DNA of 64,000 bases. Origin: Gemmatimonas sp. Lineage in GTDB: Bacteria > Gemmatimonadota > Gemmatimonadetes > Gemmatimonadales > Gemmatimonadaceae. How positions within the stretch are numbered: the first letter of the stretch is position 1; each line of letters opens with the position of its first letter. Location of the stretch: the NCBI GenBank assembly GCA_046590495.1, contig JBKJTE010000029.1, positions 329-64,328 on the forward strand. Reading direction: 5' to 3'. Positions 1 through 64,000 of this stretch are shown one piece after another. The translations under genes and the position numbers were made by a program. The notes beneath the pieces are model-generated. The model made no database searches. It saw nothing but the letters and a program-made list of their open reading frames with translations, and was not told the origin of the DNA.

Positions 1-291
1 GCGCCCGGGGATGCGTCCCGACGGAATCGGGCGCTTGGGTTCGTTGATCGCATCGACGTGACGGTCGAACCAATCATTCACCGCCTGACTCGAAGCGCAG
101 ACGAGCGGGCCCGTGATGCAGATTCCGAGTGCCAGAAGCGGTAGTCGCTCGCTGATGGCAACTCCTGCCGAAATCGCGCCGCAACTAAACGCCCACATCG
201 GCGGAAACCACGTCACCGGCTTGAGCAGTGTCAGGACCGCTTTGGGGTCTGGCCGCCGAGGGGCCACTCGTAAAGGTAAGCTGACGCTCAT
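1..291 (-). CDS. bchG: Bacteriochlorophyll synthase BchG, N-terminal ~97 codons (3' end lies beyond the left window edge)
   Basis: Manual minus-strand translation from ATG at 291: MSVSLPLRVAPRRPDPKAVLTLLKPVTWFPPMWAFSCGAISAG...SSQAVNDWFDRHVDAINEPKRPIPSGRIPGR. This is the UbiA-prenyltransferase NDxxDxxxD motif with a BchG/ChlG-type N-terminus. It is absent from the ORF track because it has no in-window stop. Confidence 0.85.
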   Translation of the reverse strand, partial: MSVSLPLRVAPRRPDPKAVLTLLKPVTWFPPMWAFSCGAISAGVAISERLPLLALGICITGPLVCASSQAVNDWFDRHVDAINEPKRPIPSGRIPGR

Positions 292-293
292 GG

Positions 294-311
294 TGTCCAG
301 TTTAGTTTACA
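294..311. promoter_or_regulatory. PpsR/CrtJ-type palindrome TGT-N12-ACA (TGTCCAGTTTAGTTTACA) immediately upstream of the bchG start
   Basis: Exact match to the TGT-N12-ACA consensus counted in the sequence. It lies in the 70-nt gap between the ppsR stop (362) and the bchG ATG (291). Confidence 0.45.
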
Positions 312-361
312 GTACTGAAATGCAACAGAGAATTTTTTGCCTCTCTGCGAAATTTCGACTG

Positions 362-1801
362 TTAGCTGACCGGCTCTTCGTCTCGGTCGGTGCCTGGGGA
401 GACAAGACGGTGCCTTCGTAGCTTGACGTACAGGCTCTGTCGGCTGACGCCGAGGACTTCAGCGGCCGAGGTTCGGTTGTCGTTGGTGAGGTCGAGGGCC
501 GCTTCTATGAAGTGCCGTTCGACCAGGTCAACGGTGTCGCGCACCAGGTCGCGCAACGAGACTCGTCCTACCAGCGAGGTCAACTCTTCGACCGCTCTGG
601 TCAGATCGCGAGCGCCGGCCGGGGTACTGGCGAGGCGCCGCCCGATATCGCGCAGTGTGAAGCCGATGCACGGCTCTTCACCCTCCGGGACCCAGACCGC
701 CGAGACTTCCACTTCACTTTGACCGCCGTGGGCACCGCGAGCCGCCGTTCCGATCAGCCGAACGGCGCCGTTTTTCTTGAGCATGCTCAGGAAGACTGGA
801 AAATCGGCGCCGGGGCGACCGATCCAGTTGCCGAACGGCTGTCCACGGACCTGATCCTGACTGGCCAACTCCGTGATATCGAGGAACGCACGATTGGCCG
901 TCAGCACGACTCCATCGAGATCGGTCACAGCAAATCCGTCGGGCGACCGCTCGATCAGATCGAGGAGTCGCGCCGGCGATCCGGCTGTCGCCTCAGGAGA
1001 CGCCGCTTCAGTGGGCGAAAGGCGAACCAGAAGCAACGTCGCCGATTCCTGACGGAAACAGGACGCCGACGCATGGTAGGTGCGCTCGTTGCCGGTGATC
1101 GCGATCGTGATATCGCCAGCTCGGCCGGCGCTCCGGGCCGTCGACAATAGAGTCTCGATCGCGCGGGTGCTTCCGGCGGCGACACCAAACGGAAACGTCC
1201 GGCCGATCAGCCGATCTGGGGACTCGCCGAACATCGTCCCGGCAGCGCCGTTCGCGTCGAGCACTTTCAGTGTTGTCGCATCGACGACGAGGATGCCATC
1301 GCTCGCGAGCTGAAAGAGCAGGCGGTAGCGCGTTTCGACGTGACGGAGCCGCCAGTAGTCGCGTTCCATCGACTGCTGTGCTTCGACCAGTCGCTGTTGC
1401 AACGCGGAGACGTAACGCATGTCGCGCCCGACGGCGACGATTTCGCCGGCCTTGCCAAGGCGGAGCGTGGTGTATGAAAACGGGACCTCAACCCCATCGG
1501 TGACGGTGTGGTTGACCTGTCTCCGCTTGGACATGCCGCTGGTGGCCGCTTCCCGTAGCAGCGACTCGATCTTGAGCTTCGTGTCAGCGGTTACGGTGTC
1601 GACCCAAGGCTGGCCGACCCAAAGTTTCGTGTCGGCGAACTGCGCTTCGGCGCCGCTGACGGCTACGTCGCGAATGACTCCTGCGCTGTCCATGACCAGC
1701 GCGATGTCGCCCGCGACGGCGAGCAGCGCGGCCGCCGACCGTGCATCCAGATCACCGAAAACGGGGTCACTCGCGTCGAACGGCTTCACTGAGCTCGCCA
1801 T
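362..1801 (-). CDS. ppsR: PpsR/CrtJ transcriptional repressor of photosynthesis genes (PAS repeats plus C-terminal Fis-type HTH)
   Basis: ORF 362..1867. It has multiple PAS-like repeats and the C-terminal HTH NDNRTSAAEVLGVSRQSLYVKLRRHRL. Its position next to ppaA and bchF is typical. I prefer the ATG at 1801 (MASSVKPFDAS...), which overlaps the ppaA 3' end by 35 nt; the start is uncertain. Confidence 0.9.
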   Translation of the reverse strand: MASSVKPFDASDPVFGDLDARSAAALLAVAGDIALVMDSAGVIRDVAVSGAEAQFADTKLWVGQPWVDTVTADTKLKIESLLREAATSGMSKRRQVNHTVTDGVEVPFSYTTLRLGKAGEIVAVGRDMRYVSALQQRLVEAQQSMERDYWRLRHVETRYRLLFQLASDGILVVDATTLKVLDANGAAGTMFGESPDRLIGRTFPFGVAAGSTRAIETLLSTARSAGRAGDITIAITGNERTYHASASCFRQESATLLLVRLSPTEAASPEATAGSPARLLDLIERSPDGFAVTDLDGVVLTANRAFLDITELASQDQVRGQPFGNWIGRPGADFPVFLSMLKKNGAVRLIGTAARGAHGGQSEVEVSAVWVPEGEEPCIGFTLRDIGRRLASTPAGARDLTRAVEELTSLVGRVSLRDLVRDTVDLVERHFIEAALDLTNDNRTSAAEVLGVSRQSLYVKLRRHRLVSPGTDRDEEPVS

Positions 1802-2711
1802 GGCCACTGATTCCCTCCCGCATGTTGCCGAGAGGAGATGTGGAGGCGGTGGCAGCGAGCAATGCACGAGCGATCACTGGCGCTTCGCGGGCGTCGACTG
1901 CGTACGCGTCGGCGCCGACACGCGAGACCATGTCCCGATCGTCGACGAAGACTTTGCCGCCAACCATTACCCGCACGTTTGGGTTGCGCGATGACGACCG
2001 GAGACGACGAATCTCCCGTTTCAGCGTCGAGAGGCGGTTTTCGCAGCCGACAGAGAACCCGATGACGTCGAACCATTCGGAGGAAACCATAGCCAACAGG
2101 TCCGCTTCAGTCCATGGCGCACCGACCAGCACGCGCCATCCATCGCGGAGCATGAATTCAGCGACGATGATTGCGCCGAGGGTGTGCTGCTCGCCCGGGA
2201 CGCAGGTGAGCAGCACGTTGCCGACCGTTTCGAGGCGACCCGCGTCGGCGAGAAACACCTGCGACAGGTCGCGCAGAAGGCGCTGGATACGTCCCATCGC
2301 CACCGTCACTTCGACGAAATCGCATTCGTCGGAGTCCCAAAGGGTGCCCAGTCGTCGTGCGGTGGGCGCGAGCAAGTCGACGTAGATCGCGTCGATGGCT
2401 GTGCCATTCGCGACCAGATCCCGGACGTACTGAACAGCCAGACCGTCTTCCTGGCCGCGGACCGCGGCCACGAAAGCGGTGACGTCGGCATCGGAGAGAT
2501 GACGGGCCACGGCTGAGGTGGTCGAGGGAGGGACAGGTCCGGCCCGGTGGCTCAACATGAGCCGTGGCACAATCTCATTCTGGATCATGCGTTCGAGACG
2601 TTCGCGTTGGCGAGCGGCGGCAGACTGCGTAACGTCCACGGGTTCACTTCGACCGAGTGCGCTGATTTCTAGTGGTCTTTCCACGGCGGGGGTCTGGGAC
2701 GCGCCGAACAT
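1767..2711 (-). CDS. ppaA: PpaA/AerR cobalamin-binding antirepressor-type regulator
   Basis: B12-binding-domain signature ExHxxG in VPGEQHTLGAIIVAEFMLRDGWRVLVG. Position is immediately upstream of ppsR. The long ORF 1767..3125 was trimmed to the ATG at 2711 (MFGASQTPAV...) because its upstream part runs across the bchF promoter and start. Confidence 0.8.
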   Translation of the reverse strand: MFGASQTPAVERPLEISALGRSEPVDVTQSAAARQRERLERMIQNEIVPRLMLSHRAGPVPPSTTSAVARHLSDADVTAFVAAVRGQEDGLAVQYVRDLVANGTAIDAIYVDLLAPTARRLGTLWDSDECDFVEVTVAMGRIQRLLRDLSQVFLADAGRLETVGNVLLTCVPGEQHTLGAIIVAEFMLRDGWRVLVGAPWTEADLLAMVSSEWFDVIGFSVGCENRLSTLKREIRRLRSSSRNPNVRVMVGGKVFVDDRDMVSRVGADAYAVDAREAPVIARALLAATASTSPLGNMREGISGHGELSEAVRRE

Positions 2712-2779
2712 TGCCGTTATGCCTCCCGGGCGCAAGAACGAAAAGATTCCGAGGCGAACATTGCGCGCCTCGGCCCGAT

Positions 2780-4749
<1,970 letters not shown>

Positions 4750-4758
4750 GCGGATATC

Positions 4759-6456
4759 ATGCAACTCACACTCTGGACGTACGAAGGACCGCCGCACGTC
4801 GGCGCGATGCGCATCGCCACTTCAATGGAAGGCGTGCACTACGTGTTGCATGCCCCACAGGGCGATACGTACGCCGATTTGTTGTTCACCATGATCGAGC
4901 GTCGCGATAAACGCCCGCCGGTCACGTACACGACATTTCAGGCGCGCGACCTTGGTGGAGACACCGCAGAATTGGTGAAAGCGTCGGTGCGATCTGCGTA
5001 CGAGCGCTTCAAGCCGCAAGCGATGCTCGTCGGCGAATCGTGCACCGCGGAACTCATTCAGGATCAACCGGGGACGCTGGCGCAGAGTATGGGGCTGCCG
5101 ATTCCCGTCGTTCCGCTCGAGTTGCCGGCGTATTCGAAGAAGGAGAACTGGGGCGCGAGCGAAACGTTTTACCATCTCGTGCGTGCCCTGCTGCTGCCCG
5201 TTGCGCCCGCACCTGGAACTGCGCGTACACCGCGTCCGGAAGGACGCCGCGCGCGGTGCAACCTGCTCGGCCCGACGCTGCTTGGCTTCCGCAATCGCGA
5301 CGACGTGCGCGAGATCACGCGACTGTTGTCAGACGTGGGAGTCGATGTGCATGTCTGCGCCCCCCTTGGCGCGTCGCCCGCTGATGTGCGTACGATCCCT
5401 GACGCCGACTTCAATGTCGTGCTCTATCCGGAGATCGCAGAGACGACTGCGCGCTGGCTGCAGAAGACGTTTGGCATGCCGTATGTGAAGACGGTGCCGA
5501 TCGGTGTTGGCGCGACGCGCGATTTTCTTCGCGAAGTCGGTACGATGGCAGGTGTGAATGTCGAGCCGGTTCTGTCACGCGAGCGTGTTGGCGACGCGCA
5601 GATGGACTCCAGTCAGTCTTTACTGCCATGGTACTCGCGGTCGGTTGACGCGACGTATCTCACCGGTAAGCGCGTGTTCATCTTCGGCGACGCGACGCAT
5701 GTGCTGGCCGCTGCCCGTATCGCCAAAGACGAACTTGGATTCAATGTGGTCGGGATCGGCACGTATGCGCGCGAGTACGCGCGCGATGTGCGTGACGCGG
5801 CCAAGGCGATGGGGATCGACGCGATCATCAGCGACGACTATCTCGAAGTGGAAAAGGCAGTTGGTGATCTTGCCGTCGAGCTGGTACTCGGCACGCAGAT
5901 GGAACGGCACATCGCCAAACGGCTTGGCGTGCCGTGCGCCGTGATTTCGTCACCCATTCACGTGCAGGATGTGCCGGCCCGGCACTCGCCCCAGATGGGT
6001 TTCGAAGGTGCCAACGTGATCTTCGATACGTGGGTGCATCCACTGATGATGGGGCTCGAAGAACATCTGCTGCAGATGTTCCGCGAGGACTTCGAATTCG
6101 GCGATGGCAAGACGGCGTCGCATTTGCAGTCTGTGGGTGGAGCGCCAAAGCTTCAGCCGCCTGCGCCGGCGGTTGAGCCAAACACCGGCGAGTGGCAGAC
6201 GAATCCCGAGCCGGCGGGTGCTGTTGGTCTCGCAGAAGAAGAAAGTGAGGGTGTGCCCGAGCTGACGCCGCCCACGGGCACAGTGATCGCAGGTTCAGCG
6301 CGGTGGCTTACGTCAGCCGAGACGGAGCTCAAGAAGATTCCGTTTTTCGTGCGCGGAAAAGCCCGACGCAACACCGAGAAGTACGCGGCCGAACTCGGGA
6401 TCGCAGAGATTTCCGTCGACACGCTCTACGAGGCCAAGGCGCACTATGGCAAATAG
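4759..6456 (+). CDS. bchB: Light-independent protochlorophyllide reductase subunit B
   Basis: [48 protein letters not shown] is the BchB/ChlB signature. It follows bchN. Confidence 0.95.
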
Positions 6457-9400
6457 GCCTGTCGCGCTCCGCTTCGTGATTGTTACGCTCGACTCGCACC
6501 TCGCTGATGCGTTCGAGCGGGCGAAGCAAGCGCTGCAACGTGATCTTCCGGGGCTGGCCATCAGCATGCACGTCGCGGCCGATTGGGGCAGCGACCCGTC
6601 GCTGGCAGAACGTGCGCGTAACGATATTGCCCGTGCTGATTTCATCGCCTGTACGCAACTGTTTCAGGAAGAGTACGCGAAGGAGGTGCTGGCAGCCGTT
6701 CAGGCACGTCGGGTCGACGCCGACGCCGTGTTGTGCGCGCTGTGCACGCCGGAGTTGGTGAAGTGCACGCGGCTCGGTCGCTTCGACATGGCGGGCGGCG
6801 AGAACCGGTCTCCGTTTTCGCCGATCTCATTGCTCAAAAAGTTTCGCGGTTCGCGTGAAGATGGAAAGTCGAGCGGCGAGCGCCAGATGACTGCGCTCCG
6901 AACGCTCCCCAAGTTGCTCAAGTTCATTCCAGGCCCGGCGCAGGATGTCCGCGCGTACCTGTTGCTATTGCAGTATTGGCTTGCTGGGTCGGATACGAAC
7001 ATCGAACAGATGGTGCGCTATCTGATCGACCGGTATGCGGTTGGTCCGCGCGCGGTGTTGAAAGGTGCGCTCAAGCCAAAAGACCCCGAGCAGTATCCTG
7101 AAGTGGGCGTGTGGCATCCCGATCTTCCAAACCGCGGTATCGCGGCGCAGGCGAAAGTACTGCCGAGTGCGAAGAACGCGAAGGGAACGGTTGGCGTATT
7201 GGTCGGTCGGTCGTACCTGCTGGCCGACAATACGGCCCACTATGCCGCAGTGGTGCGCGCGCTCGAGGCACAGGGGCTGCGCACGATTCCAGCGTTTGCG
7301 TCTGCGCTCGACGCGCGGCCGGCGATCACGCAGTTCTTCCGTGATCGTGATGGGCGGCCCGTGATCGATGCGATGCTCAATCTCACCGGCTTTTCGCTCG
7401 TGGGCGGACCAGCGTACAACGACGCGATTTCAGCTCAGGCTGAACTGAAGACGCTCGACGTGCCGTATTTGACGTTGCAGACACTTGAATTTCAGACCAT
7501 CGACGAGTGGCGTGCGGACGCCCGCGGATTGAACCCGTTGCAGGCCACGCTGCAGGTGGCGATTCCCGAGATCGATGGCGCGATTATTCCGACTGTGTTC
7601 GGCGGCAAGGGTCGCTCGACGGACGGCAAGGCCGCAGCTTCGGAGCCGATCGCTGAGCGTGTTGATCGTATTGCGCAGCGCGTCGCGCGACTGGTGTCGT
7701 TGCGGCGCAAGGAACGCGCAGAACGCAAGCTTGCGCTGATTCTGTTCAACTTCCCGCCGAACGCTGGCAACACGGGCAGTGCGGCGTATCTCGCGGTCTT
7801 TCCGTCGATGCAGCGCGTACTCGCGTCGTTGAAAGAGCAGGGCTACACCGTCGAGTTACCCGCAAGCGCCGACGATCTGCGTGAGCGCATCACGAATGGC
7901 AATCGCGAACGGTTTGGTGCTCCGGCCAATGTGCACACACGCATCCCCGTTGACGATCACGTCCGGCGCGAACGGTTCCTCGCTGAAATCGAGCGGACGT
8001 GGGGGGCAGCACCCGGCAAGGCGCTCACTGATGGCCAGTCGCTCTATGTCATGGGCATACAGTTGGGGAACGTCTTCATCGGCGTGCAACCGTCGTTCGG
8101 ATGGGAAGGCGATCCGATGCGACTACTGTTCGAAGGCAATTTTGCGCCGACGCATGCGTTCAGCGCGTTCTATCGTTGGCTCAAGGAAGACTATCAGGCC
8201 GATGCGGTGTTGCACTTCGGTACCCACGGTGCGCTGGAGTTTATGCCCGGCAAGCAGGCAGGGCTCGATAGCACGTGCTGGCCGGAGCGTTTGATCGGCG
8301 ACTTGCCGAATGTGTACCTGTACGCGTCCAACAACTCCTCCGAAGGGACCTTGGCCAAACGTCGTGGCAATGCGACGTTGGTGTCGTACCTCACGCCGCC
8401 CATTGCGAACGCCGGACTCTATCGCGGGCTCGCCGATCTCAAGTCGTCGCTCGATCGGTGGCGCGCGCTCGACAAGTCGGGTGCCGATGAAGCCAATGCG
8501 CTGCGAGCGCTCGTGCAGCAGCAGGCCTTCGCCGTCGATCTCGCCGTCGCGGAACCCGCGTGGAGCGTAGGCGAGGCCGACGCGAACATCACGATGCTCC
8601 GCGAACGGTTGCTGGAGCTCGAGTACACGCTCATTCCGATGGGGCTGCACGTTGTTGGTGAAGGAATGTCGGCCGCGGCGCGGACCGATGTGCTGATGGA
8701 GATTGCGCGCGTTGGTCGTCCGGAGGCGGAGTTGCCGCCGATCGCGTCGACAATCGTTGGTGCCGACGCGACGCCAGACATGATGCGCAACGGCGACGCA
8801 ATCGCGCGATGTGCTGTTGCGGCGCTCGTTGAGTCGGGGCGCGTCGATGTCGCTGTGCGCGCGGCCAAAGACGCAGCGCGCGCGGACAACGTTCGCATTG
8901 CCGACGATCGCGCATTTGCGCAGCACCTCGATCTGCTGGCACCGCTCGATCCGCTGCTGCGCGAAGATCACGAAATCCCCGGCATCCTGCGTGCGCTTGA
9001 CGCGCGTTATGTGGCGCCGGCACCTGGTGGGGATCTGTTGCGCAATCCGCAGGTGTTGCCAACCGGACGCAATCTCTACGGGTTCGATCCGTATCGCGTG
9101 CCGAGTGCGGTCGCCATGCTGGAAGGACGCGTGAGAGCCGAGAGTCTGTTGTCGCGCAATGCGGCCGATGGGAATGCATTCCCAGAGACGATCGCGCTGG
9201 TGCTTTGGGGCACTGACAACATGAAAAGCGAAGGTGCCCCGTTGGCGCAGGCGATGGCGCTGATGGGTGTCGTGCCGCGTTTTGATGGTGTCGGTCGCTT
9301 GAGTGGCGCGCGACTCGTTTCGCTCGAACAGCTTGGACGGCCGCGCGTTGACGTGGTGATCACACTGTCGGGAATCTTCCGCGATCTATTGCCGTTGCAG

Positions 9401-10261
9401 GTGAAGTTGCTCGCCGAAGCCGCACTGCTGTGCGCCGAAGCCGACGAAGATCCGTCGCGCAATTTCATTCGTAAACATGCACTCGCGACAATGGCCGAAA
9501 CCGGCTGCGATATGGCGACCGCGGCGCTGCGTGTCTTCTCCAACGCAGACGGCGCGTACGGTTCCAACGTGAACCTGCTCGTCGAAACGGGTCGTTGGGA
9601 AAAGGAAGACGATCTCGCCGATCAGTTTGTGCAGCGCAAGTCGTACGCGTACGGCGTGAACGGGCGCCCGACGGCGCAGCCTGCGCTCATGAAGCGGGCA
9701 CTCGGCACGGCAGAATTGTCATTCCAGGGACTTGACTCGGTCGATCTCGGCGCCACCGACATCGATCAGTATGTGGAGTCGCTTGGCGGTATGACGCGCG
9801 TGATAGCCCAGCAGCGCGGTGGTGACACGCCGGCCGTATACGTTGGCGATTTCAGTGGTGCCGCCGGTAAGGTCCGCACGCTGACGGAGCAAGTGGAGCT
9901 TGAGTCGCGCACCAAGATGCTCAATCCCAAGTGGTACGAGGGGCAGCTGCAGTACGGCTACGAAGGGGTTCGCAACATCACCGGACATGTGGCCACGACG
10001 CTTGGCTGGTCCGCGACTGGTGGCAAGGCAGCCGTACCGCAGTGGGTCTACACCGAAGTCTCCAAGACATTCGTGTTGGATGCGGCGATGCGCGATCGGC
10101 TCGCGAGCATGAATCCGAATTCTGCTGCGGGACTCGTGCAGAAGTTGCTCGAAGCAAACGATCGCGGTTACTGGGAACCGGATGACACAACACTGGAGGC
10201 GCTGCGCGATGCTGCAGCGGACCTCGAGGATCGACTGGAAGGGGTGTATGCAGCAACATGA
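6446..10261 (+). CDS. bchH: Magnesium chelatase H subunit
   Basis: 1271-aa CobN/BchH-family protein in the bchB-bchH-bchL position. It overlaps the bchB 3' end by 11 nt. Confidence 0.95.
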
Positions 10262-11182
<921 letters not shown>

Positions 11183-11184
11183 CC

Positions 11185-11988
11185 ATGGCGGAAACCGTTG
11201 TGTCATCGCCGCATTCGGACCCGTCGTGGGTCGGGGCGCCGGTCGAGGGCTCTCAGGCCGCATCGTTGTCGTACCTCGAGCGGCGGGCCTGGATCGGTGA
11301 GTATTTCGATCGTACGGCAGCTGCGGGTTGGAAGACACTGACTTCCGACGCGCCGGTGTCACGGGTGCGCGCGTCCGTCCGTGCGGGACGCGACACGATG
11401 CGGCACACGTTACTCAGCTGGTTGCCGACCGATCTGTCGGGCGCGCGTGTTCTGGACGCAGGGTGCGGCACCGGAATGCTGGCGGTCGATCTGGCACTCC
11501 GCGGGGCGAGTGTCGTGGCCGTTGATTTGTCACCAACACTCGTCGGCTACGGCGTTGAGCGTGCGGTCACCGCAGGCGTCGCCGATCGCATCGATTTCCG
11601 TGCCGGCGACATGCTCGATCCATCGTTCGGCGATTTCGATATCGCCGTCGGGATGGATTCGCTGATTCACTACGACCTGCCCGAAATTCTTGCATCGCTC
11701 GCGCGACTCGTTCAGCGTACGCGCGACCAGGTGCTCTTCACGGTCGCGCCATTTACGCCCGTGCTCGGAACATTGCTTACCGTAGGTCGCTTGTTCCCGC
11801 AGCGTGATCGCTCGCCACGCATCGTCCCGATGTCGGAGCGCCGTCTGCGCAAAGCCATTGCATCGACGATCACGCTGGACACTTGGCAGATGGCGCGCAC
11901 ACAGCGTGTCGAGCGAGGCTTTTATCGCTCACAGGCGTACGAGTTGCACCGTTCACCTGGCGCTGCGGCGTTTCCGCGCGCCGACTGA
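11185..11988 (+). CDS. bchM: Mg-protoporphyrin IX O-methyltransferase
   Basis: SAM-methyltransferase motif VLDAGCGTGMLAVDLA and BchM-like context. The track start at 11179 is TTG; the ATG at 11185 (MAETVV) is more likely. Confidence 0.9.
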   Translation: MAETVVSSPHSDPSWVGAPVEGSQAASLSYLERRAWIGEYFDRTAAAGWKTLTSDAPVSRVRASVRAGRDTMRHTLLSWLPTDLSGARVLDAGCGTGMLAVDLALRGASVVAVDLSPTLVGYGVERAVTAGVADRIDFRAGDMLDPSFGDFDIAVGMDSLIHYDLPEILASLARLVQRTRDQVLFTVAPFTPVLGTLLTVGRLFPQRDRSPRIVPMSERRLRKAIASTITLDTWQMARTQRVERGFYRSQAYELHRSPGAAAFPRAD

Positions 11989-12013
11989 TTCAGATCTGGA
12001 GAGGAACGTTCGG

Positions 12014-12346
12014 ATGATGATACCGGGATGGGGCGTGGCTGCCGCGGCTGCCGCGGCCGTTGCGATGTGGTATGGCGCAACGCGTCGCGTGGATGTGCCG
12101 TGTACGGTCGATCTCGAATCGAGTCACGATCACTTTCACGCGCACGTTGATTTGAACGGCGTTGAAGTCGATCCCGATGACGAAGTGCTGGTGCATGGCA
12201 CACCGTCGCGCGTTCCGTTCGGCACGCAGCGCACCTTCGCCAGCACGGCAACGGTGCAGCGCGCAAGCTGGCTCCGTCGTCAGTTCGTCAAGCTTACTGG
12301 TGGAACTGAGTTGTACGAGTTGTACGACGTCGGTTTCGAGGGCTGA
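12014..12346 (+). CDS. Small conserved PGC protein directly upstream of acsF (BciE-like position); one N-terminal TM plus a soluble domain
   Basis: ATG at 12014 (MMIPGWGVAAAAAAAVAMWYG...), 110 aa, ending 6 nt before acsF. The upstream part of track ORF 11804..12346 overlaps bchM and is discarded. The BciE assignment rests on position only. Confidence 0.55.
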   Translation: MMIPGWGVAAAAAAAVAMWYGATRRVDVPCTVDLESSHDHFHAHVDLNGVEVDPDDEVLVHGTPSRVPFGTQRTFASTATVQRASWLRRQFVKLTGGTELYELYDVGFEG

Positions 12347-12352
12347 GAGCAC

Positions 12353-13438
12353 ATGTATCCCACCGCAACAGAAGTACCGACACGCGCCTACACGCCGCCC
12401 AACGAATCAACGAAGTCCGCGCAGCAGAACGCGATGCTCAGTCCGCGTTTCTACACGACGGACTTCAAAGCGATGGATGCGCTGAAGATCAAGCCGGAGA
12501 ACCGTCAGATGTGGGCGGACATCCTGGCTGAATTCCGTAGCGATCCAAACAAGGATCACTTCAAGCGCAACGCCGACTTCGACGCCGACTTCTCGTCGAT
12601 GGATCCTGCGCTGCGCGAGCAATTCATCGACTTCCTCGTTTCGTCGGTTACGGCAGAATTCAGTGGTTGCATTTTGTACGCCGAGATCAAGAAGCGGATC
12701 AAGAATCCTGAGGTGCGCGAGCTGTTCGGATTCATGAGTCGCGACGAAGGTCGTCATGCCGGCTTCATCAACCACACGCTCAATGACTTCGATGTAGCCG
12801 TGGACCTCAGCTTTCTCACGAAGGCGAAGAAGTACACGTTCTTTCAACCGAAGTTCATCTTCTACGCAACGTATCTGTCAGAGAAGATCGGATACGCGCG
12901 CTACATCACCATCTACCGCAATTTCGAACAACAGCCAGACAAGCGCTTCCACCCGATCTTCAAGTGGTTCGAGAATTGGTGCCTCGACGAATTTCGTCAC
13001 GGCGAAGCGTTTGCGGTGCTCATGCGTTCGAATCCCGAGCTGCTTGAAGGACGCAATCGCCTGTGGATTCGTTTTTTTCTGTTGGCGGTGTTCTGCACCA
13101 TGTACGTGCGTGATCACGCACGTGCGCCATTTTTCAAGCAGATGGGAATGGATGTCGACGTCTTCGACCGCAAAGTCATCAAGCTGACAAATCTCATTTG
13201 TCGACAGGTGTTTCCGCACACGTTGGACACAGAGAGCGAGGAGTTCTGGGCGCTGCTGGGTCGTATGTGGCGGAACACGGACGCGATGCGTAAAGCCGAG
13301 GAAGCGGGCGGAGTCTTTGCGACCCTGAAGGTCACGGCGCTCAAGGGACGCAACGCACTGATCTTTTTGCAACTGTTCCTGCGACCGCCGCACAAGCAGC
13401 CGTTGCCGGCGGACGTCCGCATGCAGCCGAGCTGGTAG
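12353..13438 (+). CDS. acsF: Aerobic (oxygen-dependent) Mg-protoporphyrin IX monomethyl ester cyclase
   Basis: Di-iron carboxylate protein with AcsF-type motifs (FYTTDFKAMD, EFSGCILYAEI, SRDEGRHAGF, LDEFRHGEAF). Confidence 0.95.
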   Translation: MYPTATEVPTRAYTPPNESTKSAQQNAMLSPRFYTTDFKAMDALKIKPENRQMWADILAEFRSDPNKDHFKRNADFDADFSSMDPALREQFIDFLVSSVTAEFSGCILYAEIKKRIKNPEVRELFGFMSRDEGRHAGFINHTLNDFDVAVDLSFLTKAKKYTFFQPKFIFYATYLSEKIGYARYITIYRNFEQQPDKRFHPIFKWFENWCLDEFRHGEAFAVLMRSNPELLEGRNRLWIRFFLLAVFCTMYVRDHARAPFFKQMGMDVDVFDRKVIKLTNLICRQVFPHTLDTESEEFWALLGRMWRNTDAMRKAEEAGGVFATLKVTALKGRNALIFLQLFLRPPHKQPLPADVRMQPSW

Positions 13439-13442
13439 TCGT

Positions 13443-14894
13443 ATGGCGAACCCTTCTCCGACAGTGATCCGGACGTGGCAGCGGATAGGCACGCGGTTTA
13501 TGCCATTTGCCGATGTTACGACGGCGGAGCTCCCGCTGAGTCGTCTCATGCGGCTCACCCTGTTCCAGATCTCGGTCGGGATGGTGCAGACGCTGTTTGT
13601 GGGCACGCTCAATCGGGTCATGATTCTCGAGTTGCGCGTTCCCGCGACACTCGTTGCCGTGATGCTCGCGATCCCGCTGCTCGTCGCCCCATTCCGCGCA
13701 CTAGTCGGATTTCGCTCCGACACGCATCGCAGTCTGCTCGGCTGGAAGCGCGTGCCGTATTTGTGGTTCGGTACACTGCTGCAATTTGGTGGTCTGGCGA
13801 TCATGCCATTTGCCCTGCTGGTCCTGTCCGATCCCAATCGGCACGGCTCCATCGTGGTTGGCTACATCGGTACTGCCGTTGCGTTTCTGCTGGTTGGTTC
13901 AGGCGCTCACACCACACAGACAGCTGGACTCGCGCTCGCAACGGATGTGGTTTCCGATGACAAACGTCCGCGTGTGATTGCCTTGATGTACCTGATGATG
14001 CTCTTCGGAACGCTGGTGAGTGCCCTGGTGCTCGAAGCGCTCTTGCGTGATTTCAATCCGATTAAACTGGTGCAGGTCATTCAGGGTACCGCTGTCTTCA
14101 CTGTGGTCGTCAATCTCGTGTCGCTGTGGAAGCAGGAAGCTCGCGTGCGCGGCGTCGAGGAGTACAAGAAGGGCGAGCGGCGGCCGATGTTCCGCGATGC
14201 GTGGCGGACGTTCGCGGCGGGCGGTCAGGCCGTCCGTCTGCTCGTGGCATCGGGGCTTGGTTTTTTTGCATTCAACTTGCAGGACGTGTTGCTCGAGCCA
14301 TACGGCGGCGAGATCCTCGGTCTTTCCGTTTCGCAAACCACGTTGCTCACCGCCATCATGGCTGCGGGTGCGGTCGCCGCGTTCGCGGTTTCGGCCGCAA
14401 TGCTTCGTCGCCATCACGACCCGATTCGCCTGGCCGCACTTGGTGCGCTGATCGGCATCATCGGATTTGCGACCATTGTTTTCGCGAGTCCACTCGAATC
14501 GCCGCTGCTGTTCCGCATTGGCGTGGCGACGATTGGCTTCGGCGAAGGATTCTTTGGTGTCGGCACGTTGTGCTTCGCGATGGACATGCGGGATCCATCG
14601 CAGCATGGCATCGCGCTCGGCGCGTGGGGCGCGGTGTTCGCGACAGCCGAGGGGTTGTCGTTCGCGCTCAGCGGAATCATGAAAGACTGGATGTCGCACC
14701 TCGTGCAGACCGGTGTGCTCGGCCCAGGCCTCAGCCTCCCGTCGGTGCCCTATTCGGTTGTGTACCACGTAGAAATACTCGTGCTGTTCGCAACGCTCGT
14801 TGCGCTCGGCCCGCTGGTCGCTCGTCGCGCTCCCGGTCAAGCCGAGCGTGACCGCAATGCTCGCCCGTTCGGCCTCGCTGATATCCCCGCTTGA
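13443..14894 (+). CDS. lhaA: LhaA / PucC-family MFS protein (LH1 assembly factor)
   Basis: 483-aa 12-TM BCD/PucC-family protein located between acsF and puhA, as in other PGCs. Confidence 0.88.
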
Positions 14895-14922
14895 CCACTC
14901 TTCAACGCACGGAGTCGTTGCC

Positions 14923-15123
14923 ATGAAGTACATCGATGGAGCACAGATCGCGCTCTACGCATTCTGGCTCTTCTTCGCAGGGCTGATCATCTACATCCGT
15001 CGCGAAGACAAGCGCGAGGGATATCCACTCGAGTCGCCGCAGGGACCGCGCGAAGGGTGGCCGAAGCCACCTGCCAAGAAGACCTACATTCATCGGCCGC
15101 AGGGCGGCGAAGGGACGCACTGA
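14923..15123 (+). CDS. puhA: Reaction-centre H subunit, N-terminal transmembrane fragment (66 aa)
   Basis: ATG at 14923: [41 protein letters not shown]... matches the PuhA TM helix plus the REGYPLE motif. It ends at TGA 15121-15123. Confidence 0.85.
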
Positions 15124-15665
15124 TGTCTGAACTCAAGGCGGTTCCGGTCGACAACTTCAACGGCTCTCCGCTCATTCCGACGGGCAATCCGATGCTCGAC
15201 GGAGTGGGACCTGCGTCGTGGGCGAATCGCTCCGACACACCAGACATCACGGTGCATGGTGCGCCGAAGATCGTCCCGATGCGTCTCGATCCGACGTTCT
15301 CCGTCGCGAAGGGAGATCCGGATCCGCGCGGCTTACCTGTGTACGCGGCCGACAAGGTCGTTGCCGGAACGGTGGTGGAGCTATGGGTCGATCGCGCTGA
15401 ACCACAGGTGCGCTACTACGAAGTGAAGCTCGCCAATGGCGAGCGGCACATTATGCTGCCCTCCGGATTTGTGCAGTGGCCCAACTTCGGACTCTGGGGA
15501 AACGATCGACTGCTGGTGAAGGCGATCACGTCCGCGCAGTTCGCCGATGTGCCGGCAATCAAGCGCGACGATTCCATCACGCTGCTCGAAGAAGACAAAG
15601 TGATGGCGTACTTCGCGGGCGGCCACCTGTACGCGACAGCAGCTCGGAGTGAGCCGATCATATGA
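15123..15665 (+). CDS. puhA: Reaction-centre H subunit, C-terminal cytoplasmic domain fragment (180 aa)
   Basis: The ATG at 15123 overlaps the preceding stop (TGATG). [53 protein letters not shown]...ITLLEEDKVMAYFAGGHLYA is the PuhA PRC-barrel/cytoplasmic domain. It is in a different frame from the N-terminal fragment. Confidence 0.88.
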   Translation: MSELKAVPVDNFNGSPLIPTGNPMLDGVGPASWANRSDTPDITVHGAPKIVPMRLDPTFSVAKGDPDPRGLPVYAADKVVAGTVVELWVDRAEPQVRYYEVKLANGERHIMLPSGFVQWPNFGLWGNDRLLVKAITSAQFADVPAIKRDDSITLLEEDKVMAYFAGGHLYATAARSEPII

Positions 15666-16345
15666 CCACCGAAGGGGCGGGCAACCCCACGCAGATGGCT
15701 CAATACATTCGTGGCGTGCCGCATCCGTTGCCTGCGGGTGAGCATGTGTTGTGGGAAGGTGCGCCCGATCCAAACGCGATGGCCACGCATGTTTTTCATC
15801 GTCGATTGTTTCTGTTGTACTTCGCGGCGATGATCACCTGGTGGGGTTTGGATACAGCGGTTGCTTTCGGGAGTAGTGAGTTCGTCGCGAGTCTTGGTGT
15901 GCGGCTTGGACTTTCGGCGATCGTGCTTGGCGTTGTCGAGATGCTTTCGCGCGTTTCAGCGCGGACGACGTGGTACGCGATTACCAACAAGCGGATCGTG
16001 CTCAAGATCGGCATGGTGATTCCGATGTCGATCAACATTCCGTTTCAGCTCGTGCAGTCGGCAGGTGTCGGCATGTTCAAGGACGGCACAGGGCAACTCA
16101 TGCTGGTGCTCGCGAAAGACCATCGGCTCGCGTACGTCGCACTCTGGCCACACTGTCGTGTGTTTCAGCTCAACAGGCCCGAGCCGACTTTACGTGGTTT
16201 GCGCGATGCGCAGCGCATCGGTGCCCTGTTGGTGAACGCTGTCGCAGCGGCGTCAGCCGACGACAGCAGCACCCGCGTTGAACGCACGACGTCGCGTGAA
16301 CCAACTTCTGAACTTCCCGGTCGTGCGCAGCCCGTCGGTGTGTAG
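15662..16345 (+). CDS. puhB: Photosynthetic complex assembly protein PuhB
   Basis: ATGA overlap with the puhA stop. It has two TM helices and a bacterial-PH-like segment (YAITNKRIVLKIG), in the puhA-puhB-puhC order. Confidence 0.85.
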   Translation: MTTEGAGNPTQMAQYIRGVPHPLPAGEHVLWEGAPDPNAMATHVFHRRLFLLYFAAMITWWGLDTAVAFGSSEFVASLGVRLGLSAIVLGVVEMLSRVSARTTWYAITNKRIVLKIGMVIPMSINIPFQLVQSAGVGMFKDGTGQLMLVLAKDHRLAYVALWPHCRVFQLNRPEPTLRGLRDAQRIGALLVNAVAAASADDSSTRVERTTSREPTSELPGRAQPVGV

Positions 16346-16409
16346 CACGACGAGATGCACGGCGGCTGCTGGTTGATGAGCATTTCTCTTTCTTCGTGAT
16401 CTACATCGG

Positions 16410-16922
16410 ATGAGCGGACCAATCCATTTCGAGCCCGAGCCGGGTGAACGTCCCGGTTCCGCGGCAACGATGAACGTACCGCGCCCTGCGCTGATCATGG
16501 CGGGGCTGCTCGTTCTCGTCGTGTTCGCGCTGGTGATTTCGGCGCGCGTGTTCGGCGTTGGCGCATCGCACGAGCCGACGGCCGCAGTACTCGCCGAACG
16601 ACAGTTGACGTTCACGGACGCGAAGGACGGCGGCATCATCGTGGAGGACGCAAAAACGCACACGGTTGCGGCGATGCTTCCACCCGCCACGAATGGATTC
16701 ATTCGTGGGGCGCTGCGGGCCTTGACCCGGGAACGCGCCCTCGCGGGTATCGGACGCGAACAGCCGTTCCGGCTTGTACGCTATGTAGACGGTCGGCTCG
16801 TGTTGCACGATCCCGCAACGACCCAGCACATCACGATCACGAGCTTTGGGCCGACCCAGATCGAATCGTTTGATCGACTGCTGGTGATCGGGCCGACACC
16901 GCAACAAGCACTTGCGCACTGA
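16410..16922 (+). CDS. puhC: Photosynthetic complex assembly protein PuhC
   Basis: 170-aa protein with a single N-terminal TM (PALIMAGLLVLVVFALVI), positioned after puhB. Confidence 0.8.
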   Translation: MSGPIHFEPEPGERPGSAATMNVPRPALIMAGLLVLVVFALVISARVFGVGASHEPTAAVLAERQLTFTDAKDGGIIVEDAKTHTVAAMLPPATNGFIRGALRALTRERALAGIGREQPFRLVRYVDGRLVLHDPATTQHITITSFGPTQIESFDRLLVIGPTPQQALAH

Positions 16923-16927
16923 GCCGG

Positions 16928-18667
16928 CTAACGCTTTTCCCGCTCGCCGGTCGCGTTGACATATACCGTGCAGGCGAGGTCAGGCCCCACGCGCGTCCGG
17001 CGAAAGAAGACGATACTCACTGTGAGTGAGAGTGATCCATTCGCCGAGAAGCGCCCGTTGAGACGAGTCACCAGCGCAGTGCTCGTTCGTGCCTGATCGG
17101 GCATAATCCGGGGCGTCGATGCGAAGTAGCCTTCGTGATCGATGTTGCTCGGGAAGTTGTCGCCCCCGTCAAATGCGATGTTGAGGGTGTCCGCGTTCGG
17201 GATGTGCATGACTGTTGCGTAGTCGACCGTTTGCGGCGTTCGTCTCCAGACCGACGTGCACTCCTTCGAACCATTCGCTTTGGCCGCGTCGTACCGAACG
17301 GCATAGCGACCGGCCACACCAGTTGCTCGAAGACTTGTGACGGCGGATCTGGGCGCGCTGCCTTTTCGTGAGGCGACCGCCGGTGTGGGTTCTGCCGTCC
17401 GGAACTTCACCGTGGTACCGAACTCCGTAGTGATCTGCTCGATGTCGTCCTTGCGAATTTCGTGTCGCAAGCCGCTGCGCATGTCGCGGAAGACCACGGT
17501 ACCTGCCCGGATAATGTCAACACGACCCACCATGCGCGTACCGTCGGTGAGCTGTACTTCGTCGTAGACGATTGGATCAGTGCGTGTGCTTGCGAGTCCG
17601 GTGGCAGCCTGCGGTCGTGAAGCACCACTCGCGCGACGCGCCGGTTCGACGATCAGCAGGCGCGCTGTATCGGCAGCGGTTCCCGGCAACGCATTAAGGG
17701 TGATTGCGGGGACGCCCGGCATTGCATCGCCCGCGCTAGCCCGTGGGGCCTCTTGAGCGCGTTCGGTCGCCACGGACGAAGCTGACGATTCGATTGCGGC
17801 GCCAACGGCTGCCGGCGACTGCGGCGGCGCGGTCGGCGGTGACTCGGCTACCCCGGCCTGGGACGGGGCCGACGATGACGCCGTCGTTTGCGCAGTCGCG
17901 CGTTCAGTCGCGCGGTCCTTACGAATTGAGACCACCATCTGTCCGATAAAAAACAGATACGCACTCGCCGCGCAGATCACGAGGTTTCGGACCAGCTTCG
18001 GATTCAGCGGCGGCACCGACGGTCGCGTTGACGCGATGCTTCGGATCGGCGGGCGCGCGTTGGACGGCTTTGTGTTCGCGCGCGCTGTACCCGTGCGACC
18101 GAGCGATGGCGTGCGCGGGTACGCGATACCAGTACCTGTCGCCGATACGGCAGCAGATGCCGCGGCCGGTGCCGACGCCGATGCATGCGTCTTGGTCGCA
18201 CCGAATGCGACTGTCTGCGTTGCGCGCGAAGGCGCTGCGCGCGAAGGCGCCGCGCCCTCGCCAGTTGTTGTGGTCTCGCTGGAGAATGGAGGCGCGATCC
18301 GCAGCCAATCGGCAGGGATTGCACCCAGCGCAAAGCCCCACGATTCCGCCGCCCACCGCGCCATCTCCGGCTGCACGAAACGCTCGGCCGACCATCGCAT
18401 CACGAAGGGCGATGTAAGCGCGTCCCAGCGCGCCGCGGGGATCGGCTCGGTTGGCAACGCATCAAGCCAGCCACGATGGATTGCTTCCAGCAGCAACTCT
18501 GCCAGCGGACGCGCATCACTCCCTGTTTCATCGAGTAGTCGATTGCGAAAGATTGCCAACGCCGCGGCGTCGCGCGCCGGCCGCTCCTGCTGCACGAGTT
18601 GACGCAGTGCGTTTCGCATACGAATGCGCGGATCAACAAACCTCGTCACGCAAACGCTCCCCGACAC
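16928..18667 (-). CDS. Uncharacterised single-pass membrane protein, paralogue 2 (N-terminal helical domain, Ala/Pro/Ser-rich linker, TM, extra beta-rich segment, C-terminal 2-Cys domain)
   Basis: It shares N-terminal (RNRLLDETGSDARPLAELLL...ARWAAESWGFAL) and C-terminal (GRYAVRY...ECTSV...LACTVYV) similarity with ORF 18693..20006. The TM is LVICAASAYLFFIGQMVVSI. The start is GTG 18667 or ATG 18619. Confidence 0.7.
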   Translation of the reverse strand: MSGSVCVTRFVDPRIRMRNALRQLVQQERPARDAAALAIFRNRLLDETGSDARPLAELLLEAIHRGWLDALPTEPIPAARWDALTSPFVMRWSAERFVQPEMARWAAESWGFALGAIPADWLRIAPPFSSETTTTGEGAAPSRAAPSRATQTVAFGATKTHASASAPAAASAAVSATGTGIAYPRTPSLGRTGTARANTKPSNARPPIRSIASTRPSVPPLNPKLVRNLVICAASAYLFFIGQMVVSIRKDRATERATAQTTASSSAPSQAGVAESPPTAPPQSPAAVGAAIESSASSVATERAQEAPRASAGDAMPGVPAITLNALPGTAADTARLLIVEPARRASGASRPQAATGLASTRTDPIVYDEVQLTDGTRMVGRVDIIRAGTVVFRDMRSGLRHEIRKDDIEQITTEFGTTVKFRTAEPTPAVASRKGSAPRSAVTSLRATGVAGRYAVRYDAAKANGSKECTSVWRRTPQTVDYATVMHIPNADTLNIAFDGGDNFPSNIDHEGYFASTPRIMPDQARTSTALVTRLNGRFSANGSLSLTVSIVFFRRTRVGPDLACTVYVNATGEREKR

Positions 18668-18692
18668 GGCGCGCGGTGCAGTACGTGCGCGT

Positions 18693-20006
18693 TCATTCCG
18701 GTATCCGCTCTGCGTCGAGCTGCGCGACCGTCGTGCACACCTGCGTGCGCCCCCAACGGAGAATCGCTTCGGTGTTGGTGCTCGTTTCCGCCGTGAATCC
18801 GCTGGACGTGAAACGACCGCGCATCCGGAAAGTCCACGTTACGCCGTCGGTCGTACCACGCTGTGGCCCGGCCTCAAAATATGCGTCGGCATCGAGGCGT
18901 CCGTTCACCGATCGCGACGCCAATGCAAAGAGGAAAGTCCCCGGTGCATGCGACACGACTTCAATCGTGCTCGGCGCGCGCGCGAGTGCATCGGCAACGG
19001 TGACGCAACTCGGACTGCCGGTCACCGACACCGAACGCTGCGTGACACGATAGCGTCCGCCCAAGCCGCGCGAGATCAGCTGCGCGCCATCGGACGGGGT
19101 CGGTGGGAGTGCAACTGAATGTGACGCCGACACACCACCAACGACGACACTGCGAACACCAGCCGCACTCTCGGCGGGCGGGAGAGCCCGCATCGCTCCA
19201 AGAGCGGCGATGCGAACGGAGTCTGCCGAGGAGCCTGGTTCGACGACGGGCAGCACCGACGCCGCCAGAATGTTCTCGACACGTCGCCCACGCAGCGCCA
19301 CGAAAGCGGCGATGAACATGACGACGGCAGCGATCCCCATCGTGGCCAATGCGGTCCGCTCAATCCGCTGCATCTGTGCGAGGCTTTTTGCGGTCATTGC
19401 GGGTGACAACGCACGCCGCCTCGCTATGACTGCCCGGGCGGTCGCCGGATGCACTTTCGCTTTTGCCGCATTGCCGGCCAATGCCACGGTTGCACCGGTT
19501 CGACCTGCGCTCTGACCACTCGCCGCCGACGGCGGGCGCAGTGGCGTGGGGGCACCGATCTGCGTCGGCGCAGGCCTCGCGACCGCCAACGGCACCATGC
19601 CAACGGCGCGGACAAACCCCGCGCTCGTAACCAAAGGGCTCGTTTCGGCATGCACAATCGACGGCCGTGTGACCTGTTGCGGCGCGACCTCCAGCACGGC
19701 GCCCCACGTGTCGACCAGCCATCGCGCGACGTCGGTTTGCAAGTAGCGCGTCGCGACGAGTTGATGCACAAGCGGCGCGCGACGCGCGTCCCACGGTACG
19801 TGCGCATTGTGCGCAATCAGTTGCGGTCGCAGCTGCGTCCCCGTAGCCAACAACAAATCGACCAGTGGACGATGATCGCTGCCGCAGGCGTCGAGCAACA
19901 AGTTGCAGAACTGTGCGGGTGCGCTGTCGAGCAGATCGGCGTGCGCCCGAAATGTCGCCGAAAGTGCCCCAGCAGTGCGCGCGAATGCGTCCTGTTCCAT
20001 CGACAT
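18693..20006 (-). CDS. Uncharacterised single-pass membrane protein, paralogue 1
   Basis: ATG at 20006, 9 nt after the kinase stop. N-terminal domain: CNLLLDACGSDHRPLVDLLL...ARWLVDTWGAVL. TM: ALATMGIAAVVMFIAAFVAL. C-terminal domain: GRYRVTQ...SCVTV...QVCTTVA. Confidence 0.7.
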   Translation of the reverse strand: MSMEQDAFARTAGALSATFRAHADLLDSAPAQFCNLLLDACGSDHRPLVDLLLATGTQLRPQLIAHNAHVPWDARRAPLVHQLVATRYLQTDVARWLVDTWGAVLEVAPQQVTRPSIVHAETSPLVTSAGFVRAVGMVPLAVARPAPTQIGAPTPLRPPSAASGQSAGRTGATVALAGNAAKAKVHPATARAVIARRRALSPAMTAKSLAQMQRIERTALATMGIAAVVMFIAAFVALRGRRVENILAASVLPVVEPGSSADSVRIAALGAMRALPPAESAAGVRSVVVGGVSASHSVALPPTPSDGAQLISRGLGGRYRVTQRSVSVTGSPSCVTVADALARAPSTIEVVSHAPGTFLFALASRSVNGRLDADAYFEAGPQRGTTDGVTWTFRMRGRFTSSGFTAETSTNTEAILRWGRTQVCTTVAQLDAERIPE

Positions 20007-20014
20007 GTTGTCGC

Positions 20015-21439
20015 TCAGTGCAACACGTCAAAGCGGAGCACACGTGTCGGCACTTCGCTGCCGATGCGCACCGCCAATCCCGGTACGCACTCGAGCGACG
20101 CATTGCGCCCGATGTCCGGTCCGTCGATCACGTGCCAAGTGGTGTCGCTGGTGTTCACGAGCCACCACTTGCCGCCATGTTGCGCGACATAGCCACGTGC
20201 ATCGCGCACCGCCCGTTCGTTGGGCAATACGCCGACGCGCAGGTGCCAGTCGTGGAGCGCGAGGTGATGCCACAGCACGAGCACGTCGCCTTCATCGACG
20301 ATCCCAGCGCCGGTGTCGCGAAGGTTGCGCGCCACAATTACCGGTGCCGCTACGCGTTCTTCGCCACGCATCGATGTCATCGGCAGCCCGGGACCGAGCA
20401 GTGTCCAGTGTCCTGAAGGCATAGGATAGAGGAGCTGCATCGTCCGATACAACGCCAGCTCCCACTCGGCGGCATCGGCCCGTCGCGCAGGACTGTGCAG
20501 CCCATCGACAAACGTCTGCGTGAAACAACGTGCGAGGTATGGACCTAGTCGCGCAAAAGGAATCTGGATAGAGTCGGTCGGCGGGTTGCGTCGATCGGTG
20601 GGATGCTCGACAAAGAGCGCGCGCGCTCCCATCGACAACTGTTCGTCCTCCTCCGCTGAGCGCGTGCTGTTCACACGCTTCCCTTGCAACGGATGACGCT
20701 GCAGCAGCAACTCGTACAGCAGGACCGCGAGTGCATGCTTGTCCGTCTCAATCGACGGCTGCGCTTTGTTCGACAATACCTCCGGCGCGATATATCCGGG
20801 CGTGCCCAGCACCGATGGCGGTGCAACGCCCGGCACCACAAGCGAGTCGATGTCGATGATGCATGCTTCGCCGCCTTTGGGATCGACGAGTACATTCTTG
20901 TTCGAGAGGTCCGCGTGTGCGAGCCCCGCCATGTGCAATCGTCGCACTGCTCGTGCAAGGCGCACGCCGATCTGCAGTCGTGTGAGCAGGTTGCCTGCTT
21001 CGGCCGCAGGCACAAAACGCGAGGCCTTGCCGCCCGAGAACCAACGGACCTCCTTCTCCTGTCGCGTGCCGAAACGATCAGTGAAGTAGAACGTCGGCTT
21101 ATACGTCGGCGTTACAACGGCGAGCGGTGGCCACACCAGCTGTTGCCTGCGCGCGAACTCGAGCGGGATCGCGTTCGCGCCATCCACCATTCCGACCGGC
21201 CAACAGAAGTACGGCGTCCAGTACGCGCCGTTTGTGGCAAGCGTCGGATTATAGTTGGTGAGAATGCGGGTCAGCCGGTCGACACGCTCGCGCCGGTCGG
21301 AAAGATGTCCATAGAAAAAACCGACCGCATGCTGGCGATCGCGCGTGAGAAATACGCGCTTCTCGGCGCCTGTCCCGACCGGCTCGTCCTCGATCTGCAG
21401 GACGCGCCCGTCCGTCAAACGGACGGCGACGAGACCCAT
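20015..21439 (-). CDS. Atypical eukaryotic-like Ser/Thr protein kinase with an extra C-terminal beta-rich (FHA-like?) domain
   Basis: Catalytic-loop-like HADLSNKNVLV, a DFG-equivalent IIDIDS, and an activation segment GTPGYIAPEVL. The C-terminal ~130 aa (GYVAQHGGKWWLVNTSDTTWHV...GLAVRIGSEVPTRVLRF) resembles FHA topology, which is inference. Confidence 0.75.
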   Translation of the reverse strand: MGLVAVRLTDGRVLQIEDEPVGTGAEKRVFLTRDRQHAVGFFYGHLSDRRERVDRLTRILTNYNPTLATNGAYWTPYFCWPVGMVDGANAIPLEFARRQQLVWPPLAVVTPTYKPTFYFTDRFGTRQEKEVRWFSGGKASRFVPAAEAGNLLTRLQIGVRLARAVRRLHMAGLAHADLSNKNVLVDPKGGEACIIDIDSLVVPGVAPPSVLGTPGYIAPEVLSNKAQPSIETDKHALAVLLYELLLQRHPLQGKRVNSTRSAEEDEQLSMGARALFVEHPTDRRNPPTDSIQIPFARLGPYLARCFTQTFVDGLHSPARRADAAEWELALYRTMQLLYPMPSGHWTLLGPGLPMTSMRGEERVAAPVIVARNLRDTGAGIVDEGDVLVLWHHLALHDWHLRVGVLPNERAVRDARGYVAQHGGKWWLVNTSDTTWHVIDGPDIGRNASLECVPGLAVRIGSEVPTRVLRFDVLH

Positions 21440-22434
21440 GCGACGAACAGTGTGCGGTCATCGTTTTCGCCACGCTTTTCAAACGCAAGCCACTCCATCA
21501 ACGCATGTACAGGGTCCGCGGCATGCAGCACTGCACCCCGCATCGCCTGAGTCATGCCTGCGGCCCCGGCATTGGTGTCATTCACGCCACTTTCCATCTG
21601 CGAGAAGAGTGCGGGCGCGTGGCGGCTGAACGGGTACCATGGGTCTTCGACGCCGTCCGTCGCCAGCAACAAGGCGTGAATTGCCGATGCGTCGTGCACG
21701 GCGAGCGATGCACCCAGCCGCTCCACGGCGCCGTCGTCAGGGAGAAAGTGCGTGACTTCACCGGAGAAGTCGCCCGCGTCGCCGCTGTGCGGTAAGTGCA
21801 CCGTGTGGTCGGCGCCGAGCAACGTGACCACACCATCGCCCACCTGAACGGTTGCGATGCGCGATGCATGTTCTGCCGCCACCAGCAGCGTCGTCCGGAG
21901 GTCACGCAGGGAGAGGTCCGCCAGTTCGGCGAATCGTCGCATGGCGCGATTGGCTGATTCGCCGGCGTGTGAGATCGCGGCGGGCAACGCATCGGCGGGC
22001 GCTCGGCCGTGTGCCAGCGCGTCGCGCAGCGCATGCGAGGCAACGTGCGTGGCGATCGCCGAACCGAGGCGACTCCATCGCGCGGAGCCCGCGCCGTCGG
22101 CCACCGCGGCACACCAACCCCCGGCAAAGGTGAGCACCACGCCAGCGTCTTCACGATGCTCGCCGCGATGAGCGTGCAGCCGTCCGCGACGCGACCCGAT
22201 CAGCAACGACCGGTGCGCTGACATCGCCCGGGTCCCTGTCGCTTCTACGGGGGCGTGCTGCCCGTCGGGAGCCTGCAATCCCGGGGCGACGATGTCGAGG
22301 TGCGCGAGCCACTCGTGCGGGCACCACGGGCCTTCTGGAAACTTGACACTCCACGTCGCGTGCGGCGGTGCGGACGCGCTCGACGCGCTCGACACAGCGC
22401 TCGCGGCATCGTTCGACGAAGTTGGTAATGTCAC
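21415..22434 (-). CDS. PP2C-family Ser/Thr phosphatase
   Basis: PP2C-like metal-binding motifs AVADGAGSARWS and LLATDGVEDPW. GTG start 3 nt after the vWA stop. It overlaps the kinase start by 25 nt. Confidence 0.75.
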   Translation of the reverse strand: MTLPTSSNDAASAVSSASSASAPPHATWSVKFPEGPWCPHEWLAHLDIVAPGLQAPDGQHAPVEATGTRAMSAHRSLLIGSRRGRLHAHRGEHREDAGVVLTFAGGWCAAVADGAGSARWSRLGSAIATHVASHALRDALAHGRAPADALPAAISHAGESANRAMRRFAELADLSLRDLRTTLLVAAEHASRIATVQVGDGVVTLLGADHTVHLPHSGDAGDFSGEVTHFLPDDGAVERLGASLAVHDASAIHALLLATDGVEDPWYPFSRHAPALFSQMESGVNDTNAGAAGMTQAMRGAVLHAADPVHALMEWLAFEKRGENDDRTLFVAWVSSPSV

Positions 22435-22437
22435 GCG

Positions 22438-23079
22438 TCAGGGAACGATCGTGATGCCAGGAGGCGGAGGGGGCAGGGTGATACCGACTCCATCGCCAAG
22501 CGCGCCAACTTTTGAACTCGTCTGCTTCACCGACGCCGAAACGAAGCGGAAAAACGCCTTGAATGCATCGGGCGACATGTCCTGCATCTGGATCACGCTT
22601 TCGGTGACTTGCTTGAGCACCTGTGTGTCCGCCTGATCGCCGCAGGCCACTGCGATGATGTTGGCGGGGCGACGCTCACGCAGCTGCTGCGCGTACATCG
22701 GCCATTCGGTGTCGGTCGGCGCGCCGTCCGAAAGGATGAAGACGAGGGGACGCCAATCGCCCTTCACTTCTGCGCTGGTGCGCACGAGTTCGCGATCAAA
22801 CACATCGAGCAACAGTCTGAGTCCGTCACCGAAGTGCGTGTTGCCGCTGGCGGTGAGCTCTGGAGGATTGAATGCGGCGACTTCGGTCAGCGGTACGACT
22901 TGCTGCGCGCTGTTGGAGAAGGTGAGCACGGACAGGTACGCGCTCTCGATGGCCTGTGGATCACCAAGCAGATCGCGATGCAACTGTCGAATTCCCGACT
23001 TCACAGACTCGATGGGGGTGCCCTGCATCGAGCCGGAAACGTCGGCAAGGATGTAGACCGGCAGGCGGCGAAGAGACAC
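22438..23079 (-). CDS. TerY-like von Willebrand factor A (vWA) domain protein
   Basis: MIDAS motif in RRLPVYILADVSGSMQGTPI, plus TFSNSAQ and LVFILSDGAPTD. 213 aa, GTG start. Confidence 0.85.
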   Translation of the reverse strand: MSLRRLPVYILADVSGSMQGTPIESVKSGIRQLHRDLLGDPQAIESAYLSVLTFSNSAQQVVPLTEVAAFNPPELTASGNTHFGDGLRLLLDVFDRELVRTSAEVKGDWRPLVFILSDGAPTDTEWPMYAQQLRERRPANIIAVACGDQADTQVLKQVTESVIQMQDMSPDAFKAFFRFVSASVKQTSSKVGALGDGVGITLPPPPPGITIVP

Positions 23080-23159
23080 GGGAGCTCTGGTCGAAAGAGG
23101 TGAATGTGGGTGCTTGAGATGCTACGCGCCGGCGCCTCTGACAGATCCCGCAACGCAAG

Positions 23160-23187
23160 ACCCCGTGACGCCGAAGCGCCACGGGGT
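23160..23187 (-). terminator. GC-rich stem-loop downstream of pufC (possible leaky terminator or mRNA 3' stabiliser)
   Basis: ACCCCGTGACGC-CGAA-GCGCCACGGGGT forms about 11 bp with one mismatch. There is no clear U-tract, so the function is uncertain. Confidence 0.3.
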
Positions 23188-23243
23188 GTGCCGCGCGGTA
23201 GGCCAGCGGCCCGGTGCGCAGCAGGTGCGGTCGATCGACGGCT

Positions 23244-24371
23244 CTAGCGTGTGCCTCCGGCAGGTGCAGTCTGCACCCCACCAGATGCAGGAGAAAGCGG
23301 TCCCTTCGCGGACTTCTTTACAGCGGCAGGCATCGCGGCAGACGAATCCAGCTTCGCCATCGCAGTATCCGTCGGTGAGGTACCAACGCCCTTGAACGGC
23401 ACGCCGTTCCAGTCGGGTCGCCCCCACAACGCGGGATAGTATTTCACCATCTGTGCACCATACAGCGGCTTGTAGTTTCCGTTGTGACAGGTCACACACT
23501 GCGCCTTCGGAGCATCGCCCAGATTGCCGAGTCGTACCGCAGGGTAGACCGGCTGCAGCGGGGAGAGATAGCTCGTGTTCAGATCGCGCAGCATGAGAAT
23601 GCCGTGATACGCTGTCACTCGTGTCGGTGGGGCCTGCGTCCAACTCGCGAACTGCCGTGAGTTGTGGCAGTAGGTGCAGTTCACGCCGAGCGACTTGGCC
23701 TGACTGATCATCAGCGCGTACGTCCACTCCGTTTGCTTGACCGAGCTCCGATTGCCCGTGCGCGACGGCGCCACTTGCTGGGACACGACACGCGCGCCGT
23801 CGCGATCGAGATAGTGTCGCAGGTAGTCCGTCTGCTTGGTGTAGAACCAGAGGCCATTCGGCAGGGGCTTGCCCATGTGACACGTGTAGCACGTAACGCC
23901 GGTATTCTTGACGTGCTGCGGATACTGACCATTGATGTGTCGCGTCATCTGGAGCATGCGACGCGCAACGAGCTTGGTGTAGATCGGCTTGCCGTTGGGC
24001 AGCGTGTCGTCGGCAAGGTTTGCGACGTTGTGGCAGTACGCGCAGTTACCCGTACCCGCCACCCATGTGCTCATGGCAGTCATCGTCCGCAGGAACTCCG
24101 TCGGACTGACGTCGTTCAACACCTGCACGTTGCGCCACGGAAGCGGACCCGGAGGAGATTCACCCGCGGGCGGCAACGGATCAGGAATCTTGACCTGCGC
24201 AAACTTCGATTTCACGTCGCCGCGCGTGTAGTTCTGTTCCATCGCGACACCGCGATAGCCGACCTGCACGGAATCGGTGCGACGGTCTTCCATGCACGCC
24301 CCGAGCAGCAGGAGCAGCGCGGGGGTTGCCGCGATCGCCGTCACCCGGGCCCGTTGAAGTAACGACTTCAT
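23244..24371 (-). CDS. pufC: Reaction-centre tetrahaem cytochrome c subunit (lipoprotein-type N-terminus)
   Basis: Four CxxCH motifs (CAYCH, CYTCH, CTYCH, CVTCH). Lipobox LLLLGAC. ATGA overlap with the pufM stop. Confidence 0.95.
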
Positions 24372-25516
24372 GGAGTCCTCCGTGCGCCTGCGGAATCAGT
24401 TTTGGCAGGTACACCAGGTGTGGCAGCCGTGGAGTCGGCAGGCTTTTTGGTGGAGTCGGCGGGAACGGTCATCACGGTGCTGTCGAGCATCATCGGAGCG
24501 ACCGGCGCGTTGTACACAGGGAACGTGTCCGGTGTCGTGCCCTGATAACGCCCGCGTAACAACTGTTGCTGCTCGGGCGTCAACGTGTTCTGCGCCGGAT
24601 ACGTGGAAACCAATCCGTGCTTCACGCCCCAGAGATACCAGTTGTCGACGACCGTGCCGGTGAGCAGAATGCCTATGCCACCAGTAAACGTCGTCAGTAC
24701 GGCAAACCACCACGCCCAGCGATGAATCGACTCCATCGTCGCGTTGAATCCCATCGTCCAGCGCCAGAAGAGCATTGAACGCTCGGCTGCGGTACCACGA
24801 TCGGTGATCTGTTCGATTTCACGCTCACCGCCCAGCCGGGCGACCGCGAGAATCGTGGCCGCATGCATGGCGAACAACACGGCGCTGCCATAGAGAAACG
24901 CGATGGAAAGCGCGTGGAACGGGTTGTAGTAGAGATTCCCGTAGCGGATCGAGAACGCCGCCGTCCAGTCCAGGTGCGGGAAGATTCCGAAGGGCACCAT
25001 TTCGCTCCAGCTGCCGACGAACAGTGGCTGGAAGAAGAACGCCAGATACAGGAAAATCGCCGACGCAAACGCCCAAGGCAGATGGGTGCCCATGTTCAGC
25101 GCGCGTGCGCGACGATACACACGCACCCACCAGAGCAGGATGCTGAGAGTGAGACAGAAACCCGCCATCAGATACCACCCACCCTGTGCGAGTGGTGGGA
25201 TGTGCAATCCGTACTGTGGTGGTGGCGGTTCGAGCGCGAGCCACGGGAGCTGTCGGATGAACTCGACCGGATTCCAGCCGACCGACGCCCACATGTTCAG
25301 GCCGATGATTTCAAATGCGGCGAGTCCGAAGAGCAGCGAGAGGACGCCCGCGGTGCCGAGGTAAATCGGACCGAACTGCGCGTCACCGAACTTGCCGGCG
25401 AGCGAGGAGAAGAAGCCGTTCCCGACCCGACCACCGGGCGAACCGGGAATCGGCAGACCGGGTTCAGGTACGGTCCGGACCTGGACGCGAGTAAAGAGGT
25501 TCTGGTATTCAAGCAT
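24368..25516 (-). CDS. pufM: Reaction-centre M subunit with a C-terminal extension of about 80 aa
   Basis: [15 protein letters not shown]... and [15 protein letters not shown] are canonical PufM. ATG at 25516; the track ORF start at 25570 is discarded. A tail follows: [10 protein letters not shown]...[31 protein letters not shown]. Confidence 0.93.
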
Positions 25517-25530
25517 GTCAGTACCTGTCC

Positions 25531-26355
25531 TCAGCGCCAGATCGGGAGATTGAGCCACCAGCCCCACCACTCAGGCCAGCCCTTGGTCCAAAACGGGCCG
25601 GAGATCACGATGCAGATCGCACTCCAGATGCTGGCACTCACTGCGAGGAAGAGGCCGAGCCGATGGATGCCGATCGCGCCGATCGAGTAGCCGAGCAAGT
25701 CGCGGAAGAAAACGTTTTCAGTTTCACTCGTACCGACCGGCGTGCCCTTCTTCGGATTCGTCACCGACAGGATCAACGATCCGTGCATCGCGAGCGCGAG
25801 GCAGTTGGTGAAGAAGAAGGTGACGGCGATCATGTGCGCCGGATTGTAGTGAAAGTGGAGATACTGGTATCCCACGTTCGACACCCAATCGAGGTGCGAG
25901 AAAATTCCGTATGGAAAGCCGTGTCCCCATGCGCCCATGAGCAACGGGCGAATGACCACGAGGGTGAGGTAAGCGAACACGGCGGCGCCGTACGCCCACG
26001 GAATGTGCATCCCCATGCCGAGCTTGCGACTGATTTCGGCCTGCCGTAACGCCCAGCTGCCGAATGCACCGCAGGCACAGATGGTGATGATTTGCCACAA
26101 ACCTCCTTCACGCAGCGGCGCGAACCCGAGGCCGTACTTCAGGTCGGGCGGTGCAATGGAGATCTGCCAAAGGTTCCACGTCGGACCCATCGCTGCTCCC
26201 CACACGCAGAGCAGCGTACCGAGTAGAACAAAAAAGATTGCTGAGACACCAAAAAAGCCCACGTAGAACGGACCGAACCAGAAATCGAAAAGATCTCCGC
26301 CAATCAGTGTTCCACCGCGGACCCGATACTTTTTTTCAAAACTGAGCATCGCCAT
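25531..26355 (-). CDS. pufL: Reaction-centre L subunit
   Basis: [36 protein letters not shown]... is a canonical PufL N-terminus. ATG at 26355 was verified. Confidence 0.95.
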
Positions 26356-26400
26356 GGGCGATTTCTCCAAGCTGCAGACGATGGCGGAGGCTGGCGTCGG

Positions 26401-26442
26401 CCGGGGATGGCATCGCACCGACACGTGCGATCACCATCCCGG
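26401..26442 (-). promoter_or_regulatory. Intercistronic GC-rich stem-loop between pufA and pufL
   Basis: In CCGGGGATGGCATCGCACCGACACGTGCGATCACCATCCCGG an inner 7-bp stem (ATCGCAC/GTGCGAT) stacks on an outer ~9-bp stem with a small bulge. Its position is analogous to the Rhodobacter pufA-pufL mRNA stability hairpin. Confidence 0.5.
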
Positions 26443-26460
26443 CGGCGACGCGCGACGTTG

Positions 26461-26676
26461 TTACCGGCCGGGCGGGAGCGGCGACATCTCTGCCGCTGTT
26501 GCCGGAGCCGATGCCCCGACGGGCGCCTGCGCGGCAGACAGCGTGCCGTTCTCGATCCACGAGTAACGCTGTGAGCTGAGCAGGATAAAGTGAATGACGA
26601 ACGCGAGCAGACCGAGGAAGCCACCCATGGCGACCATGATGCGACGCGGGTCAAACATCAACCATATGCGATGCAT
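26461..26676 (-). CDS. pufA: Light-harvesting alpha polypeptide (71 aa, canonical LH1-alpha-like with a C-terminal extension)
   Basis: MHRIWLMFDPRRIMVAMGGFLGLLAFVIHFILLSSQRYSWIENG... has the conserved BChl-ligating His in the VIHFILLS context. SD AAGGGAG lies upstream. Confidence 0.92.
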   Translation of the reverse strand: MHRIWLMFDPRRIMVAMGGFLGLLAFVIHFILLSSQRYSWIENGTLSAAQAPVGASAPATAAEMSPLPPGR

Positions 26677-26688
26677 GTAGAGTCTCCC

Positions 26689-26853
26689 TTAACGGGTGGC
26701 GGCTGGCGGCGACGCGTACTTCGCGATCGTGCTTGCCGGGTAGTTCACCACGCGAAACGCGAAGAGGTGAATCACCAGGACGGTTCCAGCGATGAACGAG
26801 CCTGTGACGGACATTACGATCTTGGGATCGAGTCCGATCCAGATACGGTGCAT
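26689..26853 (-). CDS. pufA: Second, divergent light-harvesting alpha-type polypeptide (54 aa; not in ORF track)
   Basis: Manual translation: MHRIWIGLDPKIVMSVTGSFIAGTVLVIHLFAFRVVNYPASTIAKYASPPAATR*. It shares the MHRIW..DP..VM N-terminus and TM His with the downstream pufA. SD TAAGGAG lies 6 nt upstream of the ATG. Confidence 0.8.
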   Translation of the reverse strand: MHRIWIGLDPKIVMSVTGSFIAGTVLVIHLFAFRVVNYPASTIAKYASPPAATR

Positions 26854-26898
26854 GGAGCGCTCCTTAGTGCGCGAGAGTTAAGCGGCGATGTGCAGGAC

Positions 26899-27036
26899 TC
26901 AGAACCAGGGACGCCAGCTCCACGCGAGCAAATGCGCACCCACTGCGGTCAACACGAACGCCGCCGTGCCCGCGATGAAGTACCCATGAAATCGACGGGC
27001 CTCTTCGTCAGTCATGCCGCCATTTCCTTCAGCCAT
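26899..27036 (-). CDS. pufB: Light-harvesting beta polypeptide (45 aa; not in ORF track)
   Basis: Manual translation: MAEGNGGMTDEEARRFHGYFIAGTAAFVLTAVGAHLLAWSWRPWF*. This is the classic beta-chain His and WRPWF C-terminus. SD GGGAGG lies upstream. Confidence 0.9.
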   Translation of the reverse strand: MAEGNGGMTDEEARRFHGYFIAGTAAFVLTAVGAHLLAWSWRPWF

Positions 27037-27133
27037 ACTTCCTCCCGAAAAAAAGCGATGCTACCGCGCTCATCCCGCGCGGCGGGGATGCCGAGTCCAT
27101 GCTGGGCTCGGCGAATTCCGTACTTTCTTCGGC

Positions 27134-27177
27134 TGTAAACTTCACCTTACACTCCATTGCGTCAAGAATTATTTACA
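27134..27177. promoter_or_regulatory. Pair of PpsR-type sites in the divergent pufB/bchO promoter region
   Basis: TGTAAACTTCACCTTACA (27134-27151) is an exact TGT-N12-ACA. CGTCAAGAATTATTTACA (27160-27177) has one mismatch. The sites are spaced 8 nt apart. Confidence 0.55.
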
Positions 27178-27209
27178 CCTTTGCCCAACATTCCTTCGAC
27201 TTCCCCGAC

Positions 27210-28118
27210 ATGACAGTCGATTCAGCGCGCGAACCGAGCAAAACCGACCGGAAATTCGACGACGCGCCCCCGCCAGACTGGCCATTCCGGGGCGCCTCGA
27301 GACTCCGGGACGTCGACGGCATCCGATGGCACTACCAACAGCTCGGTGAAGGACAGGACTTGCTCCTCGTCCACGGAACGGGCGGCTCGGTGCACTCCTG
27401 GGAGCGGTGCCTTGAACCGCTCGCCTCGGCCTTTCGCGTAACTGCCATCGACCTGCCGGGACACGGCTTCACTCTCGTGCCCCCCGAGGTCGACGCCCGC
27501 GCGGACAGCTACTCCCTGGACGGGATGTCCCGCGCGGTTGCGTCGCTGCTGAAAACGATTGGTGTTGCACCGACCCTGGTCGCGGGACATTCGGCCGGCG
27601 TGTCCGTGTTGCTGCGCATGGTGCTGGATGGACACATCGCACCCGCACGGATCGTCGGCTTCAATCCGGCACTGGTCGCACCGCCCGATTTCTACGTCGC
27701 GCTCATTGCACCGGTACTCGGCGCGCTCTTCGAATCGCGCGCGATCGCCGGCAGCGGTGCATGGCTCGCACGAAGCACGCGCATCATTCAGACGATGCTC
27801 GCCAGCACGGGAACGCAGCTCAACCCCGACGCACTCGCGCGATACGAATTTCTGTGCGCGCGCCCCGAACATGTCCACGCTGCACTGGCGATGATGTCCC
27901 GGTGGGATCTGCCACGCGTTGTGCGGGACACGGTCGCGCTCAGCACCCCGCTCGATCTCATCGCGGGCGCAGACGACCGCTGGGTGCCGTATGCCGCGTT
28001 GCAAAAAAGCGTCGCCCGCATTCCGCGAGCGACGCTCCGAGCAATCAATGGTGCCGGACATCTGCTGCCTGAAGAGCGCCCTGACGACGTCGTGCGCGCA
28101 CTGTTGTATCCGACTTAG
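27210..28118 (+). CDS. bchO: BchO-like alpha/beta hydrolase (Mg-chelatase accessory protein)
   Basis: Alpha/beta-hydrolase fold with [10 protein letters not shown] and the nucleophile elbow GHSAG, in PGC context. ATG at 27210 ([10 protein letters not shown]...); the track start at 27099 lies in the promoter region. Confidence 0.7.
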
Positions 28119-29569
28119 GCCGTCGCACCCTGCAACCCGCGTCGCGACGCGAGCACATGGTCGCGCGTGACTATGGTATCGCCCAGGTCACGCGCATCTT
28201 TTTCAGCGAGATCGCGCAAACGCTTGGCGGCAGAAATACGAATGAGGACCGGATATTGATCGACAGTTTCGTCGAGCGCCGTCTTTGCTTCGTCGTCCCA
28301 CGGCAGCTCCTTATGCAGGCGTGAAGGCGTCGCATCGATCTTGTCCATGTCCGTGCCGAGGGGCAGGATGTGGAAGAGCATATCGAAGAGCGCGTTGCAC
28401 ACTTCCTGCACGAGATACGTCGCGCCACTGTAGCCCATGAACGGCGTACCCGTGTGACGACGAATGATCGCGCCCGGAAAACTCGCCGGGATGTACATCG
28501 ACCGCGCGCCCATTTCCGCGAGATACATCCGCTCGTTGTAGCTGCCGAACATGATGAGCGGCGGCGTTGCCTTGATCGCCGCACGAACGGCTGCGTTATC
28601 TGGCTTCACACCAGGCCGACGCGAGAAGGCGAAGGAGCACGGGAGCCCCATCTCCGTCTCGAGAAAATTGCGGACACCGCGCGCGTACGTTTCGTTGGCG
28701 ACGATCGCAAAGTTCGCCGTGCCAAAGAAATCCTGCGTGACGCTGCGCCACAGATCCCACAACGGCTTGATCGTGGTGTGCTTCTCCTTCTCGATGAACG
28801 GCTCCGGATCGAGGCCCAGCATCTCACCAAGCGTGCGCAAAAACTTGGTCGTGCTATGCAGGCCAATCGGCGCCTGCAGATACGGACGATCGAGTGCTTC
28901 GCACAGCATGCGGCCGAATTCGCGATACATGCAGACGTTCACATCGGCATCAACCAGTCGCGGCACATTCTCGAGATGACTGCCGAGCGGGAAGACCATG
29001 TTCACCTCGGCACCAATCCCTTCAACCAGGCGCCGGATCTCCGCGAGATCACTCGGCGAATTGAAGTAACCGTAGATCGTGCCAACGATGTTCACGCGCG
29101 GCTTGTCGCCTTCTTTTTTTTCGCGACGCTTCGGTGCGATGCCTTTCTTGAGGCCGTACTCCGTCCACAACCAGTAGAGCGCGCGTTCGGCCGCTTGCCA
29201 CTGATCTTCGTCGATCGTGCGCGGAAGGAAACGCTGAATGTTCGTGCCTTCGGGCGTGACACCACCGCCGATCATCTCGGCGATCGAACCGGTGACGACG
29301 ACAGCCGGCAGTTCGGGGTCGAGTGTGCGGTGCGCGCGTCGCATGGCGCCTTCGGTGCCGTTACGACCCAGCTCTTCTTCACCGAGACCCGTGACAACAA
29401 TCGGGAGCTCGTGCGGTGGCAGTGCATCGGTGTAATGCAGCACCGACGTCACCGGCAAGTTTTCGCAGCCGACCGGTCCGTCGATAACTACCTGCAATCC
29501 CTTGATCGCGGTGAACACATACACAGCGCCCCAGTAGCCACCCGCGCGATCATGATCGAGCACGAGCAT
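28115..29569 (-). CDS. bchZ: Chlorophyllide a reductase subunit Z
   Basis: [48 protein letters not shown] is a BchZ N-terminus. The ATG at 29569 overlaps the bchY stop (TGATG). Confidence 0.93.
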
Positions 29570-31185
29570 CAGACCATCTCCTCCGCCTTGCGCGACTTGG
29601 CGAGTTTGGCGAGGTGACGCTTGTAGTGATCGCGGAATTCCGGATGATCCGTCGGCGTGTCTTCCCACACGCCTGCAGCGAAGCCGGTGCCGACACCTTC
29701 AAAGAATTCGCTCATCGTATCAAAGCGCGCTTTGTTGCCGAGTGCTGCGTTGACGACGGTCGCGAGTGAGCCCGCACCTGCCGGGCCCATGAGCGGACGC
29801 GCGGAAATGAGATTCGTGAAATAGAGCGACGGGGTCGACATCTCTTTCGCTTTCTGAACAACGGGCGTGGTGCCGATTGCGAGATCGGGTTTGAACTCGT
29901 GCAACGCGGCAAGATCCTGCTCCAGCGATGCGCGATACTGCACGTGAATGCCTTTCGCCTCAAGCCACTCGCGATCGACTTCAGAGTACGGCGTGCGCGG
30001 ACAGGCGGTGCCCACGTAGCGCAAATCAGCGCCGCTTTCAACGAGCAGCCGCGCAACGATCAACTCCGATCCTTCATAGCCAGACATTGTGATGCGGCCG
30101 TTGATCGGCTTTGCCGCAAGCGCACCCTTGATGGCCGGAAGAAACTTGTTCTTCGCCGCATCGATCTTGTCGCGCGATACGTTCGCCATCTGGCCGATCG
30201 CTTCGAGCCAACCTTCAGTGCCGTCGTAGCCAACCGGTGCCGAGCCAACGATCGGTCGTCCAGCGGCGGTGAATTCGCGATATGACGCCGTATAGAACGG
30301 ATGAATTGCCGCAACGCCAACGCAATCGAGTGCCGCGTACAGCTCGCGCCATTCACGCGTCGGCACGACAGGCCCGGCCGCGAGTCCAAGTGGCTCGAGC
30401 ATCATGCCGATGCCGACGGGATCTACGGGGAACATTTCGCCAACGAGTGTGACGGTTGGCTTCTCACTCTTGCCGCCGCGCGGCGCAGCAACGGGACCTT
30501 GCTCGGCTTCGTTGCGCGCGTAACGCAACATCGCACCGGCGAGCACGTCCTTCGCTTCTGCGTGCGTGGGCACGCCAAATCCGGGCACGTCGATGCCGAT
30601 GATGCGTACGCCGTTGATCTCTTTCGGCAGCAGCTGCAGCGGAACGCCCGACGCAGTTGGCACGCAGAGATTCGTGATCACGATCGCGTCGTATAACGCG
30701 GGGTCGGCCATTGCGTGGACGGCGTCGCGGATGTCTTCGAACAGTTTTCCTGTGACGAGCGACTCTGAATTGAATGGCACGTAACCAACGGTGCGACGCG
30801 CTCCGTAGAAGTGCGACGTGAAGGTGAGTCCATACACGCAGCACGCCGAGCCCGAAAGAATCGTCGCTGTGCGGCGCATGCGCAGGCCGACGCGCAACGA
30901 ACCGAAGGCGGGACACATGCTCTGCGGCTGATCGTGCGGTCCCTTTGGATAGTCGGCCGCGTAGCGATCGAGCGTCTCGCTCTTGCCCGCCGCTTTCGCG
31001 GCCGCGAGCATCTCGTTTGCGCCAGCGTGACAGCCAAGTCCATCGGCGGCAGTCGCCGCTTCGTTCATTGCGCTGCCATCGAGAATCGGCAACGCACGAG
31101 ATGTCGGTTGATCCGCATCGTTCGATGTCGGCGTGTTGGCCGTATCGTCATACACGATCTCACCGCTCGCATTCTTGATCATCAC
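29569..31185 (-). CDS. bchY: Chlorophyllide a reductase subunit Y
   Basis: BchY-like: [52 protein letters not shown]. The start is GTG 31185 or ATG 31182. Confidence 0.93.
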
Positions 31186-31195
31186 TGACTCGGCG

Positions 31196-32209
31196 TCAAA
31201 CGGTGTCGTACACGACTTCGAGCGACGGCTTGGTCACGTCTTCACGTCCAACGAGATCGAACATCGTTGCTGGCTCAAGCACCACATTGCCGCCAACCTG
31301 ACTCGCCGCGAAAAGGCCGAGCAACTGATCCTGCGTGAGCGGCTTTGGCCGTACGGGCGGTGCATCGGCCACGGCTTGCGCGAGTTCGGCGAACAACGGT
31401 CCCCACTGCCCGCCGGGATAGCCGATGATCTCGTAATTCGCGCTCTTCTTGCGGATGTCGTCGTGCGCGGGGACTTTCGCCAGAATCGGGATGCCGGCGG
31501 CGTTCGCAAATGCTTCCGCTTCGCCCGTGCCGTCGTCCTTGTTGATCAGAATGCCGGCGACGCCAACGTTTCCGCCCAGCTTCCGGAAGTATTCCACGGC
31601 GGAGCAGACGTTGTTTGCCACGTACAGTGATTGCAAATCGTTCGAACCAACGACGATGACCTTCTGGCACATGTCGCGCGCGATAGGCAGTCCGAATCCA
31701 CCGCACACCACATCGCCCAGGAAGTCGAGCAACACGAAGTCAAAGCCCCATTCGTGGAAGCCCAACTTTTCGAGAATCTCGAAGCCGTGGATGATGCCGC
31801 GTCCGCCGCACCCGCGTCCGACTTCAGGTCCGCCAAGCTCCATCGCGAACACACCATCGCGCTTGAAACAGACATCACTGATCGAAACCTGTTGTCCGGC
31901 CAGTTTGAGACGCGACGAGACTTCGATGATCGTTGGGCAGGCGCGTCCACCAAAGAGGAGTGAGGTCGTGTCGCTCTTGGGATCGCAGCCGATCAACAGC
32001 ACCTTTTTCCCCTGCTGCGCCATCATGTACGAAAGGTTTGCAAGCGAAAAGCTCTTGCCGATTCCGCCCTTGCCGTAGATCGCGATGATCTGCGTTTCCT
32101 TCGTCACCGGTCCAGTGTGAACGGTCTCTGGTGCGACGGCAGCTTCGTCGCGCACGCGCGCGTGCAATTGGTGCAGCGCACCGTTGGTGCTTGAACCGTT
32201 GTCGCTCAT
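31196..32209 (-). CDS. bchX: Chlorophyllide a reductase iron protein subunit X
   Basis: NifH-like [24 protein letters not shown] and LIGCDPKSDTT. The ATG at 32209 forms an ATGA overlap with the bchC stop. The upstream part of track ORF 31196..32626 is an artefact. Confidence 0.93.
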   Translation of the reverse strand: MSDNGSSTNGALHQLHARVRDEAAVAPETVHTGPVTKETQIIAIYGKGGIGKSFSLANLSYMMAQQGKKVLLIGCDPKSDTTSLLFGGRACPTIIEVSSRLKLAGQQVSISDVCFKRDGVFAMELGGPEVGRGCGGRGIIHGFEILEKLGFHEWGFDFVLLDFLGDVVCGGFGLPIARDMCQKVIVVGSNDLQSLYVANNVCSAVEYFRKLGGNVGVAGILINKDDGTGEAEAFANAAGIPILAKVPAHDDIRKKSANYEIIGYPGGQWGPLFAELAQAVADAPPVRPKPLTQDQLLGLFAASQVGGNVVLEPATMFDLVGREDVTKPSLEVVYDTV

Positions 32210-33183
32210 GCAGCCGTTCTCCAGTCGAGGATCATCTTGACGCAATGGGGATCGCCAAACGCGGTGGTGTACGCGTTGGCAGCACGTTGTACGGGTTCGC
32301 GGTGGGTGATGAGGCCATCGAGTGCGAGCGCACCCGTGTTGGCCAACTCCGCGATAGTGCGCAGATCGGATTCCTTCCACTGCGCTGCGATGCGAAAGCG
32401 CGCTTGTCGCATGAACGCCGCGGGGAAGGTGAATGACACCGGCTCGCTGTAGAAACCGCCCAGACAGATTTCGCCGCTTGGCGCGAGTCGCGAAACGAGC
32501 GAATCGAAAATGTGGTTCGCGCCGCTGACTTCGCAGATCGTGCGATAGTCGCGACGCGGGTCGTTGTCGGGGTGCACCACTTCGTAACCGCGCGCGCCAT
32601 CCATGCGTATGGGGTTTGTCTCCCACACGGTTGGTGTCTTTCCGCCGTACAACACGACGAGTCGCGCGATCAAGCGACCGAGCGCTCCGTGACCAACGAT
32701 CAGCTCCGGCAACTGTTCCGGTACCGCGCGCGGCGAGACACCGGGCGATGAGAGGCAGAGCGCGTTGTGGGCAGTGGCGGCAAGGGCGAAGAGCGCACCG
32801 CGTTCGCCGAGTGTTGGGTCGAGTACGGTGGTTTTGGCGCCCGGCACGACGACCAGCGACGCCTGTCCGCCAAAGAGTCCGCGCGCATCGGTGAAGCCGC
32901 GCGATCCAGCGATGTAAACCATTTCGCCCGCGCAGCGCCCCGAGTCCGGCCCGGCTTCCACGATTTCGCCGACACCTTCGTAGCCTGGTACAAGCGGGTA
33001 ACCGAGGCCGGGGAAGGGTGGCATCGTGCCGGTCCAGAGCATCCGCTCAGTTCCGGTGCTGATTCCAGACCAGCGCATCGCGACCAGAACGTCCGCGTCG
33101 GTTTGCGGCACGAGGGTCAGCGTCCTGACGGATAGTTGCTGGGGCTGTTCAAAGACGACTGCGAGCGTTTCCACAGACTCCAC
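32206..33183 (-). CDS. bchC: 3-hydroxyethyl bacteriochlorophyllide a dehydrogenase
   Basis: Zn-ADH/MDR family with BchC-like PFPGLGYPLVPGYEGVGEIVEAG. It is the first gene of bchCXYZ. GTG start. Confidence 0.9.
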   Translation of the reverse strand: MESVETLAVVFEQPQQLSVRTLTLVPQTDADVLVAMRWSGISTGTERMLWTGTMPPFPGLGYPLVPGYEGVGEIVEAGPDSGRCAGEMVYIAGSRGFTDARGLFGGQASLVVVPGAKTTVLDPTLGERGALFALAATAHNALCLSSPGVSPRAVPEQLPELIVGHGALGRLIARLVVLYGGKTPTVWETNPIRMDGARGYEVVHPDNDPRRDYRTICEVSGANHIFDSLVSRLAPSGEICLGGFYSEPVSFTFPAAFMRQARFRIAAQWKESDLRTIAELANTGALALDGLITHREPVQRAANAYTTAFGDPHCVKMILDWRTAA

Positions 33184-33242
33184 GAAATTCCTCGCGAACC
33201 GACAAGCTGCAGCGCTCAGCTGGGAGCCGAGCGGCGATCAAG

Positions 33243-33286
33243 TGTAAGGTTATGTTGACACCACCGACTGTCAAGAATCCCGAACG
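33243..33286. promoter_or_regulatory. PpsR-type sites upstream of bchC
   Basis: TGTAAGGTTATGTTGACA (33243-33260) is an exact TGT-N12-ACA. TGTCAAGAATCCCGAACG (33269-33286) has one mismatch. They lie in the 145-nt gap between the crtF stop and the bchC start. Confidence 0.55.
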
Positions 33287-33328
33287 TGTGGATCGGGATC
33301 GAAAATGGCGCACTGATGACCCTCGTGG

Positions 33329-34576
33329 TCAAACGTGCGCGACGATGAGGCCCGTGTGGATCGGGAAGCGAGTGGAGTACTCGACGCTTTTCCGGAAACC
33401 AGCGGTGCGGAGCATGGCGTGCAGCTCGTGGGGACGCCGCGCGCGACCTTTCCCCATCGCCATAAGGTAGAACGAGAAGTAGGCATCGCCGACCGTTTCG
33501 GCACCGCGGGCGCCAGCGAGCGCTTCGGCGATCAGCAGCACCCCGCCAGCAGGAAGCGCTTCCCGGGCGCGGATAAGCAGGCGCTGCACCGACTCATCGT
33601 CGTGATCGAGGAGGACACGCACCAGCGAGATGACGTCTGCGCCGATGGGAAGCGGATCGGCGTGGAAGTTACCGCCATCGCAGCGGGCGCGGTCGCCCAT
33701 CCCCGCATGCTCGAGCCGCGACCGCGCGCGCCCGGCAACGGCGGGGAGGTCGAAGAGCCGGAGTTCGAGGTGGTGGTGACGCTTGCCGACAATGGACAGG
33801 AAGGCGCCTTCGCCACCGCCTACGTCGAGCAAACACTTGTGCTTGGAAAGGTCGTAGGCGTCCAGCACATCATCGGCGACCGGCGGGAGCGTGGCGGCCA
33901 TGATCTCGGAGTAGGCGGCAACGCGGGTCTCATCTATTGACTGCGGACGCGGCGCGTCGGCATAGGACCAGTAGCGCGACAACTCGGTGCGGAAGTCGGC
34001 ACCCTGCCGCAGCAGCGCGACCGGATCACTCAGGTCCTGGTACGCGATCTGGTGGTGACGGATCAGGGCCACGACGCCGGTGTTCCCAACAAGGGGAGCC
34101 CCGAGGGTGCCAAGCGCGACCCGACCGTGTCGCCGTTTGGACAGCAGTTTGAGCGACACGGCCGCGTTCAGCAGCCGTTCAGTACTCGAGCGGGAGAGGC
34201 GCGTGTGCGCCGTGATCTCGTCGATCGTCCGGGCACCTGCAGCGAGGTACTCGAAGAGGTCGAACTCGACGCAAGCCAGCAGCGTTTGTGTGTACACGAA
34301 GCCCGACACGACATCGAACAGCGCCTTGGAGCGGCGCATGGTGATGGGGCGTGTGAGCGGAAAGCGAGCGCTCCACTTCTGAAACCCTTCGGTGGCGACG
34401 AGCGCGTTCCAGCGGTCGTGCCATCGTTCCAAGAAGGTGGGCGGTGGAACGGCGCCAGCGGCGACTGGCCTCACAGGAGACGCGACTGTCGCAGCCGTGG
34501 CCGGTGCGGCGGCTCGACCGCGCTCAGGCGCAGCCGTCGCTTGAGAAGCCAAGAGGATGTGCTCGGGAGGGTTCAC
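33329..34576 (-). CDS. crtF: Hydroxyneurosporene / demethylspheroidene O-methyltransferase
   Basis: Class I SAM O-methyltransferase (LLDVGGGEGAFLS) with a dimerisation-domain N-terminus, in the usual crtF-bchC position. I trimmed the 542-aa ORF to GTG 34576 (VNPPEHILLAS...) because its upstream part crosses the bchI start. The start is uncertain. Confidence 0.8.
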   Translation of the reverse strand: MNPPEHILLASQATAAPERGRAAAPATAATVASPVRPVAAGAVPPPTFLERWHDRWNALVATEGFQKWSARFPLTRPITMRRSKALFDVVSGFVYTQTLLACVEFDLFEYLAAGARTIDEITAHTRLSRSSTERLLNAAVSLKLLSKRRHGRVALGTLGAPLVGNTGVVALIRHHQIAYQDLSDPVALLRQGADFRTELSRYWSYADAPRPQSIDETRVAAYSEIMAATLPPVADDVLDAYDLSKHKCLLDVGGGEGAFLSIVGKRHHHLELRLFDLPAVAGRARSRLEHAGMGDRARCDGGNFHADPLPIGADVISLVRVLLDHDDESVQRLLIRAREALPAGGVLLIAEALAGARGAETVGDAYFSFYLMAMGKGRARRPHELHAMLRTAGFRKSVEYSTRFPIHTGLIVAHV

Positions 34577-34605
34577 GGGCCGAGGATACCTTGCGCGCTT
34601 TCGAG

Positions 34606-34623
34606 TGTCAAGAAATGTGTACA
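34606..34623. promoter_or_regulatory. PpsR-type palindrome in the divergent crtF/bchI promoter
   Basis: TGTCAAGAAATGTGTACA is an exact TGT-N12-ACA. It lies 30 nt upstream of the proposed crtF start and ~100 nt upstream of the bchI ATG. Confidence 0.55.
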
Positions 34624-34720
34624 CCTTTGAGTGTCCGCTCTTGCTCACACCGGAGCGGACTCCTAACGTGCCCTCGGCCGCGGGTCGCTGCTCCGCGCCG
34701 ATCAACCCAAGTGGACTTGC

Positions 34721-35764
34721 ATGAGACCGGTCTTTCCGTTCAGCGCGATCGTTGGTCAGGACGAGATGAAGCTGGCGTTGCTGTTGGTGGCGATCGATCC
34801 CACCATCGGTGGCGTCATGGTGTTTGGCGACCGGGGAACAGGTAAGTCGACCGCCGTCCGTGCGCTCGCTGGGCTGCTGCCGAGTATGAAGGTGGTGGCC
34901 GGGTGCCGTTACGGGTGTGCGCCAAATGCAAACGGCGCGCGCTGCGACGAGTGTCAAGCGCGAGCGTTGCGTGGTGATTCAATGCGCTCGATCAGTGCGC
35001 CGGTTCCTGTGGTCGATCTGCCGCTGGGCGCAACTGAGGACCGGCTGGTGGGCGCACTCGATCTCGAAAAGGCGCTCACGAGCGGCGAGAAGGCGTTTGA
35101 GCCGGGGCTCCTTGCACGCGCACACCGCGGCTTTCTATACGTCGACGAGGTCAACCTGCTTGAAGATCATCTCGTCGACCTGCTGCTCGATGCGGCGGCG
35201 ACCGGCGAGAACGTCGTTGAGCGGGAAGGTGTGAGCGTGCGCCATCCTGCGCGATTCGTGCTTGTTGGCAGCGGAAATCCGGAAGAAGGCGAATTGCGTC
35301 CGCAGCTGCTCGATCGATTCGGACTCGCGGTGGATGTTCGCACACCACAGCAGATCGCGACGCGCATCGATGTCATCAAGCGACGCGATGCATTCGATCG
35401 CGACCCGGTCACCTTTCTTGCGCACTGGACCAAGGCCGACGCGAAAGTGCGGCGTTCTCTCGAAAAGGCACACTCACACCTCGACGTGCTCGAGGTCTCC
35501 GACGAAGTGCTCACCCGCGCCGCTGCACTCTGCACGATGCTCGGTACTGACGGTCTGCGCGGTGAACTGACGTTGCTGCGAACATCCCGCGCGCTCGCTG
35601 CATACGAGCACGCGACCAGTGTGACGTTGACGCATCTCCGTCGCATCGCACCGATGTCGCTACGGCATCGTCTGCGCCGCAATGTGCTCGACGATGCCGG
35701 CTCCACCACGCGTGTCGAACGTGCGATCGCCGAACTATGGGGCGACGCTCCCGTTACGGCGTGA
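34721..35764 (+). CDS. bchI: Magnesium chelatase ATPase subunit I
   Basis: AAA+ protein: [40 protein letters not shown]. Confidence 0.95.
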
Positions 35765-35770
35765 TGTACG

Positions 35771-37597
35771 ATGCAGTCGTTGACGCTGCCGCATGAACAA
35801 CACGTGACCGACTCATCCCACGAATCACTTCGTTCGCTTGACGACGCAACGCTCATTGCAGCGATGCTCGCCATCGATCCGCGTGGCCTCGGCGGGATTG
35901 TGCTAGACCACCCGATGCATGAACAGGCGCACGCATTCTGCGAAGCGGTGCGGCGACTGTTGCCGGCGGGCGCACCGGTGCGTCGCGTGCCGATCGGTGT
36001 GAGCGCAGACCGTTTGATCGGCGGCGTGGATCTGGCGGCAACGTTGAACAGCGGGCGCCTTGTCGCCGAGCGAGGTGTCTTGGCTGCCGCAGATGGCGGT
36101 GTCGTTGTGCTGCCGATGTGTGAACGCGCGACTGTCTCGGTGCGCACAACGCTCTGCGAAGTACTCGACAGCGGCGCACTGCGCGTTGCGCGTGATGGCA
36201 TCGGTGCGCATCACGATGTGCGAGTCGTTGCGGTGCTGCTCGACGAGTCGGTTGACGACGAGGCGATCCATCCCGCACTCATCGACCGCGTCGCGTTTCG
36301 CATTCCGTTGATCGATACGATTGATGCCGATCAAGTAGCGGCGCTACGTGACGCCGTGACGACGGCTCGCGAACGTGTGGTCGACGTGGCGGTCGATGAC
36401 GTATGGTTGTCTGCGTTCTGCCAAACAGCGGACGCATTCGGTGTGGACTCGATGCGGGCGCCGCTGTTTGCATTGCGATGCGCGCGCGCACACGCCGCAC
36501 TCGACGGGCGCGATAGCGTATCGCATGTGGATGCCGAAGTTGCGGCGAGGCTCGTGCTGACACCACGCGCCACTCGACTTCCCGTCGAACCGCCGCCGCC
36601 AGAATCAGCCAACGATGAGCCGCCACCGCCTCCGCCGGAATCTTCCGACTCGATCGATGCGCCACCACCTCCGCCCGAGTCCGACGAAGACGAACAGCAC
36701 GCGGAACCGCCGCCGCCGAGCGAAATCGAGCTGTTGCGTGAGGCGGTGGCTGCGGCGCTGCCTCCGGGGATGCTCGAAGCGTTGATGGCGCGCGCCAACT
36801 CCGGCTCCGTGCAGGGGCGTGTCGGGGCGGAGGAGCAGAGCGTGCTTCGTGGACGGCCGCGTGGTGCGCGGAGCGGATTGCCGCGTGGCGGCGCGCGTCT
36901 ACATCTCCTCGAAACGTTGCGCACCGCTGCGCCTTGGCAGCGCGTACGGGGGCGCCCGCTGGGCGAGAGGACGCGCATCGCGATCCGCCGTGAGGATTTT
37001 CGCATTCGCCGTTTTGTCGAGAAGACTGGCACGACCGTGATCTTTCTTGTCGATGCGTCGGGATCGTCTGCGATGCAGCGACTGTCTGAAGCCAAGGGGG
37101 CGATTGAACTGCTGCTGGCCGAGAGCTATGCGCGGCGTGATCGTGTCTGTCTCGTCGCATTCCGCGGCACTGGCACTGAAGTTCTCTTGCCGCCGACGCG
37201 CGCACTCGCGCGTGCGAAGAAGGTGCTGGCGGCGTTGCCTGGTGGTGGTGGCACGCCAATCGCCGCCGCAATCGATAGCGCAACGCAGCAGGCGCTCGCG
37301 ACGCGACGCGACGGCAGCGTCCCGCTTGTGGTGGTGCTCAGTGATGGGCGCGCAAACATTGCGCGCGACGGCACACCGGGACGCCCCGGCGCAGAACGCG
37401 ATGCACTCGCCGCCGCATCGGCCTTCGCGCAGTTCGGATTCTCGTCACTGTTTGTCGACACATCCCCACGCGGTGAAGCGGTCGCACGCAGAATCGCCGA
37501 CGCAATGCGGGCGCGATACGTGCTGCTTCCGTATGCTGACGCGAAGGCACTCGGTGGACTTGTGCGCACGGCCAAACAACTGGCGGAGGCACCGTGA
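35771..37597 (+). CDS. bchD: Magnesium chelatase subunit D
   Basis: AAA-like N-terminus, a Pro/acidic linker (PPPPESANDEPPPPPPESSDS...), and a C-terminal vWA domain with MIDAS (FLVDASGSSAM). Confidence 0.93.
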   Translation: MQSLTLPHEQHVTDSSHESLRSLDDATLIAAMLAIDPRGLGGIVLDHPMHEQAHAFCEAVRRLLPAGAPVRRVPIGVSADRLIGGVDLAATLNSGRLVAERGVLAAADGGVVVLPMCERATVSVRTTLCEVLDSGALRVARDGIGAHHDVRVVAVLLDESVDDEAIHPALIDRVAFRIPLIDTIDADQVAALRDAVTTARERVVDVAVDDVWLSAFCQTADAFGVDSMRAPLFALRCARAHAALDGRDSVSHVDAEVAARLVLTPRATRLPVEPPPPESANDEPPPPPPESSDSIDAPPPPPESDEDEQHAEPPPPSEIELLREAVAAALPPGMLEALMARANSGSVQGRVGAEEQSVLRGRPRGARSGLPRGGARLHLLETLRTAAPWQRVRGRPLGERTRIAIRREDFRIRRFVEKTGTTVIFLVDASGSSAMQRLSEAKGAIELLLAESYARRDRVCLVAFRGTGTEVLLPPTRALARAKKVLAALPGGGGTPIAAAIDSATQQALATRRDGSVPLVVVLSDGRANIARDGTPGRPGAERDALAAASAFAQFGFSSLFVDTSPRGEAVARRIADAMRARYVLLPYADAKALGGLVRTAKQLAEAP

Positions 37598-38481
37598 GCA
37601 CCGTCGCGGGCGATGTCGCGCCGACGGTGCGCATGCGTCGTCGGCTGTTGCCTGCCTTATTGCGGGCGCGACACCCGGACACGCTCGAAGGCACCGATAT
37701 CGCCACGCGCGAAACGGCCCTCCGTGTGGCGATGCGCTCGTTCTTTGTGGTGGTGCTTTTCTGGTGGAGCGCGACCGGCGCGATTTTCGCGCTCGAGCGC
37801 ACACCGGCGACACGCGCACTCGGCTTGGTGGTCGCGAGTGCATTTGCCGTGTGGGGCGCATGGTTGCTCTGGGTGGAACGCGATCGGGAATCTGCGAGCG
37901 CGGCGCGTCGCAGCTTTCTGGGTGCGGCGTTCCTTTGGACGTGGGTGCAGGTCTCGTTCTACGGCGGATGGATTATCGGACCGTCGTGGCTCTCGATATC
38001 GGTACGCTCGGAAGCACCGTCACTGCGGCATGCGCTTGATGCCGTCACGTCGATGCTCTGGTACCAGCTGGCGATGCTGCTGGTGCTGTGGGTTGCCGGG
38101 GTGCTCGTTGCCCGTCGGGCCAATCGCGTTGGTTGGTGGGCGCTGCTCCTTTTTTGGAGTACCCATCAACTCGCGTGCATCAACATCTTTGTCGGCGTGG
38201 AGAATCCGGGGCGCGGATTCTTTCCGGAACCGCTCGTGTTTCTCGAGTCGTACTTTGGTCCGCAGCGAAATTCGTGGCTGATGCCACTGTCGATTGCGCT
38301 GCTGCTCGCCGTCACACTTCGCATGATCGTGCACGCGCTGCGCGACGCAACGCCGATGCGACGTCAGTCGATGATGCTGCTTGCCGTACTGGGATCACTC
38401 GGCGTTCTCGAACTGGGCGTGCTCGCCACGCCGATCAATCTGCAGCTGTGGGAATGGTTTCTGGCGGTGCGAGGCTACTGA
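37594..38481 (+). CDS. puhE: PuhE-like polytopic membrane protein (putative photosynthetic complex assembly protein 2)
   Basis: The GTG start overlaps the bchD stop (GTGA). It is a ~7-TM protein that I recognise as DUF3623/PuhE-like (FWWSATGAIFALE..., LLFWSTHQLA...). The family call is from memory only. Confidence 0.55.
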   Translation: MSTVAGDVAPTVRMRRRLLPALLRARHPDTLEGTDIATRETALRVAMRSFFVVVLFWWSATGAIFALERTPATRALGLVVASAFAVWGAWLLWVERDRESASAARRSFLGAAFLWTWVQVSFYGGWIIGPSWLSISVRSEAPSLRHALDAVTSMLWYQLAMLLVLWVAGVLVARRANRVGWWALLLFWSTHQLACINIFVGVENPGRGFFPEPLVFLESYFGPQRNSWLMPLSIALLLAVTLRMIVHALRDATPMRRQSMMLLAVLGSLGVLELGVLATPINLQLWEWFLAVRGY

Positions 38482-38523
38482 TTCGGTCCTGCACAAGGCC
38501 TGTGGCGAACTGAGAGCCGCGCC

Positions 38524-39768
38524 CTATTCGTAGCGTAGCGCTTCAATCGGATCGAGTCGTGCCGCACGTCGCGCCGGCAGCATTCCAAACACGATGCCGA
38601 TGCCAACTGAGACTACGACTGCGATCAGCGTGAGTCCGACCGGTACCGGCGCATCCACGGCCATCGCCAGCGATGCGACGCGGCCAAGCGCCAGACCAAA
38701 TACGATCCCGATCACGCCGCCGATGCCGGTGAGCGTTGACGCTTCAATCAGAAATTGCAGCAGGATATCGCGTCGAGTTGCGCCGAGTGCTTTGCGTACG
38801 CCGATCTCGCGGGTACGACTGGTGACGGAGACCGTCATGATGGCCATCACGCCGATTCCGCCGACAAGCAATGCGACGGCCGACAGAATAATCATCACGA
38901 GGAAGAACACGCTCGTCAGATTGTTGAACGTGTCGAGTACCTGGTCCTGCGTGATGATGTCGAACGTGTTTCCATCGCTTGGTCGCAGTCGACGCATTTC
39001 GCGCAGTGCCATGATCGCTGCACCTTGTGCGTCCGAGACGCGATACCCATCGCGTGGTTTGACGGGCATCCAGAGTGCGTTCGTGCGATCGATATCGAAT
39101 TGGTGATCGAGCATTTTGAAGGGGACAACGGCGCCGACGCCGGCTCCTGGCGGCGCGAAGATATTGGCCGGTTCCTGCCAAATACCAATCACCTGCGCGG
39201 GGCGCCCGCCGATGCGCACCCATCGGCCGATGGTCTGCTCCCGACCGAAGAGGCGAATGGCCGTGCGTTCTTCCAGCACAACCACCGACGCGCCTGTGGC
39301 CATCTCACTCTTGGTGAACCAGCGACCGACTGAGAGTTCACCGCCCTGAATTTCTGTGAAGCCATCGTCAGCGCCAAAGACTGCCAATGGTTGTGAACGT
39401 ACGCCATCCGACTCGATGCGTGCCAGCGCCTGCCCCCAGAGCGACGCGTACGAAATTTCCGGGAGACGCCGAATCGTTTCCGCCTCGCGCTCGCGAATGT
39501 CGGGTCTGATGCGCACGTCCTTCGGCAGGTTGTCCGGATTCAATGGAACCTGCGAAAACTTCTTCATCACGTAGAATGTCGTGGGGCCCGCGACTTCAAA
39601 CGTGTGATTGATCTGTGCCTGAATGCCCTGAACGATTGCCGCCATCGCCATCACGGTCGCGACACCAATCACGACACCAAGAATGGTCAGCGATGAACGC
39701 AGTTTGTTGGTGCGCAATGCATCGAGTGCAATGCGTACATTCTCCGACAGCGCGCTGGTCGCGAACAT
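38524..39768 (-). CDS. FtsX/MacB-type ABC permease, B-type copy 4 (most divergent; lacks the periplasmic Cys pair)
   Basis: ATG at 39768 (MFATSALSENVRIALDALRTNKLRSSLTILGVVIGV...). Large periplasmic loop, SRTREIGVRKALGA motif, C-terminal LDPIEALRYE. Confidence 0.85.
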   Translation of the reverse strand: MFATSALSENVRIALDALRTNKLRSSLTILGVVIGVATVMAMAAIVQGIQAQINHTFEVAGPTTFYVMKKFSQVPLNPDNLPKDVRIRPDIREREAETIRRLPEISYASLWGQALARIESDGVRSQPLAVFGADDGFTEIQGGELSVGRWFTKSEMATGASVVVLEERTAIRLFGREQTIGRWVRIGGRPAQVIGIWQEPANIFAPPGAGVGAVVPFKMLDHQFDIDRTNALWMPVKPRDGYRVSDAQGAAIMALREMRRLRPSDGNTFDIITQDQVLDTFNNLTSVFFLVMIILSAVALLVGGIGVMAIMTVSVTSRTREIGVRKALGATRRDILLQFLIEASTLTGIGGVIGIVFGLALGRVASLAMAVDAPVPVGLTLIAVVVSVGIGIVFGMLPARRAARLDPIEALRYE

Positions 39769-39781
39769 GTCGAGTCTCCGC

Positions 39782-41026
39782 TCAGGTTTCGGCGCGCATG
39801 GCTGTGATCGGATCGAGTCGGGCGGCGCGTGAAGCAGGATAGACGCCGAACAACACGCCGATACCGGCACCGAGCGTGAGTGCCAGCGCGACGGACCACC
39901 ACGTCACGCGCGCAGGCAGGGGCGAGACCGCGGCAATCGTTGCAGCCAATGCCCAGCCAGACAGCACGCCAAGAATTCCGCCGAGCATTGCGAGCGCGAT
40001 CGCTTCCGCCAGAAACTGTTTGCGCACATCGGCCGACGTCGCGCCCATCGCTTTGCGCAACCCGATTTCATGCGTACGCTCAGTGACCGCCATGAGCATG
40101 ATGTTCATGATCACGATGCCGCCGACGAGCACGCCGATCGCAACGACCGCTGGCACCACCGCGAACAGCACAGCGGTCAACTGATTCCAGAAGTCGACGA
40201 GTGCGTCGGCGGTGCTGATGGTGAAGTTGTTTGCGTCCGACGGCCGGAGCCCGCGTGCGACCCGCATTGCTTCTTCGGCCCGCGCCATCGCGGGCGCAAC
40301 TTCAGCGGCGGTGTTCACCTTGACCGAAACGGTCGTGGTTTGGCGTCGACCGTAAATACCCTCGAACGCGGTGATCGGCATCAACGCAAACCCGTCGAAC
40401 GACTGACCGAGCACGCGTCCTTTCCGGGCGACCACGCCGATCACGGTGAAACGTTGTCCCATTATGCGAACGTCCTTGTCCATGGCGTTCGCGCCATCAA
40501 ACAACGTCGCAGCGACGTCGGCTCCAATCACGATCACGTTGCGCCGATCGCGCACGTCGATTTCACTGAGCGGACGTCCTGACGTGAACCGATAGTCCTG
40601 CACGACCTGATAGTCGCTGGTCACACCGAAGATCTGTACGCTGCCAAGTGTTCGATCACGCCACACAACATCGGCCTGCGGTGTCGGCCACCCCGATTGC
40701 AGACTGATCGCGACGGCGTCTGGAAGCGCGGCGCGCACGGCGTCGGCATCGGCCTCATCGATCTTCGGTCGACGCTCGAGAACGCGGAACTGATCGTCGT
40801 TGAAGAGACCGATGCTGATCGGCGTGCGGCGCACCTGAAAACTGTTCATGCCGATCATCGCGTCGGCAATGTTCTCCTTTACGTACGCATTCATCCCCTG
40901 GATGATTGCGACGACAGCAACAAGGAAACCGACCGAGACGACGATGCCGAGCAGCGTGAACGCCGTGCGCAACGGGTTCACGCGAAGTTGCCTCAGCGCC
41001 AGTCGCAGCACATCGGAAAAGCGCAC
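39782..41026 (-). CDS. FtsX/MacB-type ABC permease, A-type copy 4
   Basis: GTG at 41026 (VRFSDVLRLALRQLRVNPLRTAFTLLGIVVSV...). ERTHEIGLRKAMGA motif, C-terminal LDPITAMRAET. Confidence 0.82.
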   Translation of the reverse strand: MRFSDVLRLALRQLRVNPLRTAFTLLGIVVSVGFLVAVVAIIQGMNAYVKENIADAMIGMNSFQVRRTPISIGLFNDDQFRVLERRPKIDEADADAVRAALPDAVAISLQSGWPTPQADVVWRDRTLGSVQIFGVTSDYQVVQDYRFTSGRPLSEIDVRDRRNVIVIGADVAATLFDGANAMDKDVRIMGQRFTVIGVVARKGRVLGQSFDGFALMPITAFEGIYGRRQTTTVSVKVNTAAEVAPAMARAEEAMRVARGLRPSDANNFTISTADALVDFWNQLTAVLFAVVPAVVAIGVLVGGIVIMNIMLMAVTERTHEIGLRKAMGATSADVRKQFLAEAIALAMLGGILGVLSGWALAATIAAVSPLPARVTWWSVALALTLGAGIGVLFGVYPASRAARLDPITAMRAET

Positions 41027-41039
41027 GTATGGTCTTTCG

Positions 41040-42296
41040 CTATTCGTGTCGGAGTGCTTCGATCGGATCCAGCTGCGATGCGCGCATGGCCGGGAGCATA
41101 CCGAACGCCACGCCGGTGATGGCGCTGGCCACGAGCGCCGTGACGACAATGTTCAGCGGCAGCGTGGCAGGGATCGGGCTGTTGGCGCGAATCGCCCAGG
41201 CAAGCAGCGCGCCGATGACGAGGCCGATGATCGCCCCGATGGACGTCAGCGTGGCCGCCTCGACGAGAAATTGCCAGCGGATGGTGCCTGCGGTCGCGCC
41301 CAGTGCCTTGCGAACGCCGATTTCACGCGTGCGCTCGGTGACCGAGATCATCATGATCGCCACGACCCCGACGCCACCAACGAGCAGCGCCACCGCCGAC
41401 AGCGCCAACCCGACGGCGAAGATCGCGCCGAAGAGTTGGTTGAACGTGTCCATGATGCGATCCTGCTCGACAAGGTAGAAGTCGGCACGGTCGCCGGGTT
41501 TGAGTCCGCGGCGGGCGCGCATCGCCGCCTGCACTTCGTCCATTACTTCGCTCTGCACGGCGTCGCCGTATGGGCGCACCAGTAGGGAAAGTCCCCGCTT
41601 GAAGGCGTCGAGATGGCGCACCGAACTCTGCAACGGAATGATCGCGCGCGGCGTATCGGGACCCTTTCCCTCGAGCGTCTTGAGGAAGCCGGCCTTCGGG
41701 TGATAGATGCCGATCACGGTGAACTGCTGGCCGTTGATCTGCACCTCCTTACCAATCGGTTCGGACTGCCCGAAGAGCTGCGCCTTGAGGGTGTCGTTGA
41801 CCAGAATGACGGGCTGCCCGGCGTCGTGCTCGTTCTTGGTAAAGTTGCGACCGGGGAAGATGTCAGCGGCGTCGACCATCGGCCATTCGCTGCTGTACGC
41901 ATCGTAACCGACATTGTCGATGCGGCTGTTGCGATAGGCGAAGTTGCCCGAGCCCCCAAGCACTCCGATGACGGTCTCGACGCCCGGCACGCGCTTGATC
42001 ATCTCCCACTCCGCGAACGAGATCGCGGGATTGCGCCGGTCAGGACATTTCTCGTCGGTGCCGTCGCAGGCGTTGATGCCGGTGCCTTGGCGCTGCACGA
42101 TGAACGTGGTCGCGCCGATGGCCTGCAGGTCTTGCTGGAAGGACTGTTTGATGCCGTTGACGACGGCACCCATGGCCACCACCACGAATACACCGATGGC
42201 GACGCCGGCGATGGTCAGCGCGGCGCGCACCTTGTTGATGCGGATCGCCTCGAAGGCCATACCGACGCCTTCAAAGATCAGGAGGAGTTTGTTCAC
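41040..42296 (-). CDS. FtsX/MacB-type ABC permease, B-type copy 3
   Basis: GTG at 42296 (VNKLLLIFEGVGMAFEAIRINKVRAALTIAGVAIGVFVVVAMG...). Periplasmic ACDGTDEKC motif, ERTREIGVRKALGA, C-terminal LDPIEALRHE. Confidence 0.85.
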   Translation of the reverse strand: MNKLLLIFEGVGMAFEAIRINKVRAALTIAGVAIGVFVVVAMGAVVNGIKQSFQQDLQAIGATTFIVQRQGTGINACDGTDEKCPDRRNPAISFAEWEMIKRVPGVETVIGVLGGSGNFAYRNSRIDNVGYDAYSSEWPMVDAADIFPGRNFTKNEHDAGQPVILVNDTLKAQLFGQSEPIGKEVQINGQQFTVIGIYHPKAGFLKTLEGKGPDTPRAIIPLQSSVRHLDAFKRGLSLLVRPYGDAVQSEVMDEVQAAMRARRGLKPGDRADFYLVEQDRIMDTFNQLFGAIFAVGLALSAVALLVGGVGVVAIMMISVTERTREIGVRKALGATAGTIRWQFLVEAATLTSIGAIIGLVIGALLAWAIRANSPIPATLPLNIVVTALVASAITGVAFGMLPAMRASQLDPIEALRHE

Positions 42297-42300
42297 GCGA

Positions 42301-43542
42301 CTATTCCTGACGCAGGGCGGTGATGGGATCGAGCTTGGATGCCCGACTGGCTGGATACATACCGGCCGCAATGCCGACGCCAGCGCCAGTGAGAAGTGCG
42401 GCGCCGATGGACCACGGCGCGACCGCTGCCGGAAGCGGTGTGAGGACGGAGATGAGGTACGCCAGCCCGATGCCGAGGGCGATACCGATCGCGGCGCCCA
42501 GCACGCTGAGCGTGGTCGCCTCGACAAGGAATTGCGACAGGATATCGCTCCGCTTCGCGCCGAGTGCTTTGCGGATGCCGATCTCGCGCGTGCGTTCCGC
42601 GACCGCGACCAACATGATGTTCATGATCACCATCGCACCCACGACGAGACTGATCGCGGGCAGCGCCGTTCCGAAAAGCACCAAACGTCCTTTCAACTCG
42701 TTGATGAAGCCGAAGGCGGCGTCCTGCGTGACGAGGCCAAAGTCGTCGGCCTCGCCCGCGCGCAGCCCGCGAATGGAGCGCAGCGCACCGCGCGCCAGTT
42801 CGATTCCCTCGTCGATCTCGGGGCGCGTATTCGCCTGCACGATCAGCGAACCGATATCACCGCGCGGTTTGATGATGCGCCCCATGGGCGACGTGCGCGG
42901 CGCAATGGCGAGCCGGTCCAGCGAGAACCCAAAAACAGAGCCCTGCTTTTCCACGACACCGATCACGGTGAAGGGGATGCCGGCGATGCGCAGTTGGCGT
43001 CCTTCGGCATTGAGCCCCGGAAAGAAATGCTCCGCGACTTCGACACCAATCACGATGACCGGCGACCCTGTTCGCACTTCCTGGTCGGTGAACGCGCGAC
43101 CCGTGGTGATGCCGAACTTCTTGATGGTGAAGTAGTCGGCGTCGGTGGCGACGGTCTGCACCTGCTTCGGGCGCGCACCGGGCGCACTCGCGTAGGTGAA
43201 CGACTCCGAAGTCGCCGCCGACGGCATCGTTGGCGGGAGTGCGGCGCGAACGGCGTCGATATCGGTCATCAGGATGAGCGGACGACGTGACGCCATGCGT
43301 GAATCGGCGCCACGCGGCCCCCCAGGGCCGACGTTATCGAACCGACGGAGCGTAAAGGTATTCGCGGCGATCAGTCTTCCGGCGAAATCTTCTTCCACGT
43401 AGCGCCCCATCCCCTCGACGATCGACACGACGGCGATGAGGAACATCACGCCGATCGTGACCCCGAGGAGGGTGAACGCGCTCTTCAGCTTTTGGACACG
43501 AAGCTGGGACAGGGCAAGGCCGATCGCATCACGAGTCTTCAC
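42301..43542 (-). CDS. FtsX/MacB-type ABC permease, A-type copy 3
   Basis: (GTG start) KTRDAIGLALSQLRVQKLKSAFTLLGVTIGVMFLIAVVSIVEGM..., ERTREIGIRKALGA, LDPITALRQE. Confidence 0.85.
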   Translation of the reverse strand: MKTRDAIGLALSQLRVQKLKSAFTLLGVTIGVMFLIAVVSIVEGMGRYVEEDFAGRLIAANTFTLRRFDNVGPGGPRGADSRMASRRPLILMTDIDAVRAALPPTMPSAATSESFTYASAPGARPKQVQTVATDADYFTIKKFGITTGRAFTDQEVRTGSPVIVIGVEVAEHFFPGLNAEGRQLRIAGIPFTVIGVVEKQGSVFGFSLDRLAIAPRTSPMGRIIKPRGDIGSLIVQANTRPEIDEGIELARGALRSIRGLRAGEADDFGLVTQDAAFGFINELKGRLVLFGTALPAISLVVGAMVIMNIMLVAVAERTREIGIRKALGAKRSDILSQFLVEATTLSVLGAAIGIALGIGLAYLISVLTPLPAAVAPWSIGAALLTGAGVGIAAGMYPASRASKLDPITALRQE

Positions 43543-43606
43543 CTCTCAACAATAACGCCCCGCGCTCCAGCGCACCGTCTCAACATGCCCCACGCGCACC
43601 GTTCAA

Positions 43607-44872
43607 CTACTCGTGGCGCAGCGCCTCGATCGGGTCCAGGCGCGAGGCTCGAAGGGCCGGGGCCGTGCCAAACACCACGCCTGTCAGAATGCTGGCGCCC
43701 AAGGCCATGAAGATGGCCGACGCGGGAATGGACGTCGGCACCGGCGTGTAGGTGCGGACGGCCCACGCCAGCATGCTCCCGATGATCAGCCCAACCGACG
43801 CGCCGATCGACGTCAGTGTCGCGGCTTCGACCAGAAACTGCCAGAGGATTGTGGCTCGAGTCGCGCCCAGCGCTTTACGCACCCCGATTTCGCGAGTTCG
43901 CTCGGTTACAGAGATCATCATGATCGCGACGACGCCAACACCGCCCACCATCAGCCCGACGCCTGAAAGCGCGAGGCCGACCAGGAAGATCGCGCCAAAG
44001 AGCTGGTTGAAGGTGTCGAGCATGCGGTCTTGCGCGACGATGGCAAAGTTGCTGGGCTGACCGGGCTTGAGCCCACGGGCGCCGCGCAACAGCTCCGTCA
44101 CACCGTCCATCACGGCCGCCTGATTCGCGCCGTCACGCGGCTTTACCATGAGCATCAGCCCGCGCCGCCAGACGTCGAGATGACGGTAGGCAGTCATCAT
44201 CGGGAGAATCGCGCGCGGCTTGTCGGGGCCTCGGCCGTCCATCGTCTTGAGAAAACCGGCCTTCGTGTGAAAGACGCCGATGACTTTGAACTGCTTTCCC
44301 TCGACGGAAATCAGCTTGCCGATGGGATCAGAGTCGCCGAAGAGTCGATTCTTGAGCGTGTCGTTCACCAGCGCGACCTGCGCGCCTGCATCATGCTCGG
44401 CGCTCGAAAAACTGCGGCCGGGCGAGATGTCGGCAACGTCGGTCTGAATCCAGTCGGTGCTTTGCGCGTCGTAGCCGACGTTCTTGAGCTCGTGACCGCG
44501 GTATTCGACCGTCGTCTCGCCCGACAGCCACGCGGTCGCCGTTTGCACGGTCGGCTGGCGCCGGATTGCTTGCCATTCGCCGAGTGTAATCGCCGGATTC
44601 TTGCGATCCGGACAGGTGTCATCGGTGCCATCGCAATTGCCGAGACTCACCCCGCGGCGGCGGACCTGAAAGGCAGTCGCACCAAACTCGTCGAGGTCGG
44701 CCTGAAAGCTCTGTCGAATGCCATTTACGGTCGCGCCCATCGCCACCACAACGAAGACGCCAATCGCGACACCGGCGATGGTGAGCGACGCACGCACTTT
44801 GTTGGCGCGCATCGCATCAAGCGCCATCCCCATCCCTTCCAGCGCCATGAAGACGCGATCGATCAGTCGCAT
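43607..44872 (-). CDS. FtsX/MacB-type ABC permease, B-type copy 2
   Basis: ATG at 44872 (MRLIDRVFMALEGMGMALDAMRANKVRASLTIAGVAIGVFVVVAMG...). Periplasmic NCDGTDDTC motif, C-terminal LDPIEALRHE. Confidence 0.85.
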   Translation of the reverse strand: MRLIDRVFMALEGMGMALDAMRANKVRASLTIAGVAIGVFVVVAMGATVNGIRQSFQADLDEFGATAFQVRRRGVSLGNCDGTDDTCPDRKNPAITLGEWQAIRRQPTVQTATAWLSGETTVEYRGHELKNVGYDAQSTDWIQTDVADISPGRSFSSAEHDAGAQVALVNDTLKNRLFGDSDPIGKLISVEGKQFKVIGVFHTKAGFLKTMDGRGPDKPRAILPMMTAYRHLDVWRRGLMLMVKPRDGANQAAVMDGVTELLRGARGLKPGQPSNFAIVAQDRMLDTFNQLFGAIFLVGLALSGVGLMVGGVGVVAIMMISVTERTREIGVRKALGATRATILWQFLVEAATLTSIGASVGLIIGSMLAWAVRTYTPVPTSIPASAIFMALGASILTGVVFGTAPALRASRLDPIEALRHE

Positions 44873-44876
44873 GCCG

Positions 44877-46112
44877 CTATTCCTGACGGAGAGCCGCGAT
44901 GGGATCGAGGCGCGCGGCGCGGCTCGCGGGATAGATACCGGCAACAATACCGACGCCGGCGCCCACGGTCAGCGCGGCCAGAATGGACCACGGCGCAACG
45001 GCAGCAGGTAGCGGCGTCGTCGCGGCTATGATGGCGGCGAGACCGATACCGAGCGCAATACCGAGCGCGGCACCGACGACACTGAGCGTTGCCGATTCGA
45101 CAAGGAACTGCGAAAGGATGTCGCGGCGCCGTGCGCCGAGTGCTTTGCGCACGCCGATTTCACGCGTGCGTTCTGCGACGGCCACGAGCATGATGTTCAT
45201 GATCACCATCGCACCAACGACAAGCCCGATCGCGGGCAGCGCTGTGCCGAAGATGACCATCTTCGATTTGATGTCGTCGAAGAAGGCCATCGCTTCGTCC
45301 TGCGTTTCGAGCGCAAAGTTATCGGCTTTACGAGGCGGCAGCTTCCGCGCAGCTCGAAGGACTTCACGTGCCACGTCGATCCCGTCTGTGACAAGCAGCG
45401 CCGTCGGCGCCTGCACAACCATCGTCTCGATGTCGCCAGCCGGCATGATCGCGCGTTGCAGTGGACTTGTGTACGGGGCGATCGCCATCCGGTCGAGTGA
45501 GAAGCCGAATACGGTGCCTTGCTTCTCGATGATGCCTATCACCTCGTACGGAACGCCATTGATGCGCAACTCGCGGCCTATCGGATCGAGTCCCCTGAAG
45601 AAATGCTCGGCGACTTCGACTCCGATCACGACCACTGTCGAACCTGCGTTCACCTCCTGCGCGCCGAACGCTCGTCCGCGTTCGACGTTGAACTTCTTGA
45701 TCGTGAAGTAGTCCGCTTCAGTCGCGATCGCCTGCACCTGCCTCGGCCGATTGAACTGCGACGTTGCATTGATGAAGCTCTCGCTGGTGATCGCCGAGCG
45801 CGATCCCTGTGGCAACACACTTCGCACCAGTGCAGCATCGTTGGCGAACAGGCGCGGGCGACGCTGAATTTCACGCCAGTCGACGTTGTCGTCGTCGCTG
45901 AAGTTGTTCCAGCGGCGCAGCGTGAACGTGTTCACGCCAAAGAGCTTGCCGGCAAAATCGTTCTCGACGTAATTGCTCATCCCCTGCACGATCGACACGA
46001 CGGCAATCAGAAACATCACACCGATCGTCACACCGATCAGCGTGAAAAAGCTCTTGAGCTTCTGCACGCGAATGGTGTTGAGCGCCAGTCGAACGGCTTC
46101 GAGGAAAGGCAT
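44877..46112 (-). CDS. FtsX/MacB-type ABC permease, A-type copy 2
   Basis: MPFLEAVRLALNTIRVQKLKSFFTLIGVTIGVMFLIAVVSIVQGM..., ERTREIGVRKALGA, LDPIAALRQE. Confidence 0.87.
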   Translation of the reverse strand: MPFLEAVRLALNTIRVQKLKSFFTLIGVTIGVMFLIAVVSIVQGMSNYVENDFAGKLFGVNTFTLRRWNNFSDDDNVDWREIQRRPRLFANDAALVRSVLPQGSRSAITSESFINATSQFNRPRQVQAIATEADYFTIKKFNVERGRAFGAQEVNAGSTVVVIGVEVAEHFFRGLDPIGRELRINGVPYEVIGIIEKQGTVFGFSLDRMAIAPYTSPLQRAIMPAGDIETMVVQAPTALLVTDGIDVAREVLRAARKLPPRKADNFALETQDEAMAFFDDIKSKMVIFGTALPAIGLVVGAMVIMNIMLVAVAERTREIGVRKALGARRRDILSQFLVESATLSVVGAALGIALGIGLAAIIAATTPLPAAVAPWSILAALTVGAGVGIVAGIYPASRAARLDPIAALRQE

Positions 46113-46124
46113 CAGCTCGACCGG

Positions 46125-47378
46125 TTATTCGTAGCGGAGGGCGTCGACAGGATCGAGGCGTGAGGCGCGGCTCGCGGGCAGCAGACCAAACAGAATCCCA
46201 GTCACGCAGCTCGCCCCCAGTGCCGCGACAACCGCGAGTGGCGGGATGGATGCTTCGACGGGGGTGAAGCTCCGAATGAGCAGCGCACCGAGCCAGCCGA
46301 CCGAGAGACCGATCGCGCCGCCGATACCGGTGAGGGTGGCTGCTTCTACAAGGAATTGCCATAGAATGGTCGCCCGTGTCGCGCCGAGTGCTTTGCGCAC
46401 TCCGATTTCGCGCGTGCGCTCGGTTACGGAGATCATCATGATCGCCACCACGCCCACGCCACCGACGATCAGCCCGACTGCCGAGAGTGCGATCATCACG
46501 AGAAAGAACATGCCAAAGATTTTGTCGTACGTTTCCATCAGCTTGTCCTGCGTGATGATCGCGAACGACGACTCATCGTTGGGGCGCAGCCCGCGCTGAC
46601 CCCGCAGTGACGCGGTGACATCGTCGACGGCCTGATCGCGCGTGACGTTTTCGCGCGGCTTGATGGCGAGCGCGATGTTACTGGACCGCGCCCCGACGTA
46701 GCGGATCAAGGCGTTCACAGGCACAACAGCTTTGGGACGCTCGCCGCCGGAAAGAAAGCTCGCGTTGTCTTTGTAGACCCCGATCACTTCGAACGGAACA
46801 CCGTTCATGGTGATCATCTTGCCGATGGGATCGAGCTCGTCGAAGAGGCGCTCCTTCATCAGCGTCGAGATCACGGCAACACGCGCACCGGTACGCGCTT
46901 CAGCCGTAGTGAACGCGCGCCCCGGGAATATTTCCGGGGCACTGATAGCGGTCCATTCGGCGGAGTATCCCTCGAGTGGCGCCGACGAGAGGTTGCGTTC
47001 GCGGAACTTCACGGACGCACTCCAGTCGAGACGCGAACCGACGGTCTCGAGCGTCGACAGGCGTTGCAGCGCCTCGATCTCTGCTGGACGGATCGGCGGA
47101 TTGCGTAGCCAACGACACGTATCGTCCGAGCCGTCGCAATTCTCAAAGCTGATGGGATAGCGCGAGACGAAAAAGGTTGTTGGACCCGTGCTCGCGAAAT
47201 CCTTGGCAACGGACTCGTTGATCCCGTGCACGGCCGCCGACATCTCAACGACAACGAACACTCCGACCGCGATACCAAGAATCGTCAGCCCGGCGCGAAC
47301 GCGGTTGGCGCGGATCGCATCGAGTGCAATACGAACGCCTTCACCTACCGCTGAGAGTCGAGTGGAAAAAGCGGTCAT
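46125..47378 (-). CDS. FtsX/MacB-type ABC permease, B-type copy 1
   Basis: MTAFSTRLSAVGEGVRIALDAIRANRVRAGLTILGIAVGVFVVVEMS..., periplasmic NCDGSDDTC, LDPVDALRYE. Confidence 0.87.
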   Translation of the reverse strand: MTAFSTRLSAVGEGVRIALDAIRANRVRAGLTILGIAVGVFVVVEMSAAVHGINESVAKDFASTGPTTFFVSRYPISFENCDGSDDTCRWLRNPPIRPAEIEALQRLSTLETVGSRLDWSASVKFRERNLSSAPLEGYSAEWTAISAPEIFPGRAFTTAEARTGARVAVISTLMKERLFDELDPIGKMITMNGVPFEVIGVYKDNASFLSGGERPKAVVPVNALIRYVGARSSNIALAIKPRENVTRDQAVDDVTASLRGQRGLRPNDESSFAIITQDKLMETYDKIFGMFFLVMIALSAVGLIVGGVGVVAIMMISVTERTREIGVRKALGATRATILWQFLVEAATLTGIGGAIGLSVGWLGALLIRSFTPVEASIPPLAVVAALGASCVTGILFGLLPASRASRLDPVDALRYE

Positions 47379-47381
47379 CGA

Positions 47382-48629
47382 CTACTCCTGACGCAACGCG
47401 GTGATAGGATCGAGGCGCGACGCACGACTCGCGGGATAGACGCCGGCGACGATGCCAACGCCGGCACCGAGCAGCACACCGACCACGATCGACCAGGGCG
47501 CCACACTCGCGGGCAGCGGAGACACGGCGGCAATCAACTTCGCCAACCCGATACCCAGCGCCACGCCGACGGCGGAACCAACCGTGCCGAGCGTTGAGGC
47601 TTCGATGAGAAACTGCGACAGGATGTCGCGACGACGTGCGCCGAGGGCTTTGCGGATGCCGATCTCACGCGTGCGTTCAGAGACGGCGACGAGCATGATG
47701 TTCATGATCACGATCGAACCGACGACCAGACCGATCGCCGGCAGCGCGATACCGGCGAGCACGAGATAGCGTTTGATCTTGTTCCAGAACTCGAGCGCGG
47801 AGTCTGCAGTCTGGAGCGAGAAGTCATCCTTTTGCGCGGGGCGCAAGCGATGCAATCCACGCATCGTCGCACGGACGTTCTCCATCGTTTCCTTCATCGC
47901 CGCTTCACTCGGCGACTGCACCATGACCGCATCGACGATATTCGGGCGCGAATTCAACAGTCGGCGCGCCTGTGAGTGCCAGGGAGCGACCATGAAGTTG
48001 TCGAACGACATACCGAGGGCGCTCCCCTGTGGTTCGGCGATACCGATGACCTGGTACGGCACCCCGCCCAGTTTTACTTCACGCCCGATCGGATCGAGCG
48101 ACGGGAACAGACGCTTCGCTGCATCGACACCGATGACGACGACCTTTTCGCCGCGTTGCAGCTCCTGTGGCGTCATGATGCGTCCCTGTGTCACGCCAAG
48201 TTTCTTCATCTCGAAGTACGCGCCGTCGATCGCAGTCACGCGTACGCTGCGTGGTTTGCCACCTGTCGCCGTTGAAACCTGGACATTGTCCTCGCTCGTG
48301 ATTGCCCACTTCACGTCGTCAGGCAGCGCCTTCACGACCGGTGGCACTTCACTGATATCGAGGCGCGGACGACGACGGAATTCTTCCCACGTCGCTTCAT
48401 CCATATCGCCCATGTTGATGTTGGGACGATTGCGCAATTCGAACGTATTGACGCCGATCAACTTGCCGACGAGATCGTCTTCCATGTAGCGCCCCATCCC
48501 CTCGACGATCGAGACGACGGAGATGAGAAACATGACGCCGATGCAGACGCCGAGCAGCGTGAACGCGCTCTTGAGCTTTTGCGTGATGATGGTGCGTAGC
48601 GCCAGCCGGATGGCGTCGAATAATGGCAT
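47382..48629 (-). CDS. FtsX/MacB-type ABC permease, A-type copy 1
   Basis: ATG at 48629 (MPLFDAIRLALRTIITQKLKSAFTLLGVCIGVMFLISVVSIVEGM...). ERTREIGIRKALGA, LDPITALRQE. Confidence 0.87.
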   Translation of the reverse strand: MPLFDAIRLALRTIITQKLKSAFTLLGVCIGVMFLISVVSIVEGMGRYMEDDLVGKLIGVNTFELRNRPNINMGDMDEATWEEFRRRPRLDISEVPPVVKALPDDVKWAITSEDNVQVSTATGGKPRSVRVTAIDGAYFEMKKLGVTQGRIMTPQELQRGEKVVVIGVDAAKRLFPSLDPIGREVKLGGVPYQVIGIAEPQGSALGMSFDNFMVAPWHSQARRLLNSRPNIVDAVMVQSPSEAAMKETMENVRATMRGLHRLRPAQKDDFSLQTADSALEFWNKIKRYLVLAGIALPAIGLVVGSIVIMNIMLVAVSERTREIGIRKALGARRRDILSQFLIEASTLGTVGSAVGVALGIGLAKLIAAVSPLPASVAPWSIVVGVLLGAGVGIVAGVYPASRASRLDPITALRQE

Positions 48630-48738
48630 GCGGTGGCCTCGCGGCGCGTAAGGGTCTGCGAGGAGATACGGGCCGCCGGGGCGAGAGTTTCGCCCGCGGT
48701 GATCTCGTGTGCTCCCGCACAGTGGATATCCCGAACGC

Positions 48739-48770
48739 ACACGAGGCGCTCACATGTGAGCGCCTCGTGT
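48739..48770. repeat. Perfect 32-nt palindrome in the 181-nt gap between the ABC ATPase gene and the first permease gene
   Basis: ACACGAGGCGCTCACA|TGTGAGCGCCTCGTGT gives 16/16 complementary positions, checked base by base. An A7/T7 run lies 13 nt away (48784-48790). Confidence 0.9.
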
Positions 48771-48810
48771 CGGTCCTTCACACAAAAAAAGGTGGCGCCT
48801 TTAAGAATGG

Positions 48811-49620
48811 TCAGCGCTGCGGCATCGGAAGTCCCACTTTCTCCGCAAACTGCTCGCGGCGTTCGTCACTTGAGATCACGCCGTCACGCAGCACGATGAC
48901 ACGACGGGCGTGCGCCGCAATGTCCGGTTCGTGTGTCACCATGACGACCGTCTGCCCGTTGCGCGCGAGTTCTTCAAAGACGCGCATGATTTCTTCGGAC
49001 GTCTGCGAGTCGAGGTTGCCGGTCGGTTCGTCCGCGAGCAGAATGGACGGGCGATTGACCAAGGCACGCGCGATGGCGACACGCTGGCGCTGGCCGCCGG
49101 AGAGTTCGTTCGGACGGTGTCCCATGCGCTCACCGAGTTGTACCCGGTCGAGTGCTTCGGATGCGCGCGCTTTGCGTTCGCTGGCGGAAACTCCGGCGTA
49201 AACGAGAGGCAGTTCCACGTTCTGTAGCGCCGACGCGCGAGGCAGCAAGTTGAACGTCTGGAAGACGAAGCCGATTTCCTTGTTACGAACGCGTGCGAGC
49301 TGGTCGTCGGACATCGTGCTGACCAGCATGCCGTTGAGCCAATACTCGCCTTCGTTTGGCGTATCGAGGCAGCCGATGAGATTCATCAGCGTCGACTTGC
49401 CCGAGCCTGACGGACCCATGATCGCCACGTACTCATTGCGGCGGATGGCGAGATCGACGCCGCGAAGCGCGCGCACGATTTCACCACCCATGTCGTACTG
49501 CCGTTTGAGTCCGCGCGTGACAATGACCCAGTCATTGTCCGGGGTAGCGCCTGGAACGCTGAGAACAGCGCGACGTTCGCCGGTGGTGCTTAGGCCAATG
49601 TCGTCAAGCGTATCGGTCAT
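48811..49620 (-). CDS. ABC transporter ATP-binding protein (MacB-NBD / LolD-like, stand-alone)
   Basis: Walker [10 protein letters not shown], signature [15 protein letters not shown], Walker [17 protein letters not shown] overlap with the adaptor gene stop. Confidence 0.93.
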
Positions 49621-50909
49621 GATTTCTTTGCCGGTGCCGGAGTCTTCTTCTCGTCTGGCTTTGCGACCTTGATCAGCGCGCCGTCCTTCAACTCACGGAT
49701 TGCCTGGTAGGTGCCCGCCACGATGTTGTCGCCGGCCTTGAGTCCATCAAGCACTTCGAAGTGCCGCTCGCCGGCGATCCCCACCTTTACGGGGCGGAAG
49801 GTCACTTTGTTGTCCGTCCCGACCACGAAGACTCCCTCGACGTCGCGCTTGCCGACTTCCTTTGCCGGCTGCCCACGGCCCACGGTCACAGCTGTGTCCG
49901 CGTTCGGGAGCTTCTCGTTCTCACGAACGGTCAGCGCTATGATCGGAATCGACAGCGCGTTCTTGCGATTCGCCGTCACGATCTTGGCCGTCGCGGAGAA
50001 GTCGGGGCGGGTTTCCTTGGGCGGGTTCAGCAACTGCACGCGGACTTCGTAATCGATCGCCTGATCGCTCGTAGCCGTGGTGCTGCCGCTTTTAGCGACG
50101 GAGCTGTTGGAGATTTCAATCACCCGGCCGATGAACGTCGTGTCGGGGAAGGCGTCGATCTGGATGATGGCCGAATCGCCGACGCTGATGCGTGCGACAT
50201 CGGTCTCATCAACCTTGACCTTCGTTTCGAGCACACTCATGTCGCTGATGGTGAGGAGCGTCGCCGCGTCCTTGTTCAGCGTACCCATGATCGCCGTTTC
50301 GCCTTCTTCGACGACGAGGCGCGTGATTTTGCCGCTCATCGGCGCGATGATCCTTGTGCGCGTGAGCGCCTGTCGCGCGTCGCGGACGGATGCGACCGCC
50401 TGTACGACGCCAAACTGTGCCGCTTCGGCGAGCGCCTTGCTCACTTCCGTCTGCGTCTTGAGCTGTTCGAGCTGCTCTTCCGAAACGCCGAGCGCCGCCG
50501 ATGACTTGAGCGCGACCTGACGCTCGTAGTTTTTCTGCGCCTGGATCAAGTTGGCGCGCGACTGCGCTTCCTGAGCCCTCGTTGAAGCGAGGCCGGCTTC
50601 GGCGCGCTGGAGAGCGGCCTGCACCTGCTCGGGGTCGATCTGGAGCAGGAACTGCCCCTTCTTGACGATGTCGCCTTCCTTCACCGCAAGGCGCACGATC
50701 TTGCCGGTGACGTCCGCGGACACGTTGACCTTTACGCGGGGCTGAATCTGTCCGCTCGCCGTGACTGATGCGACCAAGTCACGCGACTCCACCTTTTCAG
50801 TGCGCACTTCGACAGGCTTGGACTTGTTCTTCTGGTTGCTGACGTAGGCCAGGGCTGCAACGGCGATAACGATCACGCCGCCAATCCCGAACTTAACGGT
50901 CCTGGTCAT
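49617..50909 (-). CDS. Periplasmic adaptor (membrane fusion protein, MacA/HlyD family)
   Basis: N-terminal TM anchor, a lipoyl / alpha-hairpin (coiled-coil-rich AQ..LE repeats) / beta-barrel layout, and its position between the OMP and the ATPase. Confidence 0.88.
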
Positions 50910-50921
50910 GAATTCTTCCGG

Positions 50922-52445
50922 TTAGCGAAGGGGGCGGCCGACCGCGGCTTCCAACGCGGTGAACGCCCGTTGTACTTCGTAAACTGCATTGATGCGATCG
51001 GTTTCTGCCTTTTCGAAATCACCACGCGCCTGCACGAGTTCAACGAGACTGATCGCGCCGACCCGATACCGCTCCTGCGCCAACGACAGCACCGTACGCG
51101 CCGTCGCGACGTTCTGCTCCTGCAAGGCCACCGTCTGCTGCGACGTCGTCAACGACAGGTACGCGGCGGTGACATCGGCCGTGACCTTGAGTTCTTGCGT
51201 CCGGAGACTGTTGGCTGCATCCCGTTGCTGCACGGTCGCTGATTCAACCTGCTGCTCGCGACGGAACCCGTTGAAGATCGGCAGCGACAAGGATGCGTTC
51301 AGGCTGTACGGATTGCGGGTGAAAGCGAACGGATATTTCCCCTGCGAATCGCGGATGGCCTGTTCCTGCGCCGGTGTAAACGCGATCGACTGACACTGCG
51401 ACAAGTTGTTCGTGAGATTGAGTGCGGCGCGCACTTCTTCGGAACGAATGCAACTGGCCTTCGACGCGGACGACCCCAGCTTTCCACTCGTGAGCAGCTG
51501 CTGTGTGTCGGTGTAGCGATTGGTGAAGGCGGAGAGGCTGGCCGAGAGTGCGAGCGACGGAAAATAGCTCCCCTTGGCCGACGCAACGGCACGCTTTGAC
51601 CCTTCTTCACGCAAGCGAAGTCCTTCAAGCTGCGGATTCGACTTGCGGGCCATGTCGAGAATGGACTGCAGCTCAACGGTCGGCGTGGCCGCGAGATTCG
51701 GATCGAGGCGGAGGCCCGGTTGTGCGGTGACACCGACCTGCTGCACGAGTCGCACGATTTCAATCGCGGCCAGATTGCGCGCGTTCAGCGCGGCAACGCG
51801 CTGCTGTCCGTCGGCCACTTCGGCGCGCTGCACATCGAGCTGCGTCCCCGAGCCGACCTGCAGTCGGGCGCGTGCCAGTTGCAACTGCGCTGTCGTGGTG
51901 GTGACGAGCGTGTCCTGCAACGAAGCGCGGGCCTGCGCCTGCAGTGCTGCCAGATACTGTGACGTGATGTCAGTGCGAAGGCGCTGATCAGCGGCCGTGA
52001 TGTCGGCTTCGGCCGCATTCTGATTGAACCTCGCCTGACGACGATCGTTGATCGCGCCAACCGAAATGTTCATTTGCGCAGATGCGCTGACATCCGTCGA
52101 GAGCTGGTCGTTGGTGGCGCCGAACGCCTGCCCCTGGAAGAACGTCTGACGTCCTTCGCGGTAGCCGGCGCCCAGGTTGGTGTTCACGCTTGGCAGCAGG
52201 GCACCGTTTGCCGCGCGCATGACCGCAGCAGCGGACCGACGGGCGTTGGTTGCCGTTGCAAAGCCGGGATTGTTGCGGCGAGCAAGAGCGATCGCGTCGG
52301 CGAGAGTCAGCACCGATCCCGGCGCCGGCGCGGTGGTCGCTGGGGTCTGTGCGGACAGCGTGGGCGCGAATAACGCTCCACTGGCCGAAGCCAGAGCGAG
52401 CATGAGTGCAGAGATACGCATGTAGTGGAGTCGTGAGGAGGTCAT
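50922..52445 (-). CDS. TolC-family outer-membrane efflux protein
   Basis: Signal peptide (MTSSRLHYMRISALMLALASASGALFAPTLSAQ) followed by LTLADAIALARRNNPGF and two repeated TolC helix/beta halves. ATG at 52445 was chosen; the upstream part of track ORF 50922..52697 is discarded. Confidence 0.88.
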   Translation of the reverse strand: MTSSRLHYMRISALMLALASASGALFAPTLSAQTPATTAPAPGSVLTLADAIALARRNNPGFATATNARRSAAAVMRAANGALLPSVNTNLGAGYREGRQTFFQGQAFGATNDQLSTDVSASAQMNISVGAINDRRQARFNQNAAEADITAADQRLRTDITSQYLAALQAQARASLQDTLVTTTTAQLQLARARLQVGSGTQLDVQRAEVADGQQRVAALNARNLAAIEIVRLVQQVGVTAQPGLRLDPNLAATPTVELQSILDMARKSNPQLEGLRLREEGSKRAVASAKGSYFPSLALSASLSAFTNRYTDTQQLLTSGKLGSSASKASCIRSEEVRAALNLTNNLSQCQSIAFTPAQEQAIRDSQGKYPFAFTRNPYSLNASLSLPIFNGFRREQQVESATVQQRDAANSLRTQELKVTADVTAAYLSLTTSQQTVALQEQNVATARTVLSLAQERYRVGAISLVELVQARGDFEKAETDRINAVYEVQRAFTALEAAVGRPLR

Positions 52446-52530
52446 TGGCAGGGGGCCGTACGGGCGCCTCGCCGACGGGGTTTCAGACGCCGAGTCGTCG
52501 TATACGACGAGCGGGAATGTATCAATGCGG

Positions 52531-53289
52531 TCATCGTGGAACGTCGTCGCGCACCGCATCGATCCCACGCGCCGGAAGCAGCACGCGAAGCAGTCGACCG
52601 TCGGCGTCCGCCCAGATCGTGCGCGAATCGCCGCTGGTGAGCACCACGCGCCAACGCCACGCGGCCCGACGCGCGCCGGCGATGACGACGGTGTCACGCT
52701 GGGTTTCGAGGATGAGGCGAACGCTTCCCTGGCGGTTCTCGCCGGGAGTCAGTGTCGGGATGGCCTGCGTGACGCCTACCTCGGCGTGCCGACCGCGCAC
52801 GAGCAGCGCGTATTGCAGCAGACCGTCGTCTTCGAGGATGATGGCGCCCGGACTCAGGAGATACTCGCGCGCCGCCTCGCCCGTGACGCCCCGTGCAAGC
52901 GTCGCAAACCGCCCGCGAAGCCGCTGGCCGCCTAAACGACGGGTGATGTCGGCGCCGCGCCGCTCTTCGAGCGAGTAGCGCACCGGGGTTCCGGCTGAAT
53001 CGGTTTCGAGGCGCATCGCCGTGCGCTGTTCACCACTCGCCGATTCGGCACGCAGTTCGAATACGGCGCCGTCCTGCGATACGATCCGACGGATCGAGAA
53101 CTGTTCGCGGCCGGTCCGCTGCGCGCCGACAAAAAGCGTAAAACTCCCGACGTCAAGTCGCTCCACCTGCTCACGCTCGGCGGGGCCGTGGCTCACGCTG
53201 GCCGGAGAACGCTCAGGGGTTCGGGCCGAACCGCGCGACGCCACGACGAGTAGGGCGAGCGCCAGCGAGGCGAGACGGATCGAAGGCAT
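52531..53289 (-). CDS. Secreted hypothetical protein
   Basis: ATG at 53289 with a signal-peptide-like N-terminus (MPSIRLASLALALLVVASRGSA). No family recognised. Same strand as the efflux operon and upstream of it. Confidence 0.5.
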   Translation of the reverse strand: MPSIRLASLALALLVVASRGSARTPERSPASVSHGPAEREQVERLDVGSFTLFVGAQRTGREQFSIRRIVSQDGAVFELRAESASGEQRTAMRLETDSAGTPVRYSLEERRGADITRRLGGQRLRGRFATLARGVTGEAAREYLLSPGAIILEDDGLLQYALLVRGRHAEVGVTQAIPTLTPGENRQGSVRLILETQRDTVVIAGARRAAWRWRVVLTSGDSRTIWADADGRLLRVLLPARGIDAVRDDVPR

Positions 53290-53318
53290 CAACCGAAGAT
53301 AGCCGGTCCCCCTTCGCC

Positions 53319-56300
53319 ATGTGGGGATACGCGGGGTATTGTGCGGCGATGACAGCTACCCTCGTTGAACCGTCGCCTGAGCCGGTCGCGGTGCGCCCCG
53401 CGCCCCGCGGCCGTACCAACGACGAGCAATGGCCCATGGCGTGGGTGCTCTGCGCGGTCGGCGCGGTGATCGCCCTCGCCACTTGGCAAAAAGCACCCGG
53501 CTGGGGAACGCTGATCACGGCCGTACTGGGCACGCTCGGCGCGGCCGTGTGCACACGCTGGATTCGTCACCCTCGCGGGTGGGGAATCGGCGCGGTGGTG
53601 GCGCTGACGGCCGCGGTGGCTGTTTCCGCACGCGAGACCGCCACGCTGCAAGAGGTCGCCAACAATTGGGGCAGTTGGTCTGCACAGGAGCGTGAGGATC
53701 GCGGACAACGCGTCGCCGCGAACTTGACGGAGGTGAAGGAGACGCTGCTCCGCGCTGCACGCGCGGCGGTGGAAGATACGGCCCTCGTTCGATCGATCGA
53801 GGCCGGTGCGACGCCGGTCTCCGCGGTCGACCCGCCGCACATTGTTGGCGGCGTTGAGACCGCACTGTTGCTCTTCAAGGGCGAGCGACTGATCGCGCGG
53901 GCCGGGCAGTCGCGCACGCCGATTTCACCGATCGGCGCCGAAACGATTCGGTTGGTGGCCGGACCCTTTCATTCGTCGCTTGTGGCCCGCGCGCTGTCGG
54001 CTGGTGGCGATGTGCAGGCGGTCGCAGTGGCGTTGATTTCTTCGGCGCCGCCAGCCGATCGTTTTGTCCAATCGCTGACGCAATCGTTGGCCGGACGATT
54101 CTCGATCGATCGTACCGTCATCGAGTCCCCGGACTCCGCACGGGTTGTTCCCGGCTCGACGGTGGTTGTCGTCCCGGATGGGCCGCGTCGTTTGGCGCGC
54201 GTGCGTGCACTGGCCTACTCCGAAGGCGAAACGCGCGAAGCGCTGTTGCAACGCGCGCGTGCACGAACCGGGGTGCCGCTCGCAATTGCGGTGCTGCTGG
54301 TGTTGGTGACGAGTTGGCGGCGACCAGCGCGCACGGTGCATCGCGTGGCGATGATTGTCGCGCTGCTGCGGGCCGTCGCCGTCGCCCCGCTTGGGGCCCT
54401 CTCGAATGTGTCGGGGATATTTGACGCGTCCAACTACTACGCCGCGATGGGTGGCGCGCTGACGGCAAACGTTGCCGCGCTGCTGATCACGGCATCGTTG
54501 GTGTTGGCGACACTGTTCCTCGTGATGCGCTCAACGCACGTGATGCGATCGCGCTGGGTTGCCGCGATCCTGGTTGTCCTCGTTGCGGGGCTCGGACCAT
54601 TTCTGTTGCGCGACTTGGCGCGCGGTATCCAATTGCCGCAGGCGGGCGCAAGCACGCGACTGTGGATGGCGTGGCAGTTGGCGTTGGCGCTGGCTGGCGC
54701 GTCGGTATTGCTCGCGGGTGCAACCGCGGGGCAGGCGGCAATCGGACGCGCGCGTGGCGTTCCACCAATCACCGCTCCGCTGCTGGCAATCATTGCAGCG
54801 ATGCTCGGCCCTGTTTTGTGGAAAGCGCCGGGAACCTGGCCCGCGTGGTATCCGGTGTGTTGGGTGCTCGCAATCGGTGCGCTCACACTCACACGACGCG
54901 GTGTCGCGCTGGTGATGGGCGCCGCCGTGGTCGCGGGCGCCGGTGCCGCGACGCTCACCTGGGGGCAGGTGGTGCGCGCGAGGATGGATCTGGCGCAGCA
55001 TGATTTGCCGAGGCTTTCGGCGGTCGACGAGAACGCGCGCCGGCTGTTGGCGCAGTTTGCCTACGCGCTGGCGGAGGAACAGCGGCCAGATCAGGCGAGC
55101 GACGAACTGCTGCGTCGGTTCGCGGCGAGCGACCTTGCTCGCGCCGGATATCCCGCTCGAATCGCGCGATGGATTCCGACTCAACCGAATACGCCGATCG
55201 CGGAAATTTCACTCGCCCCGATCAGCGATACGCTGAGTGCGATGGCGTTGAGCGCCGTGCTGACGCGTCAGAGCGGTGCGACGGCGTTTTTCAGTACGAA
55301 TGACGGACCGACAACCATCTTGATCGCGGCGGTCCCCGCACCTGATGGCAGCGTTACAACGGTCGCTGTGCCACCACGCACCGGACTGCTGCCATCGGAT
55401 CCATTTGCCGCGCTGACCGGCATTACGGGTGCGCGGGGACTCGAGCCCCCTTATCGGCTGACGCTGACCGCAACGGCGGTTGACGAAACAGCGACGCAAA
55501 CACTCACTTGGCGTCGGCGTGGCATGGCGATGCACGGCGACGGCGTCGTTGGTGCGGGGCGCGAGGCGCGGAAGGTACACGTCGAGGTCGAACTGCGGGG
55601 CGCTGACGCGCTGCTGCCGCGTGGCGCGCTGCTCATCCTGCTTGATCTCGTGGCGGTGATGTTGCTCTGGGGTGCGAGCGCGATGGCCGATGGCGCATTC
55701 GGTCGGTGGCTTCGCGTTCGACGCACGCGGTGGCGGCGCTCCTACCGCGTGCGACTGAGCCTCACGCTGCTCGGTTTTTTCGTCGCGCCAGCTGCGATCT
55801 TTGCCGCGTGGTCGTGGTATCGTTTGCAGGATGACGACGCCGCTGCGCGTGAACTCCTGGTGCGCGAGGCGTTGCGCGTTGCCGCGGTCGATGTGGAGCG
55901 CAACGAACTTTCAACGTCGGCAACAAGTGTAGGCACGCCACTCTTCTTGTATCAGGACGGACAGCTCGTTGGCGCCAGCGATGCACTGCTCGATGCACTC
56001 GCACCACTCGGTCGACTGTTGCCCGTTTCGGTTGCGAATGACGAAGGCGATGGCGACGACCTGTTCTCCACGCGCCGACTGACCATCAGCGGCCGTCAGG
56101 CACTCGTTGGTTTCCGTCGCATTCCGCAATTCAGCGCGACCGGTATGCTCGCAACGCCAGCGCGCGGAGACGAGTTTGCACTCGACGCGCGACGCGCCGA
56201 CCTCGGCGTGTTGGTGCTCTTTGTGACGGCACTCGGCGCACTCGCGGCGATCTGGTCGAGTGGCGTTGCCGCGCGTTCGCTCGCGCGCCCGGTGAGCGCG

Positions 56301-57464
56301 CTGCGCGAGGCCGCACTCGCAATCGCGGCTGGTGGAAAGGACCCATCGCTTGGCGCTGCACCTGCGGCGGAATTCGCGCCGGTGTATCGCGCCTTCGGTC
56401 GTATGGCGACCGATCTCACGAGCAGTCGCGCGGCGCTCGAAGCGGCACAACGTCGAACTGAAGCGGTGTTGCAGAATGTCGCCAGCGGTGTGCTCGCGTT
56501 GCGACCGGATGGAGAAATTCTTCTCGCCAATCCGCGCGCAGAAGCGCTGCTCGCGGTGCCCGTGCGTGCGCAAGGGACGACGTTGAGTGCATTCCCCCGT
56601 TCGCTGTCATCGCTTGTCGCGCAGTGCATGACGTTTCTCGCGGCGACAGATGCCCGCGCGCAGACCGAAGAGGCGTTCGAAGTCTCGGTGCAGGGACGAC
56701 AGCTGCGCGCGCGGCTCACGCGTTTGCCGAACGGCGCCGTGCTCACTCTCGATGACGTGACCGAGCTTGCAACCGCGCAGCGAGTACTGGCGTGGGGCGA
56801 GATGGCGCGTCAGGTGGCGCACGAGATCAAGAATCCGCTGACACCGATCCGTTTGGGCGTCCAGCATCTTCGTCGCGCATTCCGTGATGGACGCGGCGAC
56901 TTCAGCGCGATTCTCGACACGAACGTGACGCGCGTGTTGGAAGAGATCGACCATCTCGACGAAATCGCGCGTGCATTCAGTCGGTATGGTATGGCGCCAA
57001 CCGATCGTGAACCACCGATCCCGGTTGACGTTCACGCGGCAGTGCGCGACGTGCTTGCGCTGGAACAGATGGGCGAAGGCGACGTGCAGTGGCGGTTCGT
57101 CTCCGACATAGATGGGGACGGAAGCACGACTCATCTTCACGCATTTGCACAGCGCGATGAGCTCAAGGAAGTGCTGCTCAACGTGCTCGAGAACGCACGA
57201 CATGCGCAGGCCCGTGACGTGACGGTCCGTATCTCGCGCGTTGCCGACCAGCTGTTGATTCAGGTGCACGACGATGGCACGGGGATCGCCGCTGATGTTC
57301 TCGGTCGTGTCTTCGAACCGCACTTCTCCACGAGCACCAGCGGGAGTGGACTTGGACTCGCGATCAGCCGTCGTCTGATTGAAGGGTGGGGTGGTTCGAT
57401 TGCATTGCAGAGCACACCCGGGGCTGGTGCCGAAGTCGAGATTGTCCTTCGCGCTGCGTCCTGA
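53319..57464 (+). CDS. Very large polytopic sensor histidine kinase (NtrY-like HAMP-PAS-HisKA-HATPase C-terminus)
   Basis: H-box MARQVAHEIKNPLTPIRLGVQHL, N-box LLNVLENARHA, G1 HDDGTGI, G2 GSGLGLAISRRL. The first ~900 aa contain many hydrophobic segments. An alternative start is ATG 53349. Confidence 0.85.
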   Translation: MWGYAGYCAAMTATLVEPSPEPVAVRPAPRGRTNDEQWPMAWVLCAVGAVIALATWQKAPGWGTLITAVLGTLGAAVCTRWIRHPRGWGIGAVVALTAAVAVSARETATLQEVANNWGSWSAQEREDRGQRVAANLTEVKETLLRAARAAVEDTALVRSIEAGATPVSAVDPPHIVGGVETALLLFKGERLIARAGQSRTPISPIGAETIRLVAGPFHSSLVARALSAGGDVQAVAVALISSAPPADRFVQSLTQSLAGRFSIDRTVIESPDSARVVPGSTVVVVPDGPRRLARVRALAYSEGETREALLQRARARTGVPLAIAVLLVLVTSWRRPARTVHRVAMIVALLRAVAVAPLGALSNVSGIFDASNYYAAMGGALTANVAALLITASLVLATLFLVMRSTHVMRSRWVAAILVVLVAGLGPFLLRDLARGIQLPQAGASTRLWMAWQLALALAGASVLLAGATAGQAAIGRARGVPPITAPLLAIIAAMLGPVLWKAPGTWPAWYPVCWVLAIGALTLTRRGVALVMGAAVVAGAGAATLTWGQVVRARMDLAQHDLPRLSAVDENARRLLAQFAYALAEEQRPDQASDELLRRFAASDLARAGYPARIARWIPTQPNTPIAEISLAPISDTLSAMALSAVLTRQSGATAFFSTNDGPTTILIAAVPAPDGSVTTVAVPPRTGLLPSDPFAALTGITGARGLEPPYRLTLTATAVDETATQTLTWRRRGMAMHGDGVVGAGREARKVHVEVELRGADALLPRGALLILLDLVAVMLLWGASAMADGAFGRWLRVRRTRWRRSYRVRLSLTLLGFFVAPAAIFAAWSWYRLQDDDAAARELLVREALRVAAVDVERNELSTSATSVGTPLFLYQDGQLVGASDALLDALAPLGRLLPVSVANDEGDGDDLFSTRRLTISGRQALVGFRRIPQFSATGMLATPARGDEFALDARRADLGVLVLFVTALGALAAIWSSGVAARSLARPVSALREAALAIAAGGKDPSLGAAPAAEFAPVYRAFGRMATDLTSSRAALEAAQRRTEAVLQNVASGVLALRPDGEILLANPRAEALLAVPVRAQGTTLSAFPRSLSSLVAQCMTFLAATDARAQTEEAFEVSVQGRQLRARLTRLPNGAVLTLDDVTELATAQRVLAWGEMARQVAHEIKNPLTPIRLGVQHLRRAFRDGRGDFSAILDTNVTRVLEEIDHLDEIARAFSRYGMAPTDREPPIPVDVHAAVRDVLALEQMGEGDVQWRFVSDIDGDGSTTHLHAFAQRDELKEVLLNVLENARHAQARDVTVRISRVADQLLIQVHDDGTGIAADVLGRVFEPHFSTSTSGSGLGLAISRRLIEGWGGSIALQSTPGAGAEVEIVLRAAS

Positions 57465-57563
57465 GTACGTACGTTTGCTCCCCGCAGAGCACCGGTCACA
57501 CCAGACCGGGCTGTGCCGATTTACGCCACAGGTGTAGCGACGTTCGGGGCGTTACTCTTCAGC

Positions 57564-59333
57564 ATGGTTCCTGAATCCCTCGTTGCTGTTCATCGCATCA
57601 CGCCGTCTCCACCGCCGCACCTCGAGCCGTGGACGCTGCCCCCTGGGTGGTCGTGGGGGAGCGAAGGGCTGTTGCTCGAACATCGGCACTATCAGGAAGT
57701 CGTCGACGCACTGGGACGCTCGCTGTCGCTCGTGAGCTGTCCTGACGAAGCGTATGGCGCCTGGTTGTGGCATGAGGCGCGCGCGCTCGCGCATCGCAAT
57801 CATCCGTCCATTCCCACCACGTATCACTACTGGGCTTCGTATCAGGAGAGTCGTCGCGGTCCGGGCTATCTCCGTCGATGGATCAGCGGTGAAACGGTGT
57901 TGTCGCGCGTGAATCGACTGGGCCCGGAATCGGTGCCGCTCGCGCTTCAGGTGCTCCGCGAGGCCGGGAGCACGCTCGCATATCTGCACGATACCGGGGC
58001 AGCCCATGGCGACATCTCCGCCAACTCTGTCTGGCTCACCCCCGGTGGCCGACTGTGGCTACTCGGCTGGGAGTGGGTGCTACCGAAGGATCAGATTCCG
58101 GCCGGGATTCGGCCGAGTCCTGAGTACGCTCCAGGGCCGGCGGAGTGGGGCGACGGCCAATGGAATCCGACGCCCGCGTCGGATCAGTGGCAGCTCGCCG
58201 CGATGCTCTTCACGATGCTGACCGGCGAGACGCCGCCCGAGCGCGATGTGCCGCCGCTTTCGCTGCTGCGCCCTGACTGCCCGCAGACCCTTGCCAACGT
58301 GATCGAACGCGCGCTCAACCCCGATCCGGGCTTGCGATTCGCGTCGATTGCCGCGCTGCTGCGCGATATGGATCGGCATGTGTCCGTGCGACAGGTGATG
58401 ATCTCGCCGGAAGGCGATGAACTTCCGCCCGCACTCGATACGGCGGACGCGCGACTGCGGTGGGCCACGGCCGACGACTACGAAATTCTGTCGCCGCTGG
58501 GTAGCGGCATGTTCGGCAGTGTGTGGCGTGCCCGTGACCTTTCGTTGTCGCGCGAAGTCGCCATCAAGGTGCTGCATCCGCACATCGCGAAGGACGATGT
58601 TGCGGTTGCGCGTTTCCGTCGCGAAGCGCGTCTCGCCGCCGGTCTCGCGCATCCATCGATCGTGCCGATCTACGACAGCGACAGCCGTGGCGACATTGTC
58701 TGGTACACGATGGAACTGGCCGAAGGTGGATCGGTCGCGAGTCTCGTGTCGCGCAGCGGTCCGCGTCCGTTTGAAGAAATTGCGCAACAGGTCGACGATG
58801 TGCTCGAGGCGCTGATTGCCGCGCATGCGAGTGGCATCATCCACCGGGATCTCAAGCCGGAAAACATTCTGATCGATCGCTACCGTCGGTGGCGCATTGG
58901 TGACTTCGGTATTGCGTACGCGTTGGGTGACGAGCGCGCCGGCACGTCCGGTACGCCGTCGTTTGCTGCGCCCGAACAGTTGCTAGGCGAAGCGCAGGGG
59001 CCGGCGACCGACTGCTTCGCTCTCGCAAGCATCGTCTACTTCGTGTTGACGGGACACCCGCCATTCGGTGATGGCCCGGGTGAGATGATTCTGGCACAGC
59101 AGTTGGCCGATACGCTGCCGGGACGTCTACTCGCGGACGGCTTCTCCGACTCGATCGCCGAATGGTTGCGTCACGGTCTCGCGCCGCGCGTCGAAGATCG
59201 CTTCGGCGACGCGCAGGAGATGCGGATCGCGTGGCGTCAGGTCGTGCGCAGTGTCCGTCGCGCTGAAGACCAGCGTCCGTGGTGGCGTCGTCTGATCGAA
59301 GGCCCGCAGGAGAGCGACAACACGCCCGTGTAG
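57564..59333 (+). CDS. Tandem pseudokinase plus canonical Hanks-type Ser/Thr protein kinase
   Basis: The C-terminal domain has GSGMFGSVW, VAIKVL, HRDLKPENIL, DFGIA and APE. The N-terminal domain is kinase-like but degenerate (HGDISANSVWL, GWE in place of DFG, no Gly-loop or VAIK). The start is ATG 57564 or GTG 57513. Confidence 0.82.
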   Translation: MVPESLVAVHRITPSPPPHLEPWTLPPGWSWGSEGLLLEHRHYQEVVDALGRSLSLVSCPDEAYGAWLWHEARALAHRNHPSIPTTYHYWASYQESRRGPGYLRRWISGETVLSRVNRLGPESVPLALQVLREAGSTLAYLHDTGAAHGDISANSVWLTPGGRLWLLGWEWVLPKDQIPAGIRPSPEYAPGPAEWGDGQWNPTPASDQWQLAAMLFTMLTGETPPERDVPPLSLLRPDCPQTLANVIERALNPDPGLRFASIAALLRDMDRHVSVRQVMISPEGDELPPALDTADARLRWATADDYEILSPLGSGMFGSVWRARDLSLSREVAIKVLHPHIAKDDVAVARFRREARLAAGLAHPSIVPIYDSDSRGDIVWYTMELAEGGSVASLVSRSGPRPFEEIAQQVDDVLEALIAAHASGIIHRDLKPENILIDRYRRWRIGDFGIAYALGDERAGTSGTPSFAAPEQLLGEAQGPATDCFALASIVYFVLTGHPPFGDGPGEMILAQQLADTLPGRLLADGFSDSIAEWLRHGLAPRVEDRFGDAQEMRIAWRQVVRSVRRAEDQRPWWRRLIEGPQESDNTPV

Positions 59334-59380
59334 TCGCCCTCCACGACGGGCGTTCCCGCGAGGGGCTCAGGGCGACGGCT

Positions 59381-60772
59381 TCAGCGCGTGATGCGAACCG
59401 TCTTCACGTTGGTGAATTCGCGAAACCCGGCGAGGCCGAGTTCGCGCCCTACCCCGGATTGCTTGATCCCGCCGAACGGATAACGCGCGTCGGAGACGAC
59501 CATGTCGTTCACGAACACCATGCCGACTTCGAGGGCAGACGCAAAGCGCTCGGCTTCGTCGCCATCGCGCGTCCACACACTCGCGCCAAGTCCATAGGGC
59601 GAATCATTCGCGAGCGCGAGCGCCTCGTCGGCATCACGCACGCGAAACACCGACGCGACGGGCCCGAACAACTCTTCGCACGCCGCGGGCGATTGCGTCG
59701 GAATGTCGACGAGCACCGTTGGTGGGAAAAAGAAGCCCGCGGTTGAGTCCACAGCTCCACCCACGACCGCGCGCGCTCCCTGCGCGAGCGAGTCGCGCAC
59801 TTGCGCGGCAAGTCCGTCGCGCACACTCGCCGTCGCGATCGGACCAACCTGCGTGCGTTCGTCGCGCGGGTCGCCCACAACGACGGCGCGCATCCCCGCC
59901 GAAAACAGCTCCAGAAACTCGTCGTAGATCGCGTCGCACACGATGAACCGCTTGGCCGCGACGCACGATTGCCCCGAGTTCACCGTACGCGCCAACACCG
60001 CAATCGTCGCGGCCCGTTTGACGTCTGCACTCGGCAGCACGACAAACGGATCACTGCCGCCCAATTCGAGCACCACTTTCTTGAGATGCTTCCCCGCAAC
60101 CTTCCCAACGTGACGGCCAGCACGGTCGCTGCCGGTGAGCGTCACACCGGAAATACGTGGATCGGCGATAACCGCGTCGAGCGACTCGATATCGAAGAGG
60201 GCGATGTGACACGGCGCCAGGGGAGCATCGCTGGTTGCGACCGCCGCGCGTGCATCGGCAAAGCACTGGTCAAGCAGCCGCGCGGGGCCCGGCACCGATG
60301 GAGCAGGCTTGATAAGGACACCGTTGCCGGCAAGCAGCGCGGGAACCGCAAAGCGCAGTGCCTGCCAATAGGGAAAATTCCATGGCATGATGGCGAGTAC
60401 GTTGCCCAGCGCCTCATGACGCACGCGTATAGCTCCCTTCTCGTCATCCTGCACAATTTCGTCGGCGAGTGCACTTGCGGCCATCGCGGGCGCGACGTCG
60501 CACAGCGCCGCGCATTTGTCGACCTCACCGCGAGCAGAGACGATCGGCTTTCCCATTTCCAGCGCGAGTGCTTCAGCGAGCGATTCGCGACGCGCGCGGA
60601 GGGCAGCACCGAGTGCTGTGATGAACCGCCCACGACTGTCGAGCGACGTGCGTCGCCACAGGAGTTGCTCCGTCGCGATGCGGGCGAGCAATGTCTCGCG
60701 TTCGGACGTGGACAGCGCGGCGGTCTCGTACAGCAGCTCGCCCGAAGTTGGATTTGTCGCACAAAAGGTCAT
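59381..60772 (-). CDS. NAD(P)-dependent aldehyde dehydrogenase (succinate-semialdehyde dehydrogenase-like)
   Basis: ALDH catalytic motifs VLELGGSDPFVV (Glu) and NSGQSCVAAKRF (Cys). ATG at 60772 (MTFCATNPTSGELL...); the upstream part of the 583-aa track ORF is discarded. Confidence 0.85.
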   Translation of the reverse strand: MTFCATNPTSGELLYETAALSTSERETLLARIATEQLLWRRTSLDSRGRFITALGAALRARRESLAEALALEMGKPIVSARGEVDKCAALCDVAPAMAASALADEIVQDDEKGAIRVRHEALGNVLAIMPWNFPYWQALRFAVPALLAGNGVLIKPAPSVPGPARLLDQCFADARAAVATSDAPLAPCHIALFDIESLDAVIADPRISGVTLTGSDRAGRHVGKVAGKHLKKVVLELGGSDPFVVLPSADVKRAATIAVLARTVNSGQSCVAAKRFIVCDAIYDEFLELFSAGMRAVVVGDPRDERTQVGPIATASVRDGLAAQVRDSLAQGARAVVGGAVDSTAGFFFPPTVLVDIPTQSPAACEELFGPVASVFRVRDADEALALANDSPYGLGASVWTRDGDEAERFASALEVGMVFVNDMVVSDARYPFGGIKQSGVGRELGLAGFREFTNVKTVRITR

Positions 60773-60911
60773 GAAACGAACGTCGGTGCTCGACCCATGC
60801 ACGGTCAAGCACCGACAGTCGATCTGTCCCGCCTTTCTGGAACGCTCAGCTTGAACTCTCGGGTGGCGCCGAGCCGGATCCTCTGCGTTTCCCCGAAACG
60901 TACCGCGGATG

Positions 60912-62252
60912 CTACGCTGTGCGTGCCGTACTGAAGCTTGCCGACGAGGCCGTGTTCGCCGAGACCCCGGCGACCGCAGCCGCGCGTGCGATCGCCGCTT
61001 TGTCGGGGGGCAACAGCGTGGTCGGCGACAGAAGTGCATTGTTGCGGACCGTTGGGCCGACGGCACTGGAACGACGCCCGGCGACTCGCGTTGACGCGGC
61101 GACGGTGAGTTTGCGACGGCGCTTACGCGCATACAACAGCTGATCGGCGCGCACGAGCAATTCGCTCAGCGACGCGTTGTCGCTCGGGCGGACTCGCGTG
61201 TATCCGATGGTGAGTGAGAGTGGAGCCGCGAGTTCGCCGCTTGCGTTGAGCAACGCAATCCGCTCTTCGATACGACGCTGAATGAGTCGGGCTGCAACCC
61301 CATCAGCATCGAGTGCCATGATCGTGAACTCGTCGCCGCCCATCCGGGAGACGAGGTCGCAATCGCGCACCGCACGACGGAGCAGGCGTCCCACGGCCAT
61401 CAGCGCACGATCGCCTTCTCCATGACCGTATGAATCGTTGAGCTGCTTGAAGTCATCCATGTCGACGTACAGCAGCACAACATCTTTTTCCTGACGACGC
61501 GCGATCCGCAAATGCTGTTCGGCGAGCGTCAGGAAACCACGACGGTTGTAGAGCTGCGTGAGATGGTCAGTGAGCGACGCGCGACGCAGGCGAACTTCTT
61601 CGCGCTTGCGCGTCGAGATATCACGAATGGTCACCGCGACGCCCTCGGCGGTCGGTACGGCCTGGTGCAGCAACCAGCTGGCGGCAAACCGCCGACGATC
61701 GACGCGGACATCTTCAGCGAGCGCCGTGTTCAGCGCGATCGCATCGACGTACTGCTCGAGCAGGAGGTTAGAGACGTGTTCGGGCAGGTCGCGGCGCAGC
61801 CGACGTCCAACGAGCTCATCGCGGGTTGACCGCACGAGGCGAGCACCGGTGGGGTTGGCATCGGTGATCTCGAAATCGGTCACTTGCCCGGTGTCGTTAC
61901 GCAGCGCGCGCAGCAGGAAGACGCCGTCAGAGCTCGCATGCATCGCGTCTTGCAGGCGACGCATCTCCTGCCGAAGCGCACTCTCATCGGAGCCACGACG
62001 CGCCGTCTCGCGGTGCATCAGCCACCAGCCGCCCAGCGCTAGAACCAACGCAGCGAAAGAGAGGAACGGCGCAGCTTCGTCGAGCGACGCAAGTCCGACC
62101 GTGAGTGGGCGCACGGTCAGTTCCGAGAAACCGACGCCCCCGTGCAGCGCAGACCCACGAGCGGCACCATCGATGGACGCGAGTCCACCGGTGATGGAGA
62201 GGAACGCGAGTGCTCCCCAGTAGGTCGCGCGGGTGGTCAGACGATCGAGCAT
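60912..62252 (-). CDS. Membrane-anchored PAS-GGDEF diguanylate cyclase
   Basis: Active site GGDEFTIMAL with upstream DHLTQLYNRRGF, a PAS-like middle region and N-terminal TM segments. ATG at 62252 (MLDRLTTRATYWG...). Confidence 0.85.
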   Translation of the reverse strand: MLDRLTTRATYWGALAFLSITGGLASIDGAARGSALHGGVGFSELTVRPLTVGLASLDEAAPFLSFAALVLALGGWWLMHRETARRGSDESALRQEMRRLQDAMHASSDGVFLLRALRNDTGQVTDFEITDANPTGARLVRSTRDELVGRRLRRDLPEHVSNLLLEQYVDAIALNTALAEDVRVDRRRFAASWLLHQAVPTAEGVAVTIRDISTRKREEVRLRRASLTDHLTQLYNRRGFLTLAEQHLRIARRQEKDVVLLYVDMDDFKQLNDSYGHGEGDRALMAVGRLLRRAVRDCDLVSRMGGDEFTIMALDADGVAARLIQRRIEERIALLNASGELAAPLSLTIGYTRVRPSDNASLSELLVRADQLLYARKRRRKLTVAASTRVAGRRSSAVGPTVRNNALLSPTTLLPPDKAAIARAAAVAGVSANTASSASFSTARTA

Positions 62253-62589
62253 GTCTAGGTCGGCAAGGTCCGTGGTGATCCGTTGAAACCGTCGTCGGTT
62301 TCGAATCCATCGATCCCGCTGGGAGCTGGGATCACCCCGAGACTGGACGCAACGGGCATGCCAAACTCGACCATTCAGTACAATCCACGGGCTGCACACT
62401 CGACAATGACTGCTCAACTCGTTTGGCAGCAATCGCTTAGCCCAGCTGAAACGCAGTCACGCAACCCCTGCGTCCATGCCGGCTACGCACGTGGAAGCGG
62501 GCCCGTTACGTACGTCGTGACGGTCCAGACCGACCGTCCTCAGACCGGCAATTCTGGCCGGTCAGGCTTTGCCGAGTGGCGTTGGCGGG

Positions 62590-64000
62590 CTAGTCAGCGC
62601 CGAGGAGGAGACGCTTCTCGAGGGCGGCATAGCGGGCCGCGCCGTCGCGATCCGGGAAGAGCAGCGAAACCAGGATGCCGGTCGCAAAGGAGAGCGGAAT
62701 CGAGATCAGCGCCGGGTTCTTGAGCGGGAAGAGGGCGCTGGTGTGGTGAAGCAGGTCGATCTGCACGGCGGGTGAGAGCGCGATGAGCCCGAGCGTTGCA
62801 ACGGTGCCGATCACCATGCTGGACGCCGCGCCGGCCGTACTCGTTTTGCGCCAGAAGACGCTGAGTACGAGGGCCGGGAAATTGGCGCTCGCTGCGATCG
62901 CGAAAGCCAGACCGACCATGAAGGCGACGTTCTGTCCTTTGAATGCGATGCCGAGTGTCATGGCGATCAGCGCGAGGCCGATCGTCGCTATACGCGCGAC
63001 CAGCAGCTCTTCACCGGGCTTGGGCTTGCCGCGACGAATGACCGAGGACCAAAGGTCGTGCGAGATTGCTGCCGCGCCGGAGAGTGCGAGGCCCGCCACG
63101 ACCGCCAGAATTGTGGCGAAGGCAACTGCGGCGATGAAGCCAAGGAACGGTCGTCCGCCCAGCAGCTGTGCGAGCATCGGCGCCGCCATATTTCCGCCAG
63201 CGTCGACCGCCTTGATCGCTGCAGGTCCGACGAGCACCATCGCGCCGAAACCGAGAACAAACGTCATCAAGTAGAACATCCCGATGAGTCCTGTCGCGAT
63301 GAAGACGGATTTTCTCGCCGCCTTGGCGTCGGGCACGGTGTAGAAGCGCATCAGGATGTGCGGCAGGCCAGCCGTGCCGAACATGAGTGCGAGCCCGAGT
63401 GAAATCGCATCAAGTGGATTGGAGACGAGCTTTCCTGGCGCGAGCACACCGGCCCCGTACTGCGCGGCCGCTTGCGCAAAGAGTTCGCGCGGATCGAAGT
63501 GAAAACGGGAGAGTACCAGCAGCGCGAGCGCAGCGGCGCCACCGAGCAACAACACCGCTTTGACGATCTGCACCCACGTGGTCGCCAGCATGCCACCAAA
63601 GAGCACGTACGCCATCATCGCAAAGCCGACGATCACGACCGCAAGCTCGTATGGGATGCCGAAAAGCAGTTTGATCAGACCACCAGCACCAACCATCTGC
63701 GCGATGAGATAGAACGCGATGGTCGCGAGCGTCCCGCACGCCGCCGCGATGCGGACGGGGATCGGATCGAGGCGCGCGGCGACGACGTCGGCGAATGTGT
63801 AGCGACCGAGGTTGCGCAGGGGTTCGGCGATGAGAAAGAGCACGACAGGCCAGCCGACCAACCATCCGGTCGAGTAGATCAGTCCATCAAAACCGCTGGT
63901 CGAGACCAGTCCCGCGATACCGAGAAAGGATGCGGCGCTCATGTAATCGCCCGCCAGTGCAATCCCGTTCTGGCCTGCCGTGACGGTACGACCGGCTGCG
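62590..64000 (-). CDS. actP: Cation/acetate symporter ActP (SSS family), 5' end beyond the right window edge
   Basis: [56 protein letters not shown] matches the ActP core. The reading frame stays open upstream of the track M at 63942 (…[18 protein letters not shown]), so the gene continues past 64000. Confidence 0.85.

Follow-up and report, generated by a model that had tools for sequence, protein, structure and literature searches.

The H subunit of the Gemmatimonas phototrophica reaction centre (RC) 'is fragmented into two parts', encoded by two ORFs that were named puhA1 (204 bp) and puhA2 (546 bp) (Qian et al. 2022, PMC8849296). The presence of both polypeptides was verified by mass spectrometry, with masses of approximately 7.7 and 19.9 kDa, and Ht and Hc were separate chains in the cryo-EM density; the NCBI pipeline had overlooked this G. 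phototrophica gene (PMC8849296). A 2025 mSystems paper described H as split also in G. groenlandica and Pseudogemmatithrix and termed the split 'specific to Gemmatimonadota' (PMC12817894). Cryo-EM map fitting showed the two polypeptides in the assembled G. groenlandica RC, and one ancient fission followed by remodelling of the junction was proposed in the same paper (PMC12817894). Few structural changes have affected the purple-bacterial-type RC since its transfer into Gemmatimonadota; the split H is one of them and is already published as a hallmark of the light-harvesting members of this group.

Here we describe another species' instance of this arrangement, located in a 64,000-nucleotide stretch of Gemmatimonas sp. 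DNA (contig JBKJTE010000029.1), referred to below as the window. An earlier note on this DNA had pointed to the cryo-EM structure of the G. phototrophica RC-dLH complex, with RC-Ht and RC-Hc as distinct chains; chains H1 and H2 of PDB entry 7O0U and the accompanying publication (PMC8849296) bear this out. We estimate a probability of about 0.93 that the pair of ORFs in the window corresponds to puhA1 and puhA2, the split H genes of phototrophic Gemmatimonadota, translationally coupled and giving two polypeptides.

Results

Two adjacent ORFs replace puhA between lhaA and puhB

The window holds a photosynthesis gene cluster, the first block of which consists of bchN, bchB, bchH, bchL, bchM, acsF, lhaA, puhA1, puhA2, puhB and puhC. 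The gene order lhaA-puhA1-puhA2-puhB-puhC, all on the plus strand, is that of a single operon. Directly upstream of puhA1 lies lhaA (13443-14894), which encodes a PucC-family, MFS-type protein (Pfam PUCC, E = 3.8e-132) and likewise adjoins the split puhA in related loci. Two adjacent ORFs on the same strand stand in place of puhA between lhaA and puhB, the layout that defines the split. The sequence and the ORF list place puhA1 (14923-15123, 201 bp) from an ATG at 14923-14925 through 66 codons to a TGA at 15121-15123; the product, RC-Ht, ends in ...RPQGGEGTH and carries a single transmembrane (TM) helix, an 11-letter motif and part of the linker. According to the same sources, puhA2 (15123-15665, 543 bp) starts with the ATG at 15123-15125 and runs for 180 codons, ending in ...SEPII, to a stop at 15663-15665; its product, RC-Hc, is the cytoplasmic domain with its PRC barrel. 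The two genes have one base in common, within a TGATG (15121-15125) made of the puhA1 TGA and the puhA2 ATG, and the reading frame of puhA2 is +2 (equivalent to -1) relative to puhA1. The sizes of the two ORFs, their different frames and the TGATG junction had been claimed beforehand, and all were confirmed to the base. A GTG at 15057, offered as an Hc start by the mechanical ORF list (extension 15057-15122, 202 aa in total), found no support among homologues; it was rejected because the homologues and the PDB chain sequences begin at the overlapping ATG.

Downstream, puhB (15662-16345) scored 168.6 bits with NCBIfam NF040894 puhB_PGC (cut-off 110) and puhC (16410-16922) scored 156.2 bits with NCBIfam TIGR03054 PuhC (cut-off 55). 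The puhB ATG overlaps the puhA2 stop in an ATGA at 15662-15665, and through this second overlap the three genes puhA1, puhA2 and puhB are linked into a series of overlapping cistrons. Past puhC, the cluster is interrupted by four genes on the minus strand (16928-22434) that have no obvious photosynthetic role: two large ORFs of 579 and 437 aa had no Pfam match, and the other two encode a Pkinase domain (20015-21439) and a PP2C phosphatase (21415-22434). These are followed by pufC, pufM and pufL on the minus strand and, beyond pufL, by bchZ, bchY, bchX, bchD and a DUF3623 gene.

Both ORFs are orthologous to Ht and Hc chains of known structure

The earlier note had claimed that homology to PuhA is divided between the two ORFs, and their complementary coverage of two family profiles bears this out. 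In the Pfam PRCH profile (134 positions), the first ORF corresponds to positions 5-66 (E = 1e-20) and the second to positions 82-133, followed by the PRC barrel. In the NCBIfam TIGR01150 puhA profile (262 positions, family cut-off of 200 bits), Ht covers positions 6-70 with 77.7 bits and Hc positions 86-262 with 239.5 bits. The definition of a single-chain PuhA, one polypeptide matching the whole 262-position profile with more than 200 bits, does not describe this locus, where the homology lies in two ORFs in different frames. Approximately 15 profile positions of the linker are missing at the break between Ht and Hc. When the ORFs were aligned with the unsplit PuhA of Limnohabitans and Steroidobacteraceae, the break was located in the extended linker, approximately 35 residues past the TM helix. 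The note had set it at the boundary between the TM and cytoplasmic parts: the structural seam, the linker, is the same, but the break does not coincide with the end of the helix.

In the PDB, the two ORFs matched best to individual Ht and Hc chains, from 7O0U, 9H19 and 9H22, aligned end to end with E values of 1e-38 (Ht) and 1e-98 (Hc). Global identity of Ht was 89% to chain H of 9H22 (66 aa) and 85% to chain H1 of 7O0U (67 aa); that of Hc was 79% to chain K of 9H22 (180 aa) and 78% to chain H2 of 7O0U ('RC-Hc', 181 aa). The deposited Hc chain sequences start with MSD..., and the chains of 9H19 and 9H22 are labelled 'reaction centre Ht/Hc sub unit'. Nothing among the data gathered spoke against the identity of the pair as puhA1 and puhA2.

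Public records of the Ht cluster mostly read 'hypothetical protein', and Hc alone is named subunit H. The Ht score, far below the 200-bit cut-off of TIGR01150, explains the former label.

The junction is conserved in related Gemmatimonadota and both halves are under purifying selection

The conservation of the junction was checked by scanning one genome per species, which gave 73 Gemmatimonadota loci and 7 proteobacterial loci. Upstream DNA was included in 72 of the Gemmatimonadota loci, and these together with the window make up the 73 junctions compared below. All 72 loci with upstream DNA had a split puhA. The one-nucleotide overlap of stop and start, with the same frame relation, was found in 71 of them (72/73 with the window), across an Hc identity of 64-93%. 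The T-R-A-T-G letters were counted in 73/73 junctions (62 TGATG, 10 TAATG and 1 TAGTG). The stop/start junction of the window is therefore conserved in its relatives, which are referred to as clade A. In the sole clade-A locus whose Ht frame reads past the TGATG (L061, approximately 2790-2815), the letters are kept; a one-nucleotide difference upstream shifts the Ht stop 11 nt downstream and results in a 14-nt overlap with Hc. This junction may reflect genuine variation or a fault in the assembly of the MAG.

The closest genome locus (L001) belongs to an uncultured Gemmatimonadaceae MAG, with an Hc 93% identical to that of the window. A protein search returned more than 120 protein clusters with a 180-aa Hc, at identities down to 71%, and members of the Ht cluster were labelled Gemmatimonas sp. 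or Gemmatimonadaceae. The labels of the 73 closest loci were Gemmatimonas, Gemmatimonadaceae, Gemmatimonadales or Gemmatimonadota, with two exceptions: the record of L037 is labelled 'bacterium', and L025 (CALQGY020000004.1), a typical clade-A split puhA with 82% Hc identity, is titled 'Candidatus Kuenenia stuttgartiensis', a planctomycete. The latter, a MAG contig, has most likely been placed in the wrong bin or given a wrong label.

Among the proteobacterial loci of the scan, those including the 5' end of puhA had a single uninterrupted ORF, and the 57 other puhA loci of the metagenome sample were also unsplit, in one ORF. The split is thus lineage-specific.

Comparison of the window with 13 relatives by the Nei-Gojobori method gave dN/dS values of 0.06-0.29 (Ht) and 0.05-0.28 (Hc), indicating purifying selection on both halves. 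The claim that the locus encodes two functional polypeptides and is not decaying is supported by these values, by the orthology to the Ht and Hc structures and by the mass spectrometry of orthologues. From the orthology, the conserved junction and the purifying selection, we infer that the RC of this organism also contains two separate polypeptides.

A Shine-Dalgarno-like motif precedes the Hc start

Within the 3' end of puhA1, a Shine-Dalgarno (SD)-like purine run, GAAGGGA (15109-15115, plus strand), precedes the puhA2 ATG by 8-14 nt. Across clade A it takes the form G-R-R-G-R-R-A at positions -14 to -8 of the Hc start. The G at -11 was present in 73/73 junctions and the G at -14 in 71/73, and purines were found at -13, -12 and -10 in 70-73 of the 73. 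The two codons under the motif toggle between Glu and Gly (GAG, GGA, GGG). Since the bases of the motif are kept while the encoded residues vary, the constraint looks to be at the nucleotide level, as for an SD site, and not at the amino-acid level. The GRRGRRA run inside puhA1 therefore looks like an SD site for Hc.

A stop/start overlap with an embedded SD is the usual layout of translationally coupled genes in bacterial operons and suits subunits needed in a 1:1 ratio. Such gene pairs are found in the E. coli trp operon, where translationally coupled genes overlap by stop and start codons (TGATG or ATGA). The window presents this configuration, with TGATG at 15121-15125 and GAAGGGA at 15109-15115 inside the upstream cistron. 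We propose that one operon transcript would give two polypeptides, Ht and Hc. Initiation of Hc would take place at the ATG overlapping the Ht stop and would be served by the SD embedded in the Ht coding sequence, so that ribosomes ending Ht would be placed to start Hc, as in ordinary translational coupling. The geometry and the conserved SD suggest that this arrangement would favour roughly equimolar synthesis of the two products. RC-Ht would be a 66-aa single-pass membrane anchor packing against the RC and LH1, RC-Hc a 180-aa soluble PRC-barrel domain capping the cytoplasmic face of RC-L/M, and the two would assemble non-covalently where purple bacteria have one H chain.

The earlier note had described the junction as one of termination-reinitiation. 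This is plausible but appears too narrow, given the conserved SD-like motif upstream of the Hc start; with this motif, pure reinitiation by the terminating ribosome would be no more likely than SD-assisted coupled initiation.

Other clades with a split puhA use different junctions

An exhaustive HMMER search with Hc returned short, Hc-only proteins with 43-59% identity, and examination of their contigs led to at least three further clades split at the same linker as the window type (clade A, TRATG overlap). Clade B, with approximately 60 clusters, has an Hc of 167-184 aa, a 4-nt ATGA overlap at the junction and an Ht of 92-160 aa with long, low-complexity C-terminal tails that are acidic or rich in Pro/Thr. 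The gene order is bchM-lhaA-puhA1-puhA2-puhB-puhC-orf-acsF, and one MAG is labelled Gemmatimonadota. The loci studied are L081-L083, L086 and L090-L092, with puhA1 at 2615-3004 and puhA2 at 3001-3537 in L081. Clade C also has approximately 60 clusters, with 72-96% identity, an Hc of 191-196 aa and an Ht of 69 aa; one member is labelled Gemmatimonadaceae. Ht and Hc share a reading frame in this clade: in 11/11 metagenomic loci, a stop codon (10 TAG, 1 TAA) is followed by one variable codon and then the ATG; L084 and L085 are arranged in the same way (loci L084-L085 and L093-L106; in L084, Ht at 2788-2997 and Hc, 191 aa, at 3001-3576). Clade D consists of two loci (L121 and L129), one of them on an 81-kb contig, and a seven-member protein cluster. 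It is approximately 50% identical to every other clade and has a GTGA overlap, with a 66-aa Ht and a 172-aa Hc starting from the GTG in GTGA (junction ...gaggagatcgagcTGTGAgcg). Two loci were singletons, L088 with a TAG directly followed by ATG and L089 with TGATG. All these junctions carry an SD-like element rich in purines (GAGGAG, GGAG or similar) a few bases before the start.

Split lineages outside Gemmatimonadota were considered but found no support: every label found for the short, Hc-only proteins was Gemmatimonadota or Gemmatimonadaceae, and clade D is unlabelled, no taxon label having been found for L121, L129 or the cluster. We also rejected P0228/L087 as a further split lineage, as many of its genes are fragmented and it looks error-ridden. 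On this contig (ENA contig_15596), bchM, puhA, puhB and their neighbours are all broken into small ORFs, which looks like an indel-rich assembly and is a warning for counts of split genes in metagenomes. The library searched contained no paper on split puhA other than those on Gemmatimonadota, and junction types were treated in none; the junction diversity of the other split clades may be unreported.

Neighbour-joining on the Hc domain, with bootstrapping, placed 81/82 split-type sequences in one group with no full-length sequence inside. A first neighbour-joining tree, in which some split forms were found among full-length ones, was discarded as a sampling artefact after denser sampling had produced this grouping. 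Clade C fell outside the main split group in 97/100 Hc bootstrap replicates, and the union of A and B was weakly supported. In a tree of LhaA, each clade was monophyletic and no union of clades was supported (A+C in 50/100 replicates, all four in 12/100); LhaA identity between clades was 46-54%, no higher than to clusters with an unsplit puhA. Because neither tree reliably unites the clades, H may have been split independently several times, or the photosynthesis genes may have entered these lineages more than once, a reading that we put forward tentatively and consider rather unlikely. If it is true, selection in these hosts would favour separation at this linker, which would then be no frozen accident.

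Alternative readings of the break

Two ORFs would also result from a one-nucleotide indel in a normal, single puhA, be it a sequencing or assembly artefact or a recent frameshift creating a pseudogene. Artefacts of this kind are known in other assemblies, among them the error-ridden L087 with its many fragmented photosynthesis genes, a one-nucleotide difference moves the Ht stop 11 nt downstream in L061, and the window is drawn from a single 64.8-kb NCBI contig. However, the junction and frame relation were identical in 71/72 independent Gemmatimonadota assemblies, and two cultured species, in which structures show H as two chains, also carry this junction. The dN/dS values of 0.05-0.29 and the position of the conserved start codon and SD, exactly at the break, also speak against this reading, and the absence of approximately 15 profile positions of unsplit PuhA at the junction means that a single-base correction could not restore a canonical H. 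On the basis of the 71/72 conservation and the dN/dS values, we excluded a sequencing error or a decaying pseudogene; the chance that the break is such an artefact is extremely small. Programmed -1 ribosomal frameshifting or bypass of the stop codon, by which a fused, full-length H would be made, is also highly improbable. The Hc frame is the -1 frame and overlaps the Ht stop, as expected of a -1 frameshift site, but a search of 15100-15123 for a slippery heptamer X XXY YYZ found none, the sequence there reading G GGA CGC ACT GAT G. In addition, the Hc frame has its own conserved ATG and SD. The sister split clades have an ATGA overlap, or an in-frame stop, a spacer codon and an ATG, and no single recoding mechanism fits all these frame relations. 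The polypeptides of approximately 7.7 and 19.9 kDa in G. phototrophica, with their separate density chains (PMC8849296), also argue against a fusion, and this candidate was rejected.

The possibility that translation of Hc is uncoupled from that of Ht and starts independently, on an internal transcript or by SD-driven initiation de novo, is more serious, though we doubt it. Every split clade examined shows strong conservation of the SD-like motif before the Hc start. Clade C has a 3-nt spacer and the overlap is absent from L088, which indicates that the overlap is dispensable and that the exact one-nucleotide geometry is not essential for the split as such. On the other hand, 71/72 clade-A genomes retain this overlap over the 64-93% range of Hc identity, a sign that the stop/start geometry is under selection. 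The Hc start also lies within a translated upstream ORF, a situation for which knowledge of bacterial operons predicts coupling. Independent initiation of Hc is a refinement of coupled synthesis of Ht and Hc, our preferred explanation, and does not contradict it.

Discussion

The H split itself being known, the conserved TRATG/SD junction, the purifying selection on both halves and the variety of junctions elsewhere are modest additions to it. The conserved junction and its SD give a simple, testable logic for expression, and the split clades, with their varied junctions, amount to a small natural experiment in the fixation of a gene fission. The records described above point to a systematic annotation gap, in which automated pipelines can miss the anchor or flag a pseudogene. 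The ORF pair should be annotated puhA1 and puhA2.

The window can be compared with several known systems. With the coupled trp pairs of E. coli it has in common the overlapping stop and start, the SD in the upstream coding region and products that are subunits needed in equal amounts; unlike those pairs, its cistrons each encode half of a protein that is elsewhere a single chain, and its coupling is predicted. The purple-bacterial PuhA (TIGR01150; PDB 1DXR, 3WMM and 1E14) has the TM helix, the linker and the PRC barrel in the same order, and the Hc of the window is 52-57% identical to the closest PuhA of Limnohabitans and Steroidobacteraceae. In contrast to the window, purple-bacterial PuhA is one ORF of approximately 250-265 aa, and approximately 15 of its linker profile positions have no counterpart at the break.

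The likeness to the Gemmatimonadota systems is closer. G. phototrophica AP64 (7O0U-7O0X, PMC8849296) has the same two-gene arrangement adjoining lhaA, with genes of similar size, and shares with the window an Ht ending in ...GEGTH and an Hc beginning with MS(D/E). It is another species, and each of its genes is one codon longer (204 and 546 bp, against 201 and 543 bp in the window). G. groenlandica (9H19/9H22, PMC12817894) is also distinct from the species of the window; the lengths of its two chains in 9H22, 66 and 180 aa, are identical to those encoded by puhA1 and puhA2 in the window.

Follow-up and report, generated by a model that had tools for sequence, protein, structure and literature searches.

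Two paralogous predicted membrane proteins encoded with a TerY-P-like triad in the photosynthesis gene cluster of Gemmatimonadota

The YegL, PphC and YegI proteins of Escherichia coli are an example of a TerY-P set. A TerY-P triad combines a TerY-like vWA protein, a PP2C phosphatase and a Ser/Thr kinase (Anantharaman, Iyer & Aravind 2012, as summarised in PMC11090510). In the window studied here, the entire 64,000-nucleotide stretch that was analysed, the same three proteins are encoded on the minus strand in the same vWA-PP2C-kinase order and equally tightly packed, with genes that overlap or abut. They are a TerY-like stand-alone vWA protein (22438..23079; Pfam VWA 9.7e-11, VWA_2 6.7e-8) whose translation contains the MIDAS motif DVSGS, a PP2C phosphatase (21415..22434; Pfam PP2C_2 6.8e-36) and a Ser/Thr kinase (20015..21439; Pfam Pkinase 3.2e-15) whose matches to kinases in the PDB span the catalytic and activation loops. 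Of the criteria for TerY-P sensu Anantharaman 2012, a vWA protein with a MIDAS and an adjacent PP2C and Hanks-type kinase are met, whereas a zinc ribbon is not. The C-terminal CxxC...CWxxC zinc ribbon described for TerY-P is carried by related triad kinases of other phyla, among them those of distant triads that include genes of the kind described below, but the kinases of Gemmatimonadota have lost it together with the canonical beta3 lysine. The Gemmatimonadota kinase may be atypical or inactive, as far as can be judged from its sequence. An FHA domain at its C-terminus, considered as a candidate, was not supported by the sequence, as there was no Pfam FHA match and no FHA structure in the PDB profile search.

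The locus also differs from the TerY-P anti-phage system (Gao 2020), the PADLOC models of which (TerY, PP2C, STK_OB) remained unmatched, with STK_OB reaching only E 0.043 against the kinase. The kinase matched the PADLOC models mad6 and PD-T4-6; neither the vWA and PP2C proteins nor the two proteins treated here, A and B, were matched by PADLOC. Two further features set the locus apart from described TerY-P triads: one to three genes whose products share an unnamed helical N-terminal domain (N-domain) extend the triad, and the module is phototroph-specific and fixed in the photosynthesis gene cluster.

The module within the photosynthesis gene cluster

The conservation of "hypothetical genes between puh and puf operons" in G. 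phototrophica and G. groenlandica has already been noted (Zeng et al. 2021, PMC7844134). Those genes are the same as the ones analysed here; they appear there as grey ORFs of unknown function, without domain analysis, triad assignment or a link to other phyla. The gene order pufLMC - vWA - PP2C - kinase - B - A, which runs towards the convergent puh operon, recurs in almost all of the 60 loci compared at species level in Gemmatimonadota, and about 55 species genomes of the phylum have the A/B pair behind the triad in the interval from puf to puh. The phyletic pattern was determined in a sample of 121 family-level genomes rather than in the whole phylum. Twelve of these genomes contain pufLM, and A/B are present in 8 of the 12 phototrophs and in none of the 109 non-phototrophs. 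An orthologous vWA protein (at least 75% identity) occurs in exactly the same 8 of the 121 genomes. The module is thus not essential for Gemmatimonadota phototrophy, since 4 of the 12 sampled phototrophic genomes lack it; in one large clade of phototrophic Gemmatimonadota it is a constant component of the photosynthesis gene cluster.

The linkage of A/B to the triad outlasts rearrangement. In one genome (G045/L057) the B-A pair lies in the cluster beside bchID and the triad is still beside pufC, and in genus g11 (L069) the triad and one A-like gene are located together outside the photosynthesis cluster. Identity across the loci ranges from 57 to 94% for the kinase and from 79 to 97% for the vWA protein. 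The mean identities to the window proteins of vWA (89%) and kinase (80%) compare with 90% for PufL, 84% for PufM and 80% for PufC; the vWA protein and the kinase therefore evolve as slowly as reaction-centre subunits.

Gene B (18693..20006, minus strand, 437 aa) begins 8 nt after the stop codon of the kinase gene and is followed after 25 nt by the listed GTG start of gene A (16928..18667, minus strand, 579 aa). The database gene call places the start of A 6 codons later, at 18649, and yields 573 aa. From the gene spacing alone, A, B and the triad fit a single operon. The source genome, when searched, contained one set of the two genes. A has 115 homologues, restricted to Gemmatimonas or Gemmatimonadaceae and annotated throughout as "hypothetical", and B has 76, restricted to Gemmatimonadota.

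Domain structure of A and B

The sequence-only reading took A and B for tandem paralogues homologous at both ends, each with an Ala/Pro/Ser/Thr-rich linker and one transmembrane (TM) helix between the ends and two conserved Cys residues in the C-terminal part, the longer copy bearing an additional beta-rich insert, and it could place neither conserved domain in a named family. On closer analysis all of these statements held, and both ORFs were located on the minus strand where that reading had placed them. In A the parts follow one another as N-domain, basic Ala/Pro/Ser/Thr linker, TM helix, periplasmic linker, SH3/Sm-like barrel and two-Cys C-terminal domain (C-domain); B has the same order of N-domain, linker, TM helix, linker and C-domain, without the barrel.

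The N-domain of A (18293..18643, minus strand, residues ~9-125) is a helical bundle with the signature ...LLD..GSD.RPL..LLLEA...ARWA.ESWG.ALG; that of B occupies 19674..19994 on the same strand (residues ~5-111). The N-termini of the two proteins are significantly similar by BLASTP (41% identity over 83 aa, E 6e-12), and the family profiles of the N-domains align with an hhalign probability of 99.9% (E 5e-31). The AF2 model of the A domain contains six helices (pLDDT 91.9, pTM 0.88).

The similarity of the C-termini escaped BLASTP of A against B and emerged only when the profiles of the two families were compared (hhalign probability 98.2%, E 5e-14, 119 columns, A 448-578 versus B 312-436). 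The C-domain of A (16937..17326, minus strand, residues ~448-577) is beta-rich, is inferred to be periplasmic and contains the invariant Cys470 and Cys566, the counterparts of which in the C-domain of B (18699..19073, minus strand, residues ~312-436) are the equally invariant Cys334 and Cys424. In the joint alignment of both families (97 sequences) only G453, C470, G538 and C566 (A numbering) are invariant. With homology at both ends, A and B are, by these comparisons, true duplicates. In a tree of N-domains the Gemmatimonadota form one clade (100/99), within which B (99/82) and A (98/86) each form a clade; according to this tree, the duplication would have occurred inside Gemmatimonadota.

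The C-domain of A was modelled by AF2 with pLDDT >90. The best fold match found by Foldseek, to the extracellular sensor of PknI (5xlm_A), is weak: E 1.5e-3, probability 1.0 and 14% identity, with TM scores of 0.30 (query length) and 0.50 (target length), and without sequence or profile support. This match, marginal as it is, was counted in favour of a receptor-like reading. A PsbO-like fold was considered and rejected, because Foldseek gave a TM score of ~0.2 and an rmsd of 13-17 A, values that were taken as generic beta-barrel noise. A region-restricted search for the C-domain outside Gemmatimonadota recovered family A only; the search was word-dependent, and distant relatives could have escaped it.

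Each protein contains a single strongly hydrophobic segment, the predicted TM helix, with Ala/Pro/Ser/Thr-rich linkers on both sides: residues ~224-247 in A (17927..17998, minus strand; hydropathy maximum 2.03), where a single TM helix is conserved family-wide, and residues ~216-239 in B (19290..19361, minus strand; hydropathy maximum 2.54). A cytoplasmic N-domain and a periplasmic C-domain are inferred from the missing signal peptide and from the cytoplasmic partners of the N-domain elsewhere. Support for the N-in topology comes from the linkers on the N-terminal side of the helix, which in A and B are basic and nearly devoid of acidic residues, unlike the periplasmic linkers; a positive-inside count directly at the helix was uninformative. 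Ser and Thr together make up 30% of the cytoplasmic linker of A. The alignments of the A and B families revealed no conserved Ser/Thr phospho-site in the linkers, so that direct phosphorylation of A or B is unsupported. On the C-terminal side of the helix, residues ~316-347 of A (17627..17722, minus strand) contain a juxtamembrane motif conserved in the family, PGVPxIT..LP...D..R...VEPARRA.G, which was modelled with low confidence (pLDDT 37-67) and is possibly a linear motif.

The insert that distinguishes A from B (17399..17572, minus strand, residues ~366-423) is conserved across the family and is predicted to fold into a small five-stranded SH3/Sm-like beta-barrel (strands at E60-104 of the modelled fragment, pLDDT ~90). 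Foldseek aligned the model with Hfq chains over 45-48 columns (rmsd 0.9-1.7 A, probability 1.0). The resemblance of this putative barrel to Sm/Hfq or SH3 domains is one of fold only: the insert has no Pfam LSM or SH3 match, and hhalign yielded no profile match to B or to the C-domain. An Hfq-like role in RNA binding is disfavoured by the inferred periplasmic location.

The N-domain as a module associated with vWA-PP2C-kinase triads

Pfam, NCBIfam and PADLOC contain no match to the N-domain or the C-domain of either protein, and searches of the PDB with sequences and profiles of the two families returned only spurious matches (E > 3). Across 27 N-domains no consistent Pfam match was obtained. 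The fold of the N-domain has no counterpart in the PDB (E < 3), which includes the absence of a match to a Death-like fold, or in BFVD; for lack of a BFVD match a phage origin of the domain was rejected. The domain was thus previously unnamed in Pfam and NCBIfam, although a mention in the original TerY-P paper (Anantharaman 2012) cannot be excluded.

The relatives of the N-domain amount to 1146 representative sequences, which include other phyla. Its fusion partners outside Gemmatimonadota are FGE-sulfatase, TPR, WD40, LRR, PEGA/Sel1, DnaJ_C+GUN4, SH3 or alpha/beta-hydrolase domains. A triad lies beside the N-domain gene in 21 of 22 contexts outside Gemmatimonadota, where the usual place of the gene is just after that of the kinase. 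Of 13 contexts sampled from Cyanobacteria, Acidimicrobiaceae, Methylibium and metagenomes, 12 have the N-domain gene next to vWA, PP2C and/or kinase genes. Among 201 evenly sampled Pseudomonadota genomes there were 9 new N-domain matches, every one of them about 100 nt downstream of a triad-type kinase gene on the same strand. The N-domain is, on this comparative evidence, a widespread module that marks proteins encoded beside vWA/phosphatase/kinase triads. The conserved positions consist of hydrophobic residues and two Trp, which suits a scaffold and not an enzyme. N-domains occur in twos or threes, for example as tandem genes in Methylibium, as three genes in one locus (L086) and as two domains per chain in the proteins P0289, P0301 and P0308, which is consistent with pairing.

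In its small size, its helical nature, its N-terminal position in several proteins of one locus and its variable fusions (FGE-sulfatase-like, TPR, WD40, LRR, GUN4), the domain resembles the effector-associated adaptor domains (EADs) of conflict systems built around an NTPase (Kaur et al. 2020, PMC7159879). It differs from them in its partner, which is the kinase/PP2C/vWA triad and not a STAND, MoxR or GTPase core (PMC7159879), and the EAD or VMAP Pfam models gave nothing with the N-domains beyond one stray match at E 0.03.

A proposed split receptor-like switch and competing explanations

A and B had been proposed as candidate substrates or sensor partners of the triad. Comparative genomics strongly supports the functional link, which rests on the occurrence of A/B in the same 8 of 121 genomes as the vWA orthologue and on the location of N-domain genes beside triads in 21 of 22 contexts; from sequences, the choice between sensor and substrate cannot be made. 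We incline, without regarding the matter as settled, to a model in which A and B are membrane-spanning sensor or client subunits of the triad in a split receptor-kinase-like switch tied to phototrophy, a function that is inferred and not shown. The N-domain would couple the protein to the triad, most likely by docking on the soluble kinase, phosphatase or vWA protein, for which there are no binding data and no co-fold, and the N-domains of A and B would probably dock as a pair, that is, as an A-B heterodimer. The single A-like copy in g11 implies that an obligate heterodimer is not universal. The C-domain would face the periplasm, where the two invariant Cys residues would form a disulfide, and the barrel of A might provide an additional binding surface. 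The five proteins would then correspond to a receptor Ser/Thr kinase split over separate polypeptides, in which A and B read the state of the periplasm, plausibly its redox condition or a ligand related to the photosystem, and convey it to the cytoplasmic kinase/phosphatase switch. Since the module is fixed in a clade of phototrophs and absent from non-phototrophs, the output most likely concerns the photosynthetic apparatus. PknI of M. tuberculosis (5XLM) is comparable in overall logic, since a kinase in the cytoplasm is coupled there, through a single TM helix, to a beta-rich sensor outside it. In contrast to PknI, kinase and sensor are here two different polypeptides, which the N-domain apparently links, and sequence similarity is absent.

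This model places five conserved "hypothetical" genes, which lie in the midst of the photosynthesis gene cluster of Gemmatimonadota, in a first functional frame. The N-domain would mark the sensors or clients of vWA-PP2C-kinase triads; what feeds into these modules and what they act on is poorly understood, although E. coli and defence systems both contain them. The question is directly testable, since G. phototrophica and G. groenlandica are both available as cultured isolates. Speculatively, and with rather more doubt than conviction, the N-domain could serve TerY-P-type triads in many phyla as a universal docking tag and make modular receptor kinases of them, with interchangeable sensors (GUN4, FGE-sulfatase-like, TPR, WD40, LRR or membrane). 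In phototrophic Gemmatimonadota, on this reading, the horizontally acquired photosystem would be controlled after translation, and not through transcription, by a cluster-borne Ser/Thr phospho-switch, with A/B as a periplasmic receptor, possibly one sensing redox through the disulfide.

The linkage evidence is equally compatible with a signal running in the opposite direction, in which A and B are outputs: the triad kinase would phosphorylate the N-domain or the Ser/Thr-rich linker and thereby alter the periplasmic domains, for example in the assembly or stabilisation of reaction centre or antenna. The Ser+Thr content of the cytoplasmic linker of A and the location of the genes between puf and puh, beside reaction-centre assembly genes, agree with this proposal. 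Arguing against it are the lack of any conserved Ser/Thr position in the linkers, the fusion of the N-domain elsewhere mostly to binding or recognition modules (TPR, WD40, LRR, Sel1, PEGA, GUN4, FGE-sulfatase-like), which are sensor-like rather than effector-like, and the greater difficulty of envisaging inside-out signalling through a single TM helix. We consider it unlikely, though deserving of attention. An A/B pair acting as sensors or clients remains preferable also to a TerY-P-type anti-phage or conflict cassette that merely happens to be sited in the photosynthesis cluster, with A and B as its membrane effectors or sensors. TerY-P-like triads are reported to occur both as defence systems in their own right and within restriction systems (PMC11090510), relatives of the N-domain carry domain types common in conflict systems, some are encoded beside defence or mobile genes (L080 near DUF499/DUF1156, L074 near TniQ/Cas5d), and the kinase matches mad6 and PD-T4-6. 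Such a cassette is nevertheless improbable given vertical inheritance at a fixed position in ~55 species, the confinement to phototrophs (8/12 versus 0/109), the single set of A/B genes in the genome and a conservation of vWA and kinase like that of reaction-centre proteins and unlike that of fast-turnover defence genes. PADLOC matched none of the vWA, PP2C, A and B proteins and gave only E 0.043 for STK_OB, and the window contains no further defence genes near the locus.

The adjacency of triad and A/B would be incidental if A and B were structural or assembly subunits of the double-ring photosystem that act independently of the triad. Their location between puf and puh, their inferred single-pass topology with a periplasmic domain and their confinement to phototrophs would suit such subunits, and G. 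phototrophica possesses lineage-specific extra subunits, RC-S and RC-U (PMC8849296). However, these two are assigned to other proteins, A0A143BID3 and A0A143BK87 (PMC8849296), and A and B matched none of the PDB chains, among which the RC-dLH entries of G. phototrophica (PMC8849296) should be present; an identity of A or B with RC-S or RC-U was rejected on these grounds. The convergently transcribed neighbours o170 and o227 had no PDB match either. A subunit role is the least probable of the explanations considered, because N-domain genes lie beside triads in non-phototrophs too, which argues for a functional link to the triad, and because the A-like gene of g11 has stayed with the triad and not with the photosynthesis cluster.

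Position, distribution and conservation of the five genes

The window stems from an uncultured member of the Gemmatimonadota and contains a photosynthesis gene cluster. Between pufL, pufM and pufC (~23.2-26.4 kb, minus strand) and the puh, lhaA and acsF genes (~12.3-16.9 kb, plus strand) lie five minus-strand genes, which encode a stand-alone vWA protein (22438-23079), a PP2C phosphatase (21415-22434), a Ser/Thr kinase (20015-21439) and the membrane proteins B (18693-20006, 437 aa) and A (16928-18667, 579 aa). The first three genes form a triad that, by its composition and gene order, is of the TerY-P kind; triad, B and A together are referred to as the module. Kinase and B are separated by 8 nt, B and A by 25 nt, and the stop of the convergent gene is located 5 nt from the end of A. 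A pattern scan found 6 terminator-like sites relative to 4.8 expected, i.e. no excess over chance. Transcription of the five genes as a single operon is plausible.

A scan for the A/B locus with one genome per species revealed 60 loci, all but one (Methylibium) in Gemmatimonadota, and in nearly all of them pufLMC is followed by vWA, PP2C, kinase, B, A and then the convergent puh operon. Among 121 evenly sampled genomes of the family, 12 contained pufLM; A/B occurred in 8 of these and in none of the other 109, and the 8 A/B-bearing genomes were also exactly those with a vWA orthologue (identity of 75% or more). Two well-assembled phototrophs, G073 (locus L067) and G099 (L068), lack the module. 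In both, pufC directly meets the convergent puh operon, and the encoded PufC has diverged much further, being only 44-47% identical to that of the window. Their photosynthesis gene clusters belong to a second lineage within Gemmatimonadota; thus, the module marks one large clade of clusters, not all. In the genus g11, the triad has only one A-like gene beside it, and both are located apart from the cluster genes. In genome G045, the triad is located beside pufC and B-A 15 kb off, after bchI-bchD, still within the cluster.

Mean identities to the window over 13 complete loci were 80% for the kinase, 84% for PufM, 80% for PufC, 58% for PP2C, 47% for A and 40% for B. The vWA protein is as conserved as PufL (89% versus 90%) and more so than PufM, PufC and AcsF. 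Such conservation is uncommon in a signalling accessory and may reflect a partner under tight constraint.

Domains of A and B

The sequence-only reading described A and B as paralogues with a common helical N-terminal domain of about 110 residues (N-domain), a low-complexity linker, one transmembrane helix and a C-terminal domain with two conserved cysteines (C-domain), neither domain being assignable to a named family. This description is correct in every point. BLASTP aligned the N-termini (41% identity over 83 residues, E 6e-12) and yielded no alignment of the C-termini. The gathered homologues (115 for A, 76 for B) are all unnamed or "hypothetical" proteins from Gemmatimonas or Gemmatimonadaceae. 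The profiles of the two families match in the N-domain (probability 99.9%, E 5e-31) and in the C-domain (98.2%, E 5e-14, 119 columns), with the two cysteines in register. When 97 C-terminal regions of the two families were aligned together, the sole invariant columns were Gly453, Cys470, Gly538 and Cys566 (A numbering). Each protein contains one strongly hydrophobic segment near residue 220, surrounded by Ala-, Pro-, Ser- and Thr-rich linkers, and the extra segment of A is conserved without any match in B. Neither family matched Pfam, NCBIfam, PADLOC or PDB sequences. In the N-domain tree, all Gemmatimonadota copies form one clade (100/99), within which the B copies (99/82) and the A copies (98/86) each group together; this places the duplication inside Gemmatimonadota.

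Structure prediction of the N-domain resulted in a six-helix bundle (pLDDT 91.9, pTM 0.88; 89 sequences), for which neither the PDB (best E 3.1) nor predicted viral structures gave a match. Two domains were confidently predicted in A after the transmembrane helix (97 sequences). The A-specific insert is modelled as a five-stranded barrel whose superposition on Hfq/Sm proteins gives ~1 A over 45 columns; we interpret it as a barrel of the generic SH3/Sm-like type rather than an RNA-binding protein. For the C-domain, the best fold match was 5xlm_A (E 1.5e-3, TM 0.50 by target length), the extracellular sensor domain of PknI, a receptor kinase of M. tuberculosis; this likeness is suggestive but weak. 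Fold matches of the C-domain to PsbO were noise. Residues 316-347 of A (17627-17722, minus strand), between the transmembrane helix and the barrel and absent from B, are strongly conserved (PGVPxIT..LP...D..R...VEPARRA.G) and modelled with low confidence. The stretch may be a linear binding motif.

The N-domain outside Gemmatimonadota and the proposed role of A and B

Searched against 1.84 billion representative proteins, the N-domain profile had 1146 matches at E <= 0.001, of which 121 reached E <= 1e-10. The domain is not represented in Pfam or NCBIfam. Distant members retain the signature ...LL.D.CG..RrE..L..AlEe.vp..L...aArWAVesWa.ALG, in which hydrophobic residues and two tryptophans are conserved. 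Their C-terminal parts are FGE-sulfatase-like, TPR, WD40, LRR, PEGA with Sel1, DnaJ_C with GUN4, SH3, alpha/beta-hydrolase, a second N-domain, or none. An N-domain gene fused to FGE follows vWA-PP2C-kinase in L073, and one with two N-domains does so in the cyanobacterial locus L078; in Pleurocapsa (L074), two N-domain genes flank the triad. The order is vWA-PP2C-[N-domain+TPR] in L081 and [N-domain]-vWA in L082. An N-domain gene adjoins kinase, vWA and PP2C genes in an Acidimicrobiaceae member (L083) and the full triad in L084 and L085. In the metagenomic contig L086, three consecutive N-domain genes (one TPR-fused, one of 199 aa, one of 420 aa) lie between PP2C and kinase, and in Methylibium (L060), PrsW-vWA-PP2C is followed by two tandem N-domain genes, the kinase being divergent. 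Among these contexts only L080 had no triad within reach. In a less biased test, nine of 201 evenly drawn Pseudomonadota genomes contained the N-domain. At each of these nine new places, its gene follows a same-strand triad-type kinase gene after ~100 nt, with vWA and PP2C upstream wherever the contig was long enough.

In the cyanobacterial loci L074 and L076, fusions of the N-domain with DnaJ_C and GUN4, a tetrapyrrole-binding domain, adjoin the triads, alongside runs of ~300-aa coiled-coil proteins; L074 also carries TniQ/TnsD and Cas5d genes.

As a conserved module without enzymatic character, the N-domain marks proteins that work with this class of vWA-PP2C-kinase triad. Its fusion partners outside Gemmatimonadota are mostly binding or recognition modules of the sort often fused directly to bacterial Ser/Thr kinases. 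In the simplest reading, the N-domain would attach such modules non-covalently to the triad, and its frequent occurrence in twos and threes suggests that it acts in pairs. In Gemmatimonadota, the module attached in this way would consist of a transmembrane helix and, outside the cytoplasm, a beta domain with a pair of conserved cysteines; in their overall logic, A, B and the triad would resemble a receptor Ser/Thr kinase divided among several polypeptides. Four points underlie the inferred N-in/C-out topology: a signal peptide is absent, the partners of the N-domain are cytoplasmic in nature, the cytoplasmic linker is basic, and there is the cysteine pair. In the searchable literature no description was found of the N-domain or the C-domain, nor of the five-gene architecture or its integration into the photosynthesis cluster; an earlier mention of the N-domain in the 2012 TerY-P paper is not excluded.

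A and B may be inputs or outputs of the triad. As substrates or outputs they would fit the linkage equally well; a conserved phospho-acceptor site was not found in their linkers. That A and B are photosystem subunits independent of the triad is contradicted by the linkage of the N-domain to the triad across phyla and by the lack of a match of A or B in the solved complex, whose extra subunits RC-S and RC-U are other proteins (PMC8849296). The known defence role of TerY-P-like modules and some neighbours of distant N-domain relatives would be in line with a hitch-hiking defence cassette, which nevertheless fits poorly with the vertical inheritance, the restriction to phototrophs and the level of conservation. 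That the module is strictly confined to phototrophs, holds a fixed position in the cluster and has a slowly evolving vWA protein and kinase all argues that its output concerns the photosynthetic apparatus. The minimal transcriptional regulation of photosynthesis-cluster genes reported in G. phototrophica leaves room for a post-translational switch (PMC11406998).

The triad kinase and PrsW proteases

Related triad kinases of other phyla contain a CxxC...CWxxC zinc ribbon, a reported feature of TerY-P kinases (PMC11090510), followed by a conserved beta-rich domain. In the C-terminal ~110 residues of the Gemmatimonadota kinase (20015-20350, minus strand), the beta domain is kept and the zinc ribbon lost. 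Unlike described TerY-P versions, the window triad thus lacks the ribbon; nor does it match PADLOC defence models. Identification of the beta domain as FHA was not supported by Pfam or a PDB profile search. Gemmatimonadota triad kinases have Gly at the canonical beta3 lysine (AVGFFY versus ALKWY in related kinases) and a conserved Lys within the glycine-rich loop (GTGAEKRVF versus LGEGGQGEVY; residues 21-43, 21311-21379, minus strand), an arrangement reminiscent of the WNK ('with no lysine') kinases of eukaryotes. Both the Asp/Asn of the catalytic loop and the APE motif are retained.

PrsW-family membrane proteases are encoded beside N-domain/triad loci in Methylibium (L060, 5508-7025) and a metagenomic contig (L084, 4088-5683); genes for an ECF sigma factor and a zf-HC2 anti-sigma protein lie close by. 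PrsW queries match the last ~60 residues of triad kinases (44-52 bits; kinase 3' ends, L087-L095), which suggests a C-terminal module common to both.

Follow-up and report, generated by a model that had tools for sequence, protein, structure and literature searches.

The antenna genes of a puf operon lie on the minus strand of the window (the whole 64-kb stretch of DNA analysed, in whose positions all coordinates are given), which derives from an uncultured species known only from soil metagenomes. In the direction of transcription, pufB (27036..26899; 45 aa, C-terminus ...AHLLAWSWRPWF) is followed by pufA2 (26853..26689; a 54-aa alpha) and pufA1 (26676..26461; a 71-aa alpha), and these by pufL for the reaction-centre L subunit (25531..26355; NCBIfam TIGR01157, 1.5e-126), pufM (24368..about 25516; NCBIfam TIGR01115, 6.9e-154) and pufC (23244..24371; NCBIfam NF040706 PufC, 8.4e-101), all on the (-) strand. 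An earlier note on this DNA had described the three small antenna genes, and its coordinates and translations were all verified, as was its statement that each gene has a separate Shine-Dalgarno sequence: GGGAGG for pufB (27046-27041, 4 nt from the ATG), AAGGAG for pufA2 (26865-26860, 6 nt from the ATG) and GGGAG for pufA1 (26688-26684, 7 nt from the ATG), the last overlapping the upstream TAA. Two of the genes, pufB and pufA2, are indeed missing from the ORF track, because products of 45 and 54 aa fall below its default cut-off of 60 aa. The start of pufL is the ATG at 26355 and not the GTG at 26424 given in the ORF listing, which sits within the loop of the intercistronic hairpin described below. 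A 182-aa plus-strand ORF (26590..27138) running antisense to all three antenna genes was treated as spurious, because purifying selection shows in the minus-strand frames; a GC3-based gene map of the window could not tell genuine genes apart from ORFs on the antisense strand. The operon is surrounded by a full photosynthesis gene cluster (ppsR, bchNBHLM, acsF, puhB, bchCXYZ, bchO, bchID and puhE).

The 71-aa protein is best identified as PufA1, the inner-ring LH1-alpha, from its full-length matches to the PDB chains 9H19_Aa (E 8.9e-40; ~92% identity to G. groenlandica) and 7O0U_aa (E 1.7e-37; ~85% identity to G. phototrophica). It carries His29 and ends in a long tail rich in Ala and Pro, and the label of canonical pufA that the earlier note had given it was a fair one. 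By the same comparison, the 45-aa beta is assigned to PufB, the chain common to the inner LH1 and outer LHh rings (9H19_Ba, E 9.5e-18; 7O0U_BA, E 1e-17; ~68% identity to G. phototrophica). Its bacteriochlorophyll (BChl) ligand His35 aligns with G. phototrophica beta-His34, Trp44 is the equivalent of Trp43, and Phe27 occupies the position of Tyr26. Both proteins pass the Pfam LHC profile PF00556 (threshold 23 bits), PufA1 with 49.3 bits and PufB with 41.7 bits.

For the 54-aa ORF, whose reading as an antenna gene had been made to hang on the existence of homologues, a search of PDB sequences returned the LHh-alpha chains of the solved Gemmatimonas complexes, and we assign its product to PufA2, the LHh-alpha chain of the outer ring. 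It aligns with 7O0U_AA ('LHh-alpha' of G. phototrophica) at E 6e-19 and 61% identity, gapless over residues 1-54, and with 9H19_AA (outer-ring alpha of G. groenlandica) at E 1.5e-12 and 48% identity. The proposed comparison with the published G. phototrophica RC-dLH chains thus gave matches to 7O0U for all three peptides. PufA2 retains Arg3, Ser15 and His29 of the G. phototrophica chain, and His29 is invariant, both in 19 aligned sequences and in 46 copies. The two alphas of the window share the start MHRIW and are 37% identical across residues 1-38, with His29 in each, and are unrelated after residue 38, in agreement with the earlier observation that both retain the BChl-ligating His and then diverge. 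A search with LH-family profiles, also proposed at that stage, succeeded for PufA1 and fell short for PufA2, which reaches 14.4 bits (E 0.047) against Pfam LHC PF00556, under the gathering threshold of 23 bits. We nevertheless consider its LHC homology clear, given the PDB match and the 37% identity to PufA1 over residues 1-38, and take the profile to be too narrow. Among PDB sequences, PufA2 matches purple-bacterial LH1 alphas at chance level (E 0.03-1), and its database homologues are mostly unnamed. Scoring under the Pfam LHC threshold, PufA2 routinely goes unannotated, and metagenome surveys of Gemmatimonadota therefore undercount antenna genes. At 61% identity, the fold of PufA2 should be fixed by the solved structure; ring size and packing could differ from the solved complexes, because PufA2 shares just 61% and 48% of its residues with their chains and three residues in contact with pigments or subunits are changed.

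The gene order pufB-pufA2-pufA1-pufL is kept in all 42 species-level Gemmatimonadota genomes fetched, and pufA2 is intact in every one of the 42 related loci, with a product of 52-59 aa and a single exception of 70 aa. Against the closest relatives (L001-L006), pufA2 gave dN/dS values of 0.07-0.11, which indicate purifying selection and point to a functional gene. Across the three antenna genes, dN/dS against close relatives was 0.02-0.24; these values, with PDB homologues at E 6e-19, 9e-40 and 1e-17, argue that the three ORFs are not due to chance. Transcription of the segment is seen in assembled metatranscriptomes of close relatives (not of the window genome, and possibly including DNA contamination), in which RNA contigs bridge both the pufB-pufA2 junction (X19 record 16, X24 record 5, X29 record 15) and the pufA2-pufA1 junction (X29 record 14, at 97% identity, and X25 record 9). 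Low-stringency tblastn with the three antenna peptides found no further antenna genes in the 64-kb window (next-best E at least 0.1), no second beta gene and no LH-like ORF of an LH2 (pucBA) pair outside the puf operon. The absence of pucBA that had been noted before is thereby borne out for these 64 kb. LH2 chains of the PDB were matched weakly (E at least 0.13 for the alphas), and none was among the matches listed for PufA2.

A second hallmark of the RC-dLH lineage, a split puhA, is present in the window. puhA1 (RC-Ht; 14923..15123, (+) strand) encodes the 66-aa transmembrane part of the H subunit (Pfam PRCH PF03967 over positions 5-66, E 1.2e-20) and agrees in size with the 204-bp puhA1 of G. 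phototrophica (PMC8849296). The ATG of puhA2 (RC-Hc; 15123..15665, (+) strand) shares 1 nt with the stop codon of puhA1; its 180-aa product, the cytoplasmic part of H, contains PRCH at positions 82-133 and a PRC barrel and matches 7O0U_H2 'RC-Hc' (E 3.9e-97) and 9H22_K (E 2.1e-98). G. phototrophica has the extra linker subunits RC-S and RC-U, for which six unannotated ORFs of the window (15662-22434 and 22438-23079; one searched singly, five concatenated) gave no PDB match. For the ORF at 22438..23079, the sole match was to an unrelated 'conserved protein' (8S05).

We read the region as the antenna-coding portion of a puf operon from a phototroph of the phylum Gemmatimonadota, ordered pufB-pufA2-pufA1-pufLMC, in which one beta and two alphas would build an LH1 and an LHh ring, and give this reading a probability of about 0.88. 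The two-ring antenna suggested in the earlier note is supported by the matches to 7O0U and 9H19, by the published account of G. phototrophica (PMC8849296) and by the split puhA. In that account, the beta chains of the two rings come from a single pufB, and the alphas from pufA1 (inner ring) and pufA2 (outer ring) (Qian et al. 2022, PMC8849296); the chain roles in the G. groenlandica complex, again with one pufB for two rings, have also been given (PMC12817894, 2025). The homologous complexes have 16 alpha/beta pairs in the inner ring and 24 in the outer, the helices of LH1-beta and LHh-alpha are in close contact, and the PufB/PufA2 ring encloses RC-LH1 (PMC8849296). By extension to the window organism, PufB and PufA1 would surround the reaction centre with the inner LH1 ring, and the same PufB would form the outer LHh ring with PufA2; each pair would hold two bacteriochlorophylls via alpha-His29 and beta-His35, and energy would pass from the outer ring to the inner ring and on to the reaction centre.

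The arrangement of one beta and two alphas in a double ring has already been published (2022 and 2025), and its recovery here is a rediscovery; new is only the member, an uncultured soil species with a Phe31/Tyr38 PufA2, which extends the double-ring system to an uncultured soil lineage. G. phototrophica RC-dLH (PDB 7O0U-7O0X; PMC8849296) has the same roles for a shared PufB, an inner PufA1 and an outer PufA2, the same PufA2 length of 54 aa, the split puhA and pufLMC downstream, but comes from a lake, whereas the window organism is an uncultured soil species known from its genes. G. groenlandica RC-dLH (PDB 9H19/9H22; PMC12817894) has the same double-ring gene set, but its PufA2 is only 48% identical and forms a Trp31 hydrogen bond that is impossible for the Phe31 of the window.

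A very improbable alternative is that PufA1 and PufA2 are mixed in one heterogeneous LH1 ring, in the manner of purple sulfur bacteria, and do not form two concentric rings. Single LH1 rings with several alphas are known, as in PDB 7VRJ with its LH1 alpha1, alpha2 and alpha3 (weak matches here), and the solved structures all lack a PufA2 of the Phe31/Tyr38 type. The likeness to such purple sulfur antennas lies in having more than one alpha gene for the core antenna; their isoforms are mixed in one ring with several betas, however, and PufA2 matches purple-bacterial LH1 alphas no better than by chance (E at least 0.03). Instead, it aligns over its full length and without gaps with homologous chains that are exclusively outer-ring in both solved Gemmatimonas complexes, and the split puhA and conserved gene order place the window in the double-ring lineage. 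More improbable still is a free, LH2-like peripheral antenna made of PufB and PufA2 and not concentric with the core: the lack of pucBA in the window could leave PufA2 to fill a peripheral role, and its short C-terminus resembles that of LH2 alphas, but the PufB/PufA2 ring surrounds RC-LH1 in both homologous structures (PMC8849296) and nothing in the window points to a different assembly. That the 54-aa ORF is a decaying, untranslated pufA duplicate, as its low Pfam score (14.4 against 23 bits) and mostly unnamed homologues might suggest, can hardly be credited, being contradicted by the intact copy in 42 of 42 genomes, the invariant His29, the dN/dS of 0.07-0.11, its own AAGGAG ribosome-binding site, its transcription in relatives and the detection of its homologue as protein in two cryo-EM maps.

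Within the double-ring reading, the window departs from the characterised complexes at residues that bear on colour. In the gapless alignment, the PufA2 of the window has Phe31 in place of Trp31 and Tyr38 in place of Trp38. In purple bacteria, the step from LH2 to LH3 (B800-850 to B800-820) follows a rule known from Rhodoblastus acidophilus LH3 and from the alpha-Tyr44/Tyr45 mutants of Rhodobacter sphaeroides, by which replacement of a hydrogen-bonding Tyr or Trp near the BChl acetyl group by Phe or Leu causes a blue shift. The tuning logic is as in LHh, but LH2 and LH3 are free peripheral rings with separate pucBA operons and a beta of their own, whereas the outer ring of the window would use the core beta and is encoded inside puf. 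Gardiner et al. 2025 (PMC12817894) describe outer-ring Trp31 as the residue that sets the band at either 816 or 860 nm: in G. groenlandica, it hydrogen-bonds the C3 acetyl of the neighbouring BChl, giving an LHh at ~860 nm (PMC12817894). Trp31 is a functional trait of the two characterised members and does not define membership of the RC-dLH group; Phe takes the place of this published colour switch in the window and in ~70% of the surveyed copies (33 Phe and 13 Trp among 46 PufA2 copies). Phe31 cannot supply the hydrogen bond behind the red shift of the G. groenlandica outer ring, and a permanently blue outer-ring band is therefore expected in the window organism, predicted near or below 816 nm and apart from an inner band near 868 nm. 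Two separate near-infrared bands are predicted for Phe31 strains, and a W31F replacement in G. groenlandica is predicted to split its single 860-nm band. Two further contacts of G. phototrophica are altered, in that its Trp38 makes an inter-subunit hydrogen bond to beta-Trp43, where the window has Tyr38, and its beta-Tyr26 hydrogen-bonds the C13-3 ester of the alpha-BChl, where the window has beta-Phe27.

The nearest relatives (96-98% PufL identity) show all four combinations of residues 31 and 38, and in two of them (L008 and L012) PufA2 is mosaic exactly within the patch of residues ~29-44, the bacteriochlorophyll-facing segment encoded by ~45 nt. One tentative interpretation, to which we give rather less than even odds, is that the Phe31/Tyr38 PufA2 (with beta-Phe27) is an uncharacterised and probably ancestral form of LHh and that the ~45 nt of codons ~29-44 act as an exchangeable colour cassette. 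If so, outer-ring colour in phototrophic Gemmatimonadota would be determined mainly by allele replacement, and the Trp31 rotamer switch reported in 2025 would be a special case among the Trp31 minority. Two concentric antenna rings are likewise found in the LH1-LH2 co-complex of Halorhodospira halophila (PMC11802735), which is described as having separate LH1 and LH2 gene pairs and is not homologous to PufA2.

Several elements of the operon bear on its expression. A stem-loop lies between pufA1 and pufL (26390..26456, core 26440..26402, (-) strand) with no U-tract after it. The folding energy of the 105-nt spacer is -47.2 kcal/mol. Each of the 42 loci forms a similar hairpin, also where its sequence has diverged, and RNAalifold on 26 sequences shows 12 of the 19 pairs to have undergone compensatory changes. 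The 136-nt fold around the hairpin was unexceptional against shuffles (z = -1.3), so that its support comes from covariation and not from energy. In Rhodobacter capsulatus, the puf hairpin stops degradation by 3' exonucleases and increases antenna mRNA relative to reaction-centre mRNA; it is likewise G+C-rich, without a U-tract and placed between the last antenna gene and pufL, but has no sequence similarity to that of the window. By this analogy, and from position and covariation, the hairpin of the window is probably a barrier to 3'-to-5' mRNA decay, with pufB-A2-A1 outlasting pufLMC.

Upstream, a TGT-N12-ACA palindrome (27134..27151, strand not assigned; TGTAAGGTGAAGTTTACA) lies in the spacer between the divergent genes pufB and bchO, ~100 nt before the pufB ATG, and is a putative PpsR/CrtJ-type operator; ppsR itself is a gene within the window (362..1867). 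The motif is not enriched window-wide (8 found, 9.7 expected), so the candidate operator is argued from its position and its conservation in relatives: 29 of 41 related loci have a site of like form between -105 and -134. A promoter and terminator scan of 23000-28200 gave nothing above shuffle expectation, including no sigma-70-like promoter upstream of pufB. The three antenna genes would be co-transcribed from a promoter in the pufB/bchO spacer carrying the PpsR-type operator, and the conserved stem-loop 3' of pufA1 would probably protect the antenna segment of the mRNA, helping to provide ~40 beta, 24 alpha2 and 16 alpha1 chains per reaction centre. The hairpin and the PpsR-type site fit a high antenna-to-reaction-centre expression. 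The pufB 5' leader also holds a small stem-loop (27064..27082, (-) strand; CCGCGC-GGGATGA-GCGCGG), and, as compared by eye, relatives keep a stem at the equivalent place with a changed sequence (for example GCCGCGA...TCGCGGC or GGCTGCA...TGTAGCC).

The antenna operon, on the reverse strand, comprises pufB (27036..26899, 45 aa), a 54-aa alpha-type gene, pufA2 (26853..26689), and a 71-aa alpha-type gene, pufA1 (26676..26461), with pufL (start ATG 26355), pufM and then pufC downstream, and spacers of 45 nt (pufB/pufA2), 12 nt (pufA2/pufA1) and 105 nt (pufA1/pufL). The coordinates and translations of the three small genes in the earlier note are exact, and the individual Shine-Dalgarno sequences it reported are present (GGGAGG for pufB, AAGGAG for pufA2 and GGGAG for pufA1, the last overlapping the stop codon of the preceding gene). 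In agreement with its description of alphas that keep the ligand His and diverge thereafter, both proteins share MHRIW and His29, with 37% identity over residues 1–38 and no likeness beyond, and, consistent with its report of no pucBA, permissive tblastn across the whole 64 kb window found no further antenna genes. A 182-aa ORF (26590-27138, forward strand) antisense to all three genes is almost certainly spurious; an ORF track cut at 60 aa would list it and hide the real antenna genes.

Each peptide was searched against the complete set of PDB chain sequences. PufA2 (54 aa) aligned without gaps over all 54 residues to LHh-alpha of the double-ring photosystem (RC-dLH) of G. phototrophica (7O0U; E 6e-19, 61% identity), the comparison proposed in the earlier note, and also matched the alpha of the G. 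groenlandica outer ring (9H19; E 1.5e-12, 48% identity), whereas PDB chains of purple-bacterial LH1/LH2 alphas gave chance-level matches only. The 71-aa protein matched the inner-ring LH1-alpha (G. groenlandica E 9e-40, ~92%; G. phototrophica E 2e-37, ~85%) and the 45-aa protein the beta of both complexes (E 1e-17, ~68% identical). In G. phototrophica, one pufB supplies beta for both rings, the alphas coming from pufA1 in the inner 16-mer and from pufA2 in the outer 24-mer (Qian et al. 2022, PMC8849296), a scheme confirmed in a second species by a study that also proposed an origin of pufA2 by pufA1 duplication (Gardiner et al. 2025, PMC12817894). Since these studies describe the same gene roles, the reading of two alphas with a common beta as genes for a two-ring LH1 + LHh antenna is, by homology, correct and already published: the finding is real and correctly read, and the system itself is known. 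A single ring mixing PufA1 and PufA2, or a free LH2-like ring containing PufA2, are both unlikely, as PufA2 is homologous over its full length to a chain found exclusively in the outer ring.

Several results bear on whether pufA2 is functional. One genome per species was scanned with a degenerate pattern, which recovered 42 loci, all with the order pufB-pufA2-pufA1-pufL and all but one on contigs labelled Gemmatimonadota. The exception, a probably mis-binned contig (CALQGY020000004.1), is titled as a MAG of 'Candidatus Kuenenia stuttgartiensis'; its pufB-pufA2-pufA1 operon is typical of Gemmatimonadota, and its PufA1 shares 92% identity with that of the window. PufA2 is 52–59 aa long in every copy but one, His29 is invariant across the copies compared, and pufA2 dN/dS against the six closest loci is 0.07–0.11, no higher than the values for pufB and pufA1. 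Metatranscriptome contigs of close relatives span the pufB-pufA2 junction (runs X19, X24 and X29) and the pufA2-pufA1 junction (X25 and X29, the latter with 97% identity to the window), indicating that the three genes are co-transcribed in these relatives. Conservation, selection and transcription thus all contradict a dead duplicate. Nearly all database homologues of PufA2 (16/17) lack a Pfam hit or name because the protein falls short of the gathering threshold of Pfam LHC (that of the window scores 14.4 bits against a threshold of 23), a systematic annotation gap.

In LH2 and LH3, losing acetyl H-bonds shifts absorption to the blue. The gapless alignment to 7O0U means that residue numbers carry over directly, and PufA2 of the window keeps Arg3 (contact to the carotenoid carboxyl), Ser15 (in G. 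phototrophica, the sole H-bonding partner of B800) and His29. Three contact residues differ, at PufA2 positions 31 and 38 and one in PufB. Position 31 is Phe, in contrast to Trp in both studied species; Trp31 of G. groenlandica is an H-bond donor to the C3 acetyl of the neighbouring BChl and moves the outer ring to ~860 nm, while that of G. phototrophica faces away and the outer ring absorbs at 816 nm (PMC12817894). Position 38 is Tyr rather than the Trp of G. phototrophica, which forms an inter-subunit H-bond with beta-Trp43, and in the shared beta Phe27 replaces Tyr26 of G. phototrophica, which H-bonds to the C13-3 ester of the alpha-BChl (PMC8849296). Phe31 cannot donate the acetyl H-bond. 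From these differences and the LH2/LH3 shift, we infer that the organism would have a fixed spectrum of two bands, that of the outer ring being blue.

Among 46 PufA2 copies, the residue 31/38 combinations were Phe/Trp (17), Phe/Tyr (15), Trp/Trp (13) and Phe/Phe (1), counts that are biased lower bounds because the census pattern, M[HY]R[IL]W[IVM]G[LT]D, skips G. groenlandica-like N-termini. In this census, the Trp31 seen in both studied species is the minority state. The loci farthest from the window (PufL identity 78–89%) are all Phe31/Tyr38 with beta-Phe, and the PufA1 paralogue likewise has Tyr38, which in this unrooted comparison suggests that the Phe31/Tyr38 form is ancestral. All four combinations occur among the nearest relatives (PufL 96–98% identical). 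In two of the closest, pufA2 (L008:6001-6168 and L012:2338-2508) is mosaic relative to window 26689-26853 in a ~45 nt patch encoding residues ~29–44. Within this patch, L008 shares 0.58 identity with the window but 0.89 with L017, a locus of the Trp31/Trp38 type that has, in its PufA2, a C-terminal half similar to that of G. phototrophica; the L012 patch is 0.51 identical to locus L002 and ~0.80 to L016 and L008, with flanks at 0.8–1.0 in both (0.8–0.9 and window-like in L008). This BChl-facing patch may be an exchangeable colour determinant, on evidence from relatives and not from the window itself. Four Gemmatimonadaceae MAGs carry pufB-pufA2-pufB'-pufA2'-pufA1 (L034:3110-4172, L037:5806-6941, L038:5806-6941 and L040:3868-4881), with extra alphas all of the Phe31/Tyr38 type; this two-beta/three-alpha arrangement, not mentioned in PMC8849296 or PMC12817894, could correspond to an additional, third ring or to an outer ring of mixed composition.

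Two soil metagenome runs contain 97% and 88% of the window's sampled words, and the best species-representative genome reaches only 85% for PufA2 (PufL 97–98%), indicating an uncultured soil relative of Gemmatimonas; none of the species-representative genomes scanned is from the source species. The window adds to the known system a new member, uncultured and from soil, whose outer-ring alpha is of the Phe31/Tyr38 type.

The photosynthesis cluster comprises ppsR (362-1867, reverse), bchN, bchB, bchH, bchL, bchM, acsF, an LhaA-like ORF, puhB, a block of unknown genes, pufCMLA1A2B (reverse), bchO (27099-28118, forward) and, past it, bchZYXC, bchI, bchD and puhE. As in both characterised Gemmatimonas species, the H subunit is split, into puhA1 (Ht; 14923..15123, forward, 66 aa, Pfam PRCH at positions 5-66) and puhA2 (Hc; 15123..15665, forward, 180 aa, 7O0U 'RC-Hc', E 4e-97), which overlap by 1 nt (stop/start) and match in size the 204-bp and 546-bp puhA genes of G. 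phototrophica. Searches for RC-S and RC-U among tested ORFs of the window gave no match. Between the puh genes and pufC, five successive reverse-strand ORFs (16928-23079; 579, 437, 474, 339 and 213 aa) include one with a weak protein-kinase-like match (20015-21439) and four without family assignment, the 213-aa ORF having a sole PDB match to 8S05, 'conserved protein'.

In purple bacteria, bchCXYZ reads through into puf as a 'superoperon'. Here bchO, encoded on the opposite strand, separates bchZ from pufB; such read-through therefore seems unlikely, and puf would need a promoter of its own. The spacer between the divergent pufB and bchO contains a perfect TGT-N12-ACA palindrome (27134-27151), ~100 nt upstream of the ATG of pufB; 29/41 loci have one at this distance, and an imperfect second half-site lies at 27160-27177 in the window. 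PpsR is encoded in the window, and the palindrome is a putative PpsR-type operator. Further palindromes of this type precede bchC and, at close range, bchI (33243-33260, 34606-34623 and 34632-34649), those at bchI falling within the 5' end of a crtF-like ORF as automatically called.

A long, G+C-rich stem-loop without a following U-tract separates pufA1 from pufL (26456..26390, core 26440..26402, reverse). A comparable structure folds there in 42/42 loci, even where the sequence is unrelated, and compensatory double changes affect 12/19 pairs in an alignment of 26 sequences. GTG 26424, the pufL start of the automated ORF call, falls in its loop. In Rhodobacter capsulatus, a pufA-pufL hairpin at the same position shields the antenna mRNA segment against 3' decay, and its counterpart here would, by position, offer similar protection, which would suit the need for ~40 beta, 24 alpha2 and 16 alpha1 chains per reaction centre. 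The 5' leader of pufB contains a small hairpin (27064-27082, reverse; CCGCGC-GGGATGA-GCGCGG) that is, by eye, retained in relatives with differing stem sequences.

Follow-up and report, generated by a model that had tools for sequence, protein, structure and literature searches.

The locus studied here raises the question of why an export operon should carry eight permease genes behind a single ATPase. In the window (the whole 64-kb stretch of Gemmatimonas DNA that was analysed), the minus strand encodes a TolC-like protein, a MacA-like protein, a lone ABC ATPase (NBD) and then eight permeases (Table 1). Our reading, held with moderate confidence, is that the permeases probably form A/B heterodimeric MacB-type modules that share one ATPase, one adaptor and one channel, with the four pairs broadening the substrate range.

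Table 1. Features of the operon and its neighbours, from the highest window position downwards.
Feature	Position	Strand	Properties
HAMP/PAS histidine kinase	53319..57464	+	1381 aa, divergent; Pfam HAMP, HisKA, HATPase_c
Secreted all-beta protein, DUF6134/DUF3108-like	52531..53292	-	253 aa; directly upstream of TolC gene
TolC-like outer-membrane factor (OMF)	50922..52445	-	507 aa; signal peptide; two OEP repeats; Pfam OEP PF02321, E = 1.4e-48
MacA-like periplasmic adaptor	49617..50909	-	430 aa; one N-terminal TM helix
Stand-alone ABC ATPase (NBD)	48811..49620	-	269 aa; ABC_tran E = 3e-34
NBD-to-P1 spacer	48630..48810	-	181 nt; two conserved hairpins
P1, A-type, pair 1	47382..48629	-	415 aa; MacB_PCD + FtsX; dN/dS = 0.034
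P2, B-type, pair 1	46125..47378	-	417 aa; Cys pair in periplasmic domain; dN/dS = 0.028
P3, A-type, pair 2	44877..46112	-	411 aa; dN/dS = 0.033
P4, B-type, pair 2	43607..44872	-	421 aa; dN/dS = 0.072
P5, A-type, pair 3	42301..43542	-	413 aa; dN/dS = 0.044
P6, B-type, pair 3	41040..42296	-	418 aa; dN/dS = 0.045
P7, A-type, pair 4	39782..41026	-	414 aa; dN/dS = 0.028
P8, B-type, pair 4	38524..39768	-	414 aa; without Cys pair; dN/dS = 0.038

The eight permeases (411-421 aa, intact, without internal stops) fall into two subtypes, A (P1, P3, P5, P7) and B (P2, P4, P6, P8), which alternate strictly as ABABABAB, one of the 70 possible orders of four A and four B genes. The gaps within pairs 1-4 are 3, 4, 4 and 13 nt and those between pairs 12, 64 and 13 nt, the 64 nt before P5 being the array maximum. 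The P2 start codon lies 3 nt past the P1 stop, with AGGAG within the final P1 codons, and a Shine-Dalgarno-like AGGAG or AGGAA is found within the final A codons throughout pairs 1-3. These coordinates bear out to the base the A1-B1-A2-B2-A3-B3-A4-B4 order and the gap figures of an earlier note on this DNA; that note knew of no characterised example, and we likewise found no published description of a paired-permease, one-ATPase layout, which appears to be undescribed.

The TolC-like gene occupies the first operon position in all Gemmatimonas loci examined. The adaptor passes the TIGR01730 RND_mfp model (156 bits; cutoff 94.9 bits) and matches the MacA model PRK11578 with E = 1e-44, yet stays under that model's cutoff; its Pfam domains are HlyD_D23, Biotin_lipoyl_2 and HlyD_3, and its TM helix spans residues 5-23. 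The NBD gene overlaps the adaptor gene by 4 nt, and its product retains an intact Walker A, Q-loop, LSGGQ signature, Walker B and H-loop. In NCBIfam this protein scores highest against the NBD segment of MacB (264 bits over positions 7-232 of 648), with LolD and DarD next, and an HMM scan of all ORFs of at least 120 aa detected no second ABC ATPase of its kind in the window. The spacer ahead of P1 contains a palindrome found nowhere else in the window and folds with z = -4.4; hairpin 1 lies at 48770..48739 and hairpin 2 at 48663..48637 (minus strand), the 3' arm of the latter, GCGAGG, being the likely ribosome-binding site of P1. The hairpins are kept, with a few compensatory changes, in three loci (L084, L086, L087), and the element has no Rfam match; G. 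aurantiaca is without it, and its NBD-to-P1 spacer is 24 nt.

All eight permeases exceed the Pfam gathering thresholds for MacB_PCD and FtsX. Hydropathy indicates one TM helix, a periplasmic domain and three further TM helices in seven of the eight; P8 shows six peaks across the same TM1 and C-terminal regions. Sequence identity is 40-65% among A, 37-63% among B and 30-34% between the subtypes. By region, the A-A, B-B and A-B identities are 61, 56 and 34% for the N-terminus with TM1, 38, 35 and 24% for the periplasmic domain, and 66, 64 and 48% for TM2-4. P1 aligns end to end with the membrane part of E. coli MacB (5NIK) at E = 1.6e-43 and P2 matches the same structure at E = 7e-47, MacB structures in general matching both subtypes at E of ~1e-43 to 1e-47; LolC is matched at E = 1e-9 by A and not at all by B. 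The permeases reach at most 63 bits against the LolCE HMM (cutoff 362 bits) and 144-188 bits against the MacB equivalog model (cutoff 966). Judged by these profile scores, both subtypes are of the MacB clade and not LolCE. Comparative genomics (identities and trees) thus supports the two permease subtypes of the earlier note, and the per-region identities agree with its observation that the TM and ERTREIG.RKALGA regions are better conserved than the periplasmic loops. Its MacAB-TolC-style tripartite set also stands, with a canonical adaptor and OMF and full-length MacB-type permeases, whereas its LolCDE-style heterodimeric permease holds as an architectural likeness but not, in view of the MacB-clade scores, as kinship with the LolCE family.

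The closest known system, MacAB-TolC of E. coli (5NIK, 5LIL, 5GKO), shares TM1, a Porter/Sabre-type periplasmic domain, TM2-4 and the coupling-helix motif, as well as a MacA-type adaptor and a TolC-type channel in one operon. However, MacB is a homodimer encoded by one gene with the ATPase fused at its N-terminus, whereas the window has a separate ATPase and two subtypes in four pairs. LolCDE, which alone among the type VII systems named in the reviews consulted is heterodimeric, likewise unites two different type VII permeases with a separate ATPase dimer (C.E.D2 in LolCDE; the window heterodimer is a predicted one), but it has neither adaptor nor TolC and passes lipoproteins to LolA, whereas the window operon has both. 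Separate ATPase and permease genes beside a MacA-like adaptor are typical of Spr0693-0694-0695 (S. pneumoniae, 5XU1), YknXYZ (Bacillus) and DevBCA-HgdD (cyanobacteria), 5XU1_M being the fourth-best structural relative (E = 1e-32 to 1e-40); these systems, however, have one permease gene, a homodimeric membrane part and no A/B subtypes or arrays. YbbP of YbbAP (E. coli) and ADOP (TIGR03434, Acidobacteria) combine two non-identical MacB-type halves with a separate, often distant ATPase. Against the ADOP model, the window permeases match single halves (E = 1e-28 to 1e-41; 99-141 bits vs a 622-bit cutoff), but are encoded as separate genes, whereas YbbP and ADOP are single ~800-aa polypeptides with linking helices. 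ADOP-like long ORFs are present in some related loci. One ATP-hydrolysing module common to several substrate-specific membrane components is known from the Group II ECF transporters and from sugar-importer ATPases such as MsiK; these are importers of unrelated fold without a periplasm-spanning adaptor or channel, and their sharing is experimentally proven, whereas that in the window is predicted. MdtABC (RND, MdtB2C) is a tripartite pump with two paralogous inner-membrane subunits encoded side by side and one adaptor, but it is driven by the proton-motive force rather than being an ABC system, and forms a single heteromer with no array.

Using 141 A and 142 B sequences, we derived bootstrapped neighbour-joining trees, and those of A and B are congruent: (P1,(P3,P5)) with P7 apart and (P2,(P4,P6)) with P8 apart, key clades having 100% bootstrap. 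P4 and P6 form a clade at 100% and P5 groups with P3; P7 and P8 each have their own clade (57 and 52 sequences, both 100%). Because the trees are congruent, the A/B pair is the duplicated unit, as the earlier note had maintained and had proposed to verify by alignment and phylogeny; all 62 of 62 cases have the cognate subtypes side by side. The P7/P8 pair (pair 4), usually terminal in the array, represents the oldest lineage and not the newest. Neighbouring permease genes in related loci read A->B in 127 cases, B->A in 59, A-A in 3 and B-B in 3, with A or B alone only at contig ends; gaps within pairs are 1-7 nt in most loci, against 3-116 nt between pairs. The order TolC-MacA-NBD-(A-B)n is general in Gemmatimonadales, where the copy-number survey that had been suggested yields one to four pairs per operon (n = 1-4). 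The layout is thus an ancient, order-wide architecture and no oddity of one genome. Gemmatimonas groenlandica has the same four pairs, adjoining the photosynthesis cluster; G. aurantiaca has lost P7/P8 from the operon. P3 orthologues are 72-94% identical throughout Gemmatimonadaceae and P7 orthologues 56-89% across Gemmatimonadales. All eight permease genes are under strong purifying selection (dN/dS 0.028-0.072), much as are the NBD (0.030), MacA (0.057) and TolC (0.060). By these values (0.03-0.07) and their intact ORFs, none of the eight is a pseudogene; several pseudogenes among them would have counted against the earlier note. The comparison of periplasmic with TM evolution that it had envisaged identifies the periplasmic domain as the fastest-evolving part between orthologues too, so that periplasmic divergence between paralogues alone is no proof of specialisation.

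Among the 141 A and 142 B sequences, just five columns are at least 90% fixed and yet differ between the subtypes, and all of them (F23/L, L35/V, V307/G, I308/V, N310/A) lie within TM1/TM2, from which MacB forms its inter-protomer four-helix bundle (PMC5985334). Homodimeric E. coli MacB combines the states of both subtypes (GGIGVMNIM), and TM2 displays a complementary loss, with A having Asn without Gly and B having Gly without Asn. Since A and B are almost never apart and the diagnostic columns fall in the dimer helices, an A/B heterodimer is favoured on sequence grounds. TM1 and TM2 are almost identical among the paralogues of one subtype, so the membrane interface would be subtype-specific and not pair-specific. 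This near-identity, the diagnostic residues common to all A or all B and the apparent co-expression of all genes in G. phototrophica are consistent with combinatorial mixing, whereby any A would dimerise with any B to yield up to 16 membrane modules rather than four fixed pairs. We regard such mixing as unlikely: the pairs were duplicated and retained as units with invariant cognate adjacency, the tight 1-7 nt within-pair junctions suggest coupled translation and co-assembly, and the periplasmic domains, which in MacB also touch each other, are here only 35-38% identical between paralogues.

In the preferred reading of A/B modules with a common ATPase, the latter would be bound via the coupling helix ERTREIG.RKALGA, which is the same in all eight permeases and at least 95% identical in both subtypes (141 A, 142 B). 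In ~40 related operons, each array comes with a single NBD, a single adaptor and a single OMF. NBD-less operons (L048, L053, L075 and eight Acidobacteriota loci) and orphan permease pairs (L021, L043) show that permeases of this family naturally work with an ATPase from another locus. RNA-seq of the same-architecture operon of G. phototrophica AP64 gives log_cpm values of 6.7-8.8 for the TolC, adaptor and NBD genes and for the five permease genes that could be recovered from the tables (PMC9862903 Dataset S2). Calculated from these data, the ATPase and adaptor mRNAs are ~1.5-4x each single permease mRNA per kb. With A.B.NBD2 under a MacA hexamer, ATPase and adaptor copies must far outnumber permease copies, and the supply of these shared parts looks short for all pairs; either full assembly would not be reached by all pairs simultaneously or other ATPases would contribute. 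The earlier idea of interchangeable cassettes, to be followed by RNA-seq for differential expression, goes too far: the pairs are 12-64 nt apart and, in the congener G. phototrophica, the five permease genes are expressed and appear co-expressed. The pairs resemble modules working in parallel more than alternatives that are switched.

The all-beta protein gene keeps its position in every Gemmatimonas locus inspected, and its AF2 model (pLDDT 88.5) has weak fold matches only (DUF1849, DUF1089, VioE and YmcC-like); it is a possible accessory part of the pump. A kinase of 1029-1389 aa is found at the same position in L001, L003 and L084-L088, and this conserved neighbour may be a candidate regulator. 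The conserved, secreted, beta-barrel-like protein at the locus head would also fit a division of labour, with some pairs pumping through the adaptor and TolC and others, most likely P7/P8, acting without the channel in lipid or lipoprotein extraction for a periplasmic carrier or in periplasmic enzyme regulation (cf. LolCDE, FtsEX). Channel-free type VII ABC members are well known (PMC5985334), P7/P8 constitute a separate old clade that is gone from the G. aurantiaca operon, and orphan P7/P8 pairs lie far from adaptor and TolC genes (L021, L043). This option is nevertheless rather unlikely, as P7/P8 are inside the TolC-MacA-NBD operon in most genomes, L048 has TolC-MacA followed by a P7/P8-type pair only, all eight permeases score as MacB-like and not as LolCE- or FtsX-like, and the beta-barrel protein has only weak fold matches.

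That each permease dimerises with itself as MacB does, making eight homodimeric pumps with the alternation as a duplication relic, would agree with the homodimeric state of all characterised MacB-clade transporters (MacB, Spr0694-0695, YknYZ) and with the retention of every ATPase-coupling motif in both subtypes. It is quite improbable, however: a relic should decay, yet the alternation is kept in > 180 adjacencies in two phyla, with solitary A or B confined to contig ends, and the complementary Asn/Gly loss in TM2 fits an obligate partnership. Mere redundancy or dosage, with equivalent pairs kept for expression level or robustness, agrees with their co-expression in one operon but is very improbable, given that the paralogues are old (37-65% identity), each with its own orthologues (56-94% identity across genera) and under strong purifying selection, whereas redundant copies are expected to vanish or homogenise.

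For the A/B heterodimers preferred here, the operon would encode a tripartite ABC efflux machine of the MacAB-TolC type whose MacB has been split and diversified. The ATPase would be a separate protein, and the membrane part would join an A-type to a B-type four-helix permease, both bearing a MacB-like periplasmic domain and drawn from four paralogous, tandem and presumably co-transcribed pairs. Each heterodimer would recruit the single ATPase in two copies via the coupling helix and dock beneath the hexameric MacA-like adaptor and the TolC-like channel common to all pairs. ATP-driven 'mechanotransmission' would then squeeze the periplasmic domains, expelling periplasmic or outer-leaflet substrates via the channel; these are likely to be amphipathic peptides, lipopeptides and glycolipids, and possibly porphyrins. 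Because most of the difference between pairs lies in the periplasmic domains, the array may widen the substrate range of the shared parts. The layout suggests a single pump "engine" on which several interchangeable membrane modules draw.

The efflux operon comprises eleven genes on the minus strand (52445 to 38524), none of which has an internal stop codon. Genes for a TolC-like channel, a MacA-like adaptor and a stand-alone ABC ATPase (the NBD) are followed by eight permease genes, which we number P1 to P8 in operon order; P1, P3, P5 and P7 belong to one subtype (A) and P2, P4, P6 and P8 to another (B), giving four successive A/B pairs. The spacing described in the earlier note, tight within pairs and mostly looser between them, is borne out, with gaps of 3, 4, 4 and 13 nt within the pairs and of 12, 64 and 13 nt between them. 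In pairs 1 to 3 an AGGAG or AGGAA lies in the last codons of the A gene, just 5' of the B start, and the within-pair junctions measure 1–7 nt in most related loci; translation of A and B within a pair appears to be coupled. Scans for sigma-70 promoters (0 sites versus 2.7 expected) and for terminators (14 versus 11.5 expected, all inside genes) are uninformative for this phylum, and Rfam gave no real match in 38000–53500.

Coordinates of the efflux operon, its sequence elements and its neighbours in the window
Feature	Coordinates	Strand	Remarks
Photosynthesis gene cluster	1-38481		complete-looking
bchI, bchD (Mg-chelatase)	34721-37597		tetrapyrrole genes beyond the array
Cluster/P8 junction	38481/38524		P8 stop codon 42 nt from the cluster
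Permease genes P1 to P8	48629 to 38524	minus	411-421 aa each
P4-P5 gap	43543-43606		64 nt
CDG[ST]D[DE].C motif of P2	about 47114-47138		P2 residues 81 and 88
Spacer between NBD and P1	48630-48810		181 nt
Spacer hairpin 2	48637-48663		CCUCGC...GCGAGG
Spacer hairpin 1	48739-48770		perfect, 14 bp
Stand-alone ABC ATPase gene (NBD)	49620..48811	minus	4-nt overlap with adaptor gene
MacA-like adaptor gene	50909..49617	minus	second in operon
TolC-like gene	52445..50922	minus	first in operon
Secreted all-beta protein, 253 aa	52531-53292	minus	between histidine kinase and TolC gene
Histidine kinase, 1381 aa	53319-57464	plus	divergent from operon
Ser/Thr kinase	57513-59333		next gene after histidine kinase

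All eight permeases carry both the MacB_PCD domain (107–125 bits; Pfam gathering cutoff 27) and the FtsX domain (73–90 bits; cutoff 25.5), and they align over their full length with MacB structures. Hydropathy profiles place one plus three transmembrane (TM) segments around a ~240-aa loop in seven of them, while the six peaks of P8 are spread over the same TM1 and C-terminal regions as in the other permeases; we judged this to be the organization of the superfamily, namely four TM helices of which the first two are separated by a periplasmic domain of ~200–240 aa. The coupling-helix motif ERTREIG[VI]RKALGA, located between TM2 and TM3 where the ATPase is contacted, is present in every copy, and the ATPase has its Walker A, Q-loop, signature, Walker B and H-loop motifs all intact.

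The best solved relatives of both subtypes are the MacB proteins of E. coli, A. actinomycetemcomitans and A. baumannii (E about 1e-43 to 1e-47, covering the whole membrane part), followed by the pneumococcal Spr0695; LolC structures are matched by the A-type at E = 1e-9 and by the B-type not at all. On these sequence matches both subtypes are placed in the MacB clade, which is the closest family, and the window proteins all fall below the family cutoffs of MacB, LolCE, ADOP, DevC and FtsX. MacB proper is rejected on the NF007826 equivalog model (144–188 bits for the permeases and 264 bits for the NBD versus a cutoff of 966), and the ATPase is encoded as a separate gene instead of being fused to the permease N-terminus. 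As with MacB proper, a MacA-type adaptor and a TolC-type channel are encoded in the same operon: the adaptor scores 156 bits against TIGR01730 (cutoff 94.9) and matches the MacA model at E = 1e-44, yet below that model's cutoff, and the OEP domain of the channel is found at E = 1.4e-48.

The likeness to LolCDE drawn in the earlier note stands for the architecture, with two unlike permeases and a separate ATPase, but not for the family, as TIGR02212 yields 31–63 bits versus a cutoff of 362 and the LolC and LolE exception models at most 52 bits versus 439–540. LolCDE is moreover of a different clade, lacks the adaptor and channel encoded here, and hands its cargo to LolA, for which no gene was seen in the window. 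ADOP (TIGR03434) is a single polypeptide of ~800 aa with two permease halves, whereas each window permease matches one half of the model (99–141 bits versus a cutoff of 622). A DevBCA-type assignment (DevC at most 25 bits versus 290, DevA 197 bits versus 296) and the FtsX family were likewise rejected on score. The split MacB-like pumps Spr0693-0695, YknXYZ and DevBCA share the separate ATPase and adaptor, yet encode a single permease; in the double permeases YbbP and ADOP two unlike halves are fused, and the ATPase is often distant.

Pairwise identities divide the permeases cleanly into the two subtypes that had been read from their N-termini: A-type proteins are 40–65% identical to each other and B-type proteins 37–63%, versus only 30–34% between the subtypes. 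Within a subtype, identity is 64–66% in TM2–4 and 35–38% in the periplasmic domain, so that the TM and coupling-helix part is far more conserved than the periplasmic domain, as had also been claimed. When 283 sequences are aligned, only five columns tell the subtypes apart by a different residue fixed at ≥90% in each (F23/L, L35/V, V307/G, I308/V and N310/A, in P1 numbering), and all five lie in TM1 or TM2. The dimer interface of MacB is a four-helix bundle formed by TM1 and TM2 of both protomers (PMC5985334). The TM2 of the homodimeric E. coli MacB reads GGIGVMNIM and thus holds both the Gly-Val kept by the B-type and the Asn kept by the A-type, a pattern that would be expected if a symmetric interface had been divided into complementary halves. 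The partners are unequal in the periplasmic domain too, where P2, P4 and P6 have in common the motif CDG[ST]D[DE].C, which is conserved and whose cysteines likely form a disulfide; the motif is found in 35% of 142 B-type sequences, P8 is without it, and cysteine stays below 30% at every A-type position.

To place the array in a wider context, one genome per species was scanned with an A-type alignment, yielding 80 loci, nearly all from Gemmatimonadales with eight from Acidobacteriota; this survey is skewed to genomes with a P7-like gene because P7 served as the confirming query. ORFs in these loci were classified with hidden Markov models built from the A, B, ATPase, adaptor and TolC proteins of the window, and genes were assigned from ORF lists and Pfam. 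Operons complete at both ends have the order TolC-MacA-NBD-(A-B)n, with one pair in 11, two in 16, three in 11 and four in a single operon (L007). Exact-protein look-up outside the survey added further four-pair loci (L084/L085, L086, L087 and L088) besides the window. Pair number thus varies from one to four among the relatives, a variation that the earlier note had proposed to look for, and TolC-MacA-NBD-(A-B)n is an order-wide architecture rather than a local oddity. Adjacent permease genes in the related loci run A to B in 127 cases and B to A in 59, with three A-A and three B-B neighbours. The cultured phototroph Gemmatimonas groenlandica (CP053085.1, complete genome) has the same four pairs, followed by DUF3623-bchD-bchI, and G. 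aurantiaca has three pairs that are orthologues of P1–P6; homologues of P3 are 72–94% identical across Gemmatimonas and Gemmatimonadaceae. From these relatives and its photosynthesis genes, the window belongs to a phototrophic Gemmatimonas akin to G. groenlandica.

Some loci depart from this layout. In one metagenome-assembled genome an MFS transporter gene lies between pair 2 and the terminal pair (L003 12572-13762); in another locus a single ORF without stops spans the ATPase and the first A-type permease (L062 6723-8714), through either gene fusion or an error in long-read assembly; and A-B-B triplets occur in Palauibacter and one Acidobacteriota genome (L074, L078, L083).

Neighbour-joining trees of 141 A-type and 142 B-type sequences (60 bootstraps each) are congruent and bear out the A/B pair as the unit of duplication. 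In the A tree P1, P3 and P5 group together (100%), P3 being sister to P5, and P7 is found in another clade, of 57 sequences (100%). The B tree has P4 as sister to P6 (100%), with P2 joining them, and P8 in its own clade of 52 sequences (100%). Where both neighbours could be assigned at ≥60% identity, an A gene of one clade is followed by a B gene of the matching clade in 62/62 cases. This congruence and the cognate adjacency therefore point to an old split between the P7/P8 lineage and the proximal one. Judging from the trees, pair 4 (P7/P8) is the oldest lineage and usually the last pair of the operon, and the proximal lineage duplicated later, once or twice, within Gemmatimonadaceae. Together, gene order, co-duplication and the TM1/TM2 signatures favour a heterodimeric rather than a homodimeric membrane part.

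The ERTREIG.RKALGA segment is ≥95% identical in both subtypes (283 relatives), and one ATPase could therefore serve all eight permeases. No array of the survey has more than one ATPase gene; in three Gemmatimonadales loci (L048, L053 and L075) and in all eight Acidobacteriota loci, neither the operon nor the flanking sequence retrieved (up to 10 kb on either side) contains an ATPase gene, which suggests an ATPase acting in trans. At L021 9157-11651 and L043 9665-12506, P7/P8-like pairs stand as orphans, and genes for an adaptor, an ATPase or TolC are absent from the retrieved flanks of up to 10 kb on either side; L021 is from the same metagenome-assembled genome as a full operon (L020). The loci cited for orphan pairs or for operons without an ATPase gene are L021, L043, L048, L053, L075 and L070–L083.

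We give somewhat better than even chances to a MacAB-TolC-type tripartite pump whose membrane part would be a heterodimer of an A-type and a B-type permease. Four paralogous heterodimers, expressed together, would have their ATPase, adaptor and channel in common, and would differ mainly in their periplasmic domains, which in MacB enclose the substrate. A more tentative generalization, to which we give rather less than even chances, is that Gemmatimonadales and some Acidobacteriota possess a modular tripartite ABC efflux platform, in which up to four heterodimeric modules of MacB type, expressed together, would rely on a single ATPase dimer, MacA-like adaptor and TolC-like channel, as would orphan pairs encoded elsewhere. 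The formation of non-cognate A/B combinations draws on the membrane interface being subtype-specific and not pair-specific, and is in our estimation unlikely. It is quite improbable that the old P7/P8 lineage, to which the orphan pairs are akin, works without the channel. The data are poorly fitted by a homodimer of each permease, which we regard as very doubtful, and no better by plain redundancy of the pairs, which hardly deserves credence.

None of the eight permease genes looks like one of the pseudogenes considered in the earlier note: besides being free of internal stops, the permeases have dN/dS values of 0.028–0.072, next to 0.030 for the ATPase, 0.057 for the adaptor and 0.060 for TolC. 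These were computed against L084, the closest four-pair relative (89–96% protein identity), at a dS of 0.7–1.4, which is near saturation but leaves the direction of the result clear. An operon of the same architecture in G. phototrophica AP64 (GEMMAAP_RS06705 to RS06670; NZ_CP011454.1 1605124-1615128), whose orthology to the window operon rests on gene order and sizes only, is expressed at log_cpm 6.7–8.8 in published RNA-seq data (PMC9862903, Dataset S2). The entries used here cover the first five of its permeases, with values of 8.8 for TolC (RS06705), 8.4 for the adaptor (RS06700), 7.8 for the ATPase (RS06695), and 7.9, 7.1, 6.7, 7.0 and 7.8 for permeases 1 to 5 (RS06690, RS06685, RS06680, RS06675 and RS06670, respectively). 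From dN/dS and this expression, all copies are in use.

In the same entries (PMC9862903), permeases 1–4 vary across conditions together with the ATPase and adaptor; permease 5, located beyond a 57-nt gap, exceeds permeases 3 and 4 in abundance and responds less. This hints that a sub-operon boundary, whether an internal start or a change in stability, lies at the position corresponding to the P4-P5 gap of the window. By our own arithmetic from the listed values, the ATPase and adaptor mRNAs per kb are ~1.5–4 times each permease mRNA, an excess that in these entries is below what full assembly of all pairs would need; therefore, the pairs may be in competition for these parts, or further ATPases may contribute.

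The spacer between the NBD gene and P1, which measures only 24 nt in G. aurantiaca, contains two hairpins and folds with z = -4.4. Both hairpins are kept in the four-pair Gemmatimonas clade (L084, L086 and L087), with a few compensatory changes, and are absent from G. aurantiaca; neither belongs to an Rfam family. The 3' arm of hairpin 2 is likely the Shine-Dalgarno sequence of P1, and the spacer may serve to uncouple the expression of the permeases from that of the shared parts, as an intercistronic element for processing, stabilisation or translational control.

Upstream of the operon, the gene for the secreted all-beta protein and the divergent histidine kinase gene are neighbours in every Gemmatimonas locus examined. 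The secreted protein, which might be an accessory periplasmic partner, belongs to a small family (301 hits) confined to Gemmatimonadota, with a faint match to DUF6134 and one homologue named DUF3108; its AF2 model is confident and all-beta (pLDDT 88.5), with weak fold matches in the PDB to DUF1849 (6NTR), DUF1089 (2H1T), VioE (2ZF3) and a YmcC-like protein (3FZX). The kinase has HAMP, PAS, HisKA and HATPase_c domains in its last 400 residues, preceded by ~980 N-terminal residues without domain assignment, and no response-regulator gene adjoins it.

On the downstream side lies the photosynthesis gene cluster (ppsR-like, bchN/B/H, acsF-like, pucC, pufC/M/L, bchZ/Y/X/C, crtF-like, bchI/D and the puhE-like DUF3623), and the same junction is found in G. 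groenlandica. At this position the non-phototrophic four-pair relatives carry protoglobin-MCP genes (L086 and L088) or hemF/PIG-L (L084); the site at which the cluster was inserted is therefore bounded on one side by the efflux operon. In several genomes tetrapyrrole genes lie close beyond the array, such as those for Mg-chelatase here and, in G. aurantiaca, hemE (uroporphyrinogen decarboxylase) and hemF (coproporphyrinogen oxidase; L001 18755-20775), and E. coli MacAB-TolC has been suggested to export protoporphyrin (PMC5985334). This adjacency is probably incidental because the neighbours differ among close relatives.

The arrangement is widespread and conserved, and all of its parts are of familiar kinds. 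The reviews consulted name LolCE as the sole heterodimeric type VII system. Open-access papers and preprints yielded none on heterodimeric MacB-type tripartite pumps or tandem MacB permease arrays, and none on these genes in Gemmatimonadota. Every solved MacB-type pump is, to our knowledge, a symmetric homodimer. A tripartite pump with a heteromeric inner-membrane part exists in the RND pump MdtABC, and an ATPase module common to several membrane components is established for the ECF importers. If the modular platform is real, it would be the first tripartite pump known to contain a type VII ABC exporter of heterodimeric build, and the first exporter counterpart to the shared-energiser principle of ECF importers. 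In hundreds of genomes from soil and freshwater such genes bear no label beyond 'ABC transporter permease', and resistome surveys count them as macB matches; better annotation of A/B permease genes would follow.

Substrate recognition in the periplasm by MacB-type pumps is poorly understood, and the array offers a natural experiment on it, with four diverged pairs of periplasmic domains on near-identical transmembrane and coupling parts and with a single ATPase, adaptor and channel behind them; swaps of pairs should alter specificity and nothing else. Such experiments are feasible since cultured strains carry the array, as seen from sequence in G. groenlandica TET16 and G. aurantiaca T-27 and from annotation in G. 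phototrophica AP64. Were the A/B heterodimer real, it would be the second heterodimeric type VII system, extending asymmetric mechanotransmission from LolCDE to efflux pumps. Sharing within the operon would show that the ATPase and exit duct of an exporter can be common to several membrane modules.
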